NCBI GenBank assembly: GCA_016933575.1
Contig: JAFGAR010000070.1
Span: 1 to 64,000, forward strand
Length of the DNA stretch: 64,000 bases
Source: Candidatus Thorarchaeota archaeon
GTDB lineage: Archaea > Asgardarchaeota > Thorarchaeia > Thorarchaeales > Thorarchaeaceae
Reading direction: 5' to 3'
Shown: piece after piece, positions 1-64,000 of the stretch
How positions within the stretch are numbered: position 1 is the first letter of the stretch
How the letters are laid out: every line of letters begins with the position of its first letter
Notes under the pieces: generated by a model
Told to the model about the DNA's origin: nothing
Databases searched by the model: none
The model's input: the letters and a program-made list of their open reading frames with translations, nothing else
Made by a program: the position numbers and the translations under genes

Positions 1-1
1 A

Positions 2-1402
2 TCAGCAAATCTAGTAATCGATCAGTTAGTTCTACGGATGTCTGTTGGAACGAATGGCGGCCTCACAATCCTCTTTGATGAGATGCATTTTGTCGATGGG
101 GTTCCACCAGTTATCGATAGTGTCTCAACTTTGCCAACTGTTCCGATGTACTATGATTATGTTCAGGTGAATATCTATGCTCATGATGACCGCACAGGTA
201 TCGCAGAAGTGTATGTTGACTACTACAATGGAACGGGATGGAATCGGCTCTCAACCACAGATATGGTCACCTTCTATGCAGCAGTCATTCCTTCATTACC
301 ATACAATACTTCGGTCATCTATCTTGTAACAGCTGTGGACAATGGAGGTTTGAGTTTCACTGATAGTCGCTGGTTCTCTTACACAGTTGGAGATGATGTT
401 GCTCCGACCTTGACCATCAATGAACCCTCAGATATGGCTGATGCAGAAGACTCTGTTGTCATTGTGACGAGTCCAGATGATGATGGCGGGTCTGGAATCG
501 ACTATGTGGAATTCCGTGCTGACACAACCCTCTATAGTACAGACCATACCTTCCCATATTCAGTGATCATGGATGTTGATTCGCTATCTCTGGGGACGCA
601 TATGATTAATGTCACTGCATATGATATTGCCGGGAATGCTATCTCAGATGATGTGACTATCAATGTAGTTGATACTACGACTCCCACAATTGATTCCCCT
701 GGTGATATTTCATATAGTGAAAGTACAAGTGGTCATTGGATTGCTTGGACGCCTGATGATGCTCGACCAGATAGTTACGAAGTCTTTTTGGATGGTGTTT
801 CCACCTACTCTAATACATGGAATTCGACCTCTGAAACTATCGACATTCTTCTCGATGGGCTAAGCTTAGGTGAATACAACTATACATGTGTTGTCTATGA
901 CGATCTAGGACTCTGGATTGCAGATACTGTACTTGTCACGGTAATTGATGGTACGGTACCAACATTGGATTCTCCACCAGATGTGGAATTCACTGAAGGA
1001 ACCTCGGGTCATTTGCTAACATGGCATCCAGATGATCTGCACCCTGTTTCATACAGTATAGAGGTTGATGAGGTGGAACTGCTCTCTGGTCAATGGAACT
1101 CATCGAGCGAAATAATCACCTTTTCACTTGATGCATTGACAGTAGGTAGTCATAATGTGACTTTGATAGTGACTGATATTGGTGGCAATTCTATCAGTGA
1201 TGGCGTGTCTGTTACGGTTCTAGCTGTTGTAGTCCCTACCACTACAACAACGCCGCCAACCACCACTACAACCACTATAACGACCACTCCAACTACTCCC
1301 CCTCCATCACCTGACATAATAACGATAGCGATAATCGGAGGAGTAGGTCTTATTATTGTGGTAGTAATCGCCATTGTCTTCATGAAAAAGTCCAGCAAGT
1401 AA
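2..1402 (+). CDS. Cell-surface protein with Ig-like beta-sandwich repeats, Thr/Pro linker and C-terminal TM anchor (5'-truncated by window)
   Basis: Frame is open from base 2 (SANLVIDQLVLRM...). Repeated 'D..PT.DSP.D....E...GH...W.PDD..P.SY' modules, a PTTTTTPPTTTT linker, a hydrophobic helix and a KKSSK tail. Confidence 0.8.
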   Translation, partial: SANLVIDQLVLRMSVGTNGGLTILFDEMHFVDGVPPVIDSVSTLPTVPMYYDYVQVNIYAHDDRTGIAEVYVDYYNGTGWNRLSTTDMVTFYAAVIPSLPYNTSVIYLVTAVDNGGLSFTDSRWFSYTVGDDVAPTLTINEPSDMADAEDSVVIVTSPDDDGGSGIDYVEFRADTTLYSTDHTFPYSVIMDVDSLSLGTHMINVTAYDIAGNAISDDVTINVVDTTTPTIDSPGDISYSESTSGHWIAWTPDDARPDSYEVFLDGVSTYSNTWNSTSETIDILLDGLSLGEYNYTCVVYDDLGLWIADTVLVTVIDGTVPTLDSPPDVEFTEGTSGHLLTWHPDDLHPVSYSIEVDEVELLSGQWNSSSEIITFSLDALTVGSHNVTLIVTDIGGNSISDGVSVTVLAVVVPTTTTTPPTTTTTTITTTPTTPPPSPDIITIAIIGGVGLIIVVVIAIVFMKKSSK

Positions 1403-1409
1403 ATTGAGT

Positions 1410-1446
1410 GAGGAGATGTTGAATCTCCTCTTTATTTTTATTTTCC
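1410..1446 (+). terminator. Stem-loop plus U-tract putative terminator
   Basis: GAGGAGAT-gttga-ATCTCCTC (1410-1430) followed by TTTATTTTTATTTT, just after the stop at 1402. Confidence 0.65.
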
Positions 1447-1560
1447 AAAAATGTAACAATTGAATGTAAACGTAAGATACTCTTGAACTCTCTAATATCT
1501 TGCAAAGGAACTAGAATCTTCTTCATACTAGGGCTTATTATTCATTCATTTTATTGTAGC

Positions 1561-1812
1561 TTATATTCCTACAACTGTTATTCCATCAGTGAGTTCCTTT
1601 GGATCTCTCGTTCCCCCACCTGCAAAATAGCAACAGAATGCAATCACGAATGCAATCATTGTACTGAAGATAATTGGCTCTACGAGTGGATGTCCTCCAA
1701 CATATAGATCTGATGAGCCAAAGTAGGATAAAGAAAAGACTACTATCCAGACGATAACAAAGAGTACAACGAATGATACTATACTGTACAGTCCTTCATG
1801 AAGTTTAAGCAT
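1561..1812 (-). CDS. Small two-TM membrane protein
   Basis: 83 aa with two hydrophobic segments, filling an intergenic gap. Confidence 0.55.
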   Translation of the reverse strand: MLKLHEGLYSIVSFVVLFVIVWIVVFSLSYFGSSDLYVGGHPLVEPIIFSTMIAFVIAFCCYFAGGGTRDPKELTDGITVVGI

Positions 1813-1963
1813 TTAGCATCAATACTACTATGCCTAATGATATGAAAAATCTTGGTTTGAAGAATCGATAGTATCCTCGAATAATGAAGAATAATGCATA
1901 AGGCGCAATTACAAGAATCCTTTAGAGTATTATATCAGCCATTTCCAATTGTGTGTAAAATCA

Positions 1964-2605
1964 TCATGACAAGCCCTCACTGAGATTAATAGGAATCTCT
2001 ATCGCATGAGTACAACGGTCATCGCCTTGGAGTAGCGACTCAACCAGTTTTACTTTCACTGGTTGTTCTAAGATGCCTTCCCACAACTGCTGCACCCAAC
2101 CACCGGAACAACAACAAAAGGTCGATGAGATCTCTTCAGTACTTCCCTTAACAAGACCACAATGGCAATACGCTTTTCGTCTTTCTTCTTTTGTTGTTGC
2201 TTCTCGAAAACCTCTAGGATTGTAAGGGACCTTAGTTATATGAATCCAATTTCCTATTCTTTCTGGATAATCATAGAATGAACCGCCTCCCCATGAAGTG
2301 TCTTGTTTCATCAAATCTATGAGTGCATCAATACTTCCAAGTCGCTTGAACTGAGTTCTCATTTTCATAATTCGCGTCTTTGGATAGTTGTGTGGACACG
2401 TGTCAGCCATGATTCGATATTTCATCTCGTCATCACAATTCTCATCGAGCCTCTCCATAGCAATCTTTAGCCAACTATATCGTTTCTCTTTGGATTGTTT
2501 GCTCGAATTAGTGGGAACCTTCTCCCAATCTTCAGCAATATATTTCATGGTTTTTTTCCCAAGGTGATGAGCAACACTCTCTGAAAACTTCTCAAACCAC
2601 TTCAT
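1964..2605 (-). CDS. Cys-rich V4R-like/DUF6144-like protein
   Basis: YCHC, FCCCSGGW and SLLQGDDRC motifs. ATG 2605 is preferred over the upstream TTG 2629. Confidence 0.6.
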   Translation of the reverse strand: MKWFEKFSESVAHHLGKKTMKYIAEDWEKVPTNSSKQSKEKRYSWLKIAMERLDENCDDEMKYRIMADTCPHNYPKTRIMKMRTQFKRLGSIDALIDLMKQDTSWGGGSFYDYPERIGNWIHITKVPYNPRGFREATTKEERRKAYCHCGLVKGSTEEISSTFCCCSGGWVQQLWEGILEQPVKVKLVESLLQGDDRCTHAIEIPINLSEGLS

Positions 2606-2763
2606 ATCATCAACACCATCAGATACCAAAAGAAAGATTGAATCAATATAATCTATCTTTTACTATTTACGTAAGACTTGTGACAAATCAAAATTCAGAC
2701 TTTGAATACAATTCTGTTTCTGGGAAAACCTCAAGTGTGGAATTCCTACTCCATTTCTTAGCC

Positions 2764-3405
2764 ATGACCGCAGAGAAAAGACTGGCATACTTAATCTATC
2801 TACGTAATGCGTTACTATTGATTTCCAAGGTAAATTACTCCAATTGGCAAGAGATTCAGGATGACTTTGAACATTATATGACCTCTTTAGGTCCCTGGAC
2901 CACTGATGAGATCATTGCCTTCTTTGAGGGTGAGTATGGAGAAGAATCCTCTTGGATGTTCACAAAGAATCAGATCAGAAAATTCATAGCATCCGAGGTG
3001 CACATTCTACCACCATCAGGAATGAATCTTGGTGAGTTAAAATCTAAGAGTGCGACTGCCCTATGGTTCAATGAACACATTGACAAACGCAATCTAGAGG
3101 GCTTATCTTCTTTAATGACCGAGAATCACACATTCATTGATTCTTCTAATGATGCCTTTGTAGGAAAGGAAAGGATGACCCAAGGATGGCAAGACTTTTT
3201 CACAAAATACCCCGACTACAGGAATATCTTCGAAAGAGTCGAGATAAGGAATGATATTGTTGTAATGATTGGATATTCAACATGTTCATATGCCCCTCTT
3301 GATGGTCCTGCGCTATGGAGTGCAAAGATCCGCGATGATAAGGTGGTTGAATGGCGGGTCTTTCATGATACAAAGGAGAATCGCAATAGACTCGGTGTTG
3401 AATAG
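2764..3405 (+). CDS. Protein with C-terminal SnoaL/NTF2-like domain
   Basis: FNEHID.RNLEGL..LMTENHTFID...GW..FF...PDY...IRDDKVVEWRVF pattern. The start is uncertain (2638 TTG or 2764 ATG). Confidence 0.7.
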   Translation: MTAEKRLAYLIYLRNALLLISKVNYSNWQEIQDDFEHYMTSLGPWTTDEIIAFFEGEYGEESSWMFTKNQIRKFIASEVHILPPSGMNLGELKSKSATALWFNEHIDKRNLEGLSSLMTENHTFIDSSNDAFVGKERMTQGWQDFFTKYPDYRNIFERVEIRNDIVVMIGYSTCSYAPLDGPALWSAKIRDDKVVEWRVFHDTKENRNRLGVE

Positions 3406-3412
3406 ACTGAAT

Positions 3413-4381
3413 TTACTCAGTGCAATGCTCTCCTGTTCTGACCTGATTTGATTGAATTGAGTTATTGATTCTGATGATTGATTCAGTTGCTGCTGAGGTG
3501 AAATCCATCCCAGAATATCCCCACATCTGTTCAGGATTTGGACTGTGTTTCAGGGCTTGTTGATACGCCTCTAAGGCTTCTTTCATATTCCCAAGTCTTT
3601 CGAGAGCTCGTCCCAATTGATAATACAATGAATGATTTGCAGGTTCGATTGAGAGACCCTTTCTAAATGCATCACTTGCTAAAATGCATCTTCCTTGATT
3701 AAGAACTATTAGACCAAGACTGTAATATGCATTGACATTTCGTGGATTAAGTGTGAGTGATGCTAGGAGTAGATTTTCCCCTTCTGGTTCATAGCCCTGT
3801 GCCGCTTTTGCAATTCCCAGATACATTGTAGCCTCCGCATGATATGGCTCGTGTTTGAGGACCTGATGGGCATTCAGTTCTGCAGCTCGCCATGCATGAA
3901 CTTGCACTGCTGCTCTTGCGTTCCGAAGTGCGTATTCCATCTCTCTGTCTTGGGGAACATGTTCTCTGCTGAATCGTCGCTCAAATCCTTCAAGTATCAT
4001 ATGGACAATTTCATCAAGGCCTGCAACACGAATCTCGATATACCTTGGATCTTGGTAAAATCGTAACACACGCAGTTCTAACTTCATGCCATCAGGTAGT
4101 CCTTGACAAGTGACGATCACTTCGTCCTCAGTGTTTCCATATGCTTTAGGCTCGAAACCCTTCCTATACTTAATTTCGACAATTCTGGGCTTCTCTCCAT
4201 AGTAGAAACTCACCGTATCGTACTCATATGGGACACACTCAGTTACTCTCTCTGACCAATTGTCAGTTGGTCTAAAGGATGGATCAAGTAATTGACCTCC
4301 TCGAATTGCGAATTCAACCAATATCACATATTCGCCATCAGAGGTTGAAAATGGCTGTATTCTCTCTATTTGTTCTATCAA
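3413..4381 (-). CDS. TPR-containing protein with uncharacterised N-terminal domain
   Basis: Three to four TPR motifs (AYYSLG, LYYQLGRALERLG..EALEAYQQAL...P). Confidence 0.75.
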   Translation of the reverse strand: MIEQIERIQPFSTSDGEYVILVEFAIRGGQLLDPSFRPTDNWSERVTECVPYEYDTVSFYYGEKPRIVEIKYRKGFEPKAYGNTEDEVIVTCQGLPDGMKLELRVLRFYQDPRYIEIRVAGLDEIVHMILEGFERRFSREHVPQDREMEYALRNARAAVQVHAWRAAELNAHQVLKHEPYHAEATMYLGIAKAAQGYEPEGENLLLASLTLNPRNVNAYYSLGLIVLNQGRCILASDAFRKGLSIEPANHSLYYQLGRALERLGNMKEALEAYQQALKHSPNPEQMWGYSGMDFTSAATESIIRINNSIQSNQVRTGEHCTE

Positions 4382-4514
4382 CAGAACTCATCTGATGCTA
4401 TTTATTCTGAGGGAAAAAGATTGTCCTTTTCATGATGTTGAAAACATGGTTAGAGTATTGAGAAAAACATCGGATCGATTACGTGATATTGATTTCACTG
4501 ACAGTGTTTTCTAA

Positions 4515-4561
4515 GGAAAAAGTCCGGGAAATCTCTCATGAGACCGATCATGAGAGTTCCC
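4515..4561 (-). terminator. Stem-loop plus U-tract downstream of the pseudogene
   Basis: GGGAA..CTCTCATGA / TCATGAGAG TTCCC inverted repeat (4526-4561), followed by GACTTTTTCC on the minus strand. Confidence 0.5.
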
Positions 4562-4569
4562 ATAATGTT

Positions 4570-5100
4570 CTACATAACAAACCAAGGATCTTCTTCACTT
4601 GGAGAGCTATCGCCAGTTGCCACAAATTGATATGCTAGTTGAACCATCTCAGTTTTGCTTTTCGTGGTGAATCTGAAAGGTGCCTCTATCTGTTTAATCA
4701 ATCCTCTCTCCACGAACTCCTGCATATCCACCAGTAACCAAATTTCACGATATTAGTCCTTCAGATCATAGTGTGTTATTTCGTCTTCTTTCTTGAGTAA
4801 TCTTATGAACGGTTCTATGAAGGTCTTCAGGTGTTAATCCAGATCGTTTTCCATCTTATCCAGAACATCTTTAATCAGTTCAAACGACTTCTTGGGAGCA
4901 TGGACAAACTCGGTGAAAATCGGTTTGAAGAATTCTGAATTAAACTCCGAAGCCTGAACAGTCGACTCTCATAGTCGTAACGACCCTATGAGATCTATTG
5001 GGCTTGATGATAGCTTGAGGTCTCTCACGATATGAGAAAGTGCTCGGACCGAGACCTGAACGGCATAAAGATGGTTCAATTTCAGTAACCGAGTGAAAAT
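4570..5100 (-). pseudogene. Decayed gene remnant resembling the C-terminal half of nucleotidyltransferase-associated proteins
   Basis: A single frame reads ...L*ESTVQASEFNSEFFKPIFTEFVHAPKKSFELIKDVLDKMENDLD*HLKTFIEPFIRLLKKEDEITHYDLKD*YREIWLLVDMQEFVERGLIKQIEAPFRFTTKSKTEMVQLAYQF...WFVM*, with stops at 4969-4971, 4834-4836 and 4753-4755. Confidence 0.6.
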
Positions 5101-5198
5101 TGGTTATTTCTTTTATGCATGAAATATCTGCTATTCTCTACTGAATTTTACATACCATTGGATTCTTATTCTAAATTCGCGTATGATTACTGATTAAT

Positions 5199-6017
5199 AT
5201 GTCAGCAGAGGAAACGATGGAGATTCACTCTGGCTCACCGATTTCTTTTTCGTACCTGAAGAAGTTCAATCTGTATGCTGGAGTCCTTCATCTGATAACG
5301 GGAATACTAATGCTCTTCTTGGGCTTGACCCTCGAATGGGAGCAAGATGTCTATACTATTTATTTGAATTTTGAAATCATACCTCCGGATACATTCATCG
5401 TTCAACCAACACCTACAGTACTCTTCACATTGACCAATATCGGAGTCATCCTTGCATCATTTCCATTGATGTCTGCACTAGCACATTTTCTGATAGCATA
5501 TCCTTTGAATGACAAATATGTGGCTAATCTAAAGAAAGGGATGAATCCATACCGATGGTATGAATACTCGGTTTCAAGCTCAGTGATGATTTTTCTCATC
5601 ACCTTTCTATTAGGTATCTGGGATTTATGGTCGTTAGTAATGATCGTAGTACTCAATGCACTGATGATCATGTTTGGCTATCTAATGGAAGTTCTGAATC
5701 AGTACACTGAGAAAACAAAATGGAGTCCTTTCATCATAGGATGCATTTCTGGATTCACACCTTGGGTTGTACTATTCGGTTACTTCACTGCTGCAATAAG
5801 TATGGCTGAAACCGGTCCCCCAACATTCGTGTATATTATCATCTTCATGTACTTCTTCCTCTTCAACATCTTTGCGCTAAATATGGTGCTTCAATACAAG
5901 AAAGTCAGCAAGTGGAAGGATTACCTGTATGGAGAACGGATGTATATCATACTGAGTCTGATTGCTAAGACCTTGTTAGCTTGGATAGTCTTTGCGGGAA
6001 TATTTGCTCCATTCTAG
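5199..6017 (+). CDS. heR: Heliorhodopsin
   Basis: 7-TM protein with N-terminal LKKFNLYAGVLH, SALAHF, NPYRWYEYSVSSSVM and the retinal-binding helix YLYGERMYIILSLIAKTLLAW. Confidence 0.95.
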   Translation: MSAEETMEIHSGSPISFSYLKKFNLYAGVLHLITGILMLFLGLTLEWEQDVYTIYLNFEIIPPDTFIVQPTPTVLFTLTNIGVILASFPLMSALAHFLIAYPLNDKYVANLKKGMNPYRWYEYSVSSSVMIFLITFLLGIWDLWSLVMIVVLNALMIMFGYLMEVLNQYTEKTKWSPFIIGCISGFTPWVVLFGYFTAAISMAETGPPTFVYIIIFMYFFLFNIFALNMVLQYKKVSKWKDYLYGERMYIILSLIAKTLLAWIVFAGIFAPF

Positions 6018-6049
6018 AATCATATTCGGTTCTACTTTGCAAATCAATG

Positions 6050-6097
6050 GATACCTGACTGGCTTTACTGCTTGCTCAGGTATCTAAAATCTTTCTT
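6050..6097 (+). terminator. Hairpin after heliorhodopsin
   Basis: GATACCTGA...TCAGGTATC inverted repeat (6050-6084), followed by a weak T-rich run. Confidence 0.4.
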
Positions 6098-6228
6098 ATG
6101 TCTATATAGGGAATCAACCGATAAAGACTATTGAATATCAACAAAAATAGAAGTTTGGTTACTATTCCCGAAAAAAGGGCCTGAATACCTTTCTTTTCAA
6201 TAATCTCTGACTCTGGGTCAGAGGTGTT

Positions 6229-7014
6229 TCAGAATGAGTTCTGACTCTTTGATTGATAGTAGAAAGCTTCCCAGGGTTGAGGATTATTATAACCAAGTTT
6301 TATTGCAAGTTTGACCGATGATTGATTAGCAGCGTCCCAGTGAGGTACTAGATTATTGTCTAGACCATATTCGATTAGTGCTGCAGATACTACAGTAGCG
6401 AAACCTTTCCTTCTATATTCAGGATTATTTTCTGTGTAGACTTGAACCTCAAACTCATCAATAAACGGAAAGGGAGTATATGCAACACTAACAAGCTTTT
6501 CACCATCTAAGATGCAAAATCCAATACCTTTCGCAATCAGATTCTCAGGTTTTCCGAAGAGCATTTCAATCTGCTTCTTGTACTCGTCATTGATTTGATA
6601 TATCGCACTGGTATCTAGCTTCTTAAGATTGAAATCCACTGGAAGTTCTCTCTTCAGTTTTCTAAGGTGTTCAATGTCCAGATTCTTATGACCCATATGG
6701 GTGCGTTGATTTGTGACGAGTCTTCTTCCCCATTCTTTGATGAGTAGACTCTTCCACTCATTATCTGGAACAACAAATACAGTCATTGGTGGTAGCGATC
6801 TGACCAGAGCAAGAGCATCATGAGTATCGCAATCACCTGCAAGGAAGATCATCATTGGAATCGAGTACTTTACAACGGAAGGTGTGTTTATATTGTCCAC
6901 ACTGAGGGTGCCTATCTCAGACTGAGCGCATGGAGATATAATACTCTTATAGAGTCTATGAGTTTCAAACAGGGTTTTTACTCGATTCCACTGTTTGATA
7001 TCTAGATCATGCAT
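6229..7014 (-). CDS. GNAT-family acetyltransferase (YdfB-like)
   Basis: GIGFCI, PEYRRKGFAT and PHWDAANQSSVKLAIKLGY motifs. Confidence 0.85.
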   Translation of the reverse strand: MHDLDIKQWNRVKTLFETHRLYKSIISPCAQSEIGTLSVDNINTPSVVKYSIPMMIFLAGDCDTHDALALVRSLPPMTVFVVPDNEWKSLLIKEWGRRLVTNQRTHMGHKNLDIEHLRKLKRELPVDFNLKKLDTSAIYQINDEYKKQIEMLFGKPENLIAKGIGFCILDGEKLVSVAYTPFPFIDEFEVQVYTENNPEYRRKGFATVVSAALIEYGLDNNLVPHWDAANQSSVKLAIKLGYNNPQPWEAFYYQSKSQNSF

Positions 7015-7083
7015 CGATTGACCAGCTCTCTCGGTCTTATCAGAATGCAGGCTATTTACATCCTTGGGTTGAATCAGGTTTGT

Positions 7084-7491
7084 TCATTCTTCCCATTCTA
7101 TATTCACTTTGATTGCACCTATTAGCTCCAGAAATCCTCCAAATCCACCAAGCATTGCAGACAGGACAACATTGACATCCCACCCTTCAGATAGTACTAC
7201 CAAGATAAAAGGAAATAGTGCAAAACTAGCAGCGGCTAATCCAAGCGGAAATGCAGCTGAGCCCTCTCTTGGCTTATCATAGACAAATTTGGATCTCTGA
7301 AAACTTGTTGATATTGACATATATGTTGCAGCAGTATACATTGCAGACAGTGATAAGAGAGTAGTTCCTAATAAAATAAAAGCAAAGATGCCTGTTGTTT
7401 CATAAATTACTGCAATGATGAATCCCACAAGTAGGAATAACGTTGCAATCAACAAAATCTTGCATCCAGTCGTGAAATCGTATTCTGACAA
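7084..7491 (-). CDS. Hypothetical 4-TM membrane protein
   Basis: Four hydrophobic segments, TTG start after GGAGAGG. Confidence 0.65.
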   Translation of the reverse strand: MSEYDFTTGCKILLIATLFLLVGFIIAVIYETTGIFAFILLGTTLLSLSAMYTAATYMSISTSFQRSKFVYDKPREGSAAFPLGLAAASFALFPFILVVLSEGWDVNVVLSAMLGGFGGFLELIGAIKVNIEWEE

Positions 7492-7710
7492 TGAGATCCT
7501 CTCCTGTAACTGTAGCCTATCCTGATGTTAATATATGGCAATATTTCTTCGTTTTTGTTACGATTCATTTACGAACAATCACGTGGGTGTGAATGCTTCA
7601 AAATCTATCAATTGATTTTTATGGAGTTGTAACCGAGCGAAACAGCGGCGTAATTAGGCGGGATCTCTCAAATTGGAGTGTAATTTCGCTGAATCTGCTG
7701 GTGCTGTCCA

Positions 7711-9207
7711 TTGGAGCGAAAATTGGGAATTATCAGTGTCTTCGACAAGCGAGGTATTGTAGAATTCTGCGAGAGTATTTCATCACATTTCACATTCGTA
7801 AGCACTGGAAATACTGCCAAGCTCCTTGAATCCTCAAAGATTGATGTTACGACAGTTTCCTCTCTAACTGAATTTCCTGAGATACTCGGAGGGCGAGTCA
7901 AGACTCTCCATCCTAAAATAATGGGGGGCATCCTAGGAACTCTTGCGCACAAGAAAGAACTTGAAGAATTAGGAATCACTCCATTTGGTCTTGTTGTAGT
8001 GAATCTGTATCCCTTTGAAGAGGTTACTGCTCAATCACATGATTTGACGCATGCTTTGGAGAACATCGATATCGGTGGTGTGACTCTCCTACGTGCCGCT
8101 GCAAAGAACTATCAAGAAGTAATTGTGGTTTCCTCGCCTGATGACTACAGTGCTGTGTCTACTGCAATCACTAATGGAGATGTCACACAAGAATTGAGAA
8201 AGAATCTTGCAAAGAAAGCATTCTCGCGGACAGCAAGCTATGATATAGCAATTCACTCTTGGTTCTCAGAGGGTATGGATTTCCCAGAAAGATATCTATC
8301 CTCGTATAGTACTCCACAAGACCTTCGATATGGAGAAAATCTACATCAGGAAGCTAAATACTATCTCGAGTATGGCAAGTTACCATTCTACACTCAGATC
8401 CACGGTAAGAATATTTCCTATAACAATCTGGTTGATTTTTCAGCGGCAATTAGTATACTCTCCGAACATGATGCACCATCATGTGCGGTAATCAAACATA
8501 CGAGTCCTTGTGGTTTCGCTTCAGCACCTACTATAGAAACCGCTTTCGACCATGCTTTTGCTACTGATAATCTTTCAGCTTTTGGTTCTGTGATGGGCTT
8601 TAATCAGCCTATTACTGAACCCCTCGCAGAGAAACTCCATGCAATGTTTGTTGATGCGATAATTGCTCCGGAGTATGAGCGTGAGGCTCTCGCAATTCTC
8701 TCCAAGAAATCCAAACTAATCTTGTGCAGATTTAACGAGTTCACGATGCCAAAACAATCAATTAAGCTTGTACCAAATGGTGTTCTTGTCCAATCAGCTG
8801 ATTTGCATATCATTGATAGAAGTGACACCCAGGTTGTATCAAAGAGGCAACCGACATCTCAAGAGTTCGAGGATCTACTATTTGCTTGGAAAGTTGTGAA
8901 ACACACCAAATCCAATGCTGCCGTAATTAGTAAAGGTACTCGTACACTTGGGATTGGGATGGGTCAGACCTCGAGAATAGGTGCTGTAGAACTTGCCCTA
9001 AGGCGTGCAGGGAGTCGGGCTCGGGGTAGTGTAATGGCTTCAGATGCGTTCTTTCCCTATCGTGATTCTATTGATACTGCTGTCAAAGAAGGAATATCCG
9101 CGATAATCGCCCCTGGTGGTTCAATACGAGACAATGAATCAATCCTTGCTGCTGATGAAGCTGGTATAGCCTTTGTCTGGTCGAAACTCAGAGCATTCTT
9201 GCATTGA
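7711..9207 (+). CDS. purH: Bifunctional AICAR transformylase/IMP cyclohydrolase
   Basis: ISVFDK, GGRVKTLHP, ENIDIGG, LRYGEN.HQ, SYNN..D, KH..PCG, KSNA and ASDAFFP motifs. Confidence 0.97.
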   Translation: MERKLGIISVFDKRGIVEFCESISSHFTFVSTGNTAKLLESSKIDVTTVSSLTEFPEILGGRVKTLHPKIMGGILGTLAHKKELEELGITPFGLVVVNLYPFEEVTAQSHDLTHALENIDIGGVTLLRAAAKNYQEVIVVSSPDDYSAVSTAITNGDVTQELRKNLAKKAFSRTASYDIAIHSWFSEGMDFPERYLSSYSTPQDLRYGENLHQEAKYYLEYGKLPFYTQIHGKNISYNNLVDFSAAISILSEHDAPSCAVIKHTSPCGFASAPTIETAFDHAFATDNLSAFGSVMGFNQPITEPLAEKLHAMFVDAIIAPEYEREALAILSKKSKLILCRFNEFTMPKQSIKLVPNGVLVQSADLHIIDRSDTQVVSKRQPTSQEFEDLLFAWKVVKHTKSNAAVISKGTRTLGIGMGQTSRIGAVELALRRAGSRARGSVMASDAFFPYRDSIDTAVKEGISAIIAPGGSIRDNESILAADEAGIAFVWSKLRAFLH

Positions 9208-9218
9208 TTGGAAAAACA

Positions 9219-9482
9219 CTATTCTTTCTTTGGCTTTTCATGTTCATTGTGGTAATAATTAATTTCTGCAATTCGTATTATAGGGATGACAACACGGACT
9301 TCTCCAACACCATACCTGGATTTTTCATCTTGATATGCTGCTCTCAAAAGTTCAATATAGTCTCTACCCACATTAGTTATGATGCCCCTTATCGAATTGT
9401 AATGACTATCATCATCACCTGTATCTATAATCACTTCAACTGGTGTTGCGCTTTCCATTAAATTCTGGAATTTATTCATCAT
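9219..9482 (-). CDS. Small hypothetical beta-rich protein, possibly Sm/SH3-like fold
   Basis: VEVII...IRGIITNVGRDYIEL...RVVIPIIRIAEI pattern, with GAGG upstream. Confidence 0.6.
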   Translation of the reverse strand: MMNKFQNLMESATPVEVIIDTGDDDSHYNSIRGIITNVGRDYIELLRAAYQDEKSRYGVGEVRVVIPIIRIAEINYYHNEHEKPKKE

Positions 9483-9745
9483 TGTGGATAACCTCGCTAT
9501 AATCTCAAGAGCTATTCTAACTTATAGTTTGGGCTAGGACCAGAATGCCATTGAGATATACACTCTTGATCTCTATAGACTGTTAATTTGTTTCTCATGT
9601 TATCAGGCAATTGTCAATTGCACGTTTCCGTAATATGATATTTGTACCTGCTTCTTGGAACTTTCACGGAGATTTCTAAACACTCGATTTTCGTCTCCTA
9701 TGATAGCTGGAGATATATACAGGAAGAATGTTCTCCGAGCTTGTT

Positions 9746-10075
9746 ATGACCGACTTAGGGATTGAAGACATAGTTGTTGGAAATGGCGAGTTTCCAAGGA
9801 CTGGACAGACAGTCATTGTTCACTACACCGGCTGGCTCACTAACGGGAAGAAATTTGATAGCTCTGTAGATCGAGATGAACCCTTTGAATTCACGATTGG
9901 TGTTGGACAAGTCATTCAAGGGTGGGATGAGGGTGTGATGTCTATGCGAGTTGGAGGCAAGCGAAAACTCACAATTCCCCCTGGACTTGCCTATGGCTCT
10001 CAAGATGTTGGTGACGGTTTGATTCCTCCAAACTCAACACTGGTCTTTGAAGTTGAGCTTCTCGGACTAAAATGA
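9746..10075 (+). CDS. FKBP-type peptidyl-prolyl isomerase
   Basis: VHYTGWL.NGKKFDSS, VIQGWDEG, IPP.LAYG and IPPNSTLVFEVELL motifs. Confidence 0.96.
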   Translation: MTDLGIEDIVVGNGEFPRTGQTVIVHYTGWLTNGKKFDSSVDRDEPFEFTIGVGQVIQGWDEGVMSMRVGGKRKLTIPPGLAYGSQDVGDGLIPPNSTLVFEVELLGLK

Positions 10076-10133
10076 TTATTAACAGAAGAAATATCTGAAA
10101 GGTTGTTTAGATAATCATACAGGTGGCCTTAAG

Positions 10134-10406
10134 GTGAAAGAAGACGACGAAGACCCAGCTAACAAACTCATCAAACGCCTCACTGAGATACATGATGAGA
10201 TTGGTGGAAAATGTGAAGGCTGTGGCTATGAGGCTCCTGATAGTGAATTCTTCAATTGCGAGTTCTGTGGTGCCCCCATCTGTACATACTGCCACAATAT
10301 GACAGAGGATTGTTCGTTTATCTGCAGAGACTGTATTAAGAAAAAGGGATTGACAGCAGATGATGTACAATTCACTGAGGATGGTGCTGGGAGGTCCTTC
10401 TTCTAA
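10134..10406 (+). CDS. Small multi-Cys zinc-finger protein
   Basis: CEGC, CEFC, CTYC and CSFICRDC in 90 aa, GTG start. Confidence 0.7.
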   Translation: MKEDDEDPANKLIKRLTEIHDEIGGKCEGCGYEAPDSEFFNCEFCGAPICTYCHNMTEDCSFICRDCIKKKGLTADDVQFTEDGAGRSFF

Positions 10407-10436
10407 CTCTGCAAAGAATAGAATCACTTCTAAAAT

Positions 10437-10769
10437 CTAGAAATGACCTAGTTCTTTCTTTCGTTTTTGCGCCTCTCTAATAGTATCAGCGTAAGCCTTT
10501 GCTTTCGTTACCCGCGAATCTGATGGGTTTGCCCTGGTTGCTCGGTCGAAGGAATATGCAGCTTTGATCTTGTAAAGATTCGCTCTTGCATAGTCTCCCT
10601 CTCCCTCAATCTGCGTGCCCAAAATATTACACGCACTCGCAAGAGCCCACCATGCATCAAAAGAAGATGGATCTAGACTTGTGGCTTGGTCATAGGCCTC
10701 AATTGCCTGTTCAATCTTTCCTACCATCATTTCATTTTTACCTTTTTCTAACCACTCATTCGCATCCAT
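10437..10769 (-). CDS. Small TPR protein
   Basis: WLEKG...AIEAYDQATSLDP...AWWALA...FDRATRANP. Confidence 0.75.
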   Translation of the reverse strand: MDANEWLEKGKNEMMVGKIEQAIEAYDQATSLDPSSFDAWWALASACNILGTQIEGEGDYARANLYKIKAAYSFDRATRANPSDSRVTKAKAYADTIREAQKRKKELGHF

Positions 10770-11057
10770 GTCATTGACCCATCCTTCAACATCTCTATCG
10801 ACTCATAAGTTCGAGGATTGGATTCTTAGCATATGATATTGCCAATCTTCTACCCTATATTCTGATTAAACTCATAGCACCAAGTGGTTTATTTTTTTCC
10901 AATCACAAAGAGCGCATATCTAGCAAATTGAACACCGTCATCATCCGTCTCATACTCTGATATCTTGGAATATTTCAGAGTAATAGAATTACTCACTTAT
11001 TCCGAGAGAAGTTCCCTTAATGTCGCATGATAACCTCCTAGAACTCGGTGCAAAATA

Positions 11058-11906
11058 ATGCGATATGGTATTTCAGTCCCTAACTTTGGAATCTTTGGAA
11101 ATATTGACACTCTTGTTGAAATTGCCGTTGAAGCTGAGGAATGCGGTTGGGATGGATTCTTTATGTGGGATCACATGTTAATATTCAGGGAAGAGCCTAT
11201 CCTTGAGTTTGTTGACCCTTGGATTGCGATGACTGCCATAGCATGCAATACGAAGAAGATGAAGTTGGGTCCCTTAGTCACTCCATTACCGAGAAGAAGA
11301 CCTTGGAAACTTGCTAGAGAAGCAGTGACCCTTGACCATCTCTCAAAAGGTAGACTTGTGCTTGGAGTTGGTATTGGCGCACCTCCTGAGGCGGAATATG
11401 TTGCTTTCAATGAAGAGGGAAACGCAGGAATAAGAGCTGAGAAACTTGATGAGTGTCTGGAAATTATTACTGGGCTTTGGTCTGGAGAAAAGTTCTCTTT
11501 CTCAGGAAAACATTACAATCTTGAAGAGATGACATTCCTACCCAGACCCTGCCAAAGACCCAGAATTCCGATTTGGGTGGGTGGTGGTTGGCCATTCACT
11601 GCACCATTCAAGCGAGCAGCTCGTTTTGATGGAGTTGCACCAGTCCATTCAAAATGGCCTAAGCAACTTGAAACTGCAAATCTTGTAGAAATACTAAAGG
11701 TTGTGAAATCGGAACGACAGAGTCTGGAAAACTATGATATAGTGGTCTGTGGATACACATCAGGAACTGATAGTACTAAGGATCGCGAAACAATAGCGTC
11801 TTGGGCAAACTTGGGTGTTACATGGTGGACCGAAGAAATCAGTGATATACGAGCAAAATTGGATGAATTGAGAAATAGAATTCGTGCAGGTCCTCCATCT
11901 GAGTAA
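11058..11906 (+). CDS. LLM-class flavin-dependent oxidoreductase (luciferase-like)
   Basis: GWDGFFMWDH, DPWIAM, RRRPWKLARE..TLDHLSKGRLVLGVG and PIWVGG motifs. Confidence 0.92.
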   Translation: MRYGISVPNFGIFGNIDTLVEIAVEAEECGWDGFFMWDHMLIFREEPILEFVDPWIAMTAIACNTKKMKLGPLVTPLPRRRPWKLAREAVTLDHLSKGRLVLGVGIGAPPEAEYVAFNEEGNAGIRAEKLDECLEIITGLWSGEKFSFSGKHYNLEEMTFLPRPCQRPRIPIWVGGGWPFTAPFKRAARFDGVAPVHSKWPKQLETANLVEILKVVKSERQSLENYDIVVCGYTSGTDSTKDRETIASWANLGVTWWTEEISDIRAKLDELRNRIRAGPPSE

Positions 11907-12012
11907 TTAGAATTCTAGACTCTATCGTTTGATAGCATTGGATTTGTCGGTTTGATGAAATCCTGCGTCGAACATATCCTTTAATTCACGAATGCATATC
12001 TGCATAGAAGCT

Positions 12013-12819
12013 ATGCCTATTCAAAACAATGTCCGTACTTTTGGGATAATAGCTATTCTACTGATAGGAGTTGCCGCAACTGCAGTTGTTGCAGTGCAGT
12101 TCATGAACAATTCATCACAAGATGGTCCATTACCTGGCACACTAGATGTCATGCTTCTCACAAATGCTGGTGTGATGTTGGAGACATCCGATACTCGGAT
12201 ATACATTGACCCCATTTCACTAAATGAAAGCTTTGAATCATATCCAGCTGATATCGTGCTAGTGACTCATCCTTATGGAGATCACTATGAACCTGATTCA
12301 CTTGATATCATAAAAACAAATGATACTGTATTCATCTTCCCAGCAAATATGTCTGCAGAAGTAGCTCTGTATGGTGCTATCGGCGTAGTGCCTGGAGAAA
12401 CAGTACTTGTAGGTGATATCAATATCACTGCATTCTATATGTACACACTTCCGGTTGATATCTATCCTGCTAGTCATCCAGCTGAAGCGAACTGGACCAG
12501 TTACATTATCCAAATAGATGGATTCACAATATTTCATGCAGGCGATTCGAAGAATATTGTTGAATACTATCAAATTGCTGATCTAATTGATCTTGCATTT
12601 CTCCCTCTCGGTCCTGGTTGCCAGACTATGTATGGGTATGAAGTAGTCCAAGCAATTGAACGTATCGACCCAGAATACTTCATTCCTATTCACTATGGCG
12701 ATGGAGTTCAAGACTCGTGGACTGCCTCTTATGGGGACGATGTTGAGGAATTGACTGACTGCACCCTAATTGTCTTGGATTATTGGACTATGCATACATT
12801 TGACTTGATGTCACCATAA
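12013..12819 (+). CDS. Membrane-anchored/secreted MBL-fold protein
   Basis: N-terminal TM/signal, IYIDP, THPYGDH, IFHAGD and FIPIHY motifs. Confidence 0.8.
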   Translation: MPIQNNVRTFGIIAILLIGVAATAVVAVQFMNNSSQDGPLPGTLDVMLLTNAGVMLETSDTRIYIDPISLNESFESYPADIVLVTHPYGDHYEPDSLDIIKTNDTVFIFPANMSAEVALYGAIGVVPGETVLVGDINITAFYMYTLPVDIYPASHPAEANWTSYIIQIDGFTIFHAGDSKNIVEYYQIADLIDLAFLPLGPGCQTMYGYEVVQAIERIDPEYFIPIHYGDGVQDSWTASYGDDVEELTDCTLIVLDYWTMHTFDLMSP

Positions 12820-12828
12820 TATTATCTA

Positions 12829-12870
12829 TGAGCTGATGAATCACATTCACCAGCTCAATGATTTTCTTGT
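12829..12870 (+). terminator. Stem-loop putative terminator
   Basis: TGAGCTG-ATGAAT-cac-ATTCAC-CAGCTCA (12829-12857) followed by GATTTTCTTGT. Confidence 0.5.
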
Positions 12871-12986
12871 CTGAAAGACAACTGCATTGTTTAAGTATTA
12901 GTCACAATCTATTCTAGATTCATAGGCTCCTTTGGAATTTTCAAATCTATCAAATTCTAGGCGCATCTTCATCCGAGGTCTCAGTT

Positions 12987-13676
12987 ATGAATGATGAAAA
13001 CAGGATTCCAGACAAGCGACCAATACTCTTTGAATTGTTCTGTCCAATTTGTGGTGGGTCAGTTTATGCTATTGATGAGGAGGTTGCATATATTGGAAGG
13101 CTTGAGGTCGGTCTTCACCCAGAAGGATTCACAATTACGAAATTGGAATGTGTACTATGTCGTGAAACCTTCCAGGTTAAAGGTATCGGACTGAAGTATG
13201 AGCAGAGTATTGCAGATGAATTAGGTTGGCCATTCCCAACGGAGATTGAAGACGGACCGAGTGCCATTCCACCACATGTGGAGAAACGAATGCGACTCCG
13301 TGAACAAGGCAGTGATTCTCATGACCTGTCTATTGATGACTTCTATGCAGACAACTTTGATCGTTATCCATATCCTTTGGAAAAAGATGTGTTACGGTAT
13401 CTATTGAGACGAAAGTGTCGTTTCATTCATGATATGAATGCAATTTGCGAAATTACTGTGCACATAGGGGAAGGTTCCCATCTCGCACGAATCTTAGGAC
13501 TCTCCAGCCAGTTTGGACTTGAACGCGAATGGTTATCCGAAAAAATTTCAGCTGAAAATTTCTCTGTTGGTGATATCATTGAGTCAAGTCAAAAACAGCC
13601 TGGTGGAAAGACCGTTCGCATCTATTTTATTCTCCATAAAGATGAGTTCGTACCTATTGCTTCCCAAAAGAAATGA
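12987..13676 (+). CDS. Hypothetical protein with N-terminal Zn ribbon
   Basis: CPICGG...CVLC, 229-aa ORF with GAGG upstream. Confidence 0.6.
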   Translation: MNDENRIPDKRPILFELFCPICGGSVYAIDEEVAYIGRLEVGLHPEGFTITKLECVLCRETFQVKGIGLKYEQSIADELGWPFPTEIEDGPSAIPPHVEKRMRLREQGSDSHDLSIDDFYADNFDRYPYPLEKDVLRYLLRRKCRFIHDMNAICEITVHIGEGSHLARILGLSSQFGLEREWLSEKISAENFSVGDIIESSQKQPGGKTVRIYFILHKDEFVPIASQKK

Positions 13677-13772
13677 ATCATATTTCCGTAGAGATCAAGA
13701 AAAAATCTGGCCATATCACTTGTATGGCCGATAGGAACCTAGGTTTTAAAGATTTCAAAGTAAATAGGCGGT

Positions 13773-13892
13773 TTATCTTCTGAACGAAGCCCTATAGAGT
13801 TCGACTCTTACATCGCTCTTGAAGGATTTCAATTTCTCTAGATTTTCCTCGCCTGTGTTACTTTCCCTTTTGAATGATTTAGCAAATGCCAT
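13773..13892 (-). CDS. Possible 39-aa small protein
   Basis: ATG-TAA ORF MAFAKSFKRESNTGEENLEKLKSFKSDVRVELYRASFRR, divergent from the kinase and below the ORF-track cutoff. Confidence 0.3.
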   Translation of the reverse strand: MAFAKSFKRESNTGEENLEKLKSFKSDVRVELYRASFRR

Positions 13893-13959
13893 TGTATTTC
13901 ACTGAAATCTAAGCAATATCAATAGCATATCTATTCACGTTAGAACGCAAGTTGCTTTT

Positions 13960-13987
13960 TTTGCAAATTTGCATGACATACATGCAA
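13960..13987. promoter_or_regulatory. Palindromic putative operator upstream of the kinase operon
   Basis: TTGCATG-acata-CATGCAA (13969-13987) next to TTTGCAAA (13960-13967). Confidence 0.35.
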
Positions 13988-14171
13988 GAAACCGAAAAAG
14001 CTGGTTCATTTTTTTACAATCAATCTATGATTCTATCAATATTGTTATTTTGCAAGATTTACTAGAAAAATATTAAGCAAATCAAGGACCGACTTGTACT
14101 ATATACAGTCCAGATTACTCTATTTACAAAATCTGGGAATTGTTTTCTCAATTAATGGTGAGTGACTGATT

Positions 14172-17100
14172 ATGGCTCAAATCTCATGGACTGATCACTT
14201 CAAAATTAAGGAATTCGTAGAGGATATCGGGATTGGATTTGTAGTATTAACTGAAGATGGTCAGATTCTTCATTCTAATTCACAATTTTTGCATATGTTA
14301 GATTACACGCAAGAAGAGATTGTTGGGCTCAATTTTGAGTCATTACAAACAAATGAACCAAAATTAGTGATTCATGATATCACTAGTGGGGATAAAGAGA
14401 TCACACTATCGTCCAGAACTGGGTCTGATGTTTCTGTTATCGTAAAGGGCCGTAAATTGGATGAACAAAAATCAATCTTCTATCTTCTTATTTCGCAAAG
14501 CGATGAAGATCAACCGCGATTCACACCGAGGTTTCTACAAGCCCTAGAACTAGCATCTCCTCGAATGATCATTGTTGACCCAGAGCTGAAAATTCAATAT
14601 GTAAATCATGTAGTAGCAAGTTTGCAGTCAGTCAAAATGATCGGACGTTCAGCTCTTGATGGAGTTGAGTCACAATATCGTGATGGTCTTCGTGATGCGA
14701 TAGAAGCTGTTTTCCAAGATTGTGTCCCCGGATCTATTGAGATCTCGGAAACAGAACCTAATCAATCAACATCATGGTATGTTCTACGAATTAGTCCAAT
14801 CATAGAGCATGCAAAAGTAGCATCCGTTATACTTACTGCAACTGATATTACCGAGCGTGTGCTCGCAGAGAGAGCACTTAGAGAAGAAGAATCAAAGTAC
14901 CGTAGTATCATTGAACAATCTCTCATCGGAATTGCTATACTTCCTCCTGAACTTACTAGCATTTTGTTTTCTAATAACCAGCTTAGCGCAATCCTTGGAT
15001 ATTCACAAAGCGAATTATCTTCTATGACTGGTCAGATATTGTCTAAACTCGTGTGTGATGAAGATCGAGATAGTCTTGTAAAGTATCTCGAGACTTGTAC
15101 TCGTGGTGAGAAAACAGGAGAATTACTCCGAATCCGATTAAATCATAAAACTGGATCAACAGCTTGGGTCGAGCTTTCAACAGGTAGAATCGAGTATCAG
15201 GGGCAGATAGCTTTGCAGATCTCACTAGTAGATATTACACGACGGCTTGAGATGGAAGAAGGGCTTGTTGAAAGTGCTGTTCGTGAAAAGACATTGCTAC
15301 AATCCTTGAATGATCTCGTAATTGTTCATGATGAGAATGATCGATATCTTGAATTATATACAGGCAATACAGAGATGCTTCTCGGTAAACCAGAAAACAT
15401 CCTTGGTAGACATATATCCGATGTGCTTCCTGAAGAAATAGCGCTGATATATCTTGATTGCATCCATGAAGTCAGGAGTTCTCGCAAGACTAAGTCGATT
15501 GACTATTCTCTGAAAATCAATGATGAAATTCGATGGTTTTCTACAATAATGAGTCCTCACGAGAAAGAAGGCAGTATCATCAGTGTTGTTAGAGACATCA
15601 CAGATCGGTATATTGCTGAAATAACAAATCAAAGAGATCGAAGAATCTTTCGAGATATTGCACATGAACTATTGAATACAAGGGATTACAATCAACTGAC
15701 AATCAATATTCTGAATAGCATAAAAGAGAACTTTGAATTTGATCTAGGGCTCTTTATCTATTATGATCCAGAAAGAGAGGTCTTAGTTAAGGCAGCATCT
15801 GTTGGAGATATGAAGGGACCTAATCCTCCAGAAATCTCCCTCTCCGATAAAATAGCAGATTCCTACGTGGTTATCCATGCCTTCAAGACCAAACAACCCC
15901 TCTTTATTTCTCATATTGAGAAAGAGCGACAAGAGCTTGACTTTCTAAATCGCTTACGAGAACAAGGCGCACAATCTGCCATTGCTATACCGATTCTTGA
16001 CGACAATCATGATGCTATAGCAGTAATAAGTTTTGCATCAACCAAGCCTAGATTATTTACAGATGGTGACTTGGAGTTATTTTCAACAATATCAGGGATG
16101 ATTGCAACTCTAACCGATCGACAAAAAGTTGAACTTCAGAGACAAATCGCTCAAGAAACTCTGGAAAGAGAACGCAGAGCATTTCAGACAATCGCTAATG
16201 CAGCAATAGCAAGTTCTGATACTTTAGATTTAGGTACAAATATTATGCAGGGTCTCATTGAAACCCTTGGTTTTGACTTCGGCACCCTTCGGCTTTTCGA
16301 TGCGAATGAACAGGTTCTAAAACCAACTGCAATTGTTGGTATCAATGTCTCGAACTTAACAACACAGATTCCCTGTCGCTTTGATGAAAAACCATCACAC
16401 CTTGTTTCACATGTTGCATTGACAAGGGAAAAAATAATTGCTCCTGATACCTATCAACATGAGTCCACACTTCTTTTCAAAAAGAGGTTAGATGAACTGA
16501 ATGTGAAGTCGATTGTGGTCTGGCCAATATTGAATGCGAAAGAAGATATGATTGGAGTCATGAGCATAGGATCTTATGAACACAGAGCAATTCCTGAATC
16601 TACTGAACCTTTCTTTGATGCTCTTTCAGGAATGTTATCAACTGTTATAGAACGTAAGAAGACAGAACAAGCTCTGATTATTAGTAAACGGAGATATCAG
16701 GAGCTCATCACTGATATCTCTGAAGGGATTGGAATAGCAGACTTGGAAGAAAATCTTCTTTTCGTAAATGACTCCTTCGCAGAGATGTTGGGTCACACAA
16801 GAGCAGAACTAATTGGTATGAACTTGCGCGAGATTGTTGCTCCTGAGGATATACCGACAATAGTAATGAACACAAAGCTTAGACTAGAAGGAAAGACATC
16901 AAGCTATATTCATAGTTTCATTCGAAAGAACGGCGAACAAATAGTAGTCAGAGTTTCTGGTGTGCCATCTAGAGATGATAGTGGTACAATCGATGGTACT
17001 ATAGCTATAGTTACTGATATTACTGAAATGGTCAAAGCAGAAGAAGCTCTAAGAGAATCAGAGATTCGATTCAGAAGTGTTTTTGAAACATCTCCGGTTG

Positions 17101-18179
17101 GAATGCATCTTCATGAGATGTCTGATTCTGGAGAGATCATCCTAGTGGATGCTAATCCAGCTGCAGATGTGGTTCTAAGGGCAAAACATGATGAGCTAAT
17201 TGGAAAACCCATACAATTAGCTGTACCAGAGAGGTATCATGAAAATGGATTGATAGAAAGATACTATGATATCATAAGAACAGGAATCCCTTGGAGTACT
17301 GAACGATTGATGGAACGCGATGGCAATGTTTTTGGAGCATTGCAGATTCAAATCTATCGAACCTCTCCACGTACCCTAGTCACCTCTTTCTTGGATATCT
17401 CAGAGCGTGTCATCGCGGAAAGGGAAATTCGCAAACTGAATGAAGAACTTTCAAATCGTGTCGAGGAGCGGACAGCAGAACTTGCTGCAGTAAACAAGGA
17501 ACTAGAGGCTTTTGCGTATTCCGTATCACATGATCTTCGAGCTCCGCTTCGTACAATTGATGGGTTCAGTCAAGCTCTACTTGAAGACTACTATAACGCT
17601 GTTGATGAAACGGGACAAGACTATCTTCAACGAGTAAGATCCGCTGCTATTAGGATGGGTCTACTAATCGAGGATATACTTTCTCTCTCACGAGTGACAA
17701 GATCTGATATGGATCGCATTTCGGTCAATCTATCAGATCTCGTTAATGAGATCATAAAGGAAATCAAAGATAGAGACCCAGAACGTGAGGTTGAAGTAAG
17801 AGTGTCTGAAACAGGAGATATTCGATGTGACCGACGACTTATGAAAATTGCATTACAGAATCTACTTGAGAACTCATGGAAATTCACTCATAATGTTGAG
17901 AATCCTAAAATCCAGTTTGGAACCAAGAAAATTGATGAGAAGACCGTATACTTTGTCCAAGATAATGGTGCTGGATTTGATATGAAAAATAAGGATAAAC
18001 TATTTGTACCGTTTCAACGATTGCACATGGAAGAGGAGTTTGAAGGATCTGGGATAGGTCTTGCAACTGTTCAGCGAATTCTGAACAGACACGGAGGATT
18101 AATTTGGGCGGAAAGCCAAGTCGGCAAAGGTTCAACCTTCTATTTCACAATACCCGAGAAAAGTGAGGCTGAAAATTGA
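14172..18179 (+). CDS. Soluble multi-sensor histidine kinase (about 6 PAS plus 2 GAF, HisKA, HATPase)
   Basis: Repeated PAC ends (DITER, DITRR, DITDR, DITEM, DISER), H-box FAYSVSHDLRAPLR, N-box NLLENSWKF, DNGAGF and GSGIGLA. Confidence 0.93.
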   Translation: MAQISWTDHFKIKEFVEDIGIGFVVLTEDGQILHSNSQFLHMLDYTQEEIVGLNFESLQTNEPKLVIHDITSGDKEITLSSRTGSDVSVIVKGRKLDEQKSIFYLLISQSDEDQPRFTPRFLQALELASPRMIIVDPELKIQYVNHVVASLQSVKMIGRSALDGVESQYRDGLRDAIEAVFQDCVPGSIEISETEPNQSTSWYVLRISPIIEHAKVASVILTATDITERVLAERALREEESKYRSIIEQSLIGIAILPPELTSILFSNNQLSAILGYSQSELSSMTGQILSKLVCDEDRDSLVKYLETCTRGEKTGELLRIRLNHKTGSTAWVELSTGRIEYQGQIALQISLVDITRRLEMEEGLVESAVREKTLLQSLNDLVIVHDENDRYLELYTGNTEMLLGKPENILGRHISDVLPEEIALIYLDCIHEVRSSRKTKSIDYSLKINDEIRWFSTIMSPHEKEGSIISVVRDITDRYIAEITNQRDRRIFRDIAHELLNTRDYNQLTINILNSIKENFEFDLGLFIYYDPEREVLVKAASVGDMKGPNPPEISLSDKIADSYVVIHAFKTKQPLFISHIEKERQELDFLNRLREQGAQSAIAIPILDDNHDAIAVISFASTKPRLFTDGDLELFSTISGMIATLTDRQKVELQRQIAQETLERERRAFQTIANAAIASSDTLDLGTNIMQGLIETLGFDFGTLRLFDANEQVLKPTAIVGINVSNLTTQIPCRFDEKPSHLVSHVALTREKIIAPDTYQHESTLLFKKRLDELNVKSIVVWPILNAKEDMIGVMSIGSYEHRAIPESTEPFFDALSGMLSTVIERKKTEQALIISKRRYQELITDISEGIGIADLEENLLFVNDSFAEMLGHTRAELIGMNLREIVAPEDIPTIVMNTKLRLEGKTSSYIHSFIRKNGEQIVVRVSGVPSRDDSGTIDGTIAIVTDITEMVKAEEALRESEIRFRSVFETSPVGMHLHEMSDSGEIILVDANPAADVVLRAKHDELIGKPIQLAVPERYHENGLIERYYDIIRTGIPWSTERLMERDGNVFGALQIQIYRTSPRTLVTSFLDISERVIAEREIRKLNEELSNRVEERTAELAAVNKELEAFAYSVSHDLRAPLRTIDGFSQALLEDYYNAVDETGQDYLQRVRSAAIRMGLLIEDILSLSRVTRSDMDRISVNLSDLVNEIIKEIKDRDPEREVEVRVSETGDIRCDRRLMKIALQNLLENSWKFTHNVENPKIQFGTKKIDEKTVYFVQDNGAGFDMKNKDKLFVPFQRLHMEEEFEGSGIGLATVQRILNRHGGLIWAESQVGKGSTFYFTIPEKSEAEN

Positions 18180-18625
18180 GTAGCAGAAAGATACTCCTCG
18201 TTGAGGATAGCACTGATGACGTTTTATTGACATTAAGAGCACTTCAAAGAGCGAATATCCTAAACGAAGTGATTGTTACCCGTGATGGACAAGAGGCTTT
18301 CGAGTATCTCACCGCTGATGGTCAGTATGCAGGAAGAAACATTTCTGAGCAACCTGTTGTTGTCTTGCTGGACCTAAAGATGCCACGGATGGGAGGTCTG
18401 GAACTACTGCAACGAATACGCTCAATCAAGACATTGAAGTTGTTACCTGTAGTCATTCTCACCTCCTCAAAAGAGGATAAAGACATCTGCGAGAGCTATA
18501 ATCTTGGAGCAAATAGCTACATTCAGAAACCTGTAGATTTCGATCAATTTGTACAAGCAATCCGCACACTAGGTCTCTACTGGCTTGTCCTCAATGTTAG
18601 TCCACTTGGAGGGAGTGCAGACTGA
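18176..18625 (+). CDS. Single-domain response regulator, Rcp1-like
   Basis: ILLVEDS.DD, LLDLKMP, VVILTSS, GANSYIQKPVDF and C-terminal YWL. TTG start overlaps the kinase stop. Confidence 0.93.
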   Translation: MSSRKILLVEDSTDDVLLTLRALQRANILNEVIVTRDGQEAFEYLTADGQYAGRNISEQPVVVLLDLKMPRMGGLELLQRIRSIKTLKLLPVVILTSSKEDKDICESYNLGANSYIQKPVDFDQFVQAIRTLGLYWLVLNVSPLGGSAD

Positions 18626-20040
18626 CCAAGACATTACGGATTCTTCTTATTGAAGACTCCGAGGATGATGCCTTGCTTCTAGAACGTGTAGTTAAGAAAG
18701 GCTGGGTGGATTTTGAGATAAAGCGTGTGTGGACTTCATCTGACCTCATAAATGCCTTAGAATCCGAGACCTGGGATGCTGTGCTCTGTGACTATATGAT
18801 GCCTGAATTCAGCGTATCTGATGCAATGGATGTGATACGCAAAAGAGACCTCGATCTCCCCTTCATAATTGTATCCGGAACCATCTCAGATGAAACTGCT
18901 GTAGCTATGATGAAAGCAGGAGCTCATGATTATTTGACTAAAAATAATCTAAGTAGACTAGTTCCTGCCCTTGAACGAGAAATCAATGAAGCCGAGCATC
19001 GCCATAAACGTCGCGTTGCTGAGGAGCAACTTCGATTGAGCGAACGAAAACACAGGATGCTTGTGGAATCACTTACAGATACAGTCCTTGTGCTGACATC
19101 TGATGGGACTATATCAGAATTCTACTCTCAAAACTCGATATCTGATAGTTTCCGTGGGAATGATTATCTTTCGAAAAGAATTACTACAGTCTTCACACCA
19201 ATTGTTGCTCAGAAAATTAACTTCCTTCTCACTGAGGTTCTTCGGAACAAAGTCAATTCGACCTTTGAATATCCTCTGCATGGTAGATGGTATTCTGCAA
19301 GAATCAGCCCTCACGAGGATCATGAAAGAGTTGTCATGGTCATTCGAGATGTTACAGACTTGAAAGAGGCGGAGGAGGAAGCTCGGCAAGCACACGCAGT
19401 AGCTATGCTCTATCAAGACATTACAGGTCATGACATTCGAAATCTTCTCCAAGCTATTATGATCGCTTCAGATTTACTGCAAGCAGATGAAACTGATAAA
19501 TCCAAGATTAGTCTGATTCATCATATATCAGAAGCTGTCACTGAAGCAAGTGAGCTTATCTCAGCAGTGCAAGCAACTGCTACTCTTCTCTCTACACCTT
19601 TAGAAAAGACTTCACTTGACTTTACCTTGAAGAGCTGTATTCGACTATTTAATGAGGAGAATAAAGATGTGTCAGTCACCTCGGATATGGAGGTTTCCGA
19701 AGCTGTTGTCAATGCAGACCGATTTCTTTGTCATCTACTCATGAACGTATTCTCAAATGCAGTCAAACACAACAACTCCAACGAAAAGAAGATTTGGACA
19801 CATCTTGGCGAGGATGATGATGGCTATGAATTGACTGTTGCGGATAATGGTCCTGGAATTAAAGACGGTCAAAAGAAAAATCTCCTTAATCCTGAACGTC
19901 GGTCAGGAGGCGTTGGAATCCTTCAATGTATCCAGATTGCTAGCAAGTATGGTGGCAAGTTTGAGCTCTTAGATAGGGTCGATGGCGACTCAAGTCAAGG
20001 TGCAAAGGTGCGACTATGGATCCCGAAGGCTGAGGTGTGA
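18622..20040 (+). CDS. Hybrid REC-PAS-histidine kinase
   Basis: LRILLIEDSEDD lies upstream of the track's TTG 18673 and requires CTG 18622. Also CDYMMP, GAHDYLTK, HDIRN, NAVKH and DNGPG motifs. Confidence 0.85.
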   Translation: MTKTLRILLIEDSEDDALLLERVVKKGWVDFEIKRVWTSSDLINALESETWDAVLCDYMMPEFSVSDAMDVIRKRDLDLPFIIVSGTISDETAVAMMKAGAHDYLTKNNLSRLVPALEREINEAEHRHKRRVAEEQLRLSERKHRMLVESLTDTVLVLTSDGTISEFYSQNSISDSFRGNDYLSKRITTVFTPIVAQKINFLLTEVLRNKVNSTFEYPLHGRWYSARISPHEDHERVVMVIRDVTDLKEAEEEARQAHAVAMLYQDITGHDIRNLLQAIMIASDLLQADETDKSKISLIHHISEAVTEASELISAVQATATLLSTPLEKTSLDFTLKSCIRLFNEENKDVSVTSDMEVSEAVVNADRFLCHLLMNVFSNAVKHNNSNEKKIWTHLGEDDDGYELTVADNGPGIKDGQKKNLLNPERRSGGVGILQCIQIASKYGGKFELLDRVDGDSSQGAKVRLWIPKAEV

Positions 20041-20829
20041 CTATATTCTCGGATTTGGCCGTGGAAGTGGTTCTCTCTTATGTTGTGAATTCTTCATCAT
20101 CTTCCAAATCCTTTGAACTTTCGATCTCTCTATACCCCATTCAACAATCTCATCTTCGCTCAATTTCTTTTCAAGAGTCAAGAAGAGAATTGAATCAAGT
20201 TCCGAATATGTGATTCCAATCTCCCCCTCATCTGTTTGTCCTTCCCATAGACCCGCTGATGGTGCCTTCTCAACAATGGACTTTGGAATTCCAACATGAC
20301 GTGACAGGTCCCAGACATTTTCCTTGTACAATTCTCCAATCGGAAGTATGTCAGATCCTCCATCACCATACTTTGTGAAATACCCAATCATCAATTCACT
20401 CTTGTTACCTGTTCCAAGTACCAGTCTGTTCTCTTTGTTTGCGCGTGCATACCAAGTGACCATTCTGAGTCGTGCGGTCAAATTGCCCAAGGCTAATCTA
20501 TCAAGTTCTAGAGAATCATAGGCGGCTATCGCCTTTTTCAGCTCAAATATCTCATGATGCATTCCCAAGGACTCAGCAAGCATCTCTGCATCAGCAATAT
20601 TTCTTCTGTCTTTTTTTATATCGACAGGAAGCATGATTCCAAGGACATTATCAGCTCCTAAGGCTTCGCAGGCTAGACTAGCAACAAGACTTGAATCAAC
20701 GCCTCCACTTAGACCAAGTACTGCCCCTTTGGCTCTAGTATTTTTAATGTAGCTCTTGATGAACTCAACAATGATTTTTCTCACTCTTTCATAGTCATCA
20801 AACTTGAAACCGTTGGGTAGTTGCATCAT
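20041..20829 (-). CDS. nadE: NH3-dependent NAD+ synthetase
   Basis: LGLSGGVDS, ARLRM, GTGNKSE, GYFTKYGDG, PSAGLWEGQTDE motifs. Confidence 0.97.
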   Translation of the reverse strand: MMQLPNGFKFDDYERVRKIIVEFIKSYIKNTRAKGAVLGLSGGVDSSLVASLACEALGADNVLGIMLPVDIKKDRRNIADAEMLAESLGMHHEIFELKKAIAAYDSLELDRLALGNLTARLRMVTWYARANKENRLVLGTGNKSELMIGYFTKYGDGGSDILPIGELYKENVWDLSRHVGIPKSIVEKAPSAGLWEGQTDEGEIGITYSELDSILFLTLEKKLSEDEIVEWGIERSKVQRIWKMMKNSQHKREPLPRPNPRI

Positions 20830-20921
20830 GGAACCTCACTTTTACCTCCAATATTCTCCTTTTGTACATTACTTGCGAGGTAATATCTGCCTGATACGTG
20901 CAATTCAGGCAAAGTTCACAT

Positions 20922-21617
20922 TCATGCTCCGAGGAGGAGTGTTTCAATGATGAAATAGAAGAATGATGCATTACCAATATAGAGGATCATAACTGTCAAA
21001 GCACCTAGAATCTTCATCCAAATCTTTTTCTCACGTACGATGTTATAGCAGATAAATGCAGAAAGGCCTAGAATGAGTTCTGGGAGGATGATGTACCAAG
21101 CAAGATTTCCAGTCATACCAATGACTGTAGCAGACCATGACGGAAGGTTGACCAGAGTCAACTCTGCAACTGCAAAGATTACGACGGAAAGTAATGATAC
21201 AACACCATAGGATACTTGTAAGCTTTTCCTATTCCGGACCTCATCCCCTATGAACAGAATGATAACGAAGGGAATTGCCCAGAGTCCTCCCATGTAGAAA
21301 GGAATTGAGTTGCCTATCATTGGAAATCCATCATCTGGAAACTGCAGAGCTCCCAGAGTTTCAGCAAGATACCAATCTGGAAATATCATGAGCAAACTGA
21401 GAATAATTGCAAAGATCCAGATATTTTTCCAATTTTCATATCCTTTGCCATAGAATTCAATGACGACAAGTCCATTATATATCAAGACCAGGGTTAGAAG
21501 TTTTCCATTCACCGTTGCTTGTGGGAACGGAAAAAGAAGTGTCAATGCTGCTATTATTACAAAAATCACATGAACAATAAGAAAGTCCTTGATTGATTTC
21601 TCTTTGAGAACTTGCAT
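20922..21617 (-). CDS. Hypothetical multi-TM membrane protein
   Basis: About 7 hydrophobic segments, FPDWYL...L.FP motif. Confidence 0.7.
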   Translation of the reverse strand: MQVLKEKSIKDFLIVHVIFVIIAALTLLFPFPQATVNGKLLTLVLIYNGLVVIEFYGKGYENWKNIWIFAIILSLLMIFPDWYLAETLGALQFPDDGFPMIGNSIPFYMGGLWAIPFVIILFIGDEVRNRKSLQVSYGVVSLLSVVIFAVAELTLVNLPSWSATVIGMTGNLAWYIILPELILGLSAFICYNIVREKKIWMKILGALTVMILYIGNASFFYFIIETLLLGA

Positions 21618-21764
21618 ATCACCTTAATCATTCTACGGCCCTATAAACTGTAGGAAAATCATGCTAAGACTTATCTTCGCTCGTGACAGGGTCTTGCGAA
21701 GCGTATAGGAAATGCCACTACCAAACACTGTCTTATCCTTATACGAACTTCAGGAGATTAGACT

Positions 21765-22658
21765 ATGTCAGAAAAATTAGGACAACTTGATCTCGTATTC
21801 ATTGTTGATAATACTGGTTCTATGGGACCATATATTCAAAATGTGAAGACAAAGATACTCGAGATTATCCGTACAATAAAGAAAGAGGAGCTCTGCCACA
21901 GACTGAGGGTTGGTCTGGTTTGCTATCGTGATCATCCCCCTGAGGAAGCTACCTATGTCACGCAAAAGTTTGAGCTCACACCTGATACATCAAAAATAGA
22001 AACGAATGTCATGCAGATGGATGCTTCAGGAGGCGGTGATGGTCCCGAGGCAGTATCAACTGCTCTCCAGATAATGAATAGAATGGAGTTCATCAATGAC
22101 GCCGCCAAAGTTGCTGTTCTTATTGGTGATGCACCGCCCCATGGTGTTGAAGATGGGGATCGTTGGCCTCAGGGAACCCCTGATGGGGCAAAGTGGGACA
22201 AGGAAGCAAAAGTGGCTTTCGAAAAAGGTATTGTCATCCATACAGTTGGATGCTTTCCTGAGATTGCTGGCTATAAGAAAGGAGTAGCAACCTATGAGAA
22301 GATTGCTGCTGATTCTCAAGGGAGATTCTTCCCACTTGAGAAAGCAGAGATTCTAGTGAATCTTATCACTGGAATTGCAGTTGAGGAAATTGATAAGATT
22401 GCCATACAGAAGTCAATCTTAGAAGATCTTGGTGTTTCAATGGAAGAATTTCCAGCAGACGAAGAATTCACTGAAGCGAAGATCTCAGATATTGTGAGTA
22501 AAGTCAGAGCTCGTGGTGTCACAAAAAGAGCAATGGCAATGAGACCCTCTGGTACTCCAGCAAGTGCTGCAGCTGATCTTGAGTTGGAAGAACAATCTAT
22601 CAGTGAAGATGATGTTCGTGAGGCTGTCAGGCAACTTAAGATGAAATCTAAGAAATAG
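21765..22658 (+). CDS. vWA domain protein (alpha-kinase VwkA-like vWA)
   Basis: DLVFIVDNTGSM MIDAS, YRDH, GGGDGPEA and IGDAPPHG motifs. Confidence 0.88.
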   Translation: MSEKLGQLDLVFIVDNTGSMGPYIQNVKTKILEIIRTIKKEELCHRLRVGLVCYRDHPPEEATYVTQKFELTPDTSKIETNVMQMDASGGGDGPEAVSTALQIMNRMEFINDAAKVAVLIGDAPPHGVEDGDRWPQGTPDGAKWDKEAKVAFEKGIVIHTVGCFPEIAGYKKGVATYEKIAADSQGRFFPLEKAEILVNLITGIAVEEIDKIAIQKSILEDLGVSMEEFPADEEFTEAKISDIVSKVRARGVTKRAMAMRPSGTPASAAADLELEEQSISEDDVREAVRQLKMKSKK

Positions 22659-22712
22659 TTCTTTCTAGGTGCTGCAATTGCAGCACCACTATCTTCTCTA
22701 TTAGGCAAGAAC

Positions 22713-23111
22713 TTACTCTTTCTTGAGGCCTTGCGTACTCCTTGAATTCTTTGATACCTGTGAACGTACCTTTCTGGATTCGTAGGTATAGCATATTCCT
22801 GCCACAAGTCCTATAGCAAAAGCATAGAATAGGAATTCAGCAAACTGCCTGTATTCTTCAAGATTCAATGTAAAATATGCAATAATGCTCGTAGGAAATC
22901 CGATTACACTCACTATCAACATGAGTACATAGAACCGGTAGTACGCTGCATCACAGCAATTATCTGAACAATATGACTTGCCAGTTCCAATGACATATTT
23001 CCAGTTATGACTAGTATCTGTTCCACACCACTGACATGTAGGTGTATGTTGCCTATCCGTGACTATTTTGGATTGTTGTGTTTTTTTCTCACACTCTTCC
23101 CAAGCAGTCAT
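22713..23111 (-). CDS. Zn-finger plus two-TM membrane protein
   Basis: CQWC...YCSDNC followed by two hydrophobic helices and a basic tail. Confidence 0.65.
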   Translation of the reverse strand: MTAWEECEKKTQQSKIVTDRQHTPTCQWCGTDTSHNWKYVIGTGKSYCSDNCCDAAYYRFYVLMLIVSVIGFPTSIIAYFTLNLEEYRQFAEFLFYAFAIGLVAGICYTYESRKVRSQVSKNSRSTQGLKKE

Positions 23112-23191
23112 AGATTGATCATTAAATAGTTCGAGATATTTGCATAAATGGATTTAGCATAATAAGGCATATCACTTGCATCACCTCTCTC

Positions 23192-23824
23192 TTGGTTATG
23201 CCAAGCAAAGAATGGGAATATTTCATGGACAATTTCTTTGGCAATCCCTACATGATGTGGCATGATGGAATCAATCCAAAATCTGTCTGTTATTTGAAGG
23301 GTGAAGAAAGAGATCGAGCGGAAATCATGCTCATTGAGTCAATGGAGGATGGGAGTCACTATGCTGCAATGGGACTTAGAGAGCTAAAGTCGCAGAAAGC
23401 AATCCCTATTATGAAAGAACTCCTCAAGAAAGTTGGTTCTGATTTGAAAATTCAAATTGCACTAGCTCTCAATACAATCGAGGATACAACTGAATATGTT
23501 CCAGATATCATTGATGTTCTTCAGTATAATGGTAGTCCATACGTTCGGCTTAAAGCAGCAATGGTCTTACGGAACTATCCAACTATAGAGGTGATTGAAT
23601 CTCTTTTTACTGCTATAGAAAAAGATCCAGATTATCTAGTTCGGTATCATGCATCCGAGTCGCTCCTTCACATTCATGGATTCAGACCAAACATATCTGA
23701 ATACAAGGAAATTTTCCATTTGATATGCGTAGAGTTTGATAGTGATCATCCTGACTCGTACAGAGAAGCTGTCAAGCAATACACCAAAGCTGCAGATATG
23801 CTCAGAGATCTCTTCGCAAAATAA
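23192..23824 (+). CDS. HEAT/PBS-lyase-like repeat protein
   Basis: YVRLKAAMVL and DPDYLVRYHASESL helical repeats. Confidence 0.75.
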   Translation: MVMPSKEWEYFMDNFFGNPYMMWHDGINPKSVCYLKGEERDRAEIMLIESMEDGSHYAAMGLRELKSQKAIPIMKELLKKVGSDLKIQIALALNTIEDTTEYVPDIIDVLQYNGSPYVRLKAAMVLRNYPTIEVIESLFTAIEKDPDYLVRYHASESLLHIHGFRPNISEYKEIFHLICVEFDSDHPDSYREAVKQYTKAADMLRDLFAK

Positions 23825-23854
23825 TGAGATTCTATCATACTACTATTTTTGCTC

Positions 23855-23960
23855 AGAAAGAGGGTGGTGGTTAGTACCAGCAGGACAACGGTAGGAGGGG
23901 GGGGAGTTATGAGGGCATGTTACAGAAAATGTGTGCCCTGCGAGCCACCTAACCACCATG
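23855..23960 (-). ncRNA. Candidate structured small RNA
   Basis: Perfect 10-bp terminal stem (23865-23874/23949-23958), 8-bp inner stem (23880-23887/23934-23941), C8 tract in the loop, TATA-like CTTATTA about 22-28 nt upstream on the minus strand, GC-rich relative to flanks. Confidence 0.5.
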
Positions 23961-24061
23961 TGTGGTATGAACAAGGTTCCTAATAAGCATCACTCTTGTA
24001 TGTCAAATATTAATAATTACCTATCAAAAGGCTCTAAAATGCCAAATATACGCATTTCAAT

Positions 24062-24505
24062 ATGTCTGAAGAAGAACATAGATATGCAATGAGTAGCCAT
24101 TGGGTACGAGAAAAGATTGTAACAATCGAGATTGAAGGAAAACCCGCCTTTGAGGTAGCTACTCCTCTTGATTTTTGGCCAGAGGGTCCATCTGAAATTG
24201 TATCTCCCGAGGATCTTTTTGTTGCATCAGCTGTTTCATGTTATGGTGTATCTTTATCAGGAGTTTCCAAAAGATTCCATGCGGAATTGAAGAATTTTCA
24301 AGTTAGAGGGATTGGTACTCTTAAGAAGGGCGAGTTTGGGTGGGAGTTTGATCAGATCACATTAGAAACTCGGATTATTGTCCCTACAATGAAAGACAAG
24401 AAGAGAATGGAAAAAGCTGCTGAACGCGCTCACACATATTGTGTTGTCTCCAATTCGATGAAATGTCCTGTGCATCTTAGATATGAGATTCTTGTGGAGA
24501 ACTGA
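24062..24505 (+). CDS. OsmC/Ohr-family protein
   Basis: SPEDLFVASAVSCY and AHTYCVVSNS two-Cys signature. Confidence 0.88.
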   Translation: MSEEEHRYAMSSHWVREKIVTIEIEGKPAFEVATPLDFWPEGPSEIVSPEDLFVASAVSCYGVSLSGVSKRFHAELKNFQVRGIGTLKKGEFGWEFDQITLETRIIVPTMKDKKRMEKAAERAHTYCVVSNSMKCPVHLRYEILVEN

Positions 24506-24509
24506 TTCT

Positions 24510-24893
24510 TTATAGGGTCTCTATCTGAGGTAATTCAATCTCAACAGAGTATTGCTTTCCACATTGACAATCCAAATTCACTGACCATCTTTTAGGCAAG
24601 GGAATATTGAATTCTTTGACTACTCCAGTAAGGCTGTTTTTAATAGCTGCTATCAGCTTAACATATGTCGATGCTAAGGTTGTCATCTCTTGAGGAAAAT
24701 CAAGGTCCGATAGAAAATATTTGAATGCACTATTGCAATGCGGACAAGCAGTAAGAAGGAGATTGGTCACATCTCCACAGTTAGTACAGGTTATTTCATC
24801 TCTACTCATTTTTGGTGCATTTGGAATATTCAGAATCAGATCATTTTGGTGCCCACATACATAGCAAAAGTAACGCAATGGCAATTCTGGCAT
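24510..24893 (-). CDS. Multi-Zn-ribbon protein
   Basis: CYVC, CTNC, CPHC and CQC motifs. Confidence 0.75.
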   Translation of the reverse strand: MPELPLRYFCYVCGHQNDLILNIPNAPKMSRDEITCTNCGDVTNLLLTACPHCNSAFKYFLSDLDFPQEMTTLASTYVKLIAAIKNSLTGVVKEFNIPLPKRWSVNLDCQCGKQYSVEIELPQIETL

Positions 24894-24970
24894 TCTCTAT
24901 TACTCCTTATTTAATCTGAGTATGAGAATAGTCCACACACTGCTAAAAGTCTAGCTGGAATGTGTATTAC

Positions 24971-25216
24971 CTATTTCGCAAGGGTGATTTTCTTTGCGTT
25001 CATGACCTTTTCTGTGCCTATAGACTCCAGTTCGATAGTGACCTTTTCACCGAGATCTAGGGTATCATATTTGGTAAATGCAGTTACTTTGATTTTGAGA
25101 TGTTCTTTCTCATCTGTTTCGATTCCCAAGTAACCATATCGCATTTTGCCCATTTCGCTAATATTTGATGATATAATTGTTCCCTGAATTTCCAAAGACA
25201 AAGGATATTTCACCAA
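24971..25216 (-). CDS. Small putative OB-fold protein (paralog 1)
   Basis: Aligns along its length with 25311..25589 (G.IISS...YGYLGIE...HL.IK.....Y.TL..GE.V.IE...GT.....A.KI.L). Confidence 0.7.
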   Translation of the reverse strand: MVKYPLSLEIQGTIISSNISEMGKMRYGYLGIETDEKEHLKIKVTAFTKYDTLDLGEKVTIELESIGTEKVMNAKKITLAK

Positions 25217-25310
25217 TTTCGGGTCCGTTTTTTTTCCCGTATAACCTATTCTATTCAGTAGCTTTTATTCAAACGAAAGGTTATGCTAATCTTTTTAGAG
25301 AAAATGTTTC

Positions 25311-25589
25311 TCATGAGCTTGCGCTGACAACGTTTTCTGAATGTGAAATCAAGTCCGAGTTTGATTTTAGACTGATTTTCCTCGCAACAATGATATTTGT
25401 TGTTCCCAGCTTTGACGCTTCAATTATCACATGTTCTCCGATCTCAAGAGTTTCATACCAGCTATAGGAATCAATCTTGATTGCTAAATGATTGCCTTGA
25501 GTATCTTCAATTCCCAGGTATCCATATAGAATTCCATCTTTTCCAAATTCACCTAACTGGCTTGAAATGATCTTTCCTTCAATGATCAT
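25311..25589 (-). CDS. Small putative OB-fold protein (paralog 2)
   Basis: Tandem paralog of 24971..25216. Confidence 0.7.
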   Translation of the reverse strand: MIIEGKIISSQLGEFGKDGILYGYLGIEDTQGNHLAIKIDSYSWYETLEIGEHVIIEASKLGTTNIIVARKISLKSNSDLISHSENVVSASS

Positions 25590-25649
25590 ATTGTTATTCC
25601 CTTCTGCAATTAACTATAATGAATATACATATAAGGTCTGGGATAGTGG

Positions 25650-26195
25650 TCATTCTTCTTCCAAGACTCGAAGATATTTAGGGTATGCCTTGGCATTCTC
25701 AACATACGAATCAACATAGACATCAATAGCCTTCCTGGCTTGATCGTCAGGTCTGATATCTCTCATATACTTCGCTGGAATTCCTGCGTAGACTTTGAAT
25801 GGTTCAGTCATCGTCTTATCGTGAAGAAGTGCTGAGTTTCCGATAAGAACCCCTTTAGCTACTCTACTACCAAGCATTAGGACTGCTCCCATACCAATTG
25901 CAGCACCATCATCTATTGACTCTGCATGAATTGTCGCATTATGTCCAATATTGACCCGCCTGCCAATCCTAGTAGTAAATCGAGGGTCTGAGTGAATGAC
26001 AGAACCATCTTGGATGTTGGTTTCATCTCCAATAATTATTGATCCCCTATCTCCTCGAATTGAGACCATAGGCGCCACAAATACTCGTTCGCCAATGGTG
26101 ACATCTCCGATTATAGATGCTTGGGGATGCACATACGCTGTGGATGCAATCTTGGGTGTTTTGTCTTTGAATGCATAGATTGTCATGTTATTCAA
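25650..26195 (-). CDS. Gamma-carbonic anhydrase family (hexapeptide repeat) protein
   Basis: IIGDVTIG, IRGD, TNIQDGSVIH, IGHNATIH and GIPAK motifs. Confidence 0.92.
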   Translation of the reverse strand: MNNMTIYAFKDKTPKIASTAYVHPQASIIGDVTIGERVFVAPMVSIRGDRGSIIIGDETNIQDGSVIHSDPRFTTRIGRRVNIGHNATIHAESIDDGAAIGMGAVLMLGSRVAKGVLIGNSALLHDKTMTEPFKVYAGIPAKYMRDIRPDDQARKAIDVYVDSYVENAKAYPKYLRVLEEE

Positions 26196-26911
26196 CTCTT
26201 CACAAGGAGTCCAACATAAGGACCGCCCCTTTGATATTTTCTATCTAATCTCCAACCTGATCTTTCAGCAAGCACGCTCATTTCATTCGGACTTGCCAAT
26301 CGTAATTCTACCCAATCATCGATAAATCCCTTATACTTCACCCTCAATCGAATGAGTCCCTTTGGCTTGTTTCTTGATACGTTCAATTCATGATATCTTA
26401 GATGTCCCGTATCATCGGTTTTCTCGACTTCAGCGCTACCTGCAAGAATGATTCCATCTGGAGTAGTAATCCGGTGAAGTTCTTGAAGCATGGATATTAT
26501 CTTCTCGTCATCCCCCAATAGACCAAAATTATTCCCAAACATGATCACTGTGTCAAATGTTGACTCTGGAAAATTTAACCCCGCTACAGACATGATATGC
26601 GCATCCCTCAATCCCCGCATCTTACAGGCTTCAACTGCCCCTGGAGCCATGTCAATTCCAACCACCCTATGTCCAAGATTTTGTAGATAGATTGCAACTC
26701 TACCAGCTCCACAACCAATATCAAGGACATTCCCCTTTGCATGTTGTATTGCAAGACGTTCGAGTTCATTCCATTCCAATATGGGCCTTACATAATCAAG
26801 AGTAGACAGTGTTTCAAGCCTTCCATCATCTCTCTCGATATAATATTCTCCAGAGATGCCTAATGCAGCATCTCTCATTATCTCACTCCAAGCATCAGAC
26901 ATACAAGCCAA
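26192..26911 (-). CDS. Class I SAM-dependent methyltransferase
   Basis: IERDDG, VLDIGCGAGR and FDTVIMFGNNFG motifs. Confidence 0.9.
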   Translation of the reverse strand: MACMSDAWSEIMRDAALGISGEYYIERDDGRLETLSTLDYVRPILEWNELERLAIQHAKGNVLDIGCGAGRVAIYLQNLGHRVVGIDMAPGAVEACKMRGLRDAHIMSVAGLNFPESTFDTVIMFGNNFGLLGDDEKIISMLQELHRITTPDGIILAGSAEVEKTDDTGHLRYHELNVSRNKPKGLIRLRVKYKGFIDDWVELRLASPNEMSVLAERSGWRLDRKYQRGGPYVGLLVKS

Positions 26912-27018
26912 GGAAATTCACTCACGGAAAAGGAATTCGGTCCCGTGATTGATTTATGCAGTAAGAGGTATTAAATCCAATTTTTCTTTCCAGGACTGAT
27001 GTTGAGGGAGTTCTTTTC

Positions 27019-27753
27019 ATGAGCACAAACGAAAAGGAAGAAATCGTTCCAAAGACAACTATCCGAGTCTATGGAGGTAAGAAGGAAACGGTCGGAGAGT
27101 CAGTAAACCAGACTCTTGGTCTCAGGGACGACCAATATTATAGCACTTGGATAAGTCTTGGAGTAATGAAACGATTCGCCTTTCTCTTCGAAGGTGGAGT
27201 CGAGAGTGCAGGAAGTATCGGTGGATTAGTTCTGATGTTCATCGTTCTGGTTATTACACTATTATTCTTTGCACTATGGCAGTTTGTTGTGTTCTTTCTT
27301 GTCATTGCAGTCTTGACTCTATTGAGTGGAGGTGCTGCTGCGAAATTTCTACGAGCGACCTACATTACTACACCACTCGATAACATTGATGTCGTAAAAA
27401 TTCAGGAATTTGTGAAAATTCAAGTCAGAGAAGGACATTTCGTTCGTGTTGATGAAGACCCTCGAATCGAAGGTAAGGATGACACGATTCATCGAATTTC
27501 TCAAGCTACTAAGATCTTCAAAAATGGTATACAGTTCTCACTTGTGGTGGCAACAATCTTTCTAATCGTTCAGGTACTATACTGGTTCATGAACCATCAT
27601 TGGATAACTGGAAGTCACCCAATCACTGGCGAATCCGAAATTCTAATATTGGTTGCATTTGGCATATTCTTCCTAGCGGGTGTTCTAGCAATGGATCTTG
27701 GTGTCCTGTTGAGAAGGAGAATAGCAAACAGTCTTCAAAGGCCTCTTGAGTGA
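27019..27753 (+). CDS. Hypothetical 4-TM membrane protein
   Basis: Two TM hairpins separated by a soluble loop. Confidence 0.7.
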   Translation: MSTNEKEEIVPKTTIRVYGGKKETVGESVNQTLGLRDDQYYSTWISLGVMKRFAFLFEGGVESAGSIGGLVLMFIVLVITLLFFALWQFVVFFLVIAVLTLLSGGAAAKFLRATYITTPLDNIDVVKIQEFVKIQVREGHFVRVDEDPRIEGKDDTIHRISQATKIFKNGIQFSLVVATIFLIVQVLYWFMNHHWITGSHPITGESEILILVAFGIFFLAGVLAMDLGVLLRRRIANSLQRPLE

Positions 27754-27756
27754 TTT

Positions 27757-29022
27757 CTAGATCACGTCAAACACGATTTCCCAAAACTCACGTTCAGAGA
27801 CCCCAGTTCTTAGGCTTCGCAGCTCACTCTTGATCTTCTCAAAAGCCATATCTGAATGGAGTTTCTTTTTGTCCTCATGTGTAATCTTCACTCTGTCAGT
27901 AATCTCACGGGCTTGTTCTGGACTAGCTTTAATGCCCCCCATTTTTAGCAGATACTCAACAAAATGCCTGCCTACAAATTTTCCAAGATGGAATTCTCGT
28001 GTCCTTCCAACTCTCATGGGGCTAATAGGTTCATAGGTCATTGAATGGGTCAATTGCCCATGGGAATGTATACCACTAGAATGTGTGAATGCGTTATCCC
28101 CACTGATTGACTTATGAAGCGGAAGTGGAATGACGAAGTTCTTTTCTACTAGACCCGATAGTCTATACAATTTCTCTGTCTTAACACCTGTATCAATTCC
28201 ATAGAGTTCCTCTAGAGCCATCACTACTTCCTCAAAGGCTGCATTTCCAGCTCTCTCCCCATATGCATTGACACAGACCTGTGGATATGTAGCTCCTTCT
28301 TCTATTGCAGTCAGTGTATTTGCTGTAGCGAGACCGAAATCATCATGACAATGGACTGCAATTGGGACTCTGTATTTTTGTTCATTCCAAAGTCGTGATT
28401 TCACTTCCCGCATTATATGTCGCATTACCTCCGGACGTACAAATCCTACAGTGTCTGCTACACAGATTTTATCCGCTCCCGCATCGATAGCTGTTCTGTA
28501 TGCCTCACAGAGGAAATCCATATTGCTTCTTGTAGAGTCCTCAGCAATGTAATCAACAATCAATCCATGCTCCCTACCGTGCTCCACACACTCAGTCAAT
28601 CGTTCTAAGACCTGTTCTCTGGTCATTCGTAGCTGATACTTTAATCTAAAGTCAGAAGTAGCAATGAATATTGGCACCTCATCGACATCTGCTTCTATAC
28701 AAGCATCGATGTCTTCGATAACTGCACGAGCAGGGGCTGCGACCTTAGCGTTTGAGAGTCCCTCTTTGGCAATTGCCGCGACTGCATTTTTCTCGGCTTC
28801 ACTCACAGCAGGGAATCCGACAGCAACAATTGCTGTCCCAACTTCATCGAGCATTTTAGCTATCTCGATCTTCTCATCGATTGTCAGAGCCACCCCTGGG
28901 GTCTGTTCTCCATCTCTCAAAGTTTCATCCCAGATGAACACCTTCCTAGGTAAGTATTCAGGTTTAGTACTAGGTACCTTGTTGTAGTTGACTGCAAGTC
29001 CTGCTTTCTCGAGAGTTTCCAT
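27757..29022 (-). CDS. LeuA/homocitrate/citramalate synthase family (DRE-TIM) enzyme lacking the regulatory domain
   Basis: DETLRDGEQTPG, DTVG, HCHDDFGLATAN, GERAGNA, H.SGIH and YEP motifs, 421 aa. Confidence 0.9.
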   Translation of the reverse strand: METLEKAGLAVNYNKVPSTKPEYLPRKVFIWDETLRDGEQTPGVALTIDEKIEIAKMLDEVGTAIVAVGFPAVSEAEKNAVAAIAKEGLSNAKVAAPARAVIEDIDACIEADVDEVPIFIATSDFRLKYQLRMTREQVLERLTECVEHGREHGLIVDYIAEDSTRSNMDFLCEAYRTAIDAGADKICVADTVGFVRPEVMRHIMREVKSRLWNEQKYRVPIAVHCHDDFGLATANTLTAIEEGATYPQVCVNAYGERAGNAAFEEVVMALEELYGIDTGVKTEKLYRLSGLVEKNFVIPLPLHKSISGDNAFTHSSGIHSHGQLTHSMTYEPISPMRVGRTREFHLGKFVGRHFVEYLLKMGGIKASPEQAREITDRVKITHEDKKKLHSDMAFEKIKSELRSLRTGVSEREFWEIVFDVI

Positions 29023-29066
29023 AGGTCTCAGCCCTGCTTTTCTGCGTATTCAAGCACATCATACAA

Positions 29067-29615
29067 TCATTCGAAGAGATAATGACCATGCTTTGCGATA
29101 TCTTCTACGCTCTTTTCAAGCATAACTATTTGGTTATTGTACTCTTCTTTGGTTATTTTGCCACTTTCAAGTGCTTTCTTTGCCTTTGATTTCTTGTACT
29201 CAATCTTTGCAGACTCGATATGCAATAGTCTTAGAGATGTATCAAAGACTGGTTTAGTGCCTGTTTTTTCACCAATTCCTTCCAACAGAGGCATCCAACA
29301 TATCTCTTCCACATGGAAAGAAAACTCTAATCCACGTTCAAGGATTCTATTCCAAATGGGACATCTCTTGATATAGAGCTCTTTGTCCTTTACTTCAATA
29401 TCCAAACCAATAGCTCGAAGGACTGATCCTGCAATCTCTGCCGCTTTTTCTGGACCTTTGCCATCGAATGTTTCCGCAGCCTCGCTACCCATTTGTTTGA
29501 ATCCACCACTATACCCCTCATACATGGAGAGTGGTCCTGTATTGTTTCGGAGTCCCCACCAGAGTCCATCGATGAATGATACGAATCCTTTCTGAAGAAT
29601 CTCCAGATCGCTCAT
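29067..29615 (-). CDS. Hypothetical protein with V4R-like Cys pair and SHOCT-like tail
   Basis: CPIW...EEICW and LESGKITKEEY. ATGA overlap with the nitroreductase. Confidence 0.65.
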   Translation of the reverse strand: MSDLEILQKGFVSFIDGLWWGLRNNTGPLSMYEGYSGGFKQMGSEAAETFDGKGPEKAAEIAGSVLRAIGLDIEVKDKELYIKRCPIWNRILERGLEFSFHVEEICWMPLLEGIGEKTGTKPVFDTSLRLLHIESAKIEYKKSKAKKALESGKITKEEYNNQIVMLEKSVEDIAKHGHYLFE

Positions 29616-30379
29616 TTCTTTTCCTCCTTAACGAATGGACTTCCCCATTTGTTGAGAAAAGCAATCTCCTCCGGCCCCTGTCTTGGTGGTCCAAGTGTCC
29701 GCTCATTTATGGCATAACCCAGGGTTAGACAGAGAATTGGAACCCAGTGTGGGAATGGAATGCTAAGCTTTTCTGAGATTGCACCAACATCATCAAAATG
29801 GTCCAGTTGAACTGATGAAACACAGCTTCCTATTCCTAATGATGCTGCAGCGAGAGCCATGTTTTCCATCATCATAGAACCTGCAATGACTGCGTGTCTC
29901 GGTCCAGACCAACCATAGACACCTCCAGTACCTCGAAGAGTTGCCTGTGAGTTTCCGACATGTGTTTGGTCCACTGCGAGTACAAGAAGCACTGGAGCTC
30001 CATTAGTTTCAGGTTTGCCCTTGATATACTCAAAACGTTGACCGGAAATGAGTATATCGATTGTACGTTCTAAACTTGCTTTTGACTCAATATAACTAAG
30101 TCTTCTCTCCAGCTCTTCTCTCGGTGTTGCACGACCAAAAAGGAGGACTGTTCTGTCAACTGCAATCTGTCCAATAAATTCCTGCAGTTTTTTGTCGCGA
30201 ACAACAATGATTCTCCATGGCTGTTGGTTCTCTGCACTAGGTGCAAAACCTCCTGCTTCAATAACCTTGTAGATCAATTCGTCAGGGACATCTCTGGACG
30301 TATCATAGTCACGTATTGCCCGTCGGTTCTTGATCACCTTGATGGCTTCGTTATCTTCCAAGGTGTTGTCTCCAGTCAA
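29612..30379 (-). CDS. Nitroreductase-family protein
   Basis: RRAIRDY, APSAENQQPW, NMALAAASLGIGS and LGY motifs. Confidence 0.9.
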   Translation of the reverse strand: MTGDNTLEDNEAIKVIKNRRAIRDYDTSRDVPDELIYKVIEAGGFAPSAENQQPWRIIVVRDKKLQEFIGQIAVDRTVLLFGRATPREELERRLSYIESKASLERTIDILISGQRFEYIKGKPETNGAPVLLVLAVDQTHVGNSQATLRGTGGVYGWSGPRHAVIAGSMMMENMALAAASLGIGSCVSSVQLDHFDDVGAISEKLSIPFPHWVPILCLTLGYAINERTLGPPRQGPEEIAFLNKWGSPFVKEEKK

Positions 30380-30424
30380 TGATGTTTTGGCCTCAACATC
30401 TCCCGCTTAAGTAAGTAACTCATT

Positions 30425-30484
30425 GGGAGAAAAAGAATAAAACAGAAAGTGAATAGCTGCGTTTCTTCGGGAACACAGCTATTC
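30425..30484 (-). terminator. Stem-loop plus U-tract after the acyl-CoA dehydrogenase
   Basis: GAATAGCTG...CAGCTATTC (30451-30484), then ACTTTCTGTTTTATTCTTTTT on the minus strand. Confidence 0.65.
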
Positions 30485-30501
30485 GAACTTTTAAAGTGTC
30501 A

Positions 30502-31704
30502 TTACATTACCGGAGCGTCGCGACCATCATACTTCACATGAAATCCTGTGTCAAGATTTGCGCTCTCACGAAGGATGTTTGAACTTGCAACAAGTCGTTG
30601 AATCTGGTTTGTGCCTTCATAGATCTGTAGTAGTTTTGCATCTCTCATTAGCTTCTCTACAGGATACTCACTAAGATAGCCATATCCACCCATGATCTGT
30701 ACTGCATCTGTGGCATTCTGCATTGCTGCATCGGAAGCAAAGAATTTGGCAAATGCAGAATCCTTGGAATTGCGTATTCCTTGATCAGCAAGCCAAGCAG
30801 CAAACCTCGTTAGTTGCCTTGCAGCAGCAGCTCTAGCACCCATGTCGGCAAGCATGAAACTTATTCCTTGGAAGTTACCTATTGGTTGCCCAAATTGATG
30901 TCGGATGTTAGCAAATTTTGCAGCCTCGTCAACTGCTCTTTGAGCGACGCCAGTGGCAATTGCGGCTATTCCTGCTCTTGTCTTATCAAGGGTGGTCATT
31001 GCAATCTTGAATCCGTCGCCTTCCTTTCCGACCAGGCAGTCCTTTGGAACTCGTGCATCCTCAAAGATGACTTCACTCTGGACTGAGTTCTTCTGTCCCA
31101 TCTTGCTCTCAATGACACCAATCTTGACTGCTTTGCTCTTAGGAACCATGAATACAGAAAGCCCCTTGGTCTTCAGCTCTGGTTGCGTTGAAGCAAAGAC
31201 GGTGAAGAGCGATGCTTGAGGTGCATTTGTAATAAAGCACTTGATACCGTTGATGATGTATTCATCACCATCACGCTCGGCTCTGGTTGCGACAGCACCA
31301 GCATCTGAACCAGCTCCACGTTCTGTAAGACAGAAAGCTCCAAACTTAGGCTCTTTTCCTGTAATCAATGGCTCTACATAGGTCTGCAGTTGTTCAATAG
31401 TAGCTCCAATCACAAGTGGTGCAAATGCTAAATTGTTGCACATGATTGAAGTTGCTATCCCTGCACAACCATAACCAGTAGCTTCAGAAACAAAGGTCTC
31501 TGCTAGTAAGGATAATCCTGGTCCACCTGCCTCAGTGGGTATGTGCAGGTTCATTAGACCTGCTTCAAAGGCTTTGTGAACAATTTCTTTTGGAAATTCA
31601 TCCCGTTTCTCTAGTTCTTGGGCTCGTGGGGTAATGTTCTCTCGAGTGAAAGTTTTGGCTCTCTCGAAGAGTTTTTCCTCTTTTTCAGATAGTGCGAAGT
31701 CCAT
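30502..31704 (-). CDS. Acyl-CoA dehydrogenase
   Basis: FCLTE..AGSD, K.FITN, R.QFGQPI, Q.MGGYGY..EYPVEK.MRDAK..QIYEGTNQIQR. The start is placed at MDFALS. Confidence 0.95.
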   Translation of the reverse strand: MDFALSEKEEKLFERAKTFTRENITPRAQELEKRDEFPKEIVHKAFEAGLMNLHIPTEAGGPGLSLLAETFVSEATGYGCAGIATSIMCNNLAFAPLVIGATIEQLQTYVEPLITGKEPKFGAFCLTERGAGSDAGAVATRAERDGDEYIINGIKCFITNAPQASLFTVFASTQPELKTKGLSVFMVPKSKAVKIGVIESKMGQKNSVQSEVIFEDARVPKDCLVGKEGDGFKIAMTTLDKTRAGIAAIATGVAQRAVDEAAKFANIRHQFGQPIGNFQGISFMLADMGARAAAARQLTRFAAWLADQGIRNSKDSAFAKFFASDAAMQNATDAVQIMGGYGYLSEYPVEKLMRDAKLLQIYEGTNQIQRLVASSNILRESANLDTGFHVKYDGRDAPVM

Positions 31705-31865
31705 CGTCAATCCCGAGTGGTCGTCATTTACCGGCTTATTATCTCTTCGGAGTAAACAATTAACTCCAAAGAACACCTTTGCACACACTAAAGTGCCTAA
31801 TCCATCACTATTTTTATAGTCGTATTATTGCTGTTCCTCATCTTAGAACGAGGTGGTAACACTAC

Positions 31866-33038
31866 TTGCCCCTAAATAATACTAACATAGTAAGTGCTGC
31901 ACAAACAAAATTCGGAGCCTTAGAGGGCGTGAGTCTGAGAGAGATGTTCTCAGAGGCTGTTGATAAGGCTACGGTTGGTTCAGGTATTCCTAAGAAGGAC
32001 ATTCAAGCTGCATTCATTGGAACCTTCATTCCTGAGATGCTTGTCCATCAAGGTCATTCTGCTCCACTACTGCTTGATTTTGCTGGAATGAAAGGTCTAC
32101 CAGCAACGAGACACGAAGATGCATGTGCGTCTGGAGCTACAGCTCTTCGGGCGGCAGTAATGGCAATCGAATCTGGAATGTATAATACAGTTCTTGTGGC
32201 TGGTGTTGAAAAGATGACTTCTGTTTCAACAAATAAGGCTACAGAAGCACTAGCTGCCGCCGCTGATGACCAATTCGAATCAGGTATTGGTCTCACATTT
32301 CCTGGCGTCTTTGGCATTGCTGCTGTGGCTCACATGCAAAAATACGGAACGACGGAAGAGGATATGGCTCTAGTTGCTGTCAAAGCCCACAAGAATGCTT
32401 CAACCAATCCATATGCTCAATTCCAGAAAGAGATATCCTTGGAAAAGGCGATGACACCCAGATACATTGCATGGCCATTGAAGCTATTTGACTGTTCACC
32501 AATATCTGATGGTGCAGCTGCATTAGTGCTAACATCAAATGAGAAGGCAAAGCAGTATACTGACCTCCCGGTGAAGATTATTGGGTCTGGTCAAGCCTCA
32601 GCATCAATGAATCTATGCAATAGAGCAGATCTCACATCCTTCAGTTCTTCGGTAGATGCAAGTAGACAGGCATACAAGATGGCTGGTCTCCAAGCGAAAG
32701 ACATGGACTTTGCAGTTGTCCATGACTGCTTCACAATTGCTGAGATTATTGCTAGTGAGGATATTGGATTCTTCAAGCCTGGTGAAGCTACAAAGGCCGT
32801 TCGGGATGGTGTGACTGCCTTAGATGGCGATAGACCAATCAATCCTATGGGTGGTCTAAAGGCAGTGGGACATCCTGTTGGAGCTACCGGAGTCAAACAG
32901 GCTGTGGTTGTGTATCGCGAGCTGATTGGCGATGCTGGACCTAATCAAGTATCAAATCATGATACAGCAATCGTGCATAATTTCGGGGGAACTGGTGCAA
33001 CATGTGTTGTCAACATCATGAGGAGGGCTGACGCATGA
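31866..33038 (+). CDS. Archaeal/SCP-x type thiolase
   Basis: EDACASG, GVEKM, CSPISDGAAA, HDCFT and GHPVGATG motifs. Confidence 0.93.
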   Translation: MPLNNTNIVSAAQTKFGALEGVSLREMFSEAVDKATVGSGIPKKDIQAAFIGTFIPEMLVHQGHSAPLLLDFAGMKGLPATRHEDACASGATALRAAVMAIESGMYNTVLVAGVEKMTSVSTNKATEALAAAADDQFESGIGLTFPGVFGIAAVAHMQKYGTTEEDMALVAVKAHKNASTNPYAQFQKEISLEKAMTPRYIAWPLKLFDCSPISDGAAALVLTSNEKAKQYTDLPVKIIGSGQASASMNLCNRADLTSFSSSVDASRQAYKMAGLQAKDMDFAVVHDCFTIAEIIASEDIGFFKPGEATKAVRDGVTALDGDRPINPMGGLKAVGHPVGATGVKQAVVVYRELIGDAGPNQVSNHDTAIVHNFGGTGATCVVNIMRRADA

Positions 33039-33424
33039 GTGAAAAACCATCAGTTGAGGCCTATCTAAATAATATCCAGGATGGTCATTTCAAAGCTTAC
33101 AAGTGTGTTGACTGTGGTATGGTCATTGCACCTCCCTCAGGTAGCTGCTATGGTTGTGGAAGTAGCAATATGTCATGGACTGAGGTAAGCGGGAAAGGCA
33201 AGTTAATCGCTTTCACGGTCATTCACATTGCTCCAGATGAGTTCGCAGAGGAAGTACCATACTATGTAGCAATTGTCGAGCTTGCAGAGGGTACTCGGGT
33301 GAGTGCTCGGTTGCTTGGTTACGACCCTCTGAAACCTGAAGATGTCAAGATTGGAATCGATGTCAAGCTAGACTATGAGATGGGCAAATCCGGTAGAAAC
33401 TATCTGGCATTTAGACCCATTTAA
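33035..33424 (+). CDS. DUF35 Zn-ribbon/OB-fold thiolase partner
   Basis: CVDC...CYGC, GKGKL.AFTV and PY.VAIVEL.EG motifs. Coupled to the thiolase by an ATGA overlap. Confidence 0.92.
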   Translation: MSEKPSVEAYLNNIQDGHFKAYKCVDCGMVIAPPSGSCYGCGSSNMSWTEVSGKGKLIAFTVIHIAPDEFAEEVPYYVAIVELAEGTRVSARLLGYDPLKPEDVKIGIDVKLDYEMGKSGRNYLAFRPI

Positions 33425-33430
33425 TTCCCA

Positions 33431-33470
33431 GAGGGGTTTCTATAAAAGAAACCCTTCTCCTCCATTTCAC
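33431..33470 (+). terminator. Hairpin after the thiolase-DUF35 operon
   Basis: GAGGGGTTTCT-ataaa-AGAAACCCTTC followed by a pyrimidine run. Confidence 0.5.
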
Positions 33471-33518
33471 AATCTCTATAATCCGTTCTCTACTGCCAAT
33501 GTAGTGAGGTAGTCAGAT

Positions 33519-34508
33519 GTGATTGAGAAGAAATACTCTGAATTACTACGTATAAAGCCCAAACCTGACAAGATGACATTCTCTGAATGTTCATCAGGGT
33601 TGAGAGCTCGTTTTGATCGAGGTCTTCTCGAAAAGCATCTACCTGTAACCTCCGGTGTTCAAAAAGGAGACCAGAGTCTACTTGAAGTACTCGGGGTAGT
33701 GATTCCTGAAAGTACTCGTGAAGCGTTGAAGGCTACAGAGTTTATCGGAGTCTATGGTCGAATAGTCACTTCCGAGGATTTTCCAAATCTTCTCTGTTTG
33801 CAGTATCTATACGTCTGGGACTATCAAGCAGTTCCAGCTCATGAGGCTGATTATGAGCCTATCTTTGTATACGTTGACAAACGAAGAGAATATGCTATCT
33901 ATGACCTTGCTCATTATTGTTCAAGAAGAATTGACCTCTCTGCTCCAATCAAAGGAACTCTTGGTCTTCGAATGATTCCGGGTTGGCATTCTTTTCTCCC
34001 TGCATATATCACCGATGGCTCTAGGGATAATAATCTGAACATACAACCTCTCTCTGATCAACATCTTCGCAGCTGGTGGTCAATTCCTGAGGAGGCTCCA
34101 AGATTGAAGATAGTCAATCATCTAAGAGACCCCTTTCAGCTACAGGCACCTGGTCATTTCATGGATGCTCCTGATGAGAATGCAAAGACAATGTGCTGTT
34201 CATTTCTTCAAATCGAGAATGCAATGGCTGAGTTTGATGATCCTCGACAAGGTATCATTGAAGGTGTTAAACGAGCATTTGCCAATTGCGTTGGTCTTCT
34301 GGCTTTCTATAGAATCGGCGCATTTATTCAACTATTAACAGAGATGAGTGATATCGGAATGCTCAAAGTTCCACTAACATCAAAGGGAATCGATTTGGTA
34401 GCAATAAGTAACCTACTCCGAGATGGTCTTGTTTCGCTGACCAATGCAGGTCGACAGTTCTTCGAAGATTTCTATATGAGGCAACCCTCGGAAGATGAAC
34501 CAGAGTGA
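33519..34508 (+). CDS. Hypothetical protein with Vps62/NPP1-like HExD(W/Y)E motif
   Basis: LQYLYVWDYQ...HEADYEPIFVYV...HY...GWHSF. Confidence 0.6.
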   Translation: MIEKKYSELLRIKPKPDKMTFSECSSGLRARFDRGLLEKHLPVTSGVQKGDQSLLEVLGVVIPESTREALKATEFIGVYGRIVTSEDFPNLLCLQYLYVWDYQAVPAHEADYEPIFVYVDKRREYAIYDLAHYCSRRIDLSAPIKGTLGLRMIPGWHSFLPAYITDGSRDNNLNIQPLSDQHLRSWWSIPEEAPRLKIVNHLRDPFQLQAPGHFMDAPDENAKTMCCSFLQIENAMAEFDDPRQGIIEGVKRAFANCVGLLAFYRIGAFIQLLTEMSDIGMLKVPLTSKGIDLVAISNLLRDGLVSLTNAGRQFFEDFYMRQPSEDEPE

Positions 34509-35255
34509 TTACTCTGTTGCTTGTATATCCGCTTTTCTAATTTTCTTGCCTACCTGTGCCCAGTCTAAGCGGACAGCAAGATATACGGTCACAATGAGTA
34601 ACACAATACCCAGGACTTCCACTGTTGCTGAGATTGGAGTGACAGGTCCTCCGACTCCTAATAGCTCAATGAACCAGTCCAAGCTAAGACGTCCAGCCCA
34701 CGAAACAGCTGAGAGAAAGATAATCTCACCAATAAGACATGGCCAAAATAACTTCCACCATGAATATCTGGCTACACCCAAAGCAACCACTGCAGGGTCT
34801 AGAGGAAGTGGTGTGGATGCTAGAAGAAAGATTGCAGCTGGTGTGGCTCTAGGATAGGTTTCAATGAATCTACTGAATCCCTTAGTATTAGCATCATCAA
34901 CTAGACGTCTTCCCGCATAACCCAGAGCATAGCTTGTCATATCGCCAATCGTTGCTCCAATACCTGACAAGATCCCCACTACCCAGGGATCGAATATGAA
35001 AGGACCAACAATTCCATCGCGCAAACCTCCAAGTACAAATGGAACGCCAGCAAACGGAATCTCGACAACAACACTTGCACTTCCCAGCAGACACACGAGG
35101 AATGTTCCTGGGTAGCCCAAAACAACTGCAAAATCAGCGACCCATTGAAAGAAATTAGCTAGTGGACTAACAGCAGAAGGATACACCAAGAGGACTATCC
35201 AATACATGAAAGCAATTATCATAGAAGACGCAAATACTTGATCTGCACGTCTCAT
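34509..35255 (-). CDS. DedA/VTT-domain membrane protein (paralog 2)
   Basis: GIGATIGDMTSYALGYAGR, LASTPLPLD...LG..RY and GEII motifs. Confidence 0.85.
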   Translation of the reverse strand: MRRADQVFASSMIIAFMYWIVLLVYPSAVSPLANFFQWVADFAVVLGYPGTFLVCLLGSASVVVEIPFAGVPFVLGGLRDGIVGPFIFDPWVVGILSGIGATIGDMTSYALGYAGRRLVDDANTKGFSRFIETYPRATPAAIFLLASTPLPLDPAVVALGVARYSWWKLFWPCLIGEIIFLSAVSWAGRLSLDWFIELLGVGGPVTPISATVEVLGIVLLIVTVYLAVRLDWAQVGKKIRKADIQATE

Positions 35256-35986
35256 TGATCTTTGTCCTCCTCCTTTGGTATGAGCATAGACCAGTTAATC
35301 GTAACTAGAAAATAGATTGCTATAATAATCAACAAAACACTTGATACCTCAATAGCCCTCGAAATAATGCTTGTCGGATCGGTACTGCCTATCAATGAAC
35401 CAATGAAATCCAACCCAATTCTACCCGACCATGCTACTCCAATCATGAACATTGTCTTTCCAAGGAATTGGGGCATCATCACCTTCCACCATGGATATCT
35501 TGCTGCTCCTAGTGGGACAATTAGGACATCATCAGGAAACGGTGTCACAGCAAGGAACCATAATACAAATGGTGTCGCCTTTGGATGTCTTTCCACATAT
35601 TTCCTGAAAGCATCCCTCTGGTTCTCTTCTATAAGCTGACCTCCACCATAACCCACAAAATAACTTATCATCTCTCCGAGCATTGCACCAAACCCAGAAA
35701 GGAGACCTACCAGCCATGGATCAAAAAGGAATTGACCAGTCATTTCGTCAGTCAATCCTCCAAGAATGAAAGTCACTCCCATATACGGGAATGGGAAGAG
35801 TACTGTAGCGTTTCCGATAAAGGAGATCAGCAGATCACCAGAGTATCCAAGTAGTAGGGAAAAATCTAGAAACCAGTTGTATACAAGTACTATCGGACTA
35901 GCTATCCCTGGAATTATGATTGAAATTACAAAATACGCTGCCAATGAGATGATCGCAAGTAGAAGGAATTTATCAGCTCTTCTCAT
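35252..35986 (-). CDS. DedA/VTT-domain membrane protein (paralog 1)
   Basis: GNATVLFPFP, GAMLGEMISYFVGYGG, LAVTPFPDD...LG..RY and GKT motifs. Confidence 0.88.
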   Translation of the reverse strand: MRRADKFLLLAIISLAAYFVISIIIPGIASPIVLVYNWFLDFSLLLGYSGDLLISFIGNATVLFPFPYMGVTFILGGLTDEMTGQFLFDPWLVGLLSGFGAMLGEMISYFVGYGGGQLIEENQRDAFRKYVERHPKATPFVLWFLAVTPFPDDVLIVPLGAARYPWWKVMMPQFLGKTMFMIGVAWSGRIGLDFIGSLIGSTDPTSIISRAIEVSSVLLIIIAIYFLVTINWSMLIPKEEDKDQ

Positions 35987-36096
35987 CTTACTCTAGTCCG
36001 TCAGATGTCCATTATTGATTGAATATGAAGATTGTCACAGACAAATGCTGGTAACTTTAAGTGGTACGCAGACCACTTCACATAGGGTAATCTCTC

Positions 36097-37365
36097 GTGA
36101 GAATCGATTTGCGTTATGGTGACGGATCTCTTCCATTAGAACTGCCGCGAAGGTTTGATGTCAATATTATCCAACCACGGTCAACCATTGATGCTCCTAG
36201 TTATCCTGAAGAAGTTGTCAGAGCGATTGAGAACCCTGTTAATGCAAATCCTCTCTCACAGTTACATAATGCACCATCTACGACTTCCATAGTGGTGAAT
36301 GGATCTCAAGATATCAATATCACAAAAAGACTTCTTGATACCCTTCTCGACTTACTTCGAACCTTCATATCTGACTCTCAAAATATTGCAATCATTTTTC
36401 CAATTGATGGCAAACAGAAATCTGATGTGAAGAACATCGATAGGTTGCATAAGACTATCTTGAAAGAAGGCTATGAGTTAGTATTTCATGATTCAAGGGA
36501 ATCTGATTCAGTACAAAATATTGGTACGACTCCCACTCATTCAACTCCAGTGTCTGTGAATAAGAGATTTTTAGAATCAGATATCAGAATTGGACTTGGA
36601 ACGATTCGACCCAACATCTTTACTGGAGTCACTGGAGGACCCATGTCTGTTCTCCCCTTTGCTTGTGGAATTAAGACAATTATACGAAATGCAAAACTTC
36701 AAGCTACTCGACCAACCGGTCCACTCAATCTGAAAAATGCAGCATCTATTGACATGATGGAAGCAAGTAAGATTGCAGGGCTACAGTATGTTCTCAATGC
36801 GATACCTGACTATAATGGTACAATCTCTAAGATTATTGCAGGTAGCCCATCTGATGTCTGGGAAAGTAGTATAAATTTGGTTCGAACTCTTACAGAAGCT
36901 CCTATTCGTCAAAAGGCGGATATCGCAATTGTCAGCGCTGGGGGATCTGGATGGGATAAGTCGCTCTATGATGCAGTAGATTGTCTCTATGCCGCACATG
37001 AGGCAACTGAACATGGAGGTGTCATTGTCCTAATTGCTGAATGCTCTGATGGTCCTGGACCAACCGGTTTTGTTAGAGGTGTTTCCGATTGTTCATCTGA
37101 AAATGAAATAGATACAATGGCTGAAACAAGTTTCGAGTTGGGAATGGAAAGAGCACGATTCTTTTGGCGAGTTCTTTCATCCAAGAAATTAGTGTTATGC
37201 AGTAGATTAAGAGAGTCAATTGTTACAGAACGTTTTCACAGCCACGCAGTCAGAGACCCTCAAGAAGGTCTTGAATTAGCAAAGGGTCTACTAGTTTCTA
37301 CATCAAAGATTGCTCTCATCCCAAATGGTAATACAACCATCCCAATTCAGACCAATTCAATATGA
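36097..37365 (+). CDS. LarA (lactate racemase)-like protein with degenerate active site
   Basis: L.YG, AIENP, G.TP...TPV.VN, G.TGG..S.LP, ADIAIVSAGG..D..LY and GG..VL.AEC.DG fold motifs. Catalytic H/K residues are absent. Confidence 0.8.
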   Translation: MRIDLRYGDGSLPLELPRRFDVNIIQPRSTIDAPSYPEEVVRAIENPVNANPLSQLHNAPSTTSIVVNGSQDINITKRLLDTLLDLLRTFISDSQNIAIIFPIDGKQKSDVKNIDRLHKTILKEGYELVFHDSRESDSVQNIGTTPTHSTPVSVNKRFLESDIRIGLGTIRPNIFTGVTGGPMSVLPFACGIKTIIRNAKLQATRPTGPLNLKNAASIDMMEASKIAGLQYVLNAIPDYNGTISKIIAGSPSDVWESSINLVRTLTEAPIRQKADIAIVSAGGSGWDKSLYDAVDCLYAAHEATEHGGVIVLIAECSDGPGPTGFVRGVSDCSSENEIDTMAETSFELGMERARFFWRVLSSKKLVLCSRLRESIVTERFHSHAVRDPQEGLELAKGLLVSTSKIALIPNGNTTIPIQTNSI

Positions 37366-37668
37366 TTACTTCTCATCAAAGAGGGCATCTACAGCACCAA
37401 TAGCTCCTCGTGCCTCTTCACTAGTAAACTCGCCTAGTGAACCTGATTTTGCGATCTGTATTGTAACAACAGCTTGTTCATCTCTGGGTTGCATCTCCCA
37501 CGAAACATCGAACCCTGGTTGTTCAGCAATGAATTGCTTTAGCATATCGAGCCATGCTTCCTTGACGTCGTCTATCGTGATGTAAATGAACTCTATGAGT
37601 GGGATTGATATTTCGACCCTAAGAATACGTCCATCAAGGATGTAGTAGTTTTCAATGTCCCATGGCAT
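37366..37668 (-). CDS. Hypothetical protein
   Basis: 100-aa ORF with GAGG upstream, directly downstream of the large surface-protein genes. Confidence 0.65.
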   Translation of the reverse strand: MPWDIENYYILDGRILRVEISIPLIEFIYITIDDVKEAWLDMLKQFIAEQPGFDVSWEMQPRDEQAVVTIQIAKSGSLGEFTSEEARGAIGAVDALFDEK

Positions 37669-37730
37669 AGGATTGCCTCGCAGTGAATTCGCATTGTCTG
37701 ATAGATAAGTGTTCTTAGCCTGTTTGATAT

Positions 37731-40700
37731 CTATTCTTCTGTTGTGTTATCTTTTTTGGGCTCTTCATCTTTCTTTGCCGTTAAGAGCGATTCAACATCC
37801 TTAACGAAGGCTTCCATTGGGTCAATCTCTTTCTCAGACTCAGAAGGTGGAGGTTCGATATCTACGTCCTTGTCGTGAGTTGGTTCTTCTTCTTTCTCTT
37901 CTTCTATATCCTCAGGCTCTTCTTCTGTAATCTCATCCTCTGGAACTGGTTCCATGTCTTCCTCAGACTCTTCGGTTGAAGGCCCTTCCATGATTTCTGT
38001 TGGCTCTCCATTAGAGAGACCCATCCCCTGTCGTTGAAGGACAGTCTGCACGCCGACTGGGACTATTGCGCCTTTGTCTTGAAGGGCTAACAGTCTATCC
38101 AGGATTTTAGCTTCGGATTCTTCGAGCATCTCAGAGAGTGGTGTCAACAGATTTCTGATGAAGAACTCTCCCCGTTCATCCCTGACTGCTGCAATGTAAT
38201 CAAGAATTCTTGCTTCAGTTTTCGAGACCTTTTGTGTTGGTCCAAACCTGTGCGGGAGCAGCCATGAATAATTGAATGCTGAATTCAATGTTGATACGAC
38301 CCATTCTGGGTCGAAGCAGTCGATAAGCCCAGTCCACCCATCAAGGTCTCTCTCATATTGATTCTCGAATAGTTCAACAAAGAATTGCAATCGGTCTTTT
38401 AGGAGGGGCGTCATCTCTCCCTCCAAAATGAGGATTCCTATGATCTTATCACCGCTATAGCTGTTCAATCGAAGTCCATGATATTGGATCTCTTCAAGAG
38501 TTCCACGTACGCCATCACCTTTGATTTCACCATATACACTCGTTATTGCTGCAATGAATCCGCTGATTAGGTCTGGTTGAATTCTTTCGTCAGTGAATGG
38601 ATGGTAGAAGACACAAGTTCCTCTATCGAGGTAAACTGCCATGAAATGTCGAAGTGACTCTAGGTCAACAAACATCTGAAGCTGGTTGTCAAGCGAAGAG
38701 CGAGCTGCACGCTTCTTTGGTTTAATCTTACGATTATATGTGGCAGCTACAATTCCAAGGACTACAAATGAGATTAGTATGAGTCGTCCTATATTGTCCA
38801 TGAAAAAGAAGTTGAAGAGAATTAGTAGTGGATTGGTTCCTGCTCCAACAGTTATTGCCTTTTCAGCGCTCCATAGTAGTCTACTTCCGTGATAATACGC
38901 TTCAGCTTGAATCGACTCGATACTTCCAGATGGAATCTCAAAATTCCATGTTGCAATACCATTTGTGTTTGTTGAGTCGTATTGTGAACTATCGTCTCTA
39001 ACGAGTTGAGTACCATTTACGAATGTAATTCTAACAACAAAATAGATGTCTTGTCCAACTACAGGCGTTCCTGTGTCATTATAACGTAATGTGGCAATTA
39101 GGCTTACAATTTGTCCCTCTATACTTGGGTCTCCCTCAGAAGTCAATTCAAGATTAACAGAACGTTTACCCTGAACGAGTAGTGAGAATGTGTCAGAGGC
39201 TGAGTTAGCCAAAGGTGCACTTGCCGCAATAGCTACCGTATAAGTTCCAGGCGTAAGATCGAGTAAAATTTCAATGCTGTAAACACCTGCTGAGTATGCT
39301 AATGTATAATCGACACCATCAAGGGTCATCACTACATTTGCTCCAGTTATTGGAGTGCTATAAAGCGAGTCTGAATACGTCACTGTAACTGTGAGATTCC
39401 ATTGTTCGTATTCTTGGTCGAGTGCGTCGATAGAGATAGTAGTAGTTGCTCGCACACTCAGGGTGAGAAAGACTGTAGTTGTTTCATATCCATATCTGAC
39501 CATGGTCACATTGACTTGATAAATCCCTGCAGTCTGAGGTGGTGCAATATTGACTGAATATTCTCCGACTGCATATACTGTTTCAATTCCATTGACTGTG
39601 ATATACAAGATAGCATCACTGATTATTGTACCAATCGAATCTCTTACAGTCATAGCCAGAGGCGCGTCTGTTGCATAATCTGTGGTCGCTGCGGAACTTG
39701 TCCACGAGTTTTCTAGCGAGGGAATATCCTCTGTCACATAGAGAGTCTGTGTTTCTTGTCCTTGGTCATAGCCATCTCTACTAGCTCGCACAGTGAGTGT
39801 TGTGGTACCAAGGTAATCACTACCATCCAGTGTGACTTCCCACTGCTCAGAAAGGGGATTATAGGTCATGTTTACTAGTGGATATCCAACGAATGTAACT
39901 CTGACCCAAGCATCGCTAATCGGGACAGAGTTGAAATTATATGTGACAGTTATCGTGATCTGTTCTATGTAGGTGATATTTCGATCTGTTGGGTTCCAAT
40001 CAACAGAGAATACAACTCCTGTCTCACTACTTACAGAGATCGTCAGTGTGTCATTATACTGAGGTGCATATCCTATCTTCCATGCACTAACGTTTAGTGA
40101 GATAATACCTGGGACACCAGTGAAATTCTCGCCATGCAATTCAATCCAATAGACCTCTGCTATACCGTCCCATGTGAGATTGTAGGTATGCGATTCAAAG
40201 GTGACATTCACCCATGCACCTGGAATACGTATATCATTCACATCCACGTAGGAAACTGTGAGATTTGTACTTTCCAAGTAAGAAATGTCATTACCCTGCA
40301 ACCAAGTCCAGTTAATCGGTTTAGTTTCATAGGTTAGGTCAATAGCGATTATTAGACTCTGATTTTCCAAAGCATACCCTTCTGCATAGATGTAAAGAAG
40401 ATGAATACATGATGACATCCCTGTTGTGTCTATATCCTTCGTCCACCTCCCATTTCCCTGATCATCCATAGTCGCATTGATTATCGCACCAAATGAATAT
40501 GTGACATCTGATAGGGAATCATCTATTCCTAGAAACGGAAATATGCAATCAAAATCAACACCTATTGAGAATGCTGAAGATGTATCAGCGTATGCTGAGA
40601 TACTATAATCATCAGCAACAAGAGTTGTTGAGTAGAACACGAAGACTTCTGTCACCAGATAGCCTGCTTCCAAACCGTTTGACCAGAACACTTCAATTGA

Positions 40701-42263
40701 ATATGTTCCATTATAATCTGCAATTGAGTCTATATTCCAGAGATAGTTTGTAAGACCTCCAGACACTGATACATTTGCAGGTGTATATGTAACCACGCCT
40801 CCGTACCAAATTGTGAGATTTGTCATTCCGCTTTCCTGAGGAGTGCCAATTCCATCTTCAACTGAAACATCAATATCGACGTCTGTGAGAATACTTACTT
40901 TATCTAGGATGGGAATTCCCGTAGAAGAATCAGAAAGATCTATTGCAGTGACATAATTATCTGCAGTATTGGTTAGAATCCAAGTGCCATTCGTCAAGTC
41001 CGTACAGTAAACTAGACTTCCAATCTTTGTGAAATGTCCATAATCAATACTAGTGCTATTGTATAGTCCGATTGGAGTCCAATCTGACGGTATTGAAACA
41101 TTCGCGAAATAAGTTGTTGTACCTGATGCTACTGGAAAGTCTAAAATCATTGAAACATTCCAATATACTTGATCTCCTGAATTTATCACATTCCAAATAG
41201 TTGATGCAGTGCTCTCTTTCTTATATTGGAGGGTTATGTTATAATCTATGGTAATCGACTGGTTCGATTGAAAATTAATTAATGCCATGTCATCATTTGA
41301 TGTGAATGACCAAGATGTTCCACTTAAGCTGGTTCCATTGCCTGTTAGGGCAATTTGCTCTGCGGTGGCATAAGTAAGAGGCGCATTTTCAGTCTTATTC
41401 CAAGGTGTATATGTATAGTTGAGTTCAGCTTCTCTTATTTGCCCTGCGTCATAGACATCCCAATCATTTGGAGGTGCTACGTCACGTAAGTGATAGCCAG
41501 TCTGAAGACCTGCATAGGGATACCTTGCTTCCCACCAGATTGAATTGAACACCCATTCATCCACTGGAAAAGGTAAGTATTGACCTATCATATTTGTCCC
41601 ATCTATAACTACATAGTAGAACGTACTCGCATTCATAATAGCTCCGTCTGGAGAACAATCGTGAGTTATTACTTGGTAAAAAGCAGTTTGACTGAATGGT
41701 GTTACCCATCCAGTGACATTAGTTTGTTTATCAGAAAAATTACTTCTCACAACGAGATATGCATGACCCAGAGTGGCTTCGTATTCTGGTGATCGGTAGG
41801 TAAGAGAGTAATTTTCCAGTTTTCCATCGTGAGGCTGATTGTAAAATTCTTGATACAATGCATCTGTTATCAATCCTGTATTATTCTCTATTTTGATGGC
41901 ATCATTAGGATTGATGTTGAATGTCTTACGTTCCGCTGTAGCATTGATATCACTTGCATTGATTTCTATACTAAATAGTGTCCATCCTGGAATTTGATAG
42001 GATGAAAGGTCCAATTGTTCTTGATGGAGTGCATTGTTATATGAGTTCAAAATACTCATTGACTGCCCATTAATGAATCGAGTCATTGATAACACGAGAT
42101 TAGTATCGACTCCATCATTTCCCACATCTGCAATTATTGAATGATCATAAAATGGATTTGAGGTATTAGTAATCGGAGTCACTGTTGAGGGATTAATATC
42201 TGCAATAACGGGAATTATCAGTATTAGCATAAATAAGATGATTGAACTCCGGGTCTTTCTCAT
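37731..42263 (-). CDS. Receptor-like type I membrane protein: signal peptide, head, about 6 Ig-like repeats, TM, cytoplasmic longin-like and wHTH-like domains, acidic tail
   Basis: N-terminal hydrophobic leader, many NxS/T sequons, TM followed by RKIKPKKR, cytoplasmic FMAVYLDRGTCVF...PDLISGFIAAITS..GE...LEEIQY...FENQY...WTG. Confidence 0.85.
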   Translation of the reverse strand: MRKTRSSIILFMLILIIPVIADINPSTVTPITNTSNPFYDHSIIADVGNDGVDTNLVLSMTRFINGQSMSILNSYNNALHQEQLDLSSYQIPGWTLFSIEINASDINATAERKTFNINPNDAIKIENNTGLITDALYQEFYNQPHDGKLENYSLTYRSPEYEATLGHAYLVVRSNFSDKQTNVTGWVTPFSQTAFYQVITHDCSPDGAIMNASTFYYVVIDGTNMIGQYLPFPVDEWVFNSIWWEARYPYAGLQTGYHLRDVAPPNDWDVYDAGQIREAELNYTYTPWNKTENAPLTYATAEQIALTGNGTSLSGTSWSFTSNDDMALINFQSNQSITIDYNITLQYKKESTASTIWNVINSGDQVYWNVSMILDFPVASGTTTYFANVSIPSDWTPIGLYNSTSIDYGHFTKIGSLVYCTDLTNGTWILTNTADNYVTAIDLSDSSTGIPILDKVSILTDVDIDVSVEDGIGTPQESGMTNLTIWYGGVVTYTPANVSVSGGLTNYLWNIDSIADYNGTYSIEVFWSNGLEAGYLVTEVFVFYSTTLVADDYSISAYADTSSAFSIGVDFDCIFPFLGIDDSLSDVTYSFGAIINATMDDQGNGRWTKDIDTTGMSSCIHLLYIYAEGYALENQSLIIAIDLTYETKPINWTWLQGNDISYLESTNLTVSYVDVNDIRIPGAWVNVTFESHTYNLTWDGIAEVYWIELHGENFTGVPGIISLNVSAWKIGYAPQYNDTLTISVSSETGVVFSVDWNPTDRNITYIEQITITVTYNFNSVPISDAWVRVTFVGYPLVNMTYNPLSEQWEVTLDGSDYLGTTTLTVRASRDGYDQGQETQTLYVTEDIPSLENSWTSSAATTDYATDAPLAMTVRDSIGTIISDAILYITVNGIETVYAVGEYSVNIAPPQTAGIYQVNVTMVRYGYETTTVFLTLSVRATTTISIDALDQEYEQWNLTVTVTYSDSLYSTPITGANVVMTLDGVDYTLAYSAGVYSIEILLDLTPGTYTVAIAASAPLANSASDTFSLLVQGKRSVNLELTSEGDPSIEGQIVSLIATLRYNDTGTPVVGQDIYFVVRITFVNGTQLVRDDSSQYDSTNTNGIATWNFEIPSGSIESIQAEAYYHGSRLLWSAEKAITVGAGTNPLLILFNFFFMDNIGRLILISFVVLGIVAATYNRKIKPKKRAARSSLDNQLQMFVDLESLRHFMAVYLDRGTCVFYHPFTDERIQPDLISGFIAAITSVYGEIKGDGVRGTLEEIQYHGLRLNSYSGDKIIGILILEGEMTPLLKDRLQFFVELFENQYERDLDGWTGLIDCFDPEWVVSTLNSAFNYSWLLPHRFGPTQKVSKTEARILDYIAAVRDERGEFFIRNLLTPLSEMLEESEAKILDRLLALQDKGAIVPVGVQTVLQRQGMGLSNGEPTEIMEGPSTEESEEDMEPVPEDEITEEEPEDIEEEKEEEPTHDKDVDIEPPPSESEKEIDPMEAFVKDVESLLTAKKDEEPKKDNTTEE

Positions 42264-42486
42264 ACTTCAGCCTCACATTGAAAGGTTCAACTATAGTTTG
42301 AACGTCTTAGAATTACTGAATCAATGGTTATTACATTTTGATTGTACGGACTATTAAGCCACTAACCATTAGTACAATTTCAATCTGCTATTGGTTTGCT
42401 AATTATATATAGATATCCTGATTCACTCAACCCTAAGTTATTCCGATTTTTAGAATAAACTGTCTATTTATTTCATATGTGCCAAT

Positions 42487-45400
42487 TTAATCCTTCTTCT
42501 TAATCAACCTCTTTGAGCCCTGGCGAACTTCCTCCAAACTGGAATCTGATTCTAACAAATCTTTTACAATAGACCCTGTCTTGCTAGAAGATAATCCCAA
42601 GCGTTCTGATATTTCCGCACGGGTTAATCCAGTATCACTATTCAATATCTCCTGCCTGGCACGATTTATTGGATCTGTTAATGATATTGATTCAACGGGA
42701 CTAACATTTGGTGTGGTTACTGGTGATGAGACATCTACAATTCCTGGTCCCCTTTTTCGTTTCATCAATGCTATAGCAAGAAGTGGAAATGAAACGCCTC
42801 CAGCTATTACTGCTATCATTACTGGATTGTTCAAGATTATGTCTAAGATACCAGAGTTTGGAGCTGTGATAGCTATGTGTCGGGGCGAAGATAATGCTAG
42901 CCACGTTGATAATGAGCCATTATATTGAACGACAATATCTAACGCAATTGCATCCAATGGCACAGTGAATTCGATTGTAGCCACTCCATCGCTGGAGGTC
43001 GATGCACCCATGATAGTAATTCGAGAACCATCTTCTGTAATAACAGTAATTGAGAATACTAGTTGAATACCACTAACTGGAGTACTTTGTTGATGAACTG
43101 TAGCTGTTACAAGAAGTACTTCGCCTGTCTGTATCTCTTCCACAGCAGATACTGAAATCGTATAGGTTGCTTTTTCCAGTATAACAAGATCAATGTATGC
43201 GATCTGAGTTTCGCAATCACTGGCTATTACTTCAAGCGACAGGTTGTATGTTCCTGGTACAAAAGTACTGAGCCAGATTGAAGTCGAATAATTCTGAGAG
43301 CCTGCTGAGTATACCAGCGAGTATTCAACACTATTTAGAACCACTTTCACATTGGCCCAATCAATTGGAATCATATTGTTCGTATCTGCTAACTTAATCG
43401 TGATTAGGATTGTTTCGTTTTCGTATTGGGAAATCTGTGAAGTGAATTCAATTTGGGTTGGTATTGGCATAACATCAATAATGACTTGACCAGTTCCGTT
43501 ATCATATCCTGCACACTCAAGAAGTATATTCAAAGTATAGCTTCCAGTGTGTACTGATCCACCTCCAATCTCAACAATATATGTCCCATTCCCTAAGTCT
43601 ATCACGTTACTAGTACTAATCCAGTCAATAGATGAGAGAGCCCCACTAATTCCACTATTTGTTCTTGTATCGAGGAATGTGAATCTAATGGAAGTAGACT
43701 CTCTTGCAAACATCACTAGAGGTTCGGGATTCACTACAATAGTGGGAATGAGTAAGATAGTAATTTCTAACATGTACGAATGTGTGGAATAGCCATAGGC
43801 TAATGTCGTGATGTTGAACGTATGTATACCAACGCCTAGGTCTTGTCCCTCAATATTTAGAACCCAATGGTCTGTACTCCACACTACACTCTGAGTCACT
43901 TCTTCTAGAGTGACAACACAAATGGCTCCTTGAATGATGCTCAAATTACTCATTCTATAGTAGATATCCGCCAGTTCATTTTCATCAAAATAGAACGTGC
44001 TTGTGGATGGTAAGACGCTCAATGTTGTGGATTCCTGAATGACTGTTAGAATGTTCGAATACCATCCGTCACTGTAACCCGTCATATTTGCAGTAACTGT
44101 AACATTCCATGTACCAAGGTCAATTTCCGATGCCAGAATACTAAAATGCCATTTCTTATCAATTGAATTATAGACAAGGTCATAGACTGTACCGTTGATT
44201 GAGAGTCGCACGGTTGCCCCAACTATTGGTTGAAAATCTTCAGTGTAAATGACCGTTAGATTTACAGTATCTGTATAGCTTGGTTGTAAGTTTCCCGGCT
44301 CCCAAGTCACAATAAATGAGTTTGCGGCAAGTGTCACATTTACTCCCAAAGTAAGGTTGGCTCGATGAGTGTAGCCATATAGCCATGCACTGATTGTAGC
44401 TTCGTAATAGCCTATGCCTAACTCATTACCGGAAATACTTATTCTCCAAGCATTTGATGAGTAAGTAAGATTGTAAATGTGCGTATCAATGGTCATATTG
44501 ACTATTGCTGTATCAGGAACATCTCCTCCATAGTATGTATAATCAACTACTAACGTCAGTACGCCTGTGTATTCGATTGTCACATTGCTTGGGTCCCAAA
44601 TCACGCTAAGTTGATCTGTAATCACTTCACTGACCATCAAGGTTTCTAGAGCTTCTGCATAAGTATAACCATAGGCATCTGCTCGAATGATAACTGTATG
44701 TTCACCTAAGTCAAGATTGATACCGGTCAAATTGAAGTACCAAAGATCTCCAGATGATAGTAATGGAATTGGAGTAGTTCCGTCGATTGAGATATTGATA
44801 TTAACTCCTGTTGGAACTGCTTGACCTGTTAGAACATAGAAGTAGTTAGCAGTGAGGTCTATCTGACCTAGATAGTCAATTGTAATTGAATTCCAATCAA
44901 GATCTAGATTAGTTATAGCCTCAATTATATTGAATTCAATTGAGGCGTTTACTGCAAACTGATACCCATATTTACTGATGTTTACAACAACGACATGATT
45001 ACCGAGATTAAATGAGTTGTTGAATTCAAACCAATAGACACCATTTGTTCCATGTAACACGTAAAGCGTTCCATTAATACTGATTGTCTTAAGCGTCGCG
45101 TTCTCGATGAGTGAACCATGGGAGTCTCGATATTCAATCTCAAGGATGATGCTCTCAGTCCAATCTATAGTATCTGTAAGCCAGGAAGCAATTGCTAGAG
45201 TTGGTTCTTCATCAACAGCAAGAGTTGTGGTTGCAAATTGACTTGAGTATACGTCCCCTGAAGCAAGTATACTCATGCTATAGTTACCTAATCCTGGAGG
45301 ATTCATATTTCCATAGAATTTATACTGATAACCTCCTATAGAACCATTCCATATTAGTGACCAATTATCAAACCCAATCGTGACATTTAGAATCCCTGTT

Positions 45401-48400
45401 GATATGCTAGTTCCATTACTCATCCTGTAGTAGACAGTTAAAGTTGTAGATTCAATAAAGGTGATTGAATTGCCATTGGACCATGTCACTTGGATAGTTG
45501 TCGGATCTTTGGTCAGAGTGAGGTACTCTGATGTGTTATGAGCGATTTTGAAACCATACTTTTTAGCATCAACCACAACTGTGTATGTTCCAAATCCCGG
45601 TGGAATATCCGATCCATTGAAGCAGATACCATATGAACCTTCAGTTGCATTCCATAGGAGATTCCAAGTTTCAATCTCGATAGTAACATTGACCGATGCT
45701 CCCAGAATTGGTGATGAATTACTCATCAGATAGTCTACAAACAAGTATGTGTATTCAAAATATGACACATTATTCTGATTTGGAGAACTCCATCTGGGTA
45801 TCAAAGTTGTTATTTCTTCGTTTATGTGGAGATTCAGATAATTGTCAGTCAGCCCAACAAATCCAAATCTTTCTGCTTTAATCTTCAATTCATGTGTTCC
45901 GAATCCAGGCAATGAGTCAAATCCATTGAAAACTAAACGATATGTTTCACTTAGACTATGCCAATGTAGCTCCCAGAACATAGTTGTATCGATGGTGACA
46001 TTGACAGTTGCAAGAGCGATTGGTGTACCATCCGATGTTGTATAGTTCACAACGAGGATTGTTGATTCAACATAAGAAATATTGTCTCCACCAATCCAAT
46101 AACAATCAATCATCACTGACTCGGATAGTATTCGTAATGTCTCTAAGTTATATTCAGCATCCTTATACCCTTCATGTAATATGTAAGTGCTAGAAATATA
46201 GAGTCTATGTGTTCCTAGACCTGGGGGATCCATATTACCAGTGAATGTGAATACATAGAGGTGTAGGTCTGAGTCGTACGTTGCTTCCCAGATATCCGTT
46301 CCAATTCGAATAGTCACGTACGCATCTTCAACAGGAGAACCATCTGATATGGAATAATTGATGTGGATTGTTGCACTCTCTGTGAAAGTAATGGTATTAT
46401 TTCCGTCCAACCATATGGCATGAAGTGTTGTTGCTTCTTGATTGAATGTGATGGACTGCGAAATGTCAATTTGAGAGAGATAGTTTGATTTCCATGCTTG
46501 GGCTAGCAAAGTATGAGGTCCAATCACAGGAATGGGGAAAGTATCCCCTGTGAAGACCACCTCATATGCTTTTTCCGCCTCATTCCAATTTGCAGGCCAA
46601 GTCAAGACATATGTAACATTCACTGTTGCCCCTAGTACTGCAGCACCACTTTCCAATCGGTAATATATCCTGAGTATTGTTGTTTCGAGGTATGTTATTG
46701 TATCGCTTGGTACCCATTCAAAGGAAATGGTCGTGTCTTCTCGTCGTATTGTGAATTTTTCTTCTAAATCGACAGATGGAAGATAGCCATAGCCAGAAGC
46801 ATTGATTAATACGTCAAAAGTATCAAAGTAAAAACTACTATCATTACCTCTAAACTCCCTTTCATACGCATTGCTAGTACTATTCCAGACGAGGTCCCAG
46901 AGAGTCCCATCTATCGTCACATTGAGCATTCCTGTTGTAATTGGTGTTGAGTTACTCATGATGTACTGAACAGATAGGATCGTTGTACTATAGTAGGTGA
47001 TATTATTACCATTAGTCCAAAAGATAACAAGACTGGTGGGTTCTAAGCCAATTGTCAGCGTTTCTGTATTATTTGATTGGTATTGGAAATCACTCTTTGA
47101 GGCATTGATGACTAGTGAATAGGTCATGAAATCTAGCGAGCTATCCGACCCTGAGAAAGTTCCTTCATAAGCGTGCGATTGAGAGTTCCATGTAAGATTC
47201 CACGTGACACTGTTTATTGTGACATTGACAACAGCATCGAGAATCCAAGTATCGTTATACATCATATAGAAGACTTGCAAAGTTGTATCTTCAACATAGG
47301 TGATATTATCACCATTGGTCCAAGTAATTGTCAATTTAGTCGGAATGACTGGAATTATCAATTCTTCATCGTTATTTGTCTGGTAACCGAATCCGTAACT
47401 CCAAGCTTGGACAATTACAGTATAGGTTCCAACTCCAGGATATACATCCGAACCATTGAATCTCAGTTGATAATATTCCGCAGACTCGTTCCAATACATC
47501 AACCATGTTCTTGAATTAACTGTTGCATTGATGTATTCTAACACTACTGGTTCATCATTGTCATAGTTGTACTCAGCAATCAGGTAAGTATACTCATAGA
47601 ATCCTGGGTTATTTACTCCATTTGCCCAGTAGACATACAGAGAAGTTGGTTCCTCAACAAGAGTGACTCTCTCAGTTGGATCCAATACTGCTTCAAATCC
47701 TAATCTTGATGCGTGAATAATTACGGTAAATGAGCCAAGTGCTGGTAGATCTTCAGATCCTTCAATATAGAGGTAGAATTTCTGCGCTGTTGAATTCCAT
47801 ACCATTGGCTTCAGAACACCTGCTACAGTTGCGTTGACAATGGCATCAGATATCGCACTATTGTTGTTATTCATGATATAATTTACAGTCAGGACACATC
47901 TACCCATGTAAGTAGTTTCATTCGTAGGAATCCATTGAACTATGAGTGTTGTTGCTTCATTTTCAATAGTAAGGGAATCGTTATCAAATACAGTAATGAA
48001 TCCATATCGAGAAGCGTTAATTGCAAGAGAGTGTGTTCCTAAGCCGGGCGGTGCATCACTTCCTGAGAATTCCCATCTATATGTCTGAGTTCCTCCATCC
48101 CAAGTAAGGTTCCATGTTGATACGCCAATCGTAATGTATACTATAGCACCTGAAATTGGTGTTCCATTAGACATTGTGTAATTGATTGAGATAATCGTTG
48201 ATTCAACATATGTTATTGTTGACGGACCTATCCATTGCGTATCAATGGTTGTTGGTTCTGGTCTTAATATCAGATCTTCATCTATATTCTCTTTATTGGC
48301 AAAACCGTACTTATCTGCTTTAATTGTCAGCTTATGCGTTCCAAAGCCTGGAGGCAAATCCGAACCATTGAATATCAAGATGTATGATTCTGATCCATCC

Positions 48401-51078
48401 CAAATTAGATTCCACGAAGGATATCCGCTGATTGTTACATTCACCATAGCTCCTTCAATAGGTGAACCATCACTCATATTGTAGGAAACGATTAGAGTAG
48501 TCTGCTGTACAAATGTGATATTGTAATCTGAGGACCATTTGATTGTTAATGAGGTTGACTCAATATTAATAGTAAATGAAGTAGTGCTGTTTGAATGGTT
48601 TTCAAATCCGAATTTTCCAGCCGCAATATTGATGCTATGTGTTCCCAATCCTGGAAGTACGTCACTACCATTAACAGTCAGATAGTATAGCTTTGAAATT
48701 GGATTCCAGTGTAGTTCCCAAGGTGTTGTATCAATTGTTACATTTACGATAGCATCCAGTACTGGTTGACCATCAGACATTGTATAATTTACAATTAACA
48801 TGGAGTCCTGTACATAGGTGATAACATCTCCATTTAACCAAGAAAATGTGAGAGAAGTGTACTCCTTATGAATCGTAAGTGTCTGAGTTGTGTCACTCTG
48901 TTCTCTATATCCTTCCCGCCAAGCCTCTATCTCGAGATTGAAGGCTCCAAATCCTGGGAATACATCAGTTCCATTGAACGTGATTCTATAGAGGCTTAGG
49001 TCTCCATCCCAATGGAGTGAATAAGGTGTTCCATCAATCGTTACATTGACAGTTGCATCAGTAACCGGGATTCCACCAACTCGATTGTAAGTCACTAACA
49101 GACTTGTTGTTTGGACATAAGAGATGTTGTTTGTATTCGACCATTGTACAAAAAGCGGTTGTGTATCATGAATGAGTAATGCATCAATAATTAAACTCTG
49201 GTTTTCTATTGCATACCCTTCAGCATAGACTCTAACAGTATAAATCCCTGAAGATTTTCCTGATGTATCAATAGATGCTGTCCAAATTCCATTACTCAAA
49301 TCTATCAGACTTGTATTAGTGCCTCCATCAAATGAATACATGACCATAGCATAAGCACCATCCAGTCCTTGAGGCGTGAATGTATCTGTTAGATTGACAC
49401 TAATGGAAAAACTACTGTCAGTATATGCATCTATTTGATATGACGAAGCAGAGAAACTAGTAGGATAATAAAGGACCAGCTCTTTAGTTCTGTATCCTGC
49501 TTCTGTGCCATTACACCAGTATTCAGTAATTGTATACTGACCATTTGAAAGTGTAGTTGAACTAATGTCCCATAAGTAATGTGATTTTCCAGTGACTACT
49601 GACTGATTATTTGGAGCCCATATTTTGGAACTAAGATGAAAGATCGTGAGATTCGTAGTACCTGTACCCACGGGATTTAGATCTATATCTGTCAAAGTTG
49701 AATTGATATTAATTTCAGAATCTATGGAAGTCTTCGTAAAAACCTCAATATCATTTTCTGCATCATAAGTCTGTATTGAAGTTAGATAATTTCGAGATGA
49801 GGATATCAGAGTCCAAGTATCGTTGCTTAATTCAGAGCATTGGATGACACTTTGAAGTCTTTCATAGCTCGAGTGGTTTGTAGATGGTGCTGATGATTTG
49901 TAGAGTCCTGACACAATCCATGTTGTTGGTATTGTTAGATTGAGAAATTTCCGTTCAGCTATCATTGGATATTCAATAGCAGTTGATACATTCCATTCTA
50001 TATCTTGTCCCGACTCGGTGGCAAACCAATTTGAAGGCGATGATACTGATTTTCTGTAAGAAAGTACCATTGTATAGGAAATCTCAACAGACTGACTTGA
50101 GTCAAATTCTATGCAATCAATATTATCTTCATCAGAAAAAATCCATGTTAATCCTGAAAGCGCTGATGTGTTACCCCTAATATTTACACTCGTTGGATCC
50201 AAGTAGACAAGAGCATTGTTACTGGTCTTATTCCATGGTGTGTATGTATAGTTGAGTTCGGCTTCTCTCATCTGCCCAGAATCATATTGATCCCAAATAC
50301 CATCTCTAATGTGATATCCTGTTTCAAGTCCGAGATAGGGATATTGTGCCCTCCAGTATATTTTATTGAATTTCCATTGACCATCGTAAATCCCCTCCAT
50401 TCCAGTCCCATCGATAACAACATAGTATTTAGTACTAGCATTTAGAATTGCATTATCAAGTGAGCACTCATGAGTGATTGTCACCCAAGACAATCCTTGT
50501 TGAAACGGAGTTATCCATGAAGTGATATTTGTCTGTTTATCTGAATAATCACTCCTTACCACGAGGTAAGCATGTCCAAGATCCGGATAGTATGGATATA
50601 CTAGTGCACCAAATGTGTAATTTTCTAATTTTCCATCGTGTGGTTGACTATAAAATTCCTGATATAATGCATCGTATACGAGCCCTGAAACGTTTTGAGT
50701 ATTAATGTAGTTATTTGGATTCACACTGAGCCTTTCATGCTCTGCAACAGCAGTGATCGAACCAACTTCTATTGAAACCTCATACAGTTCCCATGATGGA
50801 ATATAATATTCTAAAAGGTTCAACTCTCCTACATGCTGATTAATGTTAGAATAGGAGTTTACAATATGCAAGGATTGTGTACTAATGTTACGTGTCATGA
50901 AAGCTATTGAGTCTGATATACTTCCTAATCCTTCGACCGATGCTAAGGTTGAAAAATTGTGAAAAGTACTATCCTGATTAAATTCACTGGCATAGCTGTT
51001 TTCTAAAGTCGTATTTCCTGTTGGAACAGATAATAAGCTAATCATAAGGAAGACCATTAAAACAGCCAAACGTTTCAT
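42487..51078 (-). CDS. Giant receptor-like type I membrane protein: signal peptide, head, about 22 Ig-like repeats, TM, C-terminal winged HTH
   Basis: MKRLAVLMVFLMISLL leader, ~100-aa repeats, TM plus KRKR, and C-terminal EILNSDTGLTRAEISERLGLSSSKTGSIVKDL...VRQGSKRLI. Confidence 0.88.
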   Translation of the reverse strand: MKRLAVLMVFLMISLLSVPTGNTTLENSYASEFNQDSTFHNFSTLASVEGLGSISDSIAFMTRNISTQSLHIVNSYSNINQHVGELNLLEYYIPSWELYEVSIEVGSITAVAEHERLSVNPNNYINTQNVSGLVYDALYQEFYSQPHDGKLENYTFGALVYPYYPDLGHAYLVVRSDYSDKQTNITSWITPFQQGLSWVTITHECSLDNAILNASTKYYVVIDGTGMEGIYDGQWKFNKIYWRAQYPYLGLETGYHIRDGIWDQYDSGQMREAELNYTYTPWNKTSNNALVYLDPTSVNIRGNTSALSGLTWIFSDEDNIDCIEFDSSQSVEISYTMVLSYRKSVSSPSNWFATESGQDIEWNVSTAIEYPMIAERKFLNLTIPTTWIVSGLYKSSAPSTNHSSYERLQSVIQCSELSNDTWTLISSSRNYLTSIQTYDAENDIEVFTKTSIDSEININSTLTDIDLNPVGTGTTNLTIFHLSSKIWAPNNQSVVTGKSHYLWDISSTTLSNGQYTITEYWCNGTEAGYRTKELVLYYPTSFSASSYQIDAYTDSSFSISVNLTDTFTPQGLDGAYAMVMYSFDGGTNTSLIDLSNGIWTASIDTSGKSSGIYTVRVYAEGYAIENQSLIIDALLIHDTQPLFVQWSNTNNISYVQTTSLLVTYNRVGGIPVTDATVNVTIDGTPYSLHWDGDLSLYRITFNGTDVFPGFGAFNLEIEAWREGYREQSDTTQTLTIHKEYTSLTFSWLNGDVITYVQDSMLIVNYTMSDGQPVLDAIVNVTIDTTPWELHWNPISKLYYLTVNGSDVLPGLGTHSINIAAGKFGFENHSNSTTSFTINIESTSLTIKWSSDYNITFVQQTTLIVSYNMSDGSPIEGAMVNVTISGYPSWNLIWDGSESYILIFNGSDLPPGFGTHKLTIKADKYGFANKENIDEDLILRPEPTTIDTQWIGPSTITYVESTIISINYTMSNGTPISGAIVYITIGVSTWNLTWDGGTQTYRWEFSGSDAPPGLGTHSLAINASRYGFITVFDNDSLTIENEATTLIVQWIPTNETTYMGRCVLTVNYIMNNNNSAISDAIVNATVAGVLKPMVWNSTAQKFYLYIEGSEDLPALGSFTVIIHASRLGFEAVLDPTERVTLVEEPTSLYVYWANGVNNPGFYEYTYLIAEYNYDNDEPVVLEYINATVNSRTWLMYWNESAEYYQLRFNGSDVYPGVGTYTVIVQAWSYGFGYQTNNDEELIIPVIPTKLTITWTNGDNITYVEDTTLQVFYMMYNDTWILDAVVNVTINSVTWNLTWNSQSHAYEGTFSGSDSSLDFMTYSLVINASKSDFQYQSNNTETLTIGLEPTSLVIFWTNGNNITYYSTTILSVQYIMSNSTPITTGMLNVTIDGTLWDLVWNSTSNAYEREFRGNDSSFYFDTFDVLINASGYGYLPSVDLEEKFTIRREDTTISFEWVPSDTITYLETTILRIYYRLESGAAVLGATVNVTYVLTWPANWNEAEKAYEVVFTGDTFPIPVIGPHTLLAQAWKSNYLSQIDISQSITFNQEATTLHAIWLDGNNTITFTESATIHINYSISDGSPVEDAYVTIRIGTDIWEATYDSDLHLYVFTFTGNMDPPGLGTHRLYISSTYILHEGYKDAEYNLETLRILSESVMIDCYWIGGDNISYVESTILVVNYTTSDGTPIALATVNVTIDTTMFWELHWHSLSETYRLVFNGFDSLPGFGTHELKIKAERFGFVGLTDNYLNLHINEEITTLIPRWSSPNQNNVSYFEYTYLFVDYLMSNSSPILGASVNVTIEIETWNLLWNATEGSYGICFNGSDIPPGFGTYTVVVDAKKYGFKIAHNTSEYLTLTKDPTTIQVTWSNGNSITFIESTTLTVYYRMSNGTSISTGILNVTIGFDNWSLIWNGSIGGYQYKFYGNMNPPGLGNYSMSILASGDVYSSQFATTTLAVDEEPTLAIASWLTDTIDWTESIILEIEYRDSHGSLIENATLKTISINGTLYVLHGTNGVYWFEFNNSFNLGNHVVVVNISKYGYQFAVNASIEFNIIEAITNLDLDWNSITIDYLGQIDLTANYFYVLTGQAVPTGVNINISIDGTTPIPLLSSGDLWYFNLTGINLDLGEHTVIIRADAYGYTYAEALETLMVSEVITDQLSVIWDPSNVTIEYTGVLTLVVDYTYYGGDVPDTAIVNMTIDTHIYNLTYSSNAWRISISGNELGIGYYEATISAWLYGYTHRANLTLGVNVTLAANSFIVTWEPGNLQPSYTDTVNLTVIYTEDFQPIVGATVRLSINGTVYDLVYNSIDKKWHFSILASEIDLGTWNVTVTANMTGYSDGWYSNILTVIQESTTLSVLPSTSTFYFDENELADIYYRMSNLSIIQGAICVVTLEEVTQSVVWSTDHWVLNIEGQDLGVGIHTFNITTLAYGYSTHSYMLEITILLIPTIVVNPEPLVMFARESTSIRFTFLDTRTNSGISGALSSIDWISTSNVIDLGNGTYIVEIGGGSVHTGSYTLNILLECAGYDNGTGQVIIDVMPIPTQIEFTSQISQYENETILITIKLADTNNMIPIDWANVKVVLNSVEYSLVYSAGSQNYSTSIWLSTFVPGTYNLSLEVIASDCETQIAYIDLVILEKATYTISVSAVEEIQTGEVLLVTATVHQQSTPVSGIQLVFSITVITEDGSRITIMGASTSSDGVATIEFTVPLDAIALDIVVQYNGSLSTWLALSSPRHIAITAPNSGILDIILNNPVMIAVIAGGVSFPLLAIALMKRKRGPGIVDVSSPVTTPNVSPVESISLTDPINRARQEILNSDTGLTRAEISERLGLSSSKTGSIVKDLLESDSSLEEVRQGSKRLIKKKD
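45230..49170 (-). repeat. 13 well-conserved ~100-aa Ig-like tandem protein repeats
   Basis: Consensus E.T.L...W..G..ITY.E.T.L.V.Y.MS.G.PI..A.VNVTI....W.L.WN.....Y...F.GSD..PG.GT..L.I.A...G(F/Y). Confidence 0.85.
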
Positions 51079-51201
51079 CTTATTTTTCCTCAGGCAACAA
51101 ACGGTCGATGAACTGCACGACAGATATACATATCTTCCTCATTTTGTTTGAAAAGGTGAGCTGTTATGTACTACTTTTCATTTAAAGAAGGGTTCGTCGA
51201 A

Positions 51202-51711
51202 TTACGTATAGTATGATGGACCTGTTTCGGTTGATTCAACAGGTTTTGCTCCTTGTTGACCTGTGATATCATTGAGCAATGCAATCACCATGTCAATGGC
51301 ACTATGGAGTCTTCTTACTGTATTCCATAGTATCTGTTCGGAGAATGCATCATCATAGATTCTATCCGAAACAACAAAACCCGGACCCTGTGGTTGAGGT
51401 CCTTGTTGTCCAGGTCGTGGTTGGACAAATCCCAGATTGATATTCTGTGTGAAGCTGAACTTCAATGCATCCATCTGGAACTGACGGAGCTTCTCTGCAG
51501 TCAACAATTTCTGGTGTTGCGGTGATATCATGATTTGCGACTCAAACTGGATATACTTCTGATCATTTGGTCGCACAACAGTGAAGAAGAAGCGCATGAA
51601 CTTGACTTTGTAAAGAAACTCAGCTCTCGGGTTGGAGATACTCTCGACTTTTGTGCCTTCTCTCGAGAACCATTCTCTTATTGCTTCCTTGTAGTAATCT
51701 GAACCTTCCAC
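51202..51711 (-). CDS. DUF2299/YbjN-like protein
   Basis: IREWF..EG.KV, V.RP, ISPQH and DRIYDDAFSEQ..WNT.RR pattern. Confidence 0.6.
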   Translation of the reverse strand: MEGSDYYKEAIREWFSREGTKVESISNPRAEFLYKVKFMRFFFTVVRPNDQKYIQFESQIMISPQHQKLLTAEKLRQFQMDALKFSFTQNINLGFVQPRPGQQGPQPQGPGFVVSDRIYDDAFSEQILWNTVRRLHSAIDMVIALLNDITGQQGAKPVESTETGPSYYT

Positions 51712-51763
51712 TTGTTGTCCTCCGTCATAATACGATGGAGTGTGTTCTCACTTAACGCTTGTG

Positions 51764-52567
51764 CTAGTCGGGAAATCTCTGGACAGTATCATACCCAGTA
51801 CGTGCCCTATCAAGATAGCAGGTTATCTGTTTCCTCACAGAAGAGAGCATATCCGTATTTCCTTTTGTATGTATTATCCGTTCTTCGGAGTTACACCTGG
51901 TCAATACAAGTCCCCAAGGATCCACAATCTGGCTATGACCAAAATAGATCTTCTTGTCAAATCCAAGACCTATTCTATTGGCTGCAGCTACATACAATTG
52001 ATTCTCAATAGCTCGTGCTTGAACTAATGCATTCCAATGAGCACTTCGCGGATCAGGAAACGCAGCTGATACAACCAGAATCTCTGCCCCTTCGAGTGCG
52101 AGCTTTCTTGACACCTCTGGAAATCGGATATCATAGCAGATCTGTACACCGACTTTGATTCCACCGCAGTCCATCAGGACAATCTTTGTTCCTCCGTCAA
52201 ACACATCATGTTCTTCTTGAAATGGGTGTATTTTTCTATATGTACCAAGTATCTCGCCAGATGGTGTCGCTGCAGCTAGAGTGTTGTAGTATCTCTTTTC
52301 GCTCTTCTCTATTCCAGTTCCAAATACATAGGCTTCATGTTTTTTGGCAATTCTAGAAAGGAAATCGCTTGTGGGACCAGGAATCCCTGCGCTTATTCTG
52401 TCATAGTCCTCATGACGGAATCCAACTGCAAATAGTTCTGGTAGGACAATAAGGTTCACGCAATCAGTTGGTCTTAATTCTTTAAGTACCCTCTCTACTG
52501 TTTTATAATTCGATTCCCTATCTCCTTCCCTACATGCTATCTGAACAAGAGTAATTGTGAATTCCAT
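51764..52567 (-). CDS. Carbon-nitrogen hydrolase (nitrilase/omega-amidase family)
   Basis: Catalytic triad motifs VLPEL, YRKIH and ICYDIRFPE, plus ARAIENQ and GHSQIVDPWG. The start is placed at MEFTITL. Confidence 0.93.
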   Translation of the reverse strand: MEFTITLVQIACREGDRESNYKTVERVLKELRPTDCVNLIVLPELFAVGFRHEDYDRISAGIPGPTSDFLSRIAKKHEAYVFGTGIEKSEKRYYNTLAAATPSGEILGTYRKIHPFQEEHDVFDGGTKIVLMDCGGIKVGVQICYDIRFPEVSRKLALEGAEILVVSAAFPDPRSAHWNALVQARAIENQLYVAAANRIGLGFDKKIYFGHSQIVDPWGLVLTRCNSEERIIHTKGNTDMLSSVRKQITCYLDRARTGYDTVQRFPD

Positions 52568-52768
52568 TAGTGAATCCTTCTCCTTATGTCTACATCTTTG
52601 AATACATTGTTGTTGATAAGCAAACCGCAATTTGGAGGCACTTTCAAATTAACAACACACATCATAACGCTTAATTGTACGTCTCTGACTAGCGAGCTTG
52701 ACGGCTCACAGCGGACGTGTTTCTTGTTGGTAAACGAAGTAAATACCGAGCCAAAGAGCAGGAAGGAT

Positions 52769-53047
52769 ATGCCAAAGACCTCTTACTCAAAACCCACGAT
52801 TGGGGCAACGGGTGAGACCGGTAGCTGGCGCACATTTGACCCAGTGGTCAACTACGATGAGTGCAACAGATGCCGAACCTGTTGGCTACACTGCCCTGAG
52901 GCTGTGATAAGCTTGGACGAGGATGGTACTCCTCACACAGATTATGATTACTGTAAGGGCTGCGGAATTTGTGCTGCGGTGTGTCCCAAACAGTGCATTG
53001 AGATGGTTCGTACTGACGAACGTAAGAGGAGGACTGGTGAAGTATGA
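52769..53047 (+). CDS. porD: 2-oxoacid:ferredoxin oxidoreductase delta subunit (2x[4Fe-4S])
   Basis: TGSWRTFDP, CNRCRTCWLHCP and DYDYCKGCGICAAVCP motifs. Confidence 0.9.
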   Translation: MPKTSYSKPTIGATGETGSWRTFDPVVNYDECNRCRTCWLHCPEAVISLDEDGTPHTDYDYCKGCGICAAVCPKQCIEMVRTDERKRRTGEV

Positions 53048-54222
53048 AGACTGAACTTATGAGTGCTAATTATGCAGCGGCACGATCTGCGGTTTCCGCT
53101 CGGGTTGAAGTTGTAGCTGCATATCCTATTACACCAGCTACAACAGTACCTGAGCAGATTGCATTGCTGAACGAAAAAGGCATCTTCAAAGGTCAATTTA
53201 TTCGGGTCGAGTCTGAACATTCCGCAATGTTCGCTTGTATCGGTGCCAGTTCTACTGGTGCGAGAGCTTTCACTGCGACATCATCCAATGGACTCTTACT
53301 AATGGATGAAGCTCTACACTGGGCAGCAGCAGCTCGCCTTCCTATTGTCTTGAACAACGTTAATCGTTCAGTATCACCAAGTTGGAACATTCATGTGACC
53401 CATGATGATTCTTATTCAAAACGCGATACAGGCTGGATTCAATTCTACGTTTCAAGCGTGGATGAGTTGTATCACACGATTATTCAATCTTTCAAACTTG
53501 CTGAGGATGAACGTGTTTTGATGCCTGTGATGGTGAACGCTGACGGGTTTGTACTTAGCCATACATTATCTACCTTCGATTACTTGGAGCCAGAAGAGGT
53601 TGACAAGTTCCTTCCTCCCTATTCACCACCGCATTGGGTCATGGATCCTAAGAACCCAGTCTCTCATGGTAACATTGTCTTCCCTGAATATTATCAGGAG
53701 TTTAGATACATGATGCATGAAGGGACACTGAATGCTTTGAAGGTCTATGAAGAGGTTGAGAAGGACTACAGGAAACATTTTGGGAAATACTTTGGCGGTC
53801 CCATTGATTGCTACAAGTGCGACGATGCTGAAGTAGTGTTTACATCTCAAGGATCAATGGCTGCTGAGGCTAAGGATGCAATAGATGAGCTCCGAAAAGA
53901 AGGCTACAAAGTTGGCAATGCGCGAGTTAGAATGATGCGTCCGTTCCCAGTTGAAAAGATCCGTGAACTTGGTAGCCGCGTCAAAGCATTTGCTAGCTTT
54001 GACCGAGGTGTTTCATATGGCTTTGGAGGACCAGTAGCCAATGACATTCGTGCATCAATGTATCATACTGATTATCGTCCAATGATCAAGAGCTATATTG
54101 GAGGTCTTGGTGGTAGGGACATGACTGTGCCTGACATTAAAGCTGTAATTTTGGATACATTCAATGCTGTAGAGAGCGGCAAGTTGGGTCCTGAGGAGAC
54201 CTGGCATAATTTGATGGAGTGA
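53044..54222 (+). CDS. porA: 2-oxoacid:ferredoxin oxidoreductase alpha subunit
   Basis: AYPITP, ESEHSA, TATSS.GL, DGF.LSHT and GLGGRD motifs. Substrate specificity (POR or VOR) is undetermined. Confidence 0.9.
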   Translation: MKTELMSANYAAARSAVSARVEVVAAYPITPATTVPEQIALLNEKGIFKGQFIRVESEHSAMFACIGASSTGARAFTATSSNGLLLMDEALHWAAAARLPIVLNNVNRSVSPSWNIHVTHDDSYSKRDTGWIQFYVSSVDELYHTIIQSFKLAEDERVLMPVMVNADGFVLSHTLSTFDYLEPEEVDKFLPPYSPPHWVMDPKNPVSHGNIVFPEYYQEFRYMMHEGTLNALKVYEEVEKDYRKHFGKYFGGPIDCYKCDDAEVVFTSQGSMAAEAKDAIDELRKEGYKVGNARVRMMRPFPVEKIRELGSRVKAFASFDRGVSYGFGGPVANDIRASMYHTDYRPMIKSYIGGLGGRDMTVPDIKAVILDTFNAVESGKLGPEETWHNLME

Positions 54223-55133
54223 TAAAAATGGTAGCAACAAGAGAAATGCCACTCAAGGAATACGTACTGAAAGGTAATGCTGCATGTGCAGGCTGCCAAG
54301 ATATGGTTGCCTTGCGTCACGCTCACAAGGCTCTGGAAGGAGATGTGATTCAAGTTGTTCCCGCATGTTGTACCAGTGTTGTTCAATCACTCTGGCCAAA
54401 AAGCGGACTTGCAATACCTGTTCTCAATACCGCATTCATGGCTGCAGCAGCTACCGCCTCTGGGGTGAAAGCTGCATTGAAAGCAAAAGGGAATGATCAT
54501 ACCATGGTAATGGTCTGGGCTGGCGATGGAGGTACCTTTGACATAGGTATCCAAGCTTTAAGCGGTGCCTTTGAACGACGAACTAATTTTCTGTATATCT
54601 GCTACAACAACCAGGTGTACAGCAATACTGGTACGCAACGTTCTGGTGCAACACCCCTTCATGCTCAAACAACAACAACTTGGTTCGGTAAGACTGAGCC
54701 TGAAAAGTTGTTGGATCTCATAGTAGCAGCTCATGAACCTGTGTATCAGTTCACAGCAAATACTGCATATCCTCGAGACCTCTATGATAAATTCAGAAAG
54801 GCTCGTGATTTTACTGGTCCAAAATTTGGCCATATCTTCTTACCATGTCCTCAAGCGTGGAATTATCCAGTCGAAAAAGGTGTGGAGATAGGTAAACTTG
54901 CAGTAGAAACTGGATATTGGATTCAATGGGAGCGAATCGGTAACGAATTCACTCTAGGTCGAGAAAGTAAGAGATTCGAAGATCCCGAGAAACGAAAACC
55001 AATCGACGAATTTCTGAAATTGCAGGGTAGATTCTCACACCTGTATAAACCTACCCGAGATGATAGGAAGATCAAGGAAATAGAAGAATTCATTCAGCAT
55101 CGTTGGGATGTTGTAATGAAGACTCTTGCATAG
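54219..55133 (+). CDS. porB: 2-oxoacid:ferredoxin oxidoreductase beta subunit (TPP-binding)
   Basis: ACAGC, GDGGTFDIG, NTG.QRS.ATP, PCP..W and QGRF motifs. Confidence 0.9.
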   Translation: MIKMVATREMPLKEYVLKGNAACAGCQDMVALRHAHKALEGDVIQVVPACCTSVVQSLWPKSGLAIPVLNTAFMAAAATASGVKAALKAKGNDHTMVMVWAGDGGTFDIGIQALSGAFERRTNFLYICYNNQVYSNTGTQRSGATPLHAQTTTTWFGKTEPEKLLDLIVAAHEPVYQFTANTAYPRDLYDKFRKARDFTGPKFGHIFLPCPQAWNYPVEKGVEIGKLAVETGYWIQWERIGNEFTLGRESKRFEDPEKRKPIDEFLKLQGRFSHLYKPTRDDRKIKEIEEFIQHRWDVVMKTLA

Positions 55134-55158
55134 ACTCACATTACACATCTGTTGCAAT

Positions 55159-55202
55159 GGTTCTGTAGTTAATCGCTATGGAACCCTTCCCTCTCTTTTT
55201 TT
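55159..55202 (+). terminator. Stem-loop plus U-tract after porB
   Basis: GGTTCTGTAG-ttaatcg-CTATGGAACC followed by CTTCCCTCTCTTTTTTT. Confidence 0.6.
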
Positions 55203-55211
55203 AGAGAATAT

Positions 55212-56735
55212 CTATTTGCGGGACTGTAGAACTAAGTATACGACTCCTCCAGAGAAGGCTGAAACGATTCTTCTCATTCTATATTGATCGCCAAGGCTAT
55301 CAATCTCACCTTGTGAGATCTTGGCTCGTGCAACTTCTTCAGCTATGAATCTCGAGACCCATGGTAAATCTACTAAGGCAGACCCAATTCCTGTAAGCTC
55401 AAGAATTCGAAATGAAGTCTCAAAACAGAGTTCCTCTGTGAATTTATCAACTTGATTTCCAAGGGTTTCAGTGTGTTTTTCAATCAAATCAGATATGGCA
55501 TTGAAAGCTTCAACGATTTCTTCGATTAATTCTTCTGAAGATATCGTATCGGTCTTGGATTCTCCAAGATGTTGTTTAAGATTTGTAAGAACAACTCGAA
55601 ATCGCCTCTCTGGGGATATGTGAGGCTTTTCACCAATGCGTGCACGTCGTTTACAATCTGTGAATTCTTCATAGAGCATTAGTGCTCTGTCATCGGACTC
55701 TTTTACGGCATTTGTGATTTCGATATTCTCGCCATTCAATAGATTGATGAATGCATCAAGTTCCTCATTCTTTCCCTTTCCAAACCGACTTCTAAGTAAG
55801 TCATTATAGTAATCTGTAATCTTCTTCACTAGGAATGATAGATAATCCCATTCAGTCCAAGACTCTGTTATTCCCTGACTCTGTGTCGTATAAAGTGAAC
55901 AAGTAGTCATTTGTGATGCTGCTCTTCGTAGAACATCGAGAGTTGCTATCAGTCTTGTGAAAACCCTAGCTGTTCCAACTAATGGCCAATCAAATGGTTT
56001 GCTTGAACCGCTGCCTGCAATTTGATATGTAAGCGACGTTTGTGCATGCATTGCAATGATATACAATGTTGTTTCTTCGACAAGTTTTGAATCCTGAAGA
56101 CTAAAGACTAAATCAAGATCGAACGGGAAATCGCAAGCTTTCATTAAAATGAGCGAAACTAAAGATCTCAATCGGATTGTTCTAATTGTTTCATCAATAG
56201 AGAGACCCCTGACAATACCTGAAATATCGAAGAATTCGTCACTAATCCCCCGATTTACAAGCTCCAAGGAAATAAATCGGCTAAGATCTGCTCTTGATTC
56301 GTCAGAGCGAAGAAGATAGTCGACTAGAATTTCTATATGCTGTTTTTCAATCTCACTTGGCAGTGTTGTTGGACTTATCGATACTTTGGGTAGAATCATC
56401 AACCACAACATAGCAAGTGCATTTCGTTTTCCGGTAAGAATCGCTTGTTCTCCTGTTTCAAGTGTTTCACTTACCTGTCTGAATCCAACCCAACTTGGAA
56501 TTGCCATTAAGAATTCAACAATATCGTCATTGTCCAGAGCCTTGTATAGGATATGTTTCTTCACTAAATTAAGAATCTCGAATGGATTTGTCATGACTTC
56601 TGAAAAACCTACAATCTGCAATTCTTCTCTTATCTCGAGTGCATCTTTCTTTTGCCAATCTGCGAGCACCCGATAGATATAGCTTTGATGAAGGTTACTC
56701 ACGATGGATTTAGCAATCGCTGCAAGTTCGTTCAA
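55212..56735 (-). CDS. Hypothetical alpha-helical protein
   Basis: 507-aa ORF, TTG start with AAGGAGG upstream, TTGA overlap with the previous gene. Confidence 0.75.
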   Translation of the reverse strand: MNELAAIAKSIVSNLHQSYIYRVLADWQKKDALEIREELQIVGFSEVMTNPFEILNLVKKHILYKALDNDDIVEFLMAIPSWVGFRQVSETLETGEQAILTGKRNALAMLWLMILPKVSISPTTLPSEIEKQHIEILVDYLLRSDESRADLSRFISLELVNRGISDEFFDISGIVRGLSIDETIRTIRLRSLVSLILMKACDFPFDLDLVFSLQDSKLVEETTLYIIAMHAQTSLTYQIAGSGSSKPFDWPLVGTARVFTRLIATLDVLRRAASQMTTCSLYTTQSQGITESWTEWDYLSFLVKKITDYYNDLLRSRFGKGKNEELDAFINLLNGENIEITNAVKESDDRALMLYEEFTDCKRRARIGEKPHISPERRFRVVLTNLKQHLGESKTDTISSEELIEEIVEAFNAISDLIEKHTETLGNQVDKFTEELCFETSFRILELTGIGSALVDLPWVSRFIAEEVARAKISQGEIDSLGDQYRMRRIVSAFSGGVVYLVLQSRK

Positions 56736-57850
56736 GAGGATGCCTCCTTAGATAATATGTCGAGAACATTCTCTTGAGTGGTACTCCCCTCTAGACCAAT
56801 CTCTATGAAATGGAGCATCTCCATTATTGCTCCTTCCACATTTGTTTCTATTCCAGAACCCATAAGTTTAGTGAATGTGAGTTTGTTTAGTTGAACTTCT
56901 GTATCCACTTCAAGGGGGCATGAGATTCCTGATTCGGTGCCAAGATCAAGGACACCATCAAGCCCTCTATATTCAACCTCTATCACAGTACCATATGGAT
57001 GTTTCCTATTTCTAAGGTAAATTCGTCTACGTGGATTCAATCCAAAGAAATCAATATCATCCAATAGCTTGACAAGTCTTGTTCTTAGGAAGGAGCTAGC
57101 TGCATATGCCTTCATCAGGTTCCCGTATGGTATTTGCTCGGAGATTCGTCGTGCCAGTTCTATCTCTTGACTGTAGTTCACATCTTTTTTGGATATGCCA
57201 GTATCTCTCAGGAAATCTTGAAAGTGAAAGGTCCCAAGATTTTTGAAATCAATTTGAATCGACATCTTACCACCTTTCTGACCCCGTACAAATCCCTTTG
57301 TTACATCAAGCGTTCGGACATCTTCAGGTCGAAAACTAGAAAGTGTCATTCCAAATTTCTCGTTCTGAATGACTTCTATTAGAACTGCATCTACGGATGT
57401 TTGTTGTGTCGAGCAATAAAATAGTCCTGGAATAAAGGCATAGAGATTCTGATCATCTAGACTTGCTGCAAGACTATCAGTAAGGATAGATGAATAAGAG
57501 GGATCGATATGTAGTCCTTCTTCTTGTTTTCCTGCTGACGCAATCAGAGCATCTTCTCTGTGTTTGTAGATATCCGATAATAAAGCATCACTTACGTCAG
57601 AAAGAGCATCAGTAAATTTCAGGGGATCATCGAGGTTTGAACTAGCTGTTAAATCTGAAGTAGCCTTTCCTCCAATCAAAAGACTATCACTCGGTTCTTT
57701 GATATCAATTGCATTTTGTAATGATGGCATCGAATATCCGACACCATTGAAATAATCAGGAACTGATATCCCGATAAGCCATTCATCTTCAGGAAGTACA
57801 CTCTCTTGTATCTCAATCAATCTGAGTCGTTTCTTCCTGTTCGTTGTCAA
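56732..57850 (-). CDS. Hypothetical protein
   Basis: 372-aa ORF with no recognised motif. Confidence 0.75.
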   Translation of the reverse strand: MTTNRKKRLRLIEIQESVLPEDEWLIGISVPDYFNGVGYSMPSLQNAIDIKEPSDSLLIGGKATSDLTASSNLDDPLKFTDALSDVSDALLSDIYKHREDALIASAGKQEEGLHIDPSYSSILTDSLAASLDDQNLYAFIPGLFYCSTQQTSVDAVLIEVIQNEKFGMTLSSFRPEDVRTLDVTKGFVRGQKGGKMSIQIDFKNLGTFHFQDFLRDTGISKKDVNYSQEIELARRISEQIPYGNLMKAYAASSFLRTRLVKLLDDIDFFGLNPRRRIYLRNRKHPYGTVIEVEYRGLDGVLDLGTESGISCPLEVDTEVQLNKLTFTKLMGSGIETNVEGAIMEMLHFIEIGLEGSTTQENVLDILSKEASS

Positions 57851-57900
57851 CTACGCGCACCAGTCCCACTCTTCGGCAAGTACCATTTAGTTTTGAATCT

Positions 57901-59730
57901 TTATCGAGTGTATCTATATCCTGTTTTTTTCTTCCAAAGAATGACTGCTGCTCCAAGAAGAAATCCTATTCCACTCATTATTGGAATTACATATCTCTCC
58001 AAACGAAGCTCTGCAACAAGCGGATTTGTTCCCTCTAAGTACTCTCTTAGATTTGATACTTGATCGTTATCCGGGTCCTCTTGAGAATCATCGGTACCTG
58101 GGTCAAGTCCATTCTGAACTTCCCACAGGTCTGGTATGGTATCCTGATCAGAGTCAAGTGAAAACGGATTGGAATTCGCCAGATACTCCTGAAGATTCGT
58201 CAATGTATCGCCGTCTTCGTCATTGAGGGCATCGGTTGGGTCTAAAGGATTAAGGTGGTATTGCAACTCCCAATTATCTGGAATCATATCTTGGTCTGAA
58301 TCACTATTTGTCCATGATGTTCCTAGTATCATTTCTTCTGCATCGGAGATTGTATCAGAATCACTATCAATTGAGAAATACTCTTGACCAATCCAGAATT
58401 CTTCACTATCCGATACCATATTACCATCTATGTCTGATTCATATTCGCAAGACATCTCAAAACCGGTACTTGTTCCTCCCTGATTGTATATTTGAATACG
58501 ATATATTCCATTAGACATCAAATACTGCTGGAGAACCACAGTTGGTTCCCAAGGGGAACCATGATTATACTCAACTTCTTTCAGGAGGATATTATCTGGA
58601 TCATAAATAGCAAAGGTTGCGGATCCCCCATACCACCTGCAGGAGACATTAACGGTTGTTGGGTTGGTATTGACAAGGTAGTAATTTCTTTGAGCTCCAG
58701 GAATTATTACTGACTTTCTCTCTCCTATGGTATTCTGATTGTATGCTCTTGCCATCGTAAATGCGATGCTTGCCCCAATTGATTTGACTCCCTCAATTGC
58801 TACATTGTAATCATAATTAGGATTATCCCAGACATCATTCGCAGTATGGTAGGCTCCATCAATGTTGAAGCCACTCTCATGAGCGAAGAGAGATCTTTCA
58901 AATCCCTGAATTATAAACGAGTAATGGTCCGAAGCAGTCCATCCAGGAAAGTCGCTTTCGCTGACTGGTTCAATCATATCCTGTCCAAAATTCTTGCTCA
59001 TTGCACATGGTAGGTCTGCCCAGTACTTGCCATTATGATATGCTGCAAACGGATATGCCATCAATACAGTAGCATCATGTGGTGAGGGAACAAGTAACAT
59101 ATCGATATTATAGTGAACGAGGAGTTCTACATCTCTGTCATCAAGAATTTCAGCGACTTCATTTGATCCCCTCAATCCAATCTCTTCCGCGTTCCATGCA
59201 CCAAAGTAAATATCGAGAGGCCATTGATACTGTGAAAGAACACGAGCTAGCTCAAGCATAGTAGCTACTCCAGAGCCATCATCATTTGCTCCAGGACCTT
59301 CTATTACGCTATCAAAATGCCCTCCAACAAGAAAAGCGGGAGCATCAATGGGAAGGTATCCGGGAAGTCTACCAAGAACAGACTGATAGTCCCCAAGGAT
59401 TTCGACCTCGATTCTTCCATTTGACACTCTATACATCTCCTGAGCAATCCAGTTCTTCGCAGCAATATTGGCATCGCTCATTGTATTTGGTGACAATATC
59501 CATCTTGAACCATTCTCAGTAAGCTTGATAATATAGTTCTGAAAAGAAGTCTTGGAGATGGATTCAAAGATTATCTCTGAGTAATCCTCTCCATAGACTC
59601 TATTTGCTATCAGTGATTGTATCACCTGTGGAGTGTGTACATTTTGTTTTGCCACTGAGATTGCTGTGACTCCGGTCTGTGAGGTCAAGAGAGTGAAACA
59701 GATGATTACTGTTAATATGAGTCGCCTCAT
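57901..59730 (-). CDS. Membrane-anchored M28 zinc aminopeptidase with beta-sandwich domain and Asp-rich Ca-binding repeats
   Basis: Signal peptide, GHFDS, GANDDGSG, NAEEIG, NIDM, SDH, YHT..D, DSDxDxxxDxxE repeats and a C-terminal TM with WKKK. Confidence 0.9.
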   Translation of the reverse strand: MRRLILTVIICFTLLTSQTGVTAISVAKQNVHTPQVIQSLIANRVYGEDYSEIIFESISKTSFQNYIIKLTENGSRWILSPNTMSDANIAAKNWIAQEMYRVSNGRIEVEILGDYQSVLGRLPGYLPIDAPAFLVGGHFDSVIEGPGANDDGSGVATMLELARVLSQYQWPLDIYFGAWNAEEIGLRGSNEVAEILDDRDVELLVHYNIDMLLVPSPHDATVLMAYPFAAYHNGKYWADLPCAMSKNFGQDMIEPVSESDFPGWTASDHYSFIIQGFERSLFAHESGFNIDGAYHTANDVWDNPNYDYNVAIEGVKSIGASIAFTMARAYNQNTIGERKSVIIPGAQRNYYLVNTNPTTVNVSCRWYGGSATFAIYDPDNILLKEVEYNHGSPWEPTVVLQQYLMSNGIYRIQIYNQGGTSTGFEMSCEYESDIDGNMVSDSEEFWIGQEYFSIDSDSDTISDAEEMILGTSWTNSDSDQDMIPDNWELQYHLNPLDPTDALNDEDGDTLTNLQEYLANSNPFSLDSDQDTIPDLWEVQNGLDPGTDDSQEDPDNDQVSNLREYLEGTNPLVAELRLERYVIPIMSGIGFLLGAAVILWKKKTGYRYTR

Positions 59731-59742
59731 AGTTTTTCCTCA

Positions 59743-61611
59743 TTATTCCTTAGAATTCTTTAATCTTCGAATATAAAGAAACACTACGATAGGCGCAATG
59801 ACAACAATCGGTGATATTGTCAGTAAAATCTGCATGGAATTATATTCTAGGGCATAAGGATTCGTTCCATCTAAGTACTCTTGGAGATTGCTCTTTCCAT
59901 CTACGTCAGGATCGAGTTCAGCATCATTGATCAGTGGATTAAGGCCATTTTCAAGCTCCCATAAGTCTGGTATCATATCGGAATCTGAATCTTCGGAGTA
60001 TGGATTAGTTCCAACTGAGTATTCTTGAGCATTGCTCAAGCCATCTTCATCAACATCGAGACTTCCATCAGCGGGATCTGTTGGATTGAAACCCCAATCG
60101 ACTTCATACTTATCATCCATGATATCAAGATCAGAGTCAGTAAGAGTAACATCAGTACCTAGGAATATTTCTTCTGCGTCGGACAGACCATCGTTATCTT
60201 GATCTAAATTGAAATATGCCTGATTCAACCAATACTCTTGACTATCAAGCACGTTATTTCCATCGATATCAGACTCAAAGGTCATTGAGATCTCGTAGCC
60301 TATTGAATTATAATAGGCGTTTTCAATAACGAATGCGTAAAGTCCATTGCTGGTCACTTGGGTGTTAAAGACATCTGTTGGAAACCACGCTGAAGTATGA
60401 TTATATAATGCACTATCAATAATATTGAGGTTTGGATCATAGAGATAGAAGTTGGCAGGTCCTCCGAACCATCTTACACTGATATTGACTGAAGTAGGCG
60501 TTGTTACAGGAATGTAATAATACGCAATTCTTCCAGAACGTACCGTGTCTTCGAATACTAGGGCATTGGGCTCTCCATATCGGCGGCTCATCGTATAAGC
60601 TAAGATTGCGGCAATTGTTCCCCCTGTTTCCTGCGCAAGTATGTAGTCGTACTCAACATTGTTCCATCTATCGTTTGATGTTAAGTAATTTCCATCAACA
60701 CTACGTCCCGATTCAAAGGCACAAACAATGTTAGTATATCCTTCAGCGACGAAAGAGTAATGATCTGATCCTGTCCAAAGGAAGAAGGAGTTTGATGCAA
60801 TTGGTACAAATGCTCCCATTCCATAATTTTGACTAATTGCTCGTGTGAGATCGCCCCAATATTGTCCCTCATGATATTGCGAAGTTGCTCCTTCGAGATA
60901 CCCTATCTGAATATATTCATCTCGCGGGAGGGCAAGGTTGGGCACAAGAATCGAATCAATATTGTATAAGGTAAGAATATCTATTTCTCTATCGACAAAT
61001 TCCTCAGCGACTTCCTGACTTCCTCTCCTGACAGGGACTGAACTGTCACTCAGAAGATCATAGACATAGAGCGCGTTGAATGCAATGAAATAGATATCAA
61101 GTGGCCAATCATAAAATGAAAATATCCTTGCGAGTTCCAGCATAACTGCAATACCAACGCCATCGGAATTCGCCCCAGGCGAATTCGGTACTGCGTCATA
61201 ATGAGCTGAGATAACAAATACCGGATTGTTACCTGGCAAGTAGCCTGCTAATCTGCCTACGACATTCTTGTAGTCACCAATTATTTCAATCTCTATTTTA
61301 CCTCTAGTTTTTTGATATAACTCTTGAATGATATAGTTTCGTAGATACATATTTGCTCCTACGTTCACATCGCCTAGCTCTTGCACATCCCTTGAACCAT
61401 TCTCTGTTAATTTTTGGACAAGTGATTCAATAGTGGAGGAACTGAGTTGTTGATAGAGTTCTTCTGCAATATTCTTGCCATAAATACGGTTTCCCACAGA
61501 TTCTGGAGAAGCTGAAGGACTAGCAGCATCAATTGGCACTTCATTGGCAGTACTATTTAATGGACTGATTAAAATCAAGCCAAGTATGATAATGGGCCAT
61601 AGATGCTTCAT
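59743..61611 (-). CDS. Membrane-anchored M28-like protein, predicted catalytically inactive
   Basis: Same architecture as the neighbour, but GANSDG, NALY (for NAEE) and YLTSND (for YHT..D). Confidence 0.85.
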   Translation of the reverse strand: MKHLWPIIILGLILISPLNSTANEVPIDAASPSASPESVGNRIYGKNIAEELYQQLSSSTIESLVQKLTENGSRDVQELGDVNVGANMYLRNYIIQELYQKTRGKIEIEIIGDYKNVVGRLAGYLPGNNPVFVISAHYDAVPNSPGANSDGVGIAVMLELARIFSFYDWPLDIYFIAFNALYVYDLLSDSSVPVRRGSQEVAEEFVDREIDILTLYNIDSILVPNLALPRDEYIQIGYLEGATSQYHEGQYWGDLTRAISQNYGMGAFVPIASNSFFLWTGSDHYSFVAEGYTNIVCAFESGRSVDGNYLTSNDRWNNVEYDYILAQETGGTIAAILAYTMSRRYGEPNALVFEDTVRSGRIAYYYIPVTTPTSVNISVRWFGGPANFYLYDPNLNIIDSALYNHTSAWFPTDVFNTQVTSNGLYAFVIENAYYNSIGYEISMTFESDIDGNNVLDSQEYWLNQAYFNLDQDNDGLSDAEEIFLGTDVTLTDSDLDIMDDKYEVDWGFNPTDPADGSLDVDEDGLSNAQEYSVGTNPYSEDSDSDMIPDLWELENGLNPLINDAELDPDVDGKSNLQEYLDGTNPYALEYNSMQILLTISPIVVIAPIVVFLYIRRLKNSKE

Positions 61612-61724
61612 GATTTTTCACCGAGCAATGCTATTGAATAAGGTATTCCTAGCAGCAATTGTGACTATGTATTTCAGACACTTTTATACACAATTAGTTG
61701 TATAGATATTTGGTTGGATTAAGA

Positions 61725-62999
61725 ATGCCTTTGACGGATTTTCCTTCAGATCTTCAAATCAAAGATCCCATTCATGGGTACATAGATCTATCCGATGTGG
61801 AACACGCATTGATTGATTTGCCTATTACTCAACGATTGCGTTACATCAAAGGTCCTGCAGGTCTTTCTCTTGTGTACCCGGGCGCAGATATTGCACTTCT
61901 TGGAAGAACGCTCGGTTTTCTTCATATGACTCGGATATTCCTAGAATATCTGGGCGGAACAATCGAAGAGATTCAGAAAGGGCGACTTGCTTCCTTCTTA
62001 CTGATGTTGACCAATGGTCCTTGGGCAAATGTCATGGAGGAATATCTATCCATTCGAGGCGCTAATCCACTAAAACTAACAAAGGCTATTCTAGACAATA
62101 CTGAAGTTGGAGATGTAATTGAACAATATAGTTTTACAAAAGCCGAAATCTACAATGTTCTGGAACATGGTGTTCCGATAAAAGGCCTGCAATTGAACAT
62201 TAGGGATTGCCCTATAAATGCAGAGCTAATAGACGATCTTGAACGGGACTCTTACTTCGCAGGAGTTGATTACGCTCAATTAGAGTTCCATCGTCTCTTC
62301 GCCGCAACAAGAATTGCTAAGAACAAGATTGCAGTTGAACGTGGCTCACTGTTTACCCTTGAATCATATCTCTCTGCAGCTGTCAATATGTTTGATGCTA
62401 TCTATTTTCACAAGACAGTTAGAGCTTCAGAACTTATGTTATTACGAGTACTTGAAGAGGCTGGTTCCCAGTTGTTCCCATTTCCCTTGGATGATACACA
62501 GGGCTTCTACAAATTCGATGACCTCTCTTTTCTATATCGACTTCTTAATGTGTCAGACAACGAGTCTGAGGAGTTCAAAGAAGCAAGTCGTATCTTCTCA
62601 GACTTCAATAAACGCTATTTGATTAAACTTGTGAGTGCAAGATCCATCTCCGATCCATCTTTCTTAAACAAGTTATCAACACCCGATGGGCTCTTTGCGA
62701 TAGAGCAAGAGATAGCAGATGATGCGGGTATCGATTCTCGAAATGTGTACCTGGATTTTCCAGATAGGATTTCAGTCACCTTCTATCCTGGAAAATTGGA
62801 TCTTGACGGTCTTGTTCTTTTTGAAAGAGGGTCCAGTGGTTATGAGTTCTGGAAAGTCAATGATTCAAGTCCAATGGCAAGAAGCTTCACACGGATTTTG
62901 AAACCTGTTCGTGTGTATACGACAAGAGGTTATAGATCAAAACTAAAGAAGTCTGCTGACCGAGTTCTAGAAAGTGTGGATGTGCAAGGCGCAGCCTGA
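61725..62999 (+). CDS. HD-superfamily dNTP triphosphohydrolase-like (YdhJ/SAMHD1-like) protein, degenerate
   Basis: IKDPIHGYI, QRLRYIK, VYPGA, RDSYFAG and IYFHKTVRA.E motifs. The HS and HD motifs are absent. Confidence 0.82.
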   Translation: MPLTDFPSDLQIKDPIHGYIDLSDVEHALIDLPITQRLRYIKGPAGLSLVYPGADIALLGRTLGFLHMTRIFLEYLGGTIEEIQKGRLASFLLMLTNGPWANVMEEYLSIRGANPLKLTKAILDNTEVGDVIEQYSFTKAEIYNVLEHGVPIKGLQLNIRDCPINAELIDDLERDSYFAGVDYAQLEFHRLFAATRIAKNKIAVERGSLFTLESYLSAAVNMFDAIYFHKTVRASELMLLRVLEEAGSQLFPFPLDDTQGFYKFDDLSFLYRLLNVSDNESEEFKEASRIFSDFNKRYLIKLVSARSISDPSFLNKLSTPDGLFAIEQEIADDAGIDSRNVYLDFPDRISVTFYPGKLDLDGLVLFERGSSGYEFWKVNDSSPMARSFTRILKPVRVYTTRGYRSKLKKSADRVLESVDVQGAA

Positions 63000-63120
63000 A
63001 AAAAGAGATATCTCAGTACTCCCAAGTTGTTAAAAGATAGCCATCTACAATTCCCTTAAGAATCAAGAATATCCACCAAGATATAATCAACAGATTAATC
63101 CCAGAATCAGGTGCATCATA

Positions 63121-64000
63121 GTGTTCTCTTGCAATAACTGTCGTGAACCCCTGTTCATTCTAAATGCTGATATTAAGGACCATATATTAACCCTCGAAAC
63201 CCAATGTCTTAATGGTCACAGGAGCACAAGACGAATTGCAGAGCATCAGATTAAAGATATGGGATTAGAGGTTTTCAAGAAACTCTTTGTCTGTACCGAT
63301 TGTGGTTCAAACATGACACTAGTGGATATACCTACTCATGGAATTAGAATCGAAGGAATCTTCCTATGCCCAAAACACGGAATTCAGAAGCGCGATTTTC
63401 CTCGAGAATTCATTTCTACAGTCCAGCTTGCTGCTGCTGAGGTTGATAGTCCTCGATCCATCATTGACTCATTCAGATGTCCACAGTGTGGTCTTGTCTA
63501 TGCTATCAGTAACATTGAAGAAAGACGTGGGGTTATCGAAGTTGATGCAAGGTGTGCAAATGGACATAAGACGGATCTATACCTGCCCGGAAATATTGAA
63601 TCGACACTGTTAAAGCGAATCCTTCAACGAGTTGTTCACTGCGATAGATGCGGACTACCTGGGCATATTGTCAATGTTGAGAAGCGAGGAAATTCTGTTC
63701 GTATCTATTCATCATGCCCTGTTCACGGTGTGACTAAGAAAGATATTCCTTCAATGTTCATGGACTTATTGAATGAAGCTGTTTCCGAAATACCTGAGGA
63801 TGCAGTCCTTCGCGCAACATTGACATCACGGGATTGCCGACAGCATCTGGCTATCCGTTCTATTGAAGATGACAAATCCGGTTACAAATTGAGGTGTGTA
63901 TGTCCAGGCACTAACCAAATTACTGATGTAATCCTACCATTGACATGGAATGAGGCAATCGCAAGTAGGATTACATCTGCAATGTTGACATGTGACGTAT
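63121..64000 (+). CDS. Tandem Cys3His metal-binding repeat protein (3'-truncated, absent from ORF track)
   Basis: GTG after AGGTG. The open frame reads MFSCNNC..CLNGH..CTDC..CPKHG..CPQC..CANGH..CDRC..CPVHG..SRDC..CVC..CDV to the window end. Confidence 0.8.
   Translation, partial: MFSCNNCREPLFILNADIKDHILTLETQCLNGHRSTRRIAEHQIKDMGLEVFKKLFVCTDCGSNMTLVDIPTHGIRIEGIFLCPKHGIQKRDFPREFISTVQLAAAEVDSPRSIIDSFRCPQCGLVYAISNIEERRGVIEVDARCANGHKTDLYLPGNIESTLLKRILQRVVHCDRCGLPGHIVNVEKRGNSVRIYSSCPVHGVTKKDIPSMFMDLLNEAVSEIPEDAVLRATLTSRDCRQHLAIRSIEDDKSGYKLRCVCPGTNQITDVILPLTWNEAIASRITSAMLTCDV

Follow-up and report, generated by a model that had tools for sequence, protein, structure and literature searches.

Tandem paralogous genes for predicted giant surface proteins with a shared head and different cytoplasmic tails in a Thorarchaeota archaeon

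The gene pair and its shared ectodomains

The window, by which we mean the whole stretch of 64,000 nucleotides analysed here (GCA_016933575.1 JAFGAR010000070.1:1-64000), comes from a Thorarchaeota (Asgard) archaeon and carries two adjacent paralogous genes on the minus strand. The short paralogue (P0001; 37731..42263, minus strand) encodes 1510 aa and the long paralogue (P0002; 42487..51078, minus strand) encodes 2863 aa, as given by the open reading frames and their translations. Both frames had been proposed in an earlier note made from the sequence alone, and both were recovered. The note had also supposed an Asgard host. The source names of the 87 homologues of P0001 all refer to Thorarchaeota, Sifarchaeia or Promethearchaeota, and the Thorarchaeota-type names therefore back this origin.

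BLASTP aligned the two proteins over 1053 aa with 37% identity, and every motif quoted earlier as common to both is present in the alignment. The proteins have the same layout, namely a signal peptide, a head, stalk repeats of 101 aa, a membrane-proximal domain, one transmembrane (TM) helix and a cytoplasmic tail. Because the heads, the stalk repeats and the membrane-proximal domain are homologous, the paralogy, as read from sequence comparison, spans the proteins from the signal peptide to the membrane, and the differences between them are the number of repeats and the tail. Across the whole 3.47-Mb assembly, the shared head is encoded only by these two genes.

Within the 223-nt spacer between the genes lies a TATA-like stretch rich in A and T, a hint that each gene has its own promoter. 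A promoter and terminator scan returned only shuffle-level signal, and its model is a bacterial one that does not apply to archaea. A small ORF of 100 aa (37366..37668, minus strand) begins 62 nt downstream of P0001 and is a possible operon member. Its product is 78% identical to those encoded at the equivalent position in two other Thorarchaeota contigs; it has no TM helix and matches no Pfam family. Directly upstream of P0002 lies a DUF2299 gene (Pfam PF10061; 51202..51711, minus strand), which occupies the same place in contigs L001 and L002. The genes around the pair are metabolic (POR, a nitrilase-type CN hydrolase and LarA), and no small-GTPase, roadblock or longin gene was found within ~15 kb on either side.

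The N-termini of both proteins consist of a basic n-region followed by a hydrophobic signal-like segment, and hydropathy detected one further hydrophobic helix in each, close to the C-terminus. In the short paralogue, this TM helix (38736..38807, minus strand; ~residues 1153-1176) is followed by the basic segment KIKPKKRAAR. In the long paralogue, the helix (42760..42828, minus strand; ~residues 2751-2773), placed by hydropathy and orthologue alignment, contains a conserved GG..P and is followed by KRKRG. NxS/T sequons are distributed unevenly about these helices: P0001 has 35 before the helix (3.0 per 100 aa) versus 2 in the 337 aa after it, and P0002 has 98 before the helix (3.6 per 100 aa) versus 1 in the 92 aa after it. 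This asymmetry and the positive-inside rule both indicate, at the level of sequence, type-I proteins whose tails are inside the cell. Thus, the earlier claims of a single TM helix with a basic stop-transfer in each protein and of a cytoplasmic rather than extracellular placement of the tails agree with the present results. From the sequon load, the ectodomains are predicted to be heavily N-glycosylated.

A predicted model of the P0001 head was all-beta with a mean pLDDT of 88 (AF2, alignment of 42 homologues). It comprises a jelly-roll, lectin-like tip (41169..42125, minus strand; residues 47-365), which is the fastest-evolving part of the protein, and three Ig/macroglobulin-like (Ig/MG-like) domains (40314..41168, minus strand; residues 366-650). 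The head of the long paralogue (49153..50979, minus strand; residues 34-642) is assigned the same organization, a jelly-roll tip and Ig/MG-like domains, on the basis of the P0001 model. The heads alone are 44-45% identical. The homology of the heads described in the earlier note is therefore upheld, and their size, given there as ~540 aa, is nearer ~620 aa. A fold search of a structure atlas matched the head to generic Ig/MG clusters only. The model suggests the tip of the head as a candidate binding tip, for which the generic fold matches name no ligand.

Iterated HMM searches detected a stalk repeat of ~101 aa in 19 copies in P0002 and in 4 copies in P0001. Eighteen of the copies in the long paralogue are contiguous (43753..49152, minus strand; residues 643-2442), with domain E-values of 1e-20 to 1e-37. 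They are followed by a segment of divergent beta domains, one more repeat (residues 2539-2634) and the membrane-proximal domain (42844..43752, minus strand), delimited by the HMM and the alignment of the paralogues. Residues 2443-2538 of P0002 are without HMM coverage, and we read this stretch as a further divergent domain. The corresponding segment of the short paralogue (38844..40313, minus strand) consists of the four repeats (residues 651-1031) and the membrane-proximal beta domain (residues 1032-1140), with a weak CarboxypepD_reg match. The membrane-proximal domains of the two proteins are 27% identical over 79 aa (E 3e-5). Counted in this way, the stalk has about 21 domains in P0002 versus about 5 in P0001, and each head adds roughly three Ig/MG-like domains. 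The numbers of Ig-like repeats proposed earlier (~22 versus ~6) are close to these, with 19 versus 4 repeats detected as such. Tandem Repeats Finder found no DNA-level tandem repeats in the stalk regions; the copies, being without similarity at the DNA level, are thus old and diverged. Further, Pfam searches with the full-length proteins gave Invasin_D3 and CarboxypepD_reg matches, both sub-threshold.

Two cytoplasmic tails

The tail of the short paralogue was modelled as part of residues 1140-1510 (pLDDT 77; 22-sequence alignment). The model contains, in order, a long continuous TM helix that runs unbroken into the cytoplasm, a beta-beta-alpha-beta-beta-alpha-alpha domain, a unit of three helices and a strand, ~65 acidic disordered residues and a terminal helix. 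The juxtamembrane helix and the first domain are encoded at 38259..38735 (minus strand; residues 1177-1335). As predicted, this domain has the beta-beta-alpha-beta-beta(-beta)-alpha-alpha order, with helices sandwiching the sheet, of the longin superfamily fold. The following winged-helix-like unit (38031..38252, minus strand; residues 1338-1411) aligns with the HTH_47-positive part of a soluble paralogue. The last segment (37764..38030, minus strand) comprises an acidic Pro/Glu-rich disordered linker (residues 1412-1477; pLDDT under 50) and an amphipathic terminal helix (residues 1478-1500, F..DVE.LL; pLDDT ~70-75), and has a net charge of -32.

Neither residues 1175-1420 of P0001 nor 40 other membrane-tail members gave a gathering-level Pfam match, longin models included, and no Pfam model covered the membrane-tail family among the 42 diverse tail members searched. 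When the short-tail alignment was used as a profile against PDB sequences, only chance-level matches were returned, and the scores of 0.76 from an ESM Atlas feature search are leads only. A link at the sequence level was obtained through a soluble protein of 300 aa from the same genome, the L007 protein, which aligned with the short-tail profile over 188 columns (hhalign, Prob 95.3, E 2e-8). The L007 protein itself passes the gathering scores of Fuz_longin_1 (26.8 versus 26.1) and HTH_47 (29 versus 27.1). The predicted fold, together with this one transitive profile link, supports reading the short tail as a longin domain plus a winged helix. The model is therefore in line with the longin-like domain, winged-HTH-like region and acidic tail that the earlier note had described, and it adds the terminal helix behind the disordered acidic stretch.

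The net charge is -10 in the longin domain and 0 in the winged helix of the short tail, and DNA binding by this winged helix is unlikely because of these charges. In the terminal helix, F and V are nearly invariant among the homologues, in the pattern F..[DE]V..L[LI]. As a separate observation, this pattern fits the eukaryotic acidic-dileucine consensus [DE]xxxL[LI], a likeness at the level of the motif only.

The tail of the long paralogue is smaller: after the TM helix and a linker of ~30 residues, it consists of a unit of ~60 aa (42490..42672, minus strand; residues 2803-2863). When the tail was searched in isolation, this unit matched Pfam HTH_24 with 24.5 bits versus a cutoff of 21.9, over profile positions 10-44 of 48 (35/48), with weaker matches to MarR_2 and DUF7343. 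The full-length protein scored only 18.5 bits with HTH_24, below the cutoff. Twenty columns of the unit are invariant in 6 orthologues, and the near-invariant pattern is GLTR..S..L.LSS.K.G..V.DLL.SD....E.R....R.I. K99, at the start of helix 3, and R118 and R123, in the wing, are invariant in the long-tail alignment; the net charge of the unit is only +2. In the TM helices of the 6 orthologous tails, GG is conserved and Pro is frequent. The winged HTH that the earlier note had placed at the end of the long protein is thus borne out by the profile match, as a sequence-based assignment made with the isolated tail.

Beyond a low-probability match of the TM segment, hhalign detected no homology of the long tail with the short tail or with the soluble longin-winged-helix paralogue. 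A word-indexed search identified three other long proteins with a homologous tail and no shorter or soluble relatives of its winged HTH; the sensitivity of this search is limited, as it missed P0026 and the L002 orthologue, both of which were recovered by synteny. A complex prediction that paired P0001 1175-1420, from the short tail, with P0002 2768-2863, from the long one, gave no answer (score 0.00, without controls) and counts neither for nor against binding.

Conservation, distribution and duplication

Conservation along the protein was expressed as the median identity to P0001 among 56 full-length orthologues. The jelly-roll tip had a median identity of 35%, the Ig/MG domains of the head 48%, the stalk 44%, the TM and juxtamembrane segment 60%, the longin domain 89.5%, the winged helix of the short tail 70% and its terminal helix 65%. 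Thus, constraint is by far the strongest on the cytoplasmic module and the weakest on the outermost tip. The possibility raised in the earlier note that the tails are unconserved appendages of ordinary surface proteins is therefore excluded. The length of the stalk varies between orthologues, from 3 to 13 repeats.

The short tail is found on many proteins other than the orthologues of P0001. An exhaustive HMMER search returned 497 representatives at E<=1e-3. They come from Thor-, Loki-, Sigyn- and further Asgard archaea, and those with names include Harpocratesius, Sigynarchaeota and the cultured Lokiarchaeum ossiferum, in which the tail lies at ~residues 2016-2248 of WP_371805894.1. Among the best 150 of the 497 matches, 52 had any part of a P0001-type head; many of these 150 had other ectodomains, and some were short TM-anchored or soluble forms. 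In the long proteins among the matches, the module was always C-terminal to a TM helix. A shape search of the ESM Atlas likewise returned Asgard clusters that have the whole short tail in common. P0001 has the features of this membrane-tail family, that is, a single TM helix, a basic cluster, a longin domain, a winged helix and LPH / W.G motifs, and the nearly invariant columns of the tail alignment include LISGF, W..G and LPH. The modularity suggested earlier thus holds in both directions: one tail occurs on different ectodomains across Asgard archaea, and one head occurs with two kinds of tail.

In a sample of the class comprising 81 genomes from 17 genera, the longin tail was present in at least 64 genomes (16/17 genera) and was nearly always single-copy. 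The long winged-HTH tail was present in at least 24 of the 81 genomes (4/17 genera), was always single-copy and ended open frames of 2630-3371 aa wherever the assembly was complete. Assemblies recover giant repeat genes poorly, which makes both counts lower bounds. In 14/14 genomes that have both tails on one contig, the two genes share a strand, the long gene lies directly upstream and the tails are 3.7-4.8 kb apart. The conserved tandem order that the earlier note had proposed to look for in a survey of Asgard genomes was thus seen in every genome in which it could be judged. The wider order of DUF2299, long gene, short gene, ORF of ~100 aa, LarA and two VTT-domain genes is kept in contigs L001-L003. 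A more distant Thorarchaeon has a lone longin-tailed gene in a different gene context.

In a maximum-likelihood tree of the heads, rooted by midpoint only, the long forms P0002, P0026, P0028 and P0032 made up one clade (99/99) nested among short forms, and P0073 (2558 aa) was placed elsewhere, beside a short form. This topology fits one tandem duplication followed by expansion of the stalk and a change of tail. Judged from these sequences, the form found throughout the family, mostly in single copy, is the short protein, and the long one is a tandem duplicate specific to its lineage.

Interpretation and relation to known systems

The reading that we consider somewhat probable, by analogy with eukaryotic longin proteins, is that the pair are surface binding or contact proteins with tails tied to cytoplasmic partners and with the longin domain as a docking platform. 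The tip would bind an external ligand, probably a glycan or the surface of another cell, and the tails would connect the proteins to partners in the cytoplasm. Eukaryotic longin domains serve as docking platforms for small GTPases or adaptors, and the longin domain of the short tail may act in this way, possibly as a dimer. For the winged HTH of the long tail, two roles are conceivable, the docking of proteins or the binding of nucleic acid while tethered to the membrane. In the long duplicate, the head and the membrane-proximal domain would have been retained, while the stalk grew to ~21 domains and the tail became a different, small winged HTH. This reading and the alternatives below overlap in part.

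The proteins could instead be structural envelope proteins or adhesins, with tails that pass no signal inward and serve only to anchor, sort or cluster the proteins or to control their quality, for example through longin-mediated dimerisation of the anchor. The Ig/MG-like repeat stalks, the jelly-roll tip and the abundance of sequons are what is typically seen in adhesins and S-layer-associated proteins, the stalks of the orthologues vary freely (3 to 13 repeats), and no signalling genes adjoin the pair, the neighbours (POR, nitrilase-type CN hydrolase, LarA) being metabolic. However, a plain anchor needs no ~340 cytoplasmic residues of such strong conservation (89.5% in the longin domain versus 35% in the tip of the ectodomain), and an identical type of tail is retained on unrelated ectodomains across Asgard classes. 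Further, soluble longin-winged-helix paralogues of the tail exist, which points to a protein-interaction function that the tail would share with cytoplasmic proteins. We regard the structural explanation as doubtful.

Another explanation, which we consider unlikely, concerns the long paralogue by itself. There, the winged HTH would be that of a membrane-tethered transcription factor, acting on DNA while tethered, as in ToxR and CadC, or after regulated intramembrane proteolysis, and the giant ectodomain would be its sensor. The match of the isolated tail to HTH_24 (Lrp/AsnC-type) above the gathering score is consistent with this, as are the invariant basic residues K99, R118 and R123 in helix 3 and the wing. 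The conserved GG and frequent Pro in the TM helix also point this way, being features of many intramembrane-protease substrates, but GG..S in the helix is equally a helix-packing motif. Against this explanation stand the net charge of only +2, the membrane linker of just ~30 residues, the absence of a protease gene from the neighbourhood and the lack of soluble winged-HTH relatives in the word-indexed search, the sensitivity of which is limited. In addition, winged-helix domains often bind protein in Asgard and eukaryotic systems, for example in ESCRT-II and NPRL2/3.

A further alternative takes the two proteins as one heteromeric receptor, paired by heads or tails, with longin and winged-HTH outputs at two heights. 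The tandem order, strict in 14/14 judgeable genomes from four genera, would suit such a receptor, and wherever the assembly permits this test, the long form shares its contig with the short form. The heads have stayed 44-45% identical, and the charges of the tails are complementary (an acidic linker of -32 versus conserved basic residues). Most genera, however, have the short form only, which therefore works alone; the tandem order may reflect common regulation or mere local duplication, and the TATA-like stretch in the 223-nt spacer hints at separate promoters. We consider this heteromer very unlikely. We give an equally slim chance to a two-tier contact receptor, in which the same head would be held at ~20 nm and ~80 nm and read inside the cell by a longin platform that would recruit or regulate a small GTPase and by a winged HTH that would bind DNA or the partner tail; the terminal helix F..DVE.LL would then be the ligand of a longin pocket like that of sigma-adaptin, in cis or in trans. 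If true, this two-tier receptor would represent a prokaryotic precursor of the way in which receptor, adaptor and GTPase are wired together.

Asgard archaea, the cells of which have no endomembranes, encode numerous proteins of the longin, roadblock and small-GTPase types. A membrane-fixed longin domain that is the best-conserved part of a surface protein offers a concrete, testable site for this machinery, and the homologous tail in the cultured Lokiarchaeum ossiferum makes a test practical. The tandem paralogue is a natural experiment, as it joins a head of the same kind to a stalk four times as long and an exchanged tail; what head, stalk and tail each contribute could thus be told apart by comparing the pair. 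In syntrophic Asgard archaea, the tip, which evolves fast, is a candidate for the recognition of partners or viruses.

Of the features considered for archaeal S-layer and surface glycoproteins, P0001 and P0002 have a signal-like N-terminus, extracellular sequons (35 and 98) and a C-terminal TM helix; their large folded cytoplasmic tails are atypical for that family. An S-layer protein with an anchor of the PGF-CTERM type was also considered, and was rejected because both proteins end with a TM helix and then a folded tail. Loki cells have no S-layer and display 'complex surface proteins' (PMC9834061). Giant adhesins and related proteins, such as invasin/intimin, SraP, Bap and the alpha2-macroglobulin/complement MG proteins, are anchored by the outer membrane, by sortase or by secretion and are without a folded cytoplasmic module; P0001 and P0002 do not belong to these families at the sequence level, beyond the sub-threshold matches. 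P0002 is an analogue of ToxR, CadC and TcpP, membrane-bound one-component regulators of bacteria, in which a cytoplasmic winged HTH is likewise connected through one TM helix to a sensing part outside the cytoplasm. These regulators, however, are type II proteins with an N-terminal OmpR-type winged HTH and small periplasmic domains, whereas the winged HTH of P0002 is C-terminal, HTH_24-like and ~60 aa long in a type I protein with an ectodomain of 2750 aa; P0002 is thus not a member of this group.

In the passages on longin domains of the reports on Asgard longin and roadblock ESPs, which include 'NPRL2-like longin' proteins with fusions to varied domains, these proteins are soluble or are fused to GTPases, TRAPPC3 or two-component domains (Liu et al., bioRxiv 10.1101/2020.10.19.343400; Tran et al. 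2024, PMC10933270). The literature searched, which covers the field incompletely, contained no account of a single-pass surface giant with a longin domain in its cytoplasmic tail. The winged-HTH-tailed paralogue, conserved in tandem, is a new element. Among known systems, close counterparts of the short-tail longin domain are eukaryotic longin domains, above all LD1 of Fuzzy/Mon1/HPS1, which are tri-longin RabGEF subunits (Pfam Fuz_longin_1), and the N-terminal domains of AP-complex sigma and mu subunits. The eukaryotic proteins are soluble GEF, GAP or coat subunits, whereas the predicted longin domain of P0001 sits directly below the TM helix of a giant glycoprotein.

Genes flanking the receptor-like pair

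The short paralogue P0001 is followed downstream, after a gap of 62 nt, by an ORF of 100 aa (37366-37668, minus strand). Neither a TM helix nor a Pfam family was found in this ORF, and counterparts with 78% identity occupy the identical position in two other Thorarchaeota contigs. This positional conservation suggests that it may encode a cytoplasmic partner or operon member. Directly upstream of the long paralogue P0002 is a DUF2299 (PF10061) gene (51202-51711, minus strand), and this position is kept in L001 and L002, two contigs of other Thorarchaeota with the same gene order. Two tandem genes for VTT-domain (DedA/VMP1/TMEM41-type) membrane proteins (34509-35986, minus strand) also show conserved synteny with the pair.

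Elsewhere in the window, a multi-PAS/GAF histidine kinase of 1335 aa (HisKA and HATPase_c) is encoded at 14172-18179 on the plus strand. Two adjacent M28 peptidase paralogues are located at 57901-61611 and 55212-57850, both on the minus strand, and one of the two contains a bacterial TSP3 repeat. The two overlapping genes that follow them (372 and 507 aa) matched no Pfam family. That pair of genes is likewise conserved in L001.

Placement of P0073 in the head tree

P0073, from a JGI contig, is of long-form size (2558 aa) with an incomplete C-terminus. In the maximum-likelihood tree its head clustered with the short form P0055, outside the long-form clade. This placement could mean that expansion occurred a second time, independently, or that tandem heads exchanged sequence by gene conversion.

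Tail motif and soluble longin proteins

The conserved terminal helix F..DVE.LL of P0001 (residues 1478-1500; 37764-37832, minus strand) agrees with [DE]xxxL[LI], the acidic-dileucine consensus for sorting in eukaryotes; this resemblance is at motif level only and may be due to chance. The same tail also contains a predicted sigma-adaptin-like longin fold.

Soluble longin and winged-helix proteins are encoded in the same genome at L007 1480-2382 (G000:C156), where the protein passed both Pfam Fuz_longin_1 and HTH_47, and at L008 1471-3176 (G000:C138, about 176.9-178.6 kb). Two such proteins, of 291 and 275 aa, are encoded by adjacent, nearly abutting genes, an arrangement that resembles a heterodimer pair in the style of NPRL2/NPRL3.

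Follow-up and report, generated by a model that had tools for sequence, protein, structure and literature searches.

Our analysis of a 64,000-nucleotide stretch of Thorarchaeota DNA (the window) points to a giant protein that may be a membrane-resident gene regulator. A single stop-free open reading frame (window 42487-51078, reverse strand) translates into 2,863 aa of what appears to be an N-glycosylated surface protein of this Asgard archaeon, with one membrane crossing and an intracellular C-terminus. Because this surface protein ends intracellularly in a winged helix-turn-helix (wHTH) domain of DNA-binding type, we tentatively place it with the transmembrane transcription regulators (TTRs), in that its predicted DNA-binding domain would work while tethered to the membrane. 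An earlier note on this DNA had described a transmembrane segment (TM) containing GG and P, followed by KRKR, a Pro/Thr/Ser linker and a wHTH tail, all of which are present by translation, Pfam and AF2, and its picture of a giant ectodomain above a wHTH of the DNA-binding class is borne out by the reading frame, the HTH_24 match and the topology evidence. The features of the locus are as follows.

51013..51078, reverse strand: signal peptide (approximate), aa 1-22, with a hydrophobic N-terminal segment at aa 4-22
42826..51012, reverse strand: ectodomain, comprising head, repeats and membrane-proximal region
about aa 23-643, reverse strand: head of the ectodomain (~620 aa)
aa 644-2449 and 2541-2643, reverse strand: repeats of ~101 aa each, 18 contiguous plus one, from a self-built repeat HMM
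42763..42825, reverse strand: TM anchor PVMIAVIAGGVSFPLLAIALM, aa 2752-2772, from a hydropathy scan and the orthologue alignment
42751..42762, reverse strand: KRKR stop-transfer cluster, aa 2773-2776; RRRR(G)-type after the TM in most orthologues
42673..42750, reverse strand: flexible Pro/Ser/Thr/Val-rich linker of 26 aa, aa 2777-2802, pLDDT about 50-60
42490..42672, reverse strand: cytoplasmic wHTH of 61 aa, aa 2803-2863, from HTH_24, the AF2 model and conservation
aa 2803-2813, 2820-2827, 2831-2844 and 2848-2861, reverse strand: predicted wHTH elements H1, H2, H3 and wing
42487-42489, reverse strand: stop codon of the giant protein
37731..42263, reverse strand: tandem paralogue of 1,510 aa, with the same head, 4 repeats, a TM and a cytoplasmic module

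The 19 units found by the repeat HMM indicate at least 19 tandem repeats in the ectodomain, for which the Pfam scan gave a weak Invasin_D3 match. The N-out/C-in topology is supported by the signal-like N-terminus, by the basic residues that follow the TM and by the distribution of N-x-S/T sequons, of which the ectodomain carries 98 (40 +/- 6 in shuffles) and the tail one. The TM anchor combines an (N/D)P cap with GG, and the GG/Pro feature is kept across the family in the orthologue alignment. The linker is variable in sequence among the 30 orthologues aligned but retains its composition and approximate length. An internal start that would yield a free wHTH was considered and rejected, the Met preceding KRKR not being conserved in the orthologues.

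Sequence and predicted model together assign the tail, as a minimal wHTH, to the HTH_24/MarR-like sequence class. Scanned alone, it scores 24.2-25.2 bits against Pfam HTH_24 (PF13412; cut-off 21.9), and the longer piece aa 2300-2863 scores 21.3 bits, slightly below that cut-off; across the family, HTH_24 matches 30/30 members (best E 2.8e-8). The MarR family proper (PF01047/PF12802) stays below threshold, with MarR_2 at 16.6-17.6 bits against a cut-off of 27, and the domain, at just 61 aa, has neither the MarR-type flanking dimerisation helices nor any other dimerisation element. The same holds for DUF7343 (PF24034; cut-off 27.6), against which the giant protein reaches 13.4-18.3 bits depending on the piece scanned, and which is matched by 10/30 family members, all under threshold. 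The AF2 model built from a 30-sequence alignment shows the canonical wHTH topology H1-b1-H2-H3-b2-b3 with pLDDT 91-94 over aa 2803-2863 (an earlier single-sequence model was poor, with pLDDT 57). Compared by VIA with solved wHTH domains, the predicted model gives Z 9-11 and rmsd 1.6-2.6 A over 60-66 residues; its neighbours include DriD, ScpB, ZitR/AdcR, SelB, NolR and Z-alpha, mostly DNA-bound regulators, as well as centromere-binding wHTH proteins (AspA, pNOB8). Foldseek against the PDB returned nothing under E 1e-3. Because ScpB, SelB, eS25 and Rpc34 tie with regulators in these fold searches, fold alone does not separate DNA-binding from protein- or RNA-binding winged helices. A profile search against PDB sequences, on the other hand, places the DNA-binding wHTH proteins SloR, CAP, XylR/MecR2, LexA and MntR at the top.

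Conservation along the protein is highest in the wHTH (46-64% identity), whose conserved basic residues are R2820, K2833, K2839, R2852, R2857, K2860 and K2862. Among these, R2820 at the start of H2 and K2833 and K/R2839 in the recognition helix H3 are invariant or nearly so, and four wing positions are 80-97% basic across the family; the net charge of the domain is 0 to +4. The earlier note had allowed that the tail might better match non-DNA-binding winged helices of the RPA or ESCRT-II type. For RPA the profiles point the other way: HTH_24 matches all 30 members and RPA_C weakly matches nine (best E 0.002), the giant protein itself not among them. ESCRT-II and RPA32 were absent among the fold-search matches listed, as were ESCRT-II families among the profile matches listed.

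A phmmer search with the tail against 1.8 billion representatives gave 39 matches, 18 of them below 1e-10. In every true relative the module forms the very C-terminal end of an orthologous giant protein, so that the tail is beyond chance, and it recurs in about 30 orthologues from Thorarchaeota, which lie in syntenic loci. In one relative (G012) an apparently broken tail proved intact, the TAG within the match being the natural stop codon, and five short 'proteins' (P0014, P0017, P0021, P0033 and P0034) that might have been free wHTH domains look like gene-call fragments of giant orthologues. Orthologues from two genomes of the same genus keep the (D/G)P...GG TM and end directly after RRR, with no wHTH; because they nest among tail-bearing ones (tree support 99/96), their condition implies a loss, and the tail is, by sequence comparison, facultative and lost in some species. 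Literature searches on DUF7343 and on giant Asgard surface proteins with wHTH tails yielded no paper on this family.

The order of the giant gene and its tandem paralogue is kept in every syntenic locus examined, and wherever the upstream flank of a syntenic locus was recovered, it contains a conserved pair of extracellular M28 peptidases at a distance of 7-9 kb. The cytoplasmic module of the paralogue, which combines a wHTH-like segment of its own with an acidic tail, is highly conserved, far more so than the wHTH of the giant protein (113 homologues, 48-91% identity, mean column identity 71%). A complex prediction for this module and the wHTH tail scored 0.01, which is evidence neither for nor against an interaction. 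Five syntenic loci were compared in both of their intergenic regions, where the alignments are too diverged and no conserved palindrome or operator was seen; the sole conserved intergenic element is the ribosome-binding site GAGG that precedes the paralogue.

The same genome contains several related proteins. Within this genome, the tail is most closely related to a soluble protein of 124 aa (E 4.5e-7), also present in another genome of the genus, which combines an N-terminal heptad-like, coiled-coil-like stretch with a C-terminal wHTH and passes the DUF7343 threshold. A 336-aa protein assigned to DUF7343 (G000:C101:44778-45788) is built from a signal peptide, an ectodomain, a TM and a wHTH; proteins of this type number 228 homologues, of which the named ones are all from Thorarchaeota and some are annotated as MarR family regulators. 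Together with two HTH-plus-4-TM proteins, the small TM-wHTH protein suggests that membrane-bound HTH proteins are in use in this lineage.

The reading that we prefer, although with reserve, is that the giant protein acts as a TTR. By the definition of Demey et al. 2023 (PMC10269533), a TTR is a protein for which both a DNA-binding domain and one or more TM regions are predicted, as is the case here with HTH_24 and the TM at aa 2752-2772. The 26-aa flexible linker would hold the wHTH within roughly 10 nm of the membrane, where it could bind nucleic acid while tethered, such binding being possible in a cell without a nucleus, and the protein would thus count, like ToxR, CadC and ArnR, among the one-component regulators. 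Clustering or dimerisation through the ectodomain or the TM, which contains the small-xxx-small motifs AxxxG and AxxxS, might pair two wHTH units, and paired units could couple surface contact of the giant protein to the expression of whatever genes it may target. This reading is supported by the HTH_24 match, the DNA-binding PDB profile matches, the canonical predicted fold and the regulator-like neighbours, by the conserved basic residues of H2, H3 and wing in the most conserved segment of the protein, and by the soluble wHTH relative and the membrane HTH proteins of the genome, TTRs being widespread in archaea and acting from the membrane (PMC10269533). It is weakened by the low net charge, the lack of a dimerisation element, the ties in the fold searches, the lack of a conserved palindrome in the five loci and the dispensability of the tail; moreover, a surface protein that is probably abundant would be an odd carrier for a sequence-specific regulator.

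Winged helices also dock proteins, as in ScpB-kleisin, ESCRT-II and cullins, and the main rival to a TTR is that the tail is such an adaptor, contacting some partner in the cytoplasm, be it the cytoskeleton, the machinery of trafficking or of small GTPases, or the module of the paralogue, and binding no DNA. This is possible but rather less likely: the winged helices of ScpB, Rpc34 and SelB among the fold-search ties, the near-neutral charge, the RPA_C matches and the far more constrained module of the paralogue, whose wHTH-like segment matches no DNA-binding Pfam family above cut-off, all speak for it, but the sequence profiles favour DNA-binding families throughout and the conserved basic residues sit on H3 and the wing. 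The wHTH might instead bind DNA or RNA unspecifically and serve as a structural tether, anchoring the nucleoid or plasmid or viral DNA to the envelope wherever the giant protein is located, with no role in gene regulation. A minimal wHTH that has no sensor or dimerisation module, the presence of centromere-binding proteins (AspA, pNOB8) among its structural neighbours and the lack of an operator-like motif would fit, but the domain is weakly basic, some species dispense with it and the syntenic loci inspected contain no partition genes, which makes this role improbable.

The earlier note had offered two alternatives, Notch-like release of a DNA-binding domain and direct tethering of the chromosome to a surface adhesin; a DNA-binding domain held at the membrane agrees with the TTR reading that we prefer (HTH_24, TM), whereas release fares poorly against the TM controls. 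Release would resemble Notch or SREBP processing, in which the ectodomain is shed, a site-2 protease (S2P) cuts the GG/P TM and the free wHTH diffuses to DNA. The family-conserved GG and Pro, two S2P/M50 genes in the genome and the conserved M28 pair upstream are consistent with such a route. It was the helix-destabilised TM, however, that had been put forward as the argument for release, and this feature is generic: of the C-terminal anchors in this genome, 21/108 contain GG, as do 11.6% of the internal TM-like windows and, as read by eye, about 10/14 of the surface proteins with a length of 1,000 aa or more whose C-terminus consists of a TM anchor and a short basic tail, and a GG/P TM is common where the anchor is followed by nothing but RRRK. 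For this genome, the GG/Pro TM is an unremarkable kind of anchor and not distinctive for a substrate, and because tail-less orthologues keep it with no wHTH to release, it is no sign of a release role. As a sorting signal it fared no better, NCBIfam GG_III-CTERM being sub-threshold for other anchors and giving nothing for the giant protein, and no exosortase or archaeosortase (PF09721) was found in this 85.5%-complete genome. The search for intramembrane proteases that the note had proposed recovered the S2P genes but no presenilin or SPP: the S2P genes are unlinked to the locus and the family occurs in 14/14 control genomes, none of 19 genomes from the genus yielded archaeal presenilin/SPP (PF06550), presenilin (PF01080) and A22B (PF04258) were not found and gave no match in any control genome either, and rhomboid was not found in this genome at its 85.5% completeness, with just two marginal matches genus-wide. 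In addition, a released 61-aa monomeric wHTH would lose any dimerisation provided by the membrane part. Regulated release is therefore unsupported, and we give it little credence; a full prokaryotic juxtacrine pathway of the Notch type, in which the adhesin, on touching a partner cell or substrate, would act on gene regulation by way of shedding and S2P cleavage, is slightly less likely still.

Membrane-bound one-component regulators are known, but nearly all that have been studied are bacterial, small in size, and carry the DNA-binding domain at the N-terminus; what is new here is a wHTH of DNA-binding type behind a glycosylated, adhesin-like rod of ~2,730 aa in Thorarchaeota, uncultured archaea whose contacts between cells figure centrally in ideas on the origin of eukaryotes. 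If the tail binds DNA, it would connect surface contact to gene control in an Asgard archaeon in a way that can be tested directly, and close relatives with and without the tail would offer a natural experiment for finding its targets; if contact did release it, a Notch-like pathway would exist in the lineage nearest eukaryotes. Whether regulator or docking module, the tail would make the giant protein receptor-like and more than an adhesin.

Several known systems share part of this architecture. The small DUF7343 proteins have the same order of signal peptide, ectodomain, one TM, basic cluster and C-terminal wHTH, but their ectodomain measures about 200 aa as against ~2,730 aa, and the two wHTH families match weakly by profile-profile comparison (hhalign E 0.005, probability 7%); both families are uncharacterised. 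Notch, SREBP and RsiW substrates likewise join a large ectodomain and a single destabilised TM to a cytoplasmic module that possibly acts on DNA, whereas here no linked or lineage-specific intramembrane protease was found, and the TM motif is generic and outlives the wHTH. Giant repeat-built prokaryotic adhesins of the SiiE, LapA and Bap type share the head and the long array of ~100-aa beta-sandwich-like repeats projecting from the cell, but are retained by a secretion system or anchored in the cell wall or outer membrane and have no cytoplasmic domain of DNA-binding type. TTRs such as ToxR, TcpP, CadC and ArnR similarly unite a predicted DNA-binding domain, a TM and a possibly sensing extracytoplasmic part in one polypeptide, and the single-pass form of the giant protein is also the commonest among them; ArnR/ArnR1 of Sulfolobus acidocaldarius (PMC6396743) is an archaeal example. 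The giant protein differs from known TTRs in its type I topology and giant ectodomain: in ToxR-type proteins the DNA-binding domain is N-terminal and the periplasmic domains are small, whereas here a glycosylated repeat ectodomain of ~2,730 aa precedes a minimal C-terminal wHTH of the HTH_24 type.

The reverse-strand stretch 42487-42830 is the 3' end of a single uninterrupted ORF (42487-51078) that encodes P0001, a giant surface protein of 2,863 aa; its parts, with boundaries set by residue count, are as follows.

aa 4-22: N-terminal signal-like hydrophobic segment
about 620 aa: head
aa 644-2449: 18 contiguous repeats of ~101 aa, with 1 further repeat at aa 2541-2643 (self-built HMM)
between repeats and TM: membrane-proximal region
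aa 2752-2772: TM helix PVMIAVIAGGVSFPLLAIALM
aa 2773-2776: KRKR basic cluster
aa 2777-2802: Pro/Ser/Thr/Val-rich linker, 26 aa
aa 2803-2863: C-terminal domain, 61 aa, winged helix-turn-helix (wHTH)

The arrangement of TM helix, KRKR, linker, and wHTH at the 3' end of one ORF, as read in the earlier note, is confirmed. The N-out/C-in topology assumed there is supported by the excess of N-x-S/T sequons in the ectodomain (98 versus 40 +/- 6 in composition-matched shuffles, with 1 in the tail after the TM) and by the basic cluster following the TM.

The tail passes Pfam HTH_24 (24.2-25.2 bits versus a cut-off of 21.9) and falls below threshold for MarR_2, DUF7343, and HTH_IclR. Searched exhaustively with phmmer, 1.8 billion representative proteins yielded 39 matches, 18 of them below 1e-10, and in all true relatives the module forms the extreme C terminus; the 30 of these relatives that were aligned (alignments A1 and A2) all match HTH_24. 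AlphaFold2 run from the 30-sequence alignment gave H1-b1-H2-H3-b2-b3 at pLDDT 91-94 with a disordered linker, an earlier model from the single sequence having been poor. With this model, the best Foldseek hit in the PDB reached an E of only ~7e-3, and VIA re-alignment scored it at Z 9-11, across 60-66 residues, against the wHTHs of DriD, ScpB, ZitR/AdcR, SelB, NolR, Z-alpha, AspA, and others, all tied. A profile search of PDB sequences placed SloR, CAP, XylR/MecR2, LexA, and MntR on top. The family match, the model, and these searches together argue that the tail is a genuine wHTH, as earlier proposed, with a canonical predicted fold and in the sequence class of DNA-binding regulators. Across the 30 members, H2 opens on an invariant R2820, H3 has K2833 in 29 members and only K or R at position 2839, and four wing positions are 80-97% basic, a pattern consistent with a nucleic-acid face. 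The modeled fold is also compatible with a protein- or RNA-binding role and, by itself, does not discriminate.

Named homologues come without exception from "Candidatus Thorarchaeota archaeon" MAGs, the one containing the window being 3.47 Mb and 85.5% complete. By BLASTP, each tail-bearing match is an orthologue of P0001 or a fragment of one, with 34-51% identity across thousands of residues, and the wHTH is the most conserved segment (46-64%, versus 27-55% for the head, repeats, and membrane-proximal part). The A2 alignment, used as a profile, matches 10 of 18 further genomes in the genus and 0 of 12 from other families of the phylum. Among the genomes searched, the architecture is confined to one Thorarchaeota genus. 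Contigs from different samples, with four different orthologues (one contig having its upstream end cut off), share the order two M28 peptidases, two unknown genes, POR subunits, CN-hydrolase, DUF2299, giant gene, tandem paralogue (~1,510-1,530 aa), ~105-aa ORF, LarA, and VTT-domain genes. The M28 pair (57901-61611, reverse strand, and loci L008-L015) is membrane-anchored and, with the two following unknown genes and DUF2299, keeps a constant order relative to the giant gene, as judged in Thorarchaeota loci with a recovered upstream flank. Immediately after the paralogue comes a ~100-aa ORF without a Pfam match (37366-37668, reverse strand), and an ORF of 102-110 aa occupies the same position in loci with a recovered downstream flank. 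A variant metagenomic subfamily (P0015, P0016, P0023, P0036, and P0038) has the same wHTH but separates it from the TM by an extra cytoplasmic segment of ~90-130 aa; this segment holds a second wHTH-like motif weakly resembling the wHTH-like segment of the paralogue (BLASTP E 0.011).

Two orthologues in other genomes of the genus lack the tail.

G013:C13:36698-41098 (L019): tail-less orthologue locus
G008:C93:504-4949 (L018): tail-less orthologue locus

Their giant frames (2,996 and 2,998 aa) stop directly after "...IMIVGGAGGGVLVVLFLIRRRWKKSSS" and "...LTLFGGGIFAIIIVIVGILRRRRSG," respectively, with neither a wHTH nor a remnant of one after the TM and basic cluster, and the paralogue comes next in both, as in the window. 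In a maximum-likelihood tree built on the last ~770 ectodomain residues, both fall inside a clade with tail-bearing proteins (99/96 support) and all major branches hold tail-bearing proteins; therefore, the tail was probably ancestral in this set and then lost. Because the tail-less orthologues keep the (D/G)P...GG anchor, this anchor occurs even where there is nothing to release.

The earlier interpretation is partly supported: its wHTH stands, but its specific argument for Notch-like release by regulated cleavage, the GG and proline of the TM, does not hold. The motif is not distinctive in this genome (G000): 21 of 108 C-terminal anchors contain GG, versus 11.6% of internal TM-like windows, as do ~10 of the 14 surface proteins that reach 1,000 aa or more and end in a TM and short RRRK tail (C termini read by eye). 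Many large G000 surface proteins share a C-terminal layout in which a Thr-rich stalk leads into a TM bearing a GG (V/I)G motif, followed by an RRRK tail (e.g. C38:36442-42318, C78:20789-24013, and C212:64596-69281), and two such anchors give sub-threshold matches to NCBIfam GG_III-CTERM. As for proteases, G000 has two S2P/M50 copies, neither linked to the locus, and 14 of 14 control genomes are matched as well; archaeal presenilin/SPP (PF06550) was found in 0 of 19 genus genomes, 12 of them listed at at least 90% completeness, with both control genomes positive. PF01080 and PF04258 gave no matches, control genomes likewise giving 0; exosortase/archaeosortase and rhomboid were not found in G000 at its 85.5% completeness, and rhomboid gave two marginal matches across the genus. 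Of the proteases searched for, only S2P was clearly present; no feature supporting release by cleavage was found, and we rate it as very unlikely.

Several features weaken a regulatory reading: the wHTH is nearly neutral (net charge only 0 to +4) and lacks a dimerisation element, five syntenic loci showed no conserved operator, and the tail is dispensable in some species; the carrier protein may also be abundant. Non-specific tethering of the nucleoid by the wHTH is a further candidate that we likewise rate as very unlikely. The paralogue bears on another alternative.

37731-38840, reverse strand: cytoplasmic part of the 1,510-aa paralogue, extremely conserved in 113 homologues

Its cytoplasmic module (~265 aa) shows 48-91% identity across these homologues (mean column identity 71%), far above its ectodomain (~32-38% to relatives); the first 166 aa match no Pfam family and are followed by a wHTH-like segment and an acidic tail. 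Because this module is far more constrained than the P0001 tail, it may be the paralogue that carries out the main intracellular work of the pair, the P0001 wHTH being an accessory, which makes a protein-docking role for the tail a serious rival, if a rather unlikely one.

We tentatively favor, at a little short of an even chance, a reading of P0001 as akin to the transmembrane transcription regulators (TTRs), with the predicted wHTH binding nucleic acid while resident in the membrane. TTRs, defined by a predicted DNA-binding domain and a TM region in one protein, work from the membrane, which most of them cross only once, and 367 of 404 archaeal species are reported to have them (PMC10269533); ArnR/ArnR1 are archaeal examples (PMC6396743). 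Two G000 proteins are relevant here.

L016:1779-2786, forward strand (= G000:C101:44778-45788): 336-aa protein, a miniature of the P0001 architecture
L017:1187-1558, forward strand (= G000:C212:31186-31560): 124-aa soluble protein, wing sequence VKYRDGRLIRFR

The 336-aa protein has a signal peptide, a ~200-aa ectodomain, a TM, and a C-terminal DUF7343 wHTH (70 bits). Among its 228 homologues, all that are named belong to Thorarchaeota, and some carry a MarR family regulator annotation. Its TM-wHTH tail has a mean column identity of 83%; its wHTH and that of P0001 are only distantly related (hhalign E 0.005, probability 7%). G000 also encodes two proteins with an N-terminal HTH and four TMs each. 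The closest in-genome relative of the P0001 tail is the C-terminal wHTH of the 124-aa protein (E 4.5e-7), which passes DUF7343, has an orthologue in G015 (L022), and carries a heptad-like (coiled-coil-like) N-terminal stretch that could provide dimerisation in the soluble form; in P0001, dimerisation would have to come from the TM (AxxxG/AxxxS) or the ectodomain. The membrane-bound HTH proteins of G000 and the archaeal TTRs form a context that favors a membrane-resident regulator. The architecture of P0001 is a known kind in a new form: type I, with a glycosylated repeat ectodomain of ~2,730 aa and a minimal wHTH at its C terminus.
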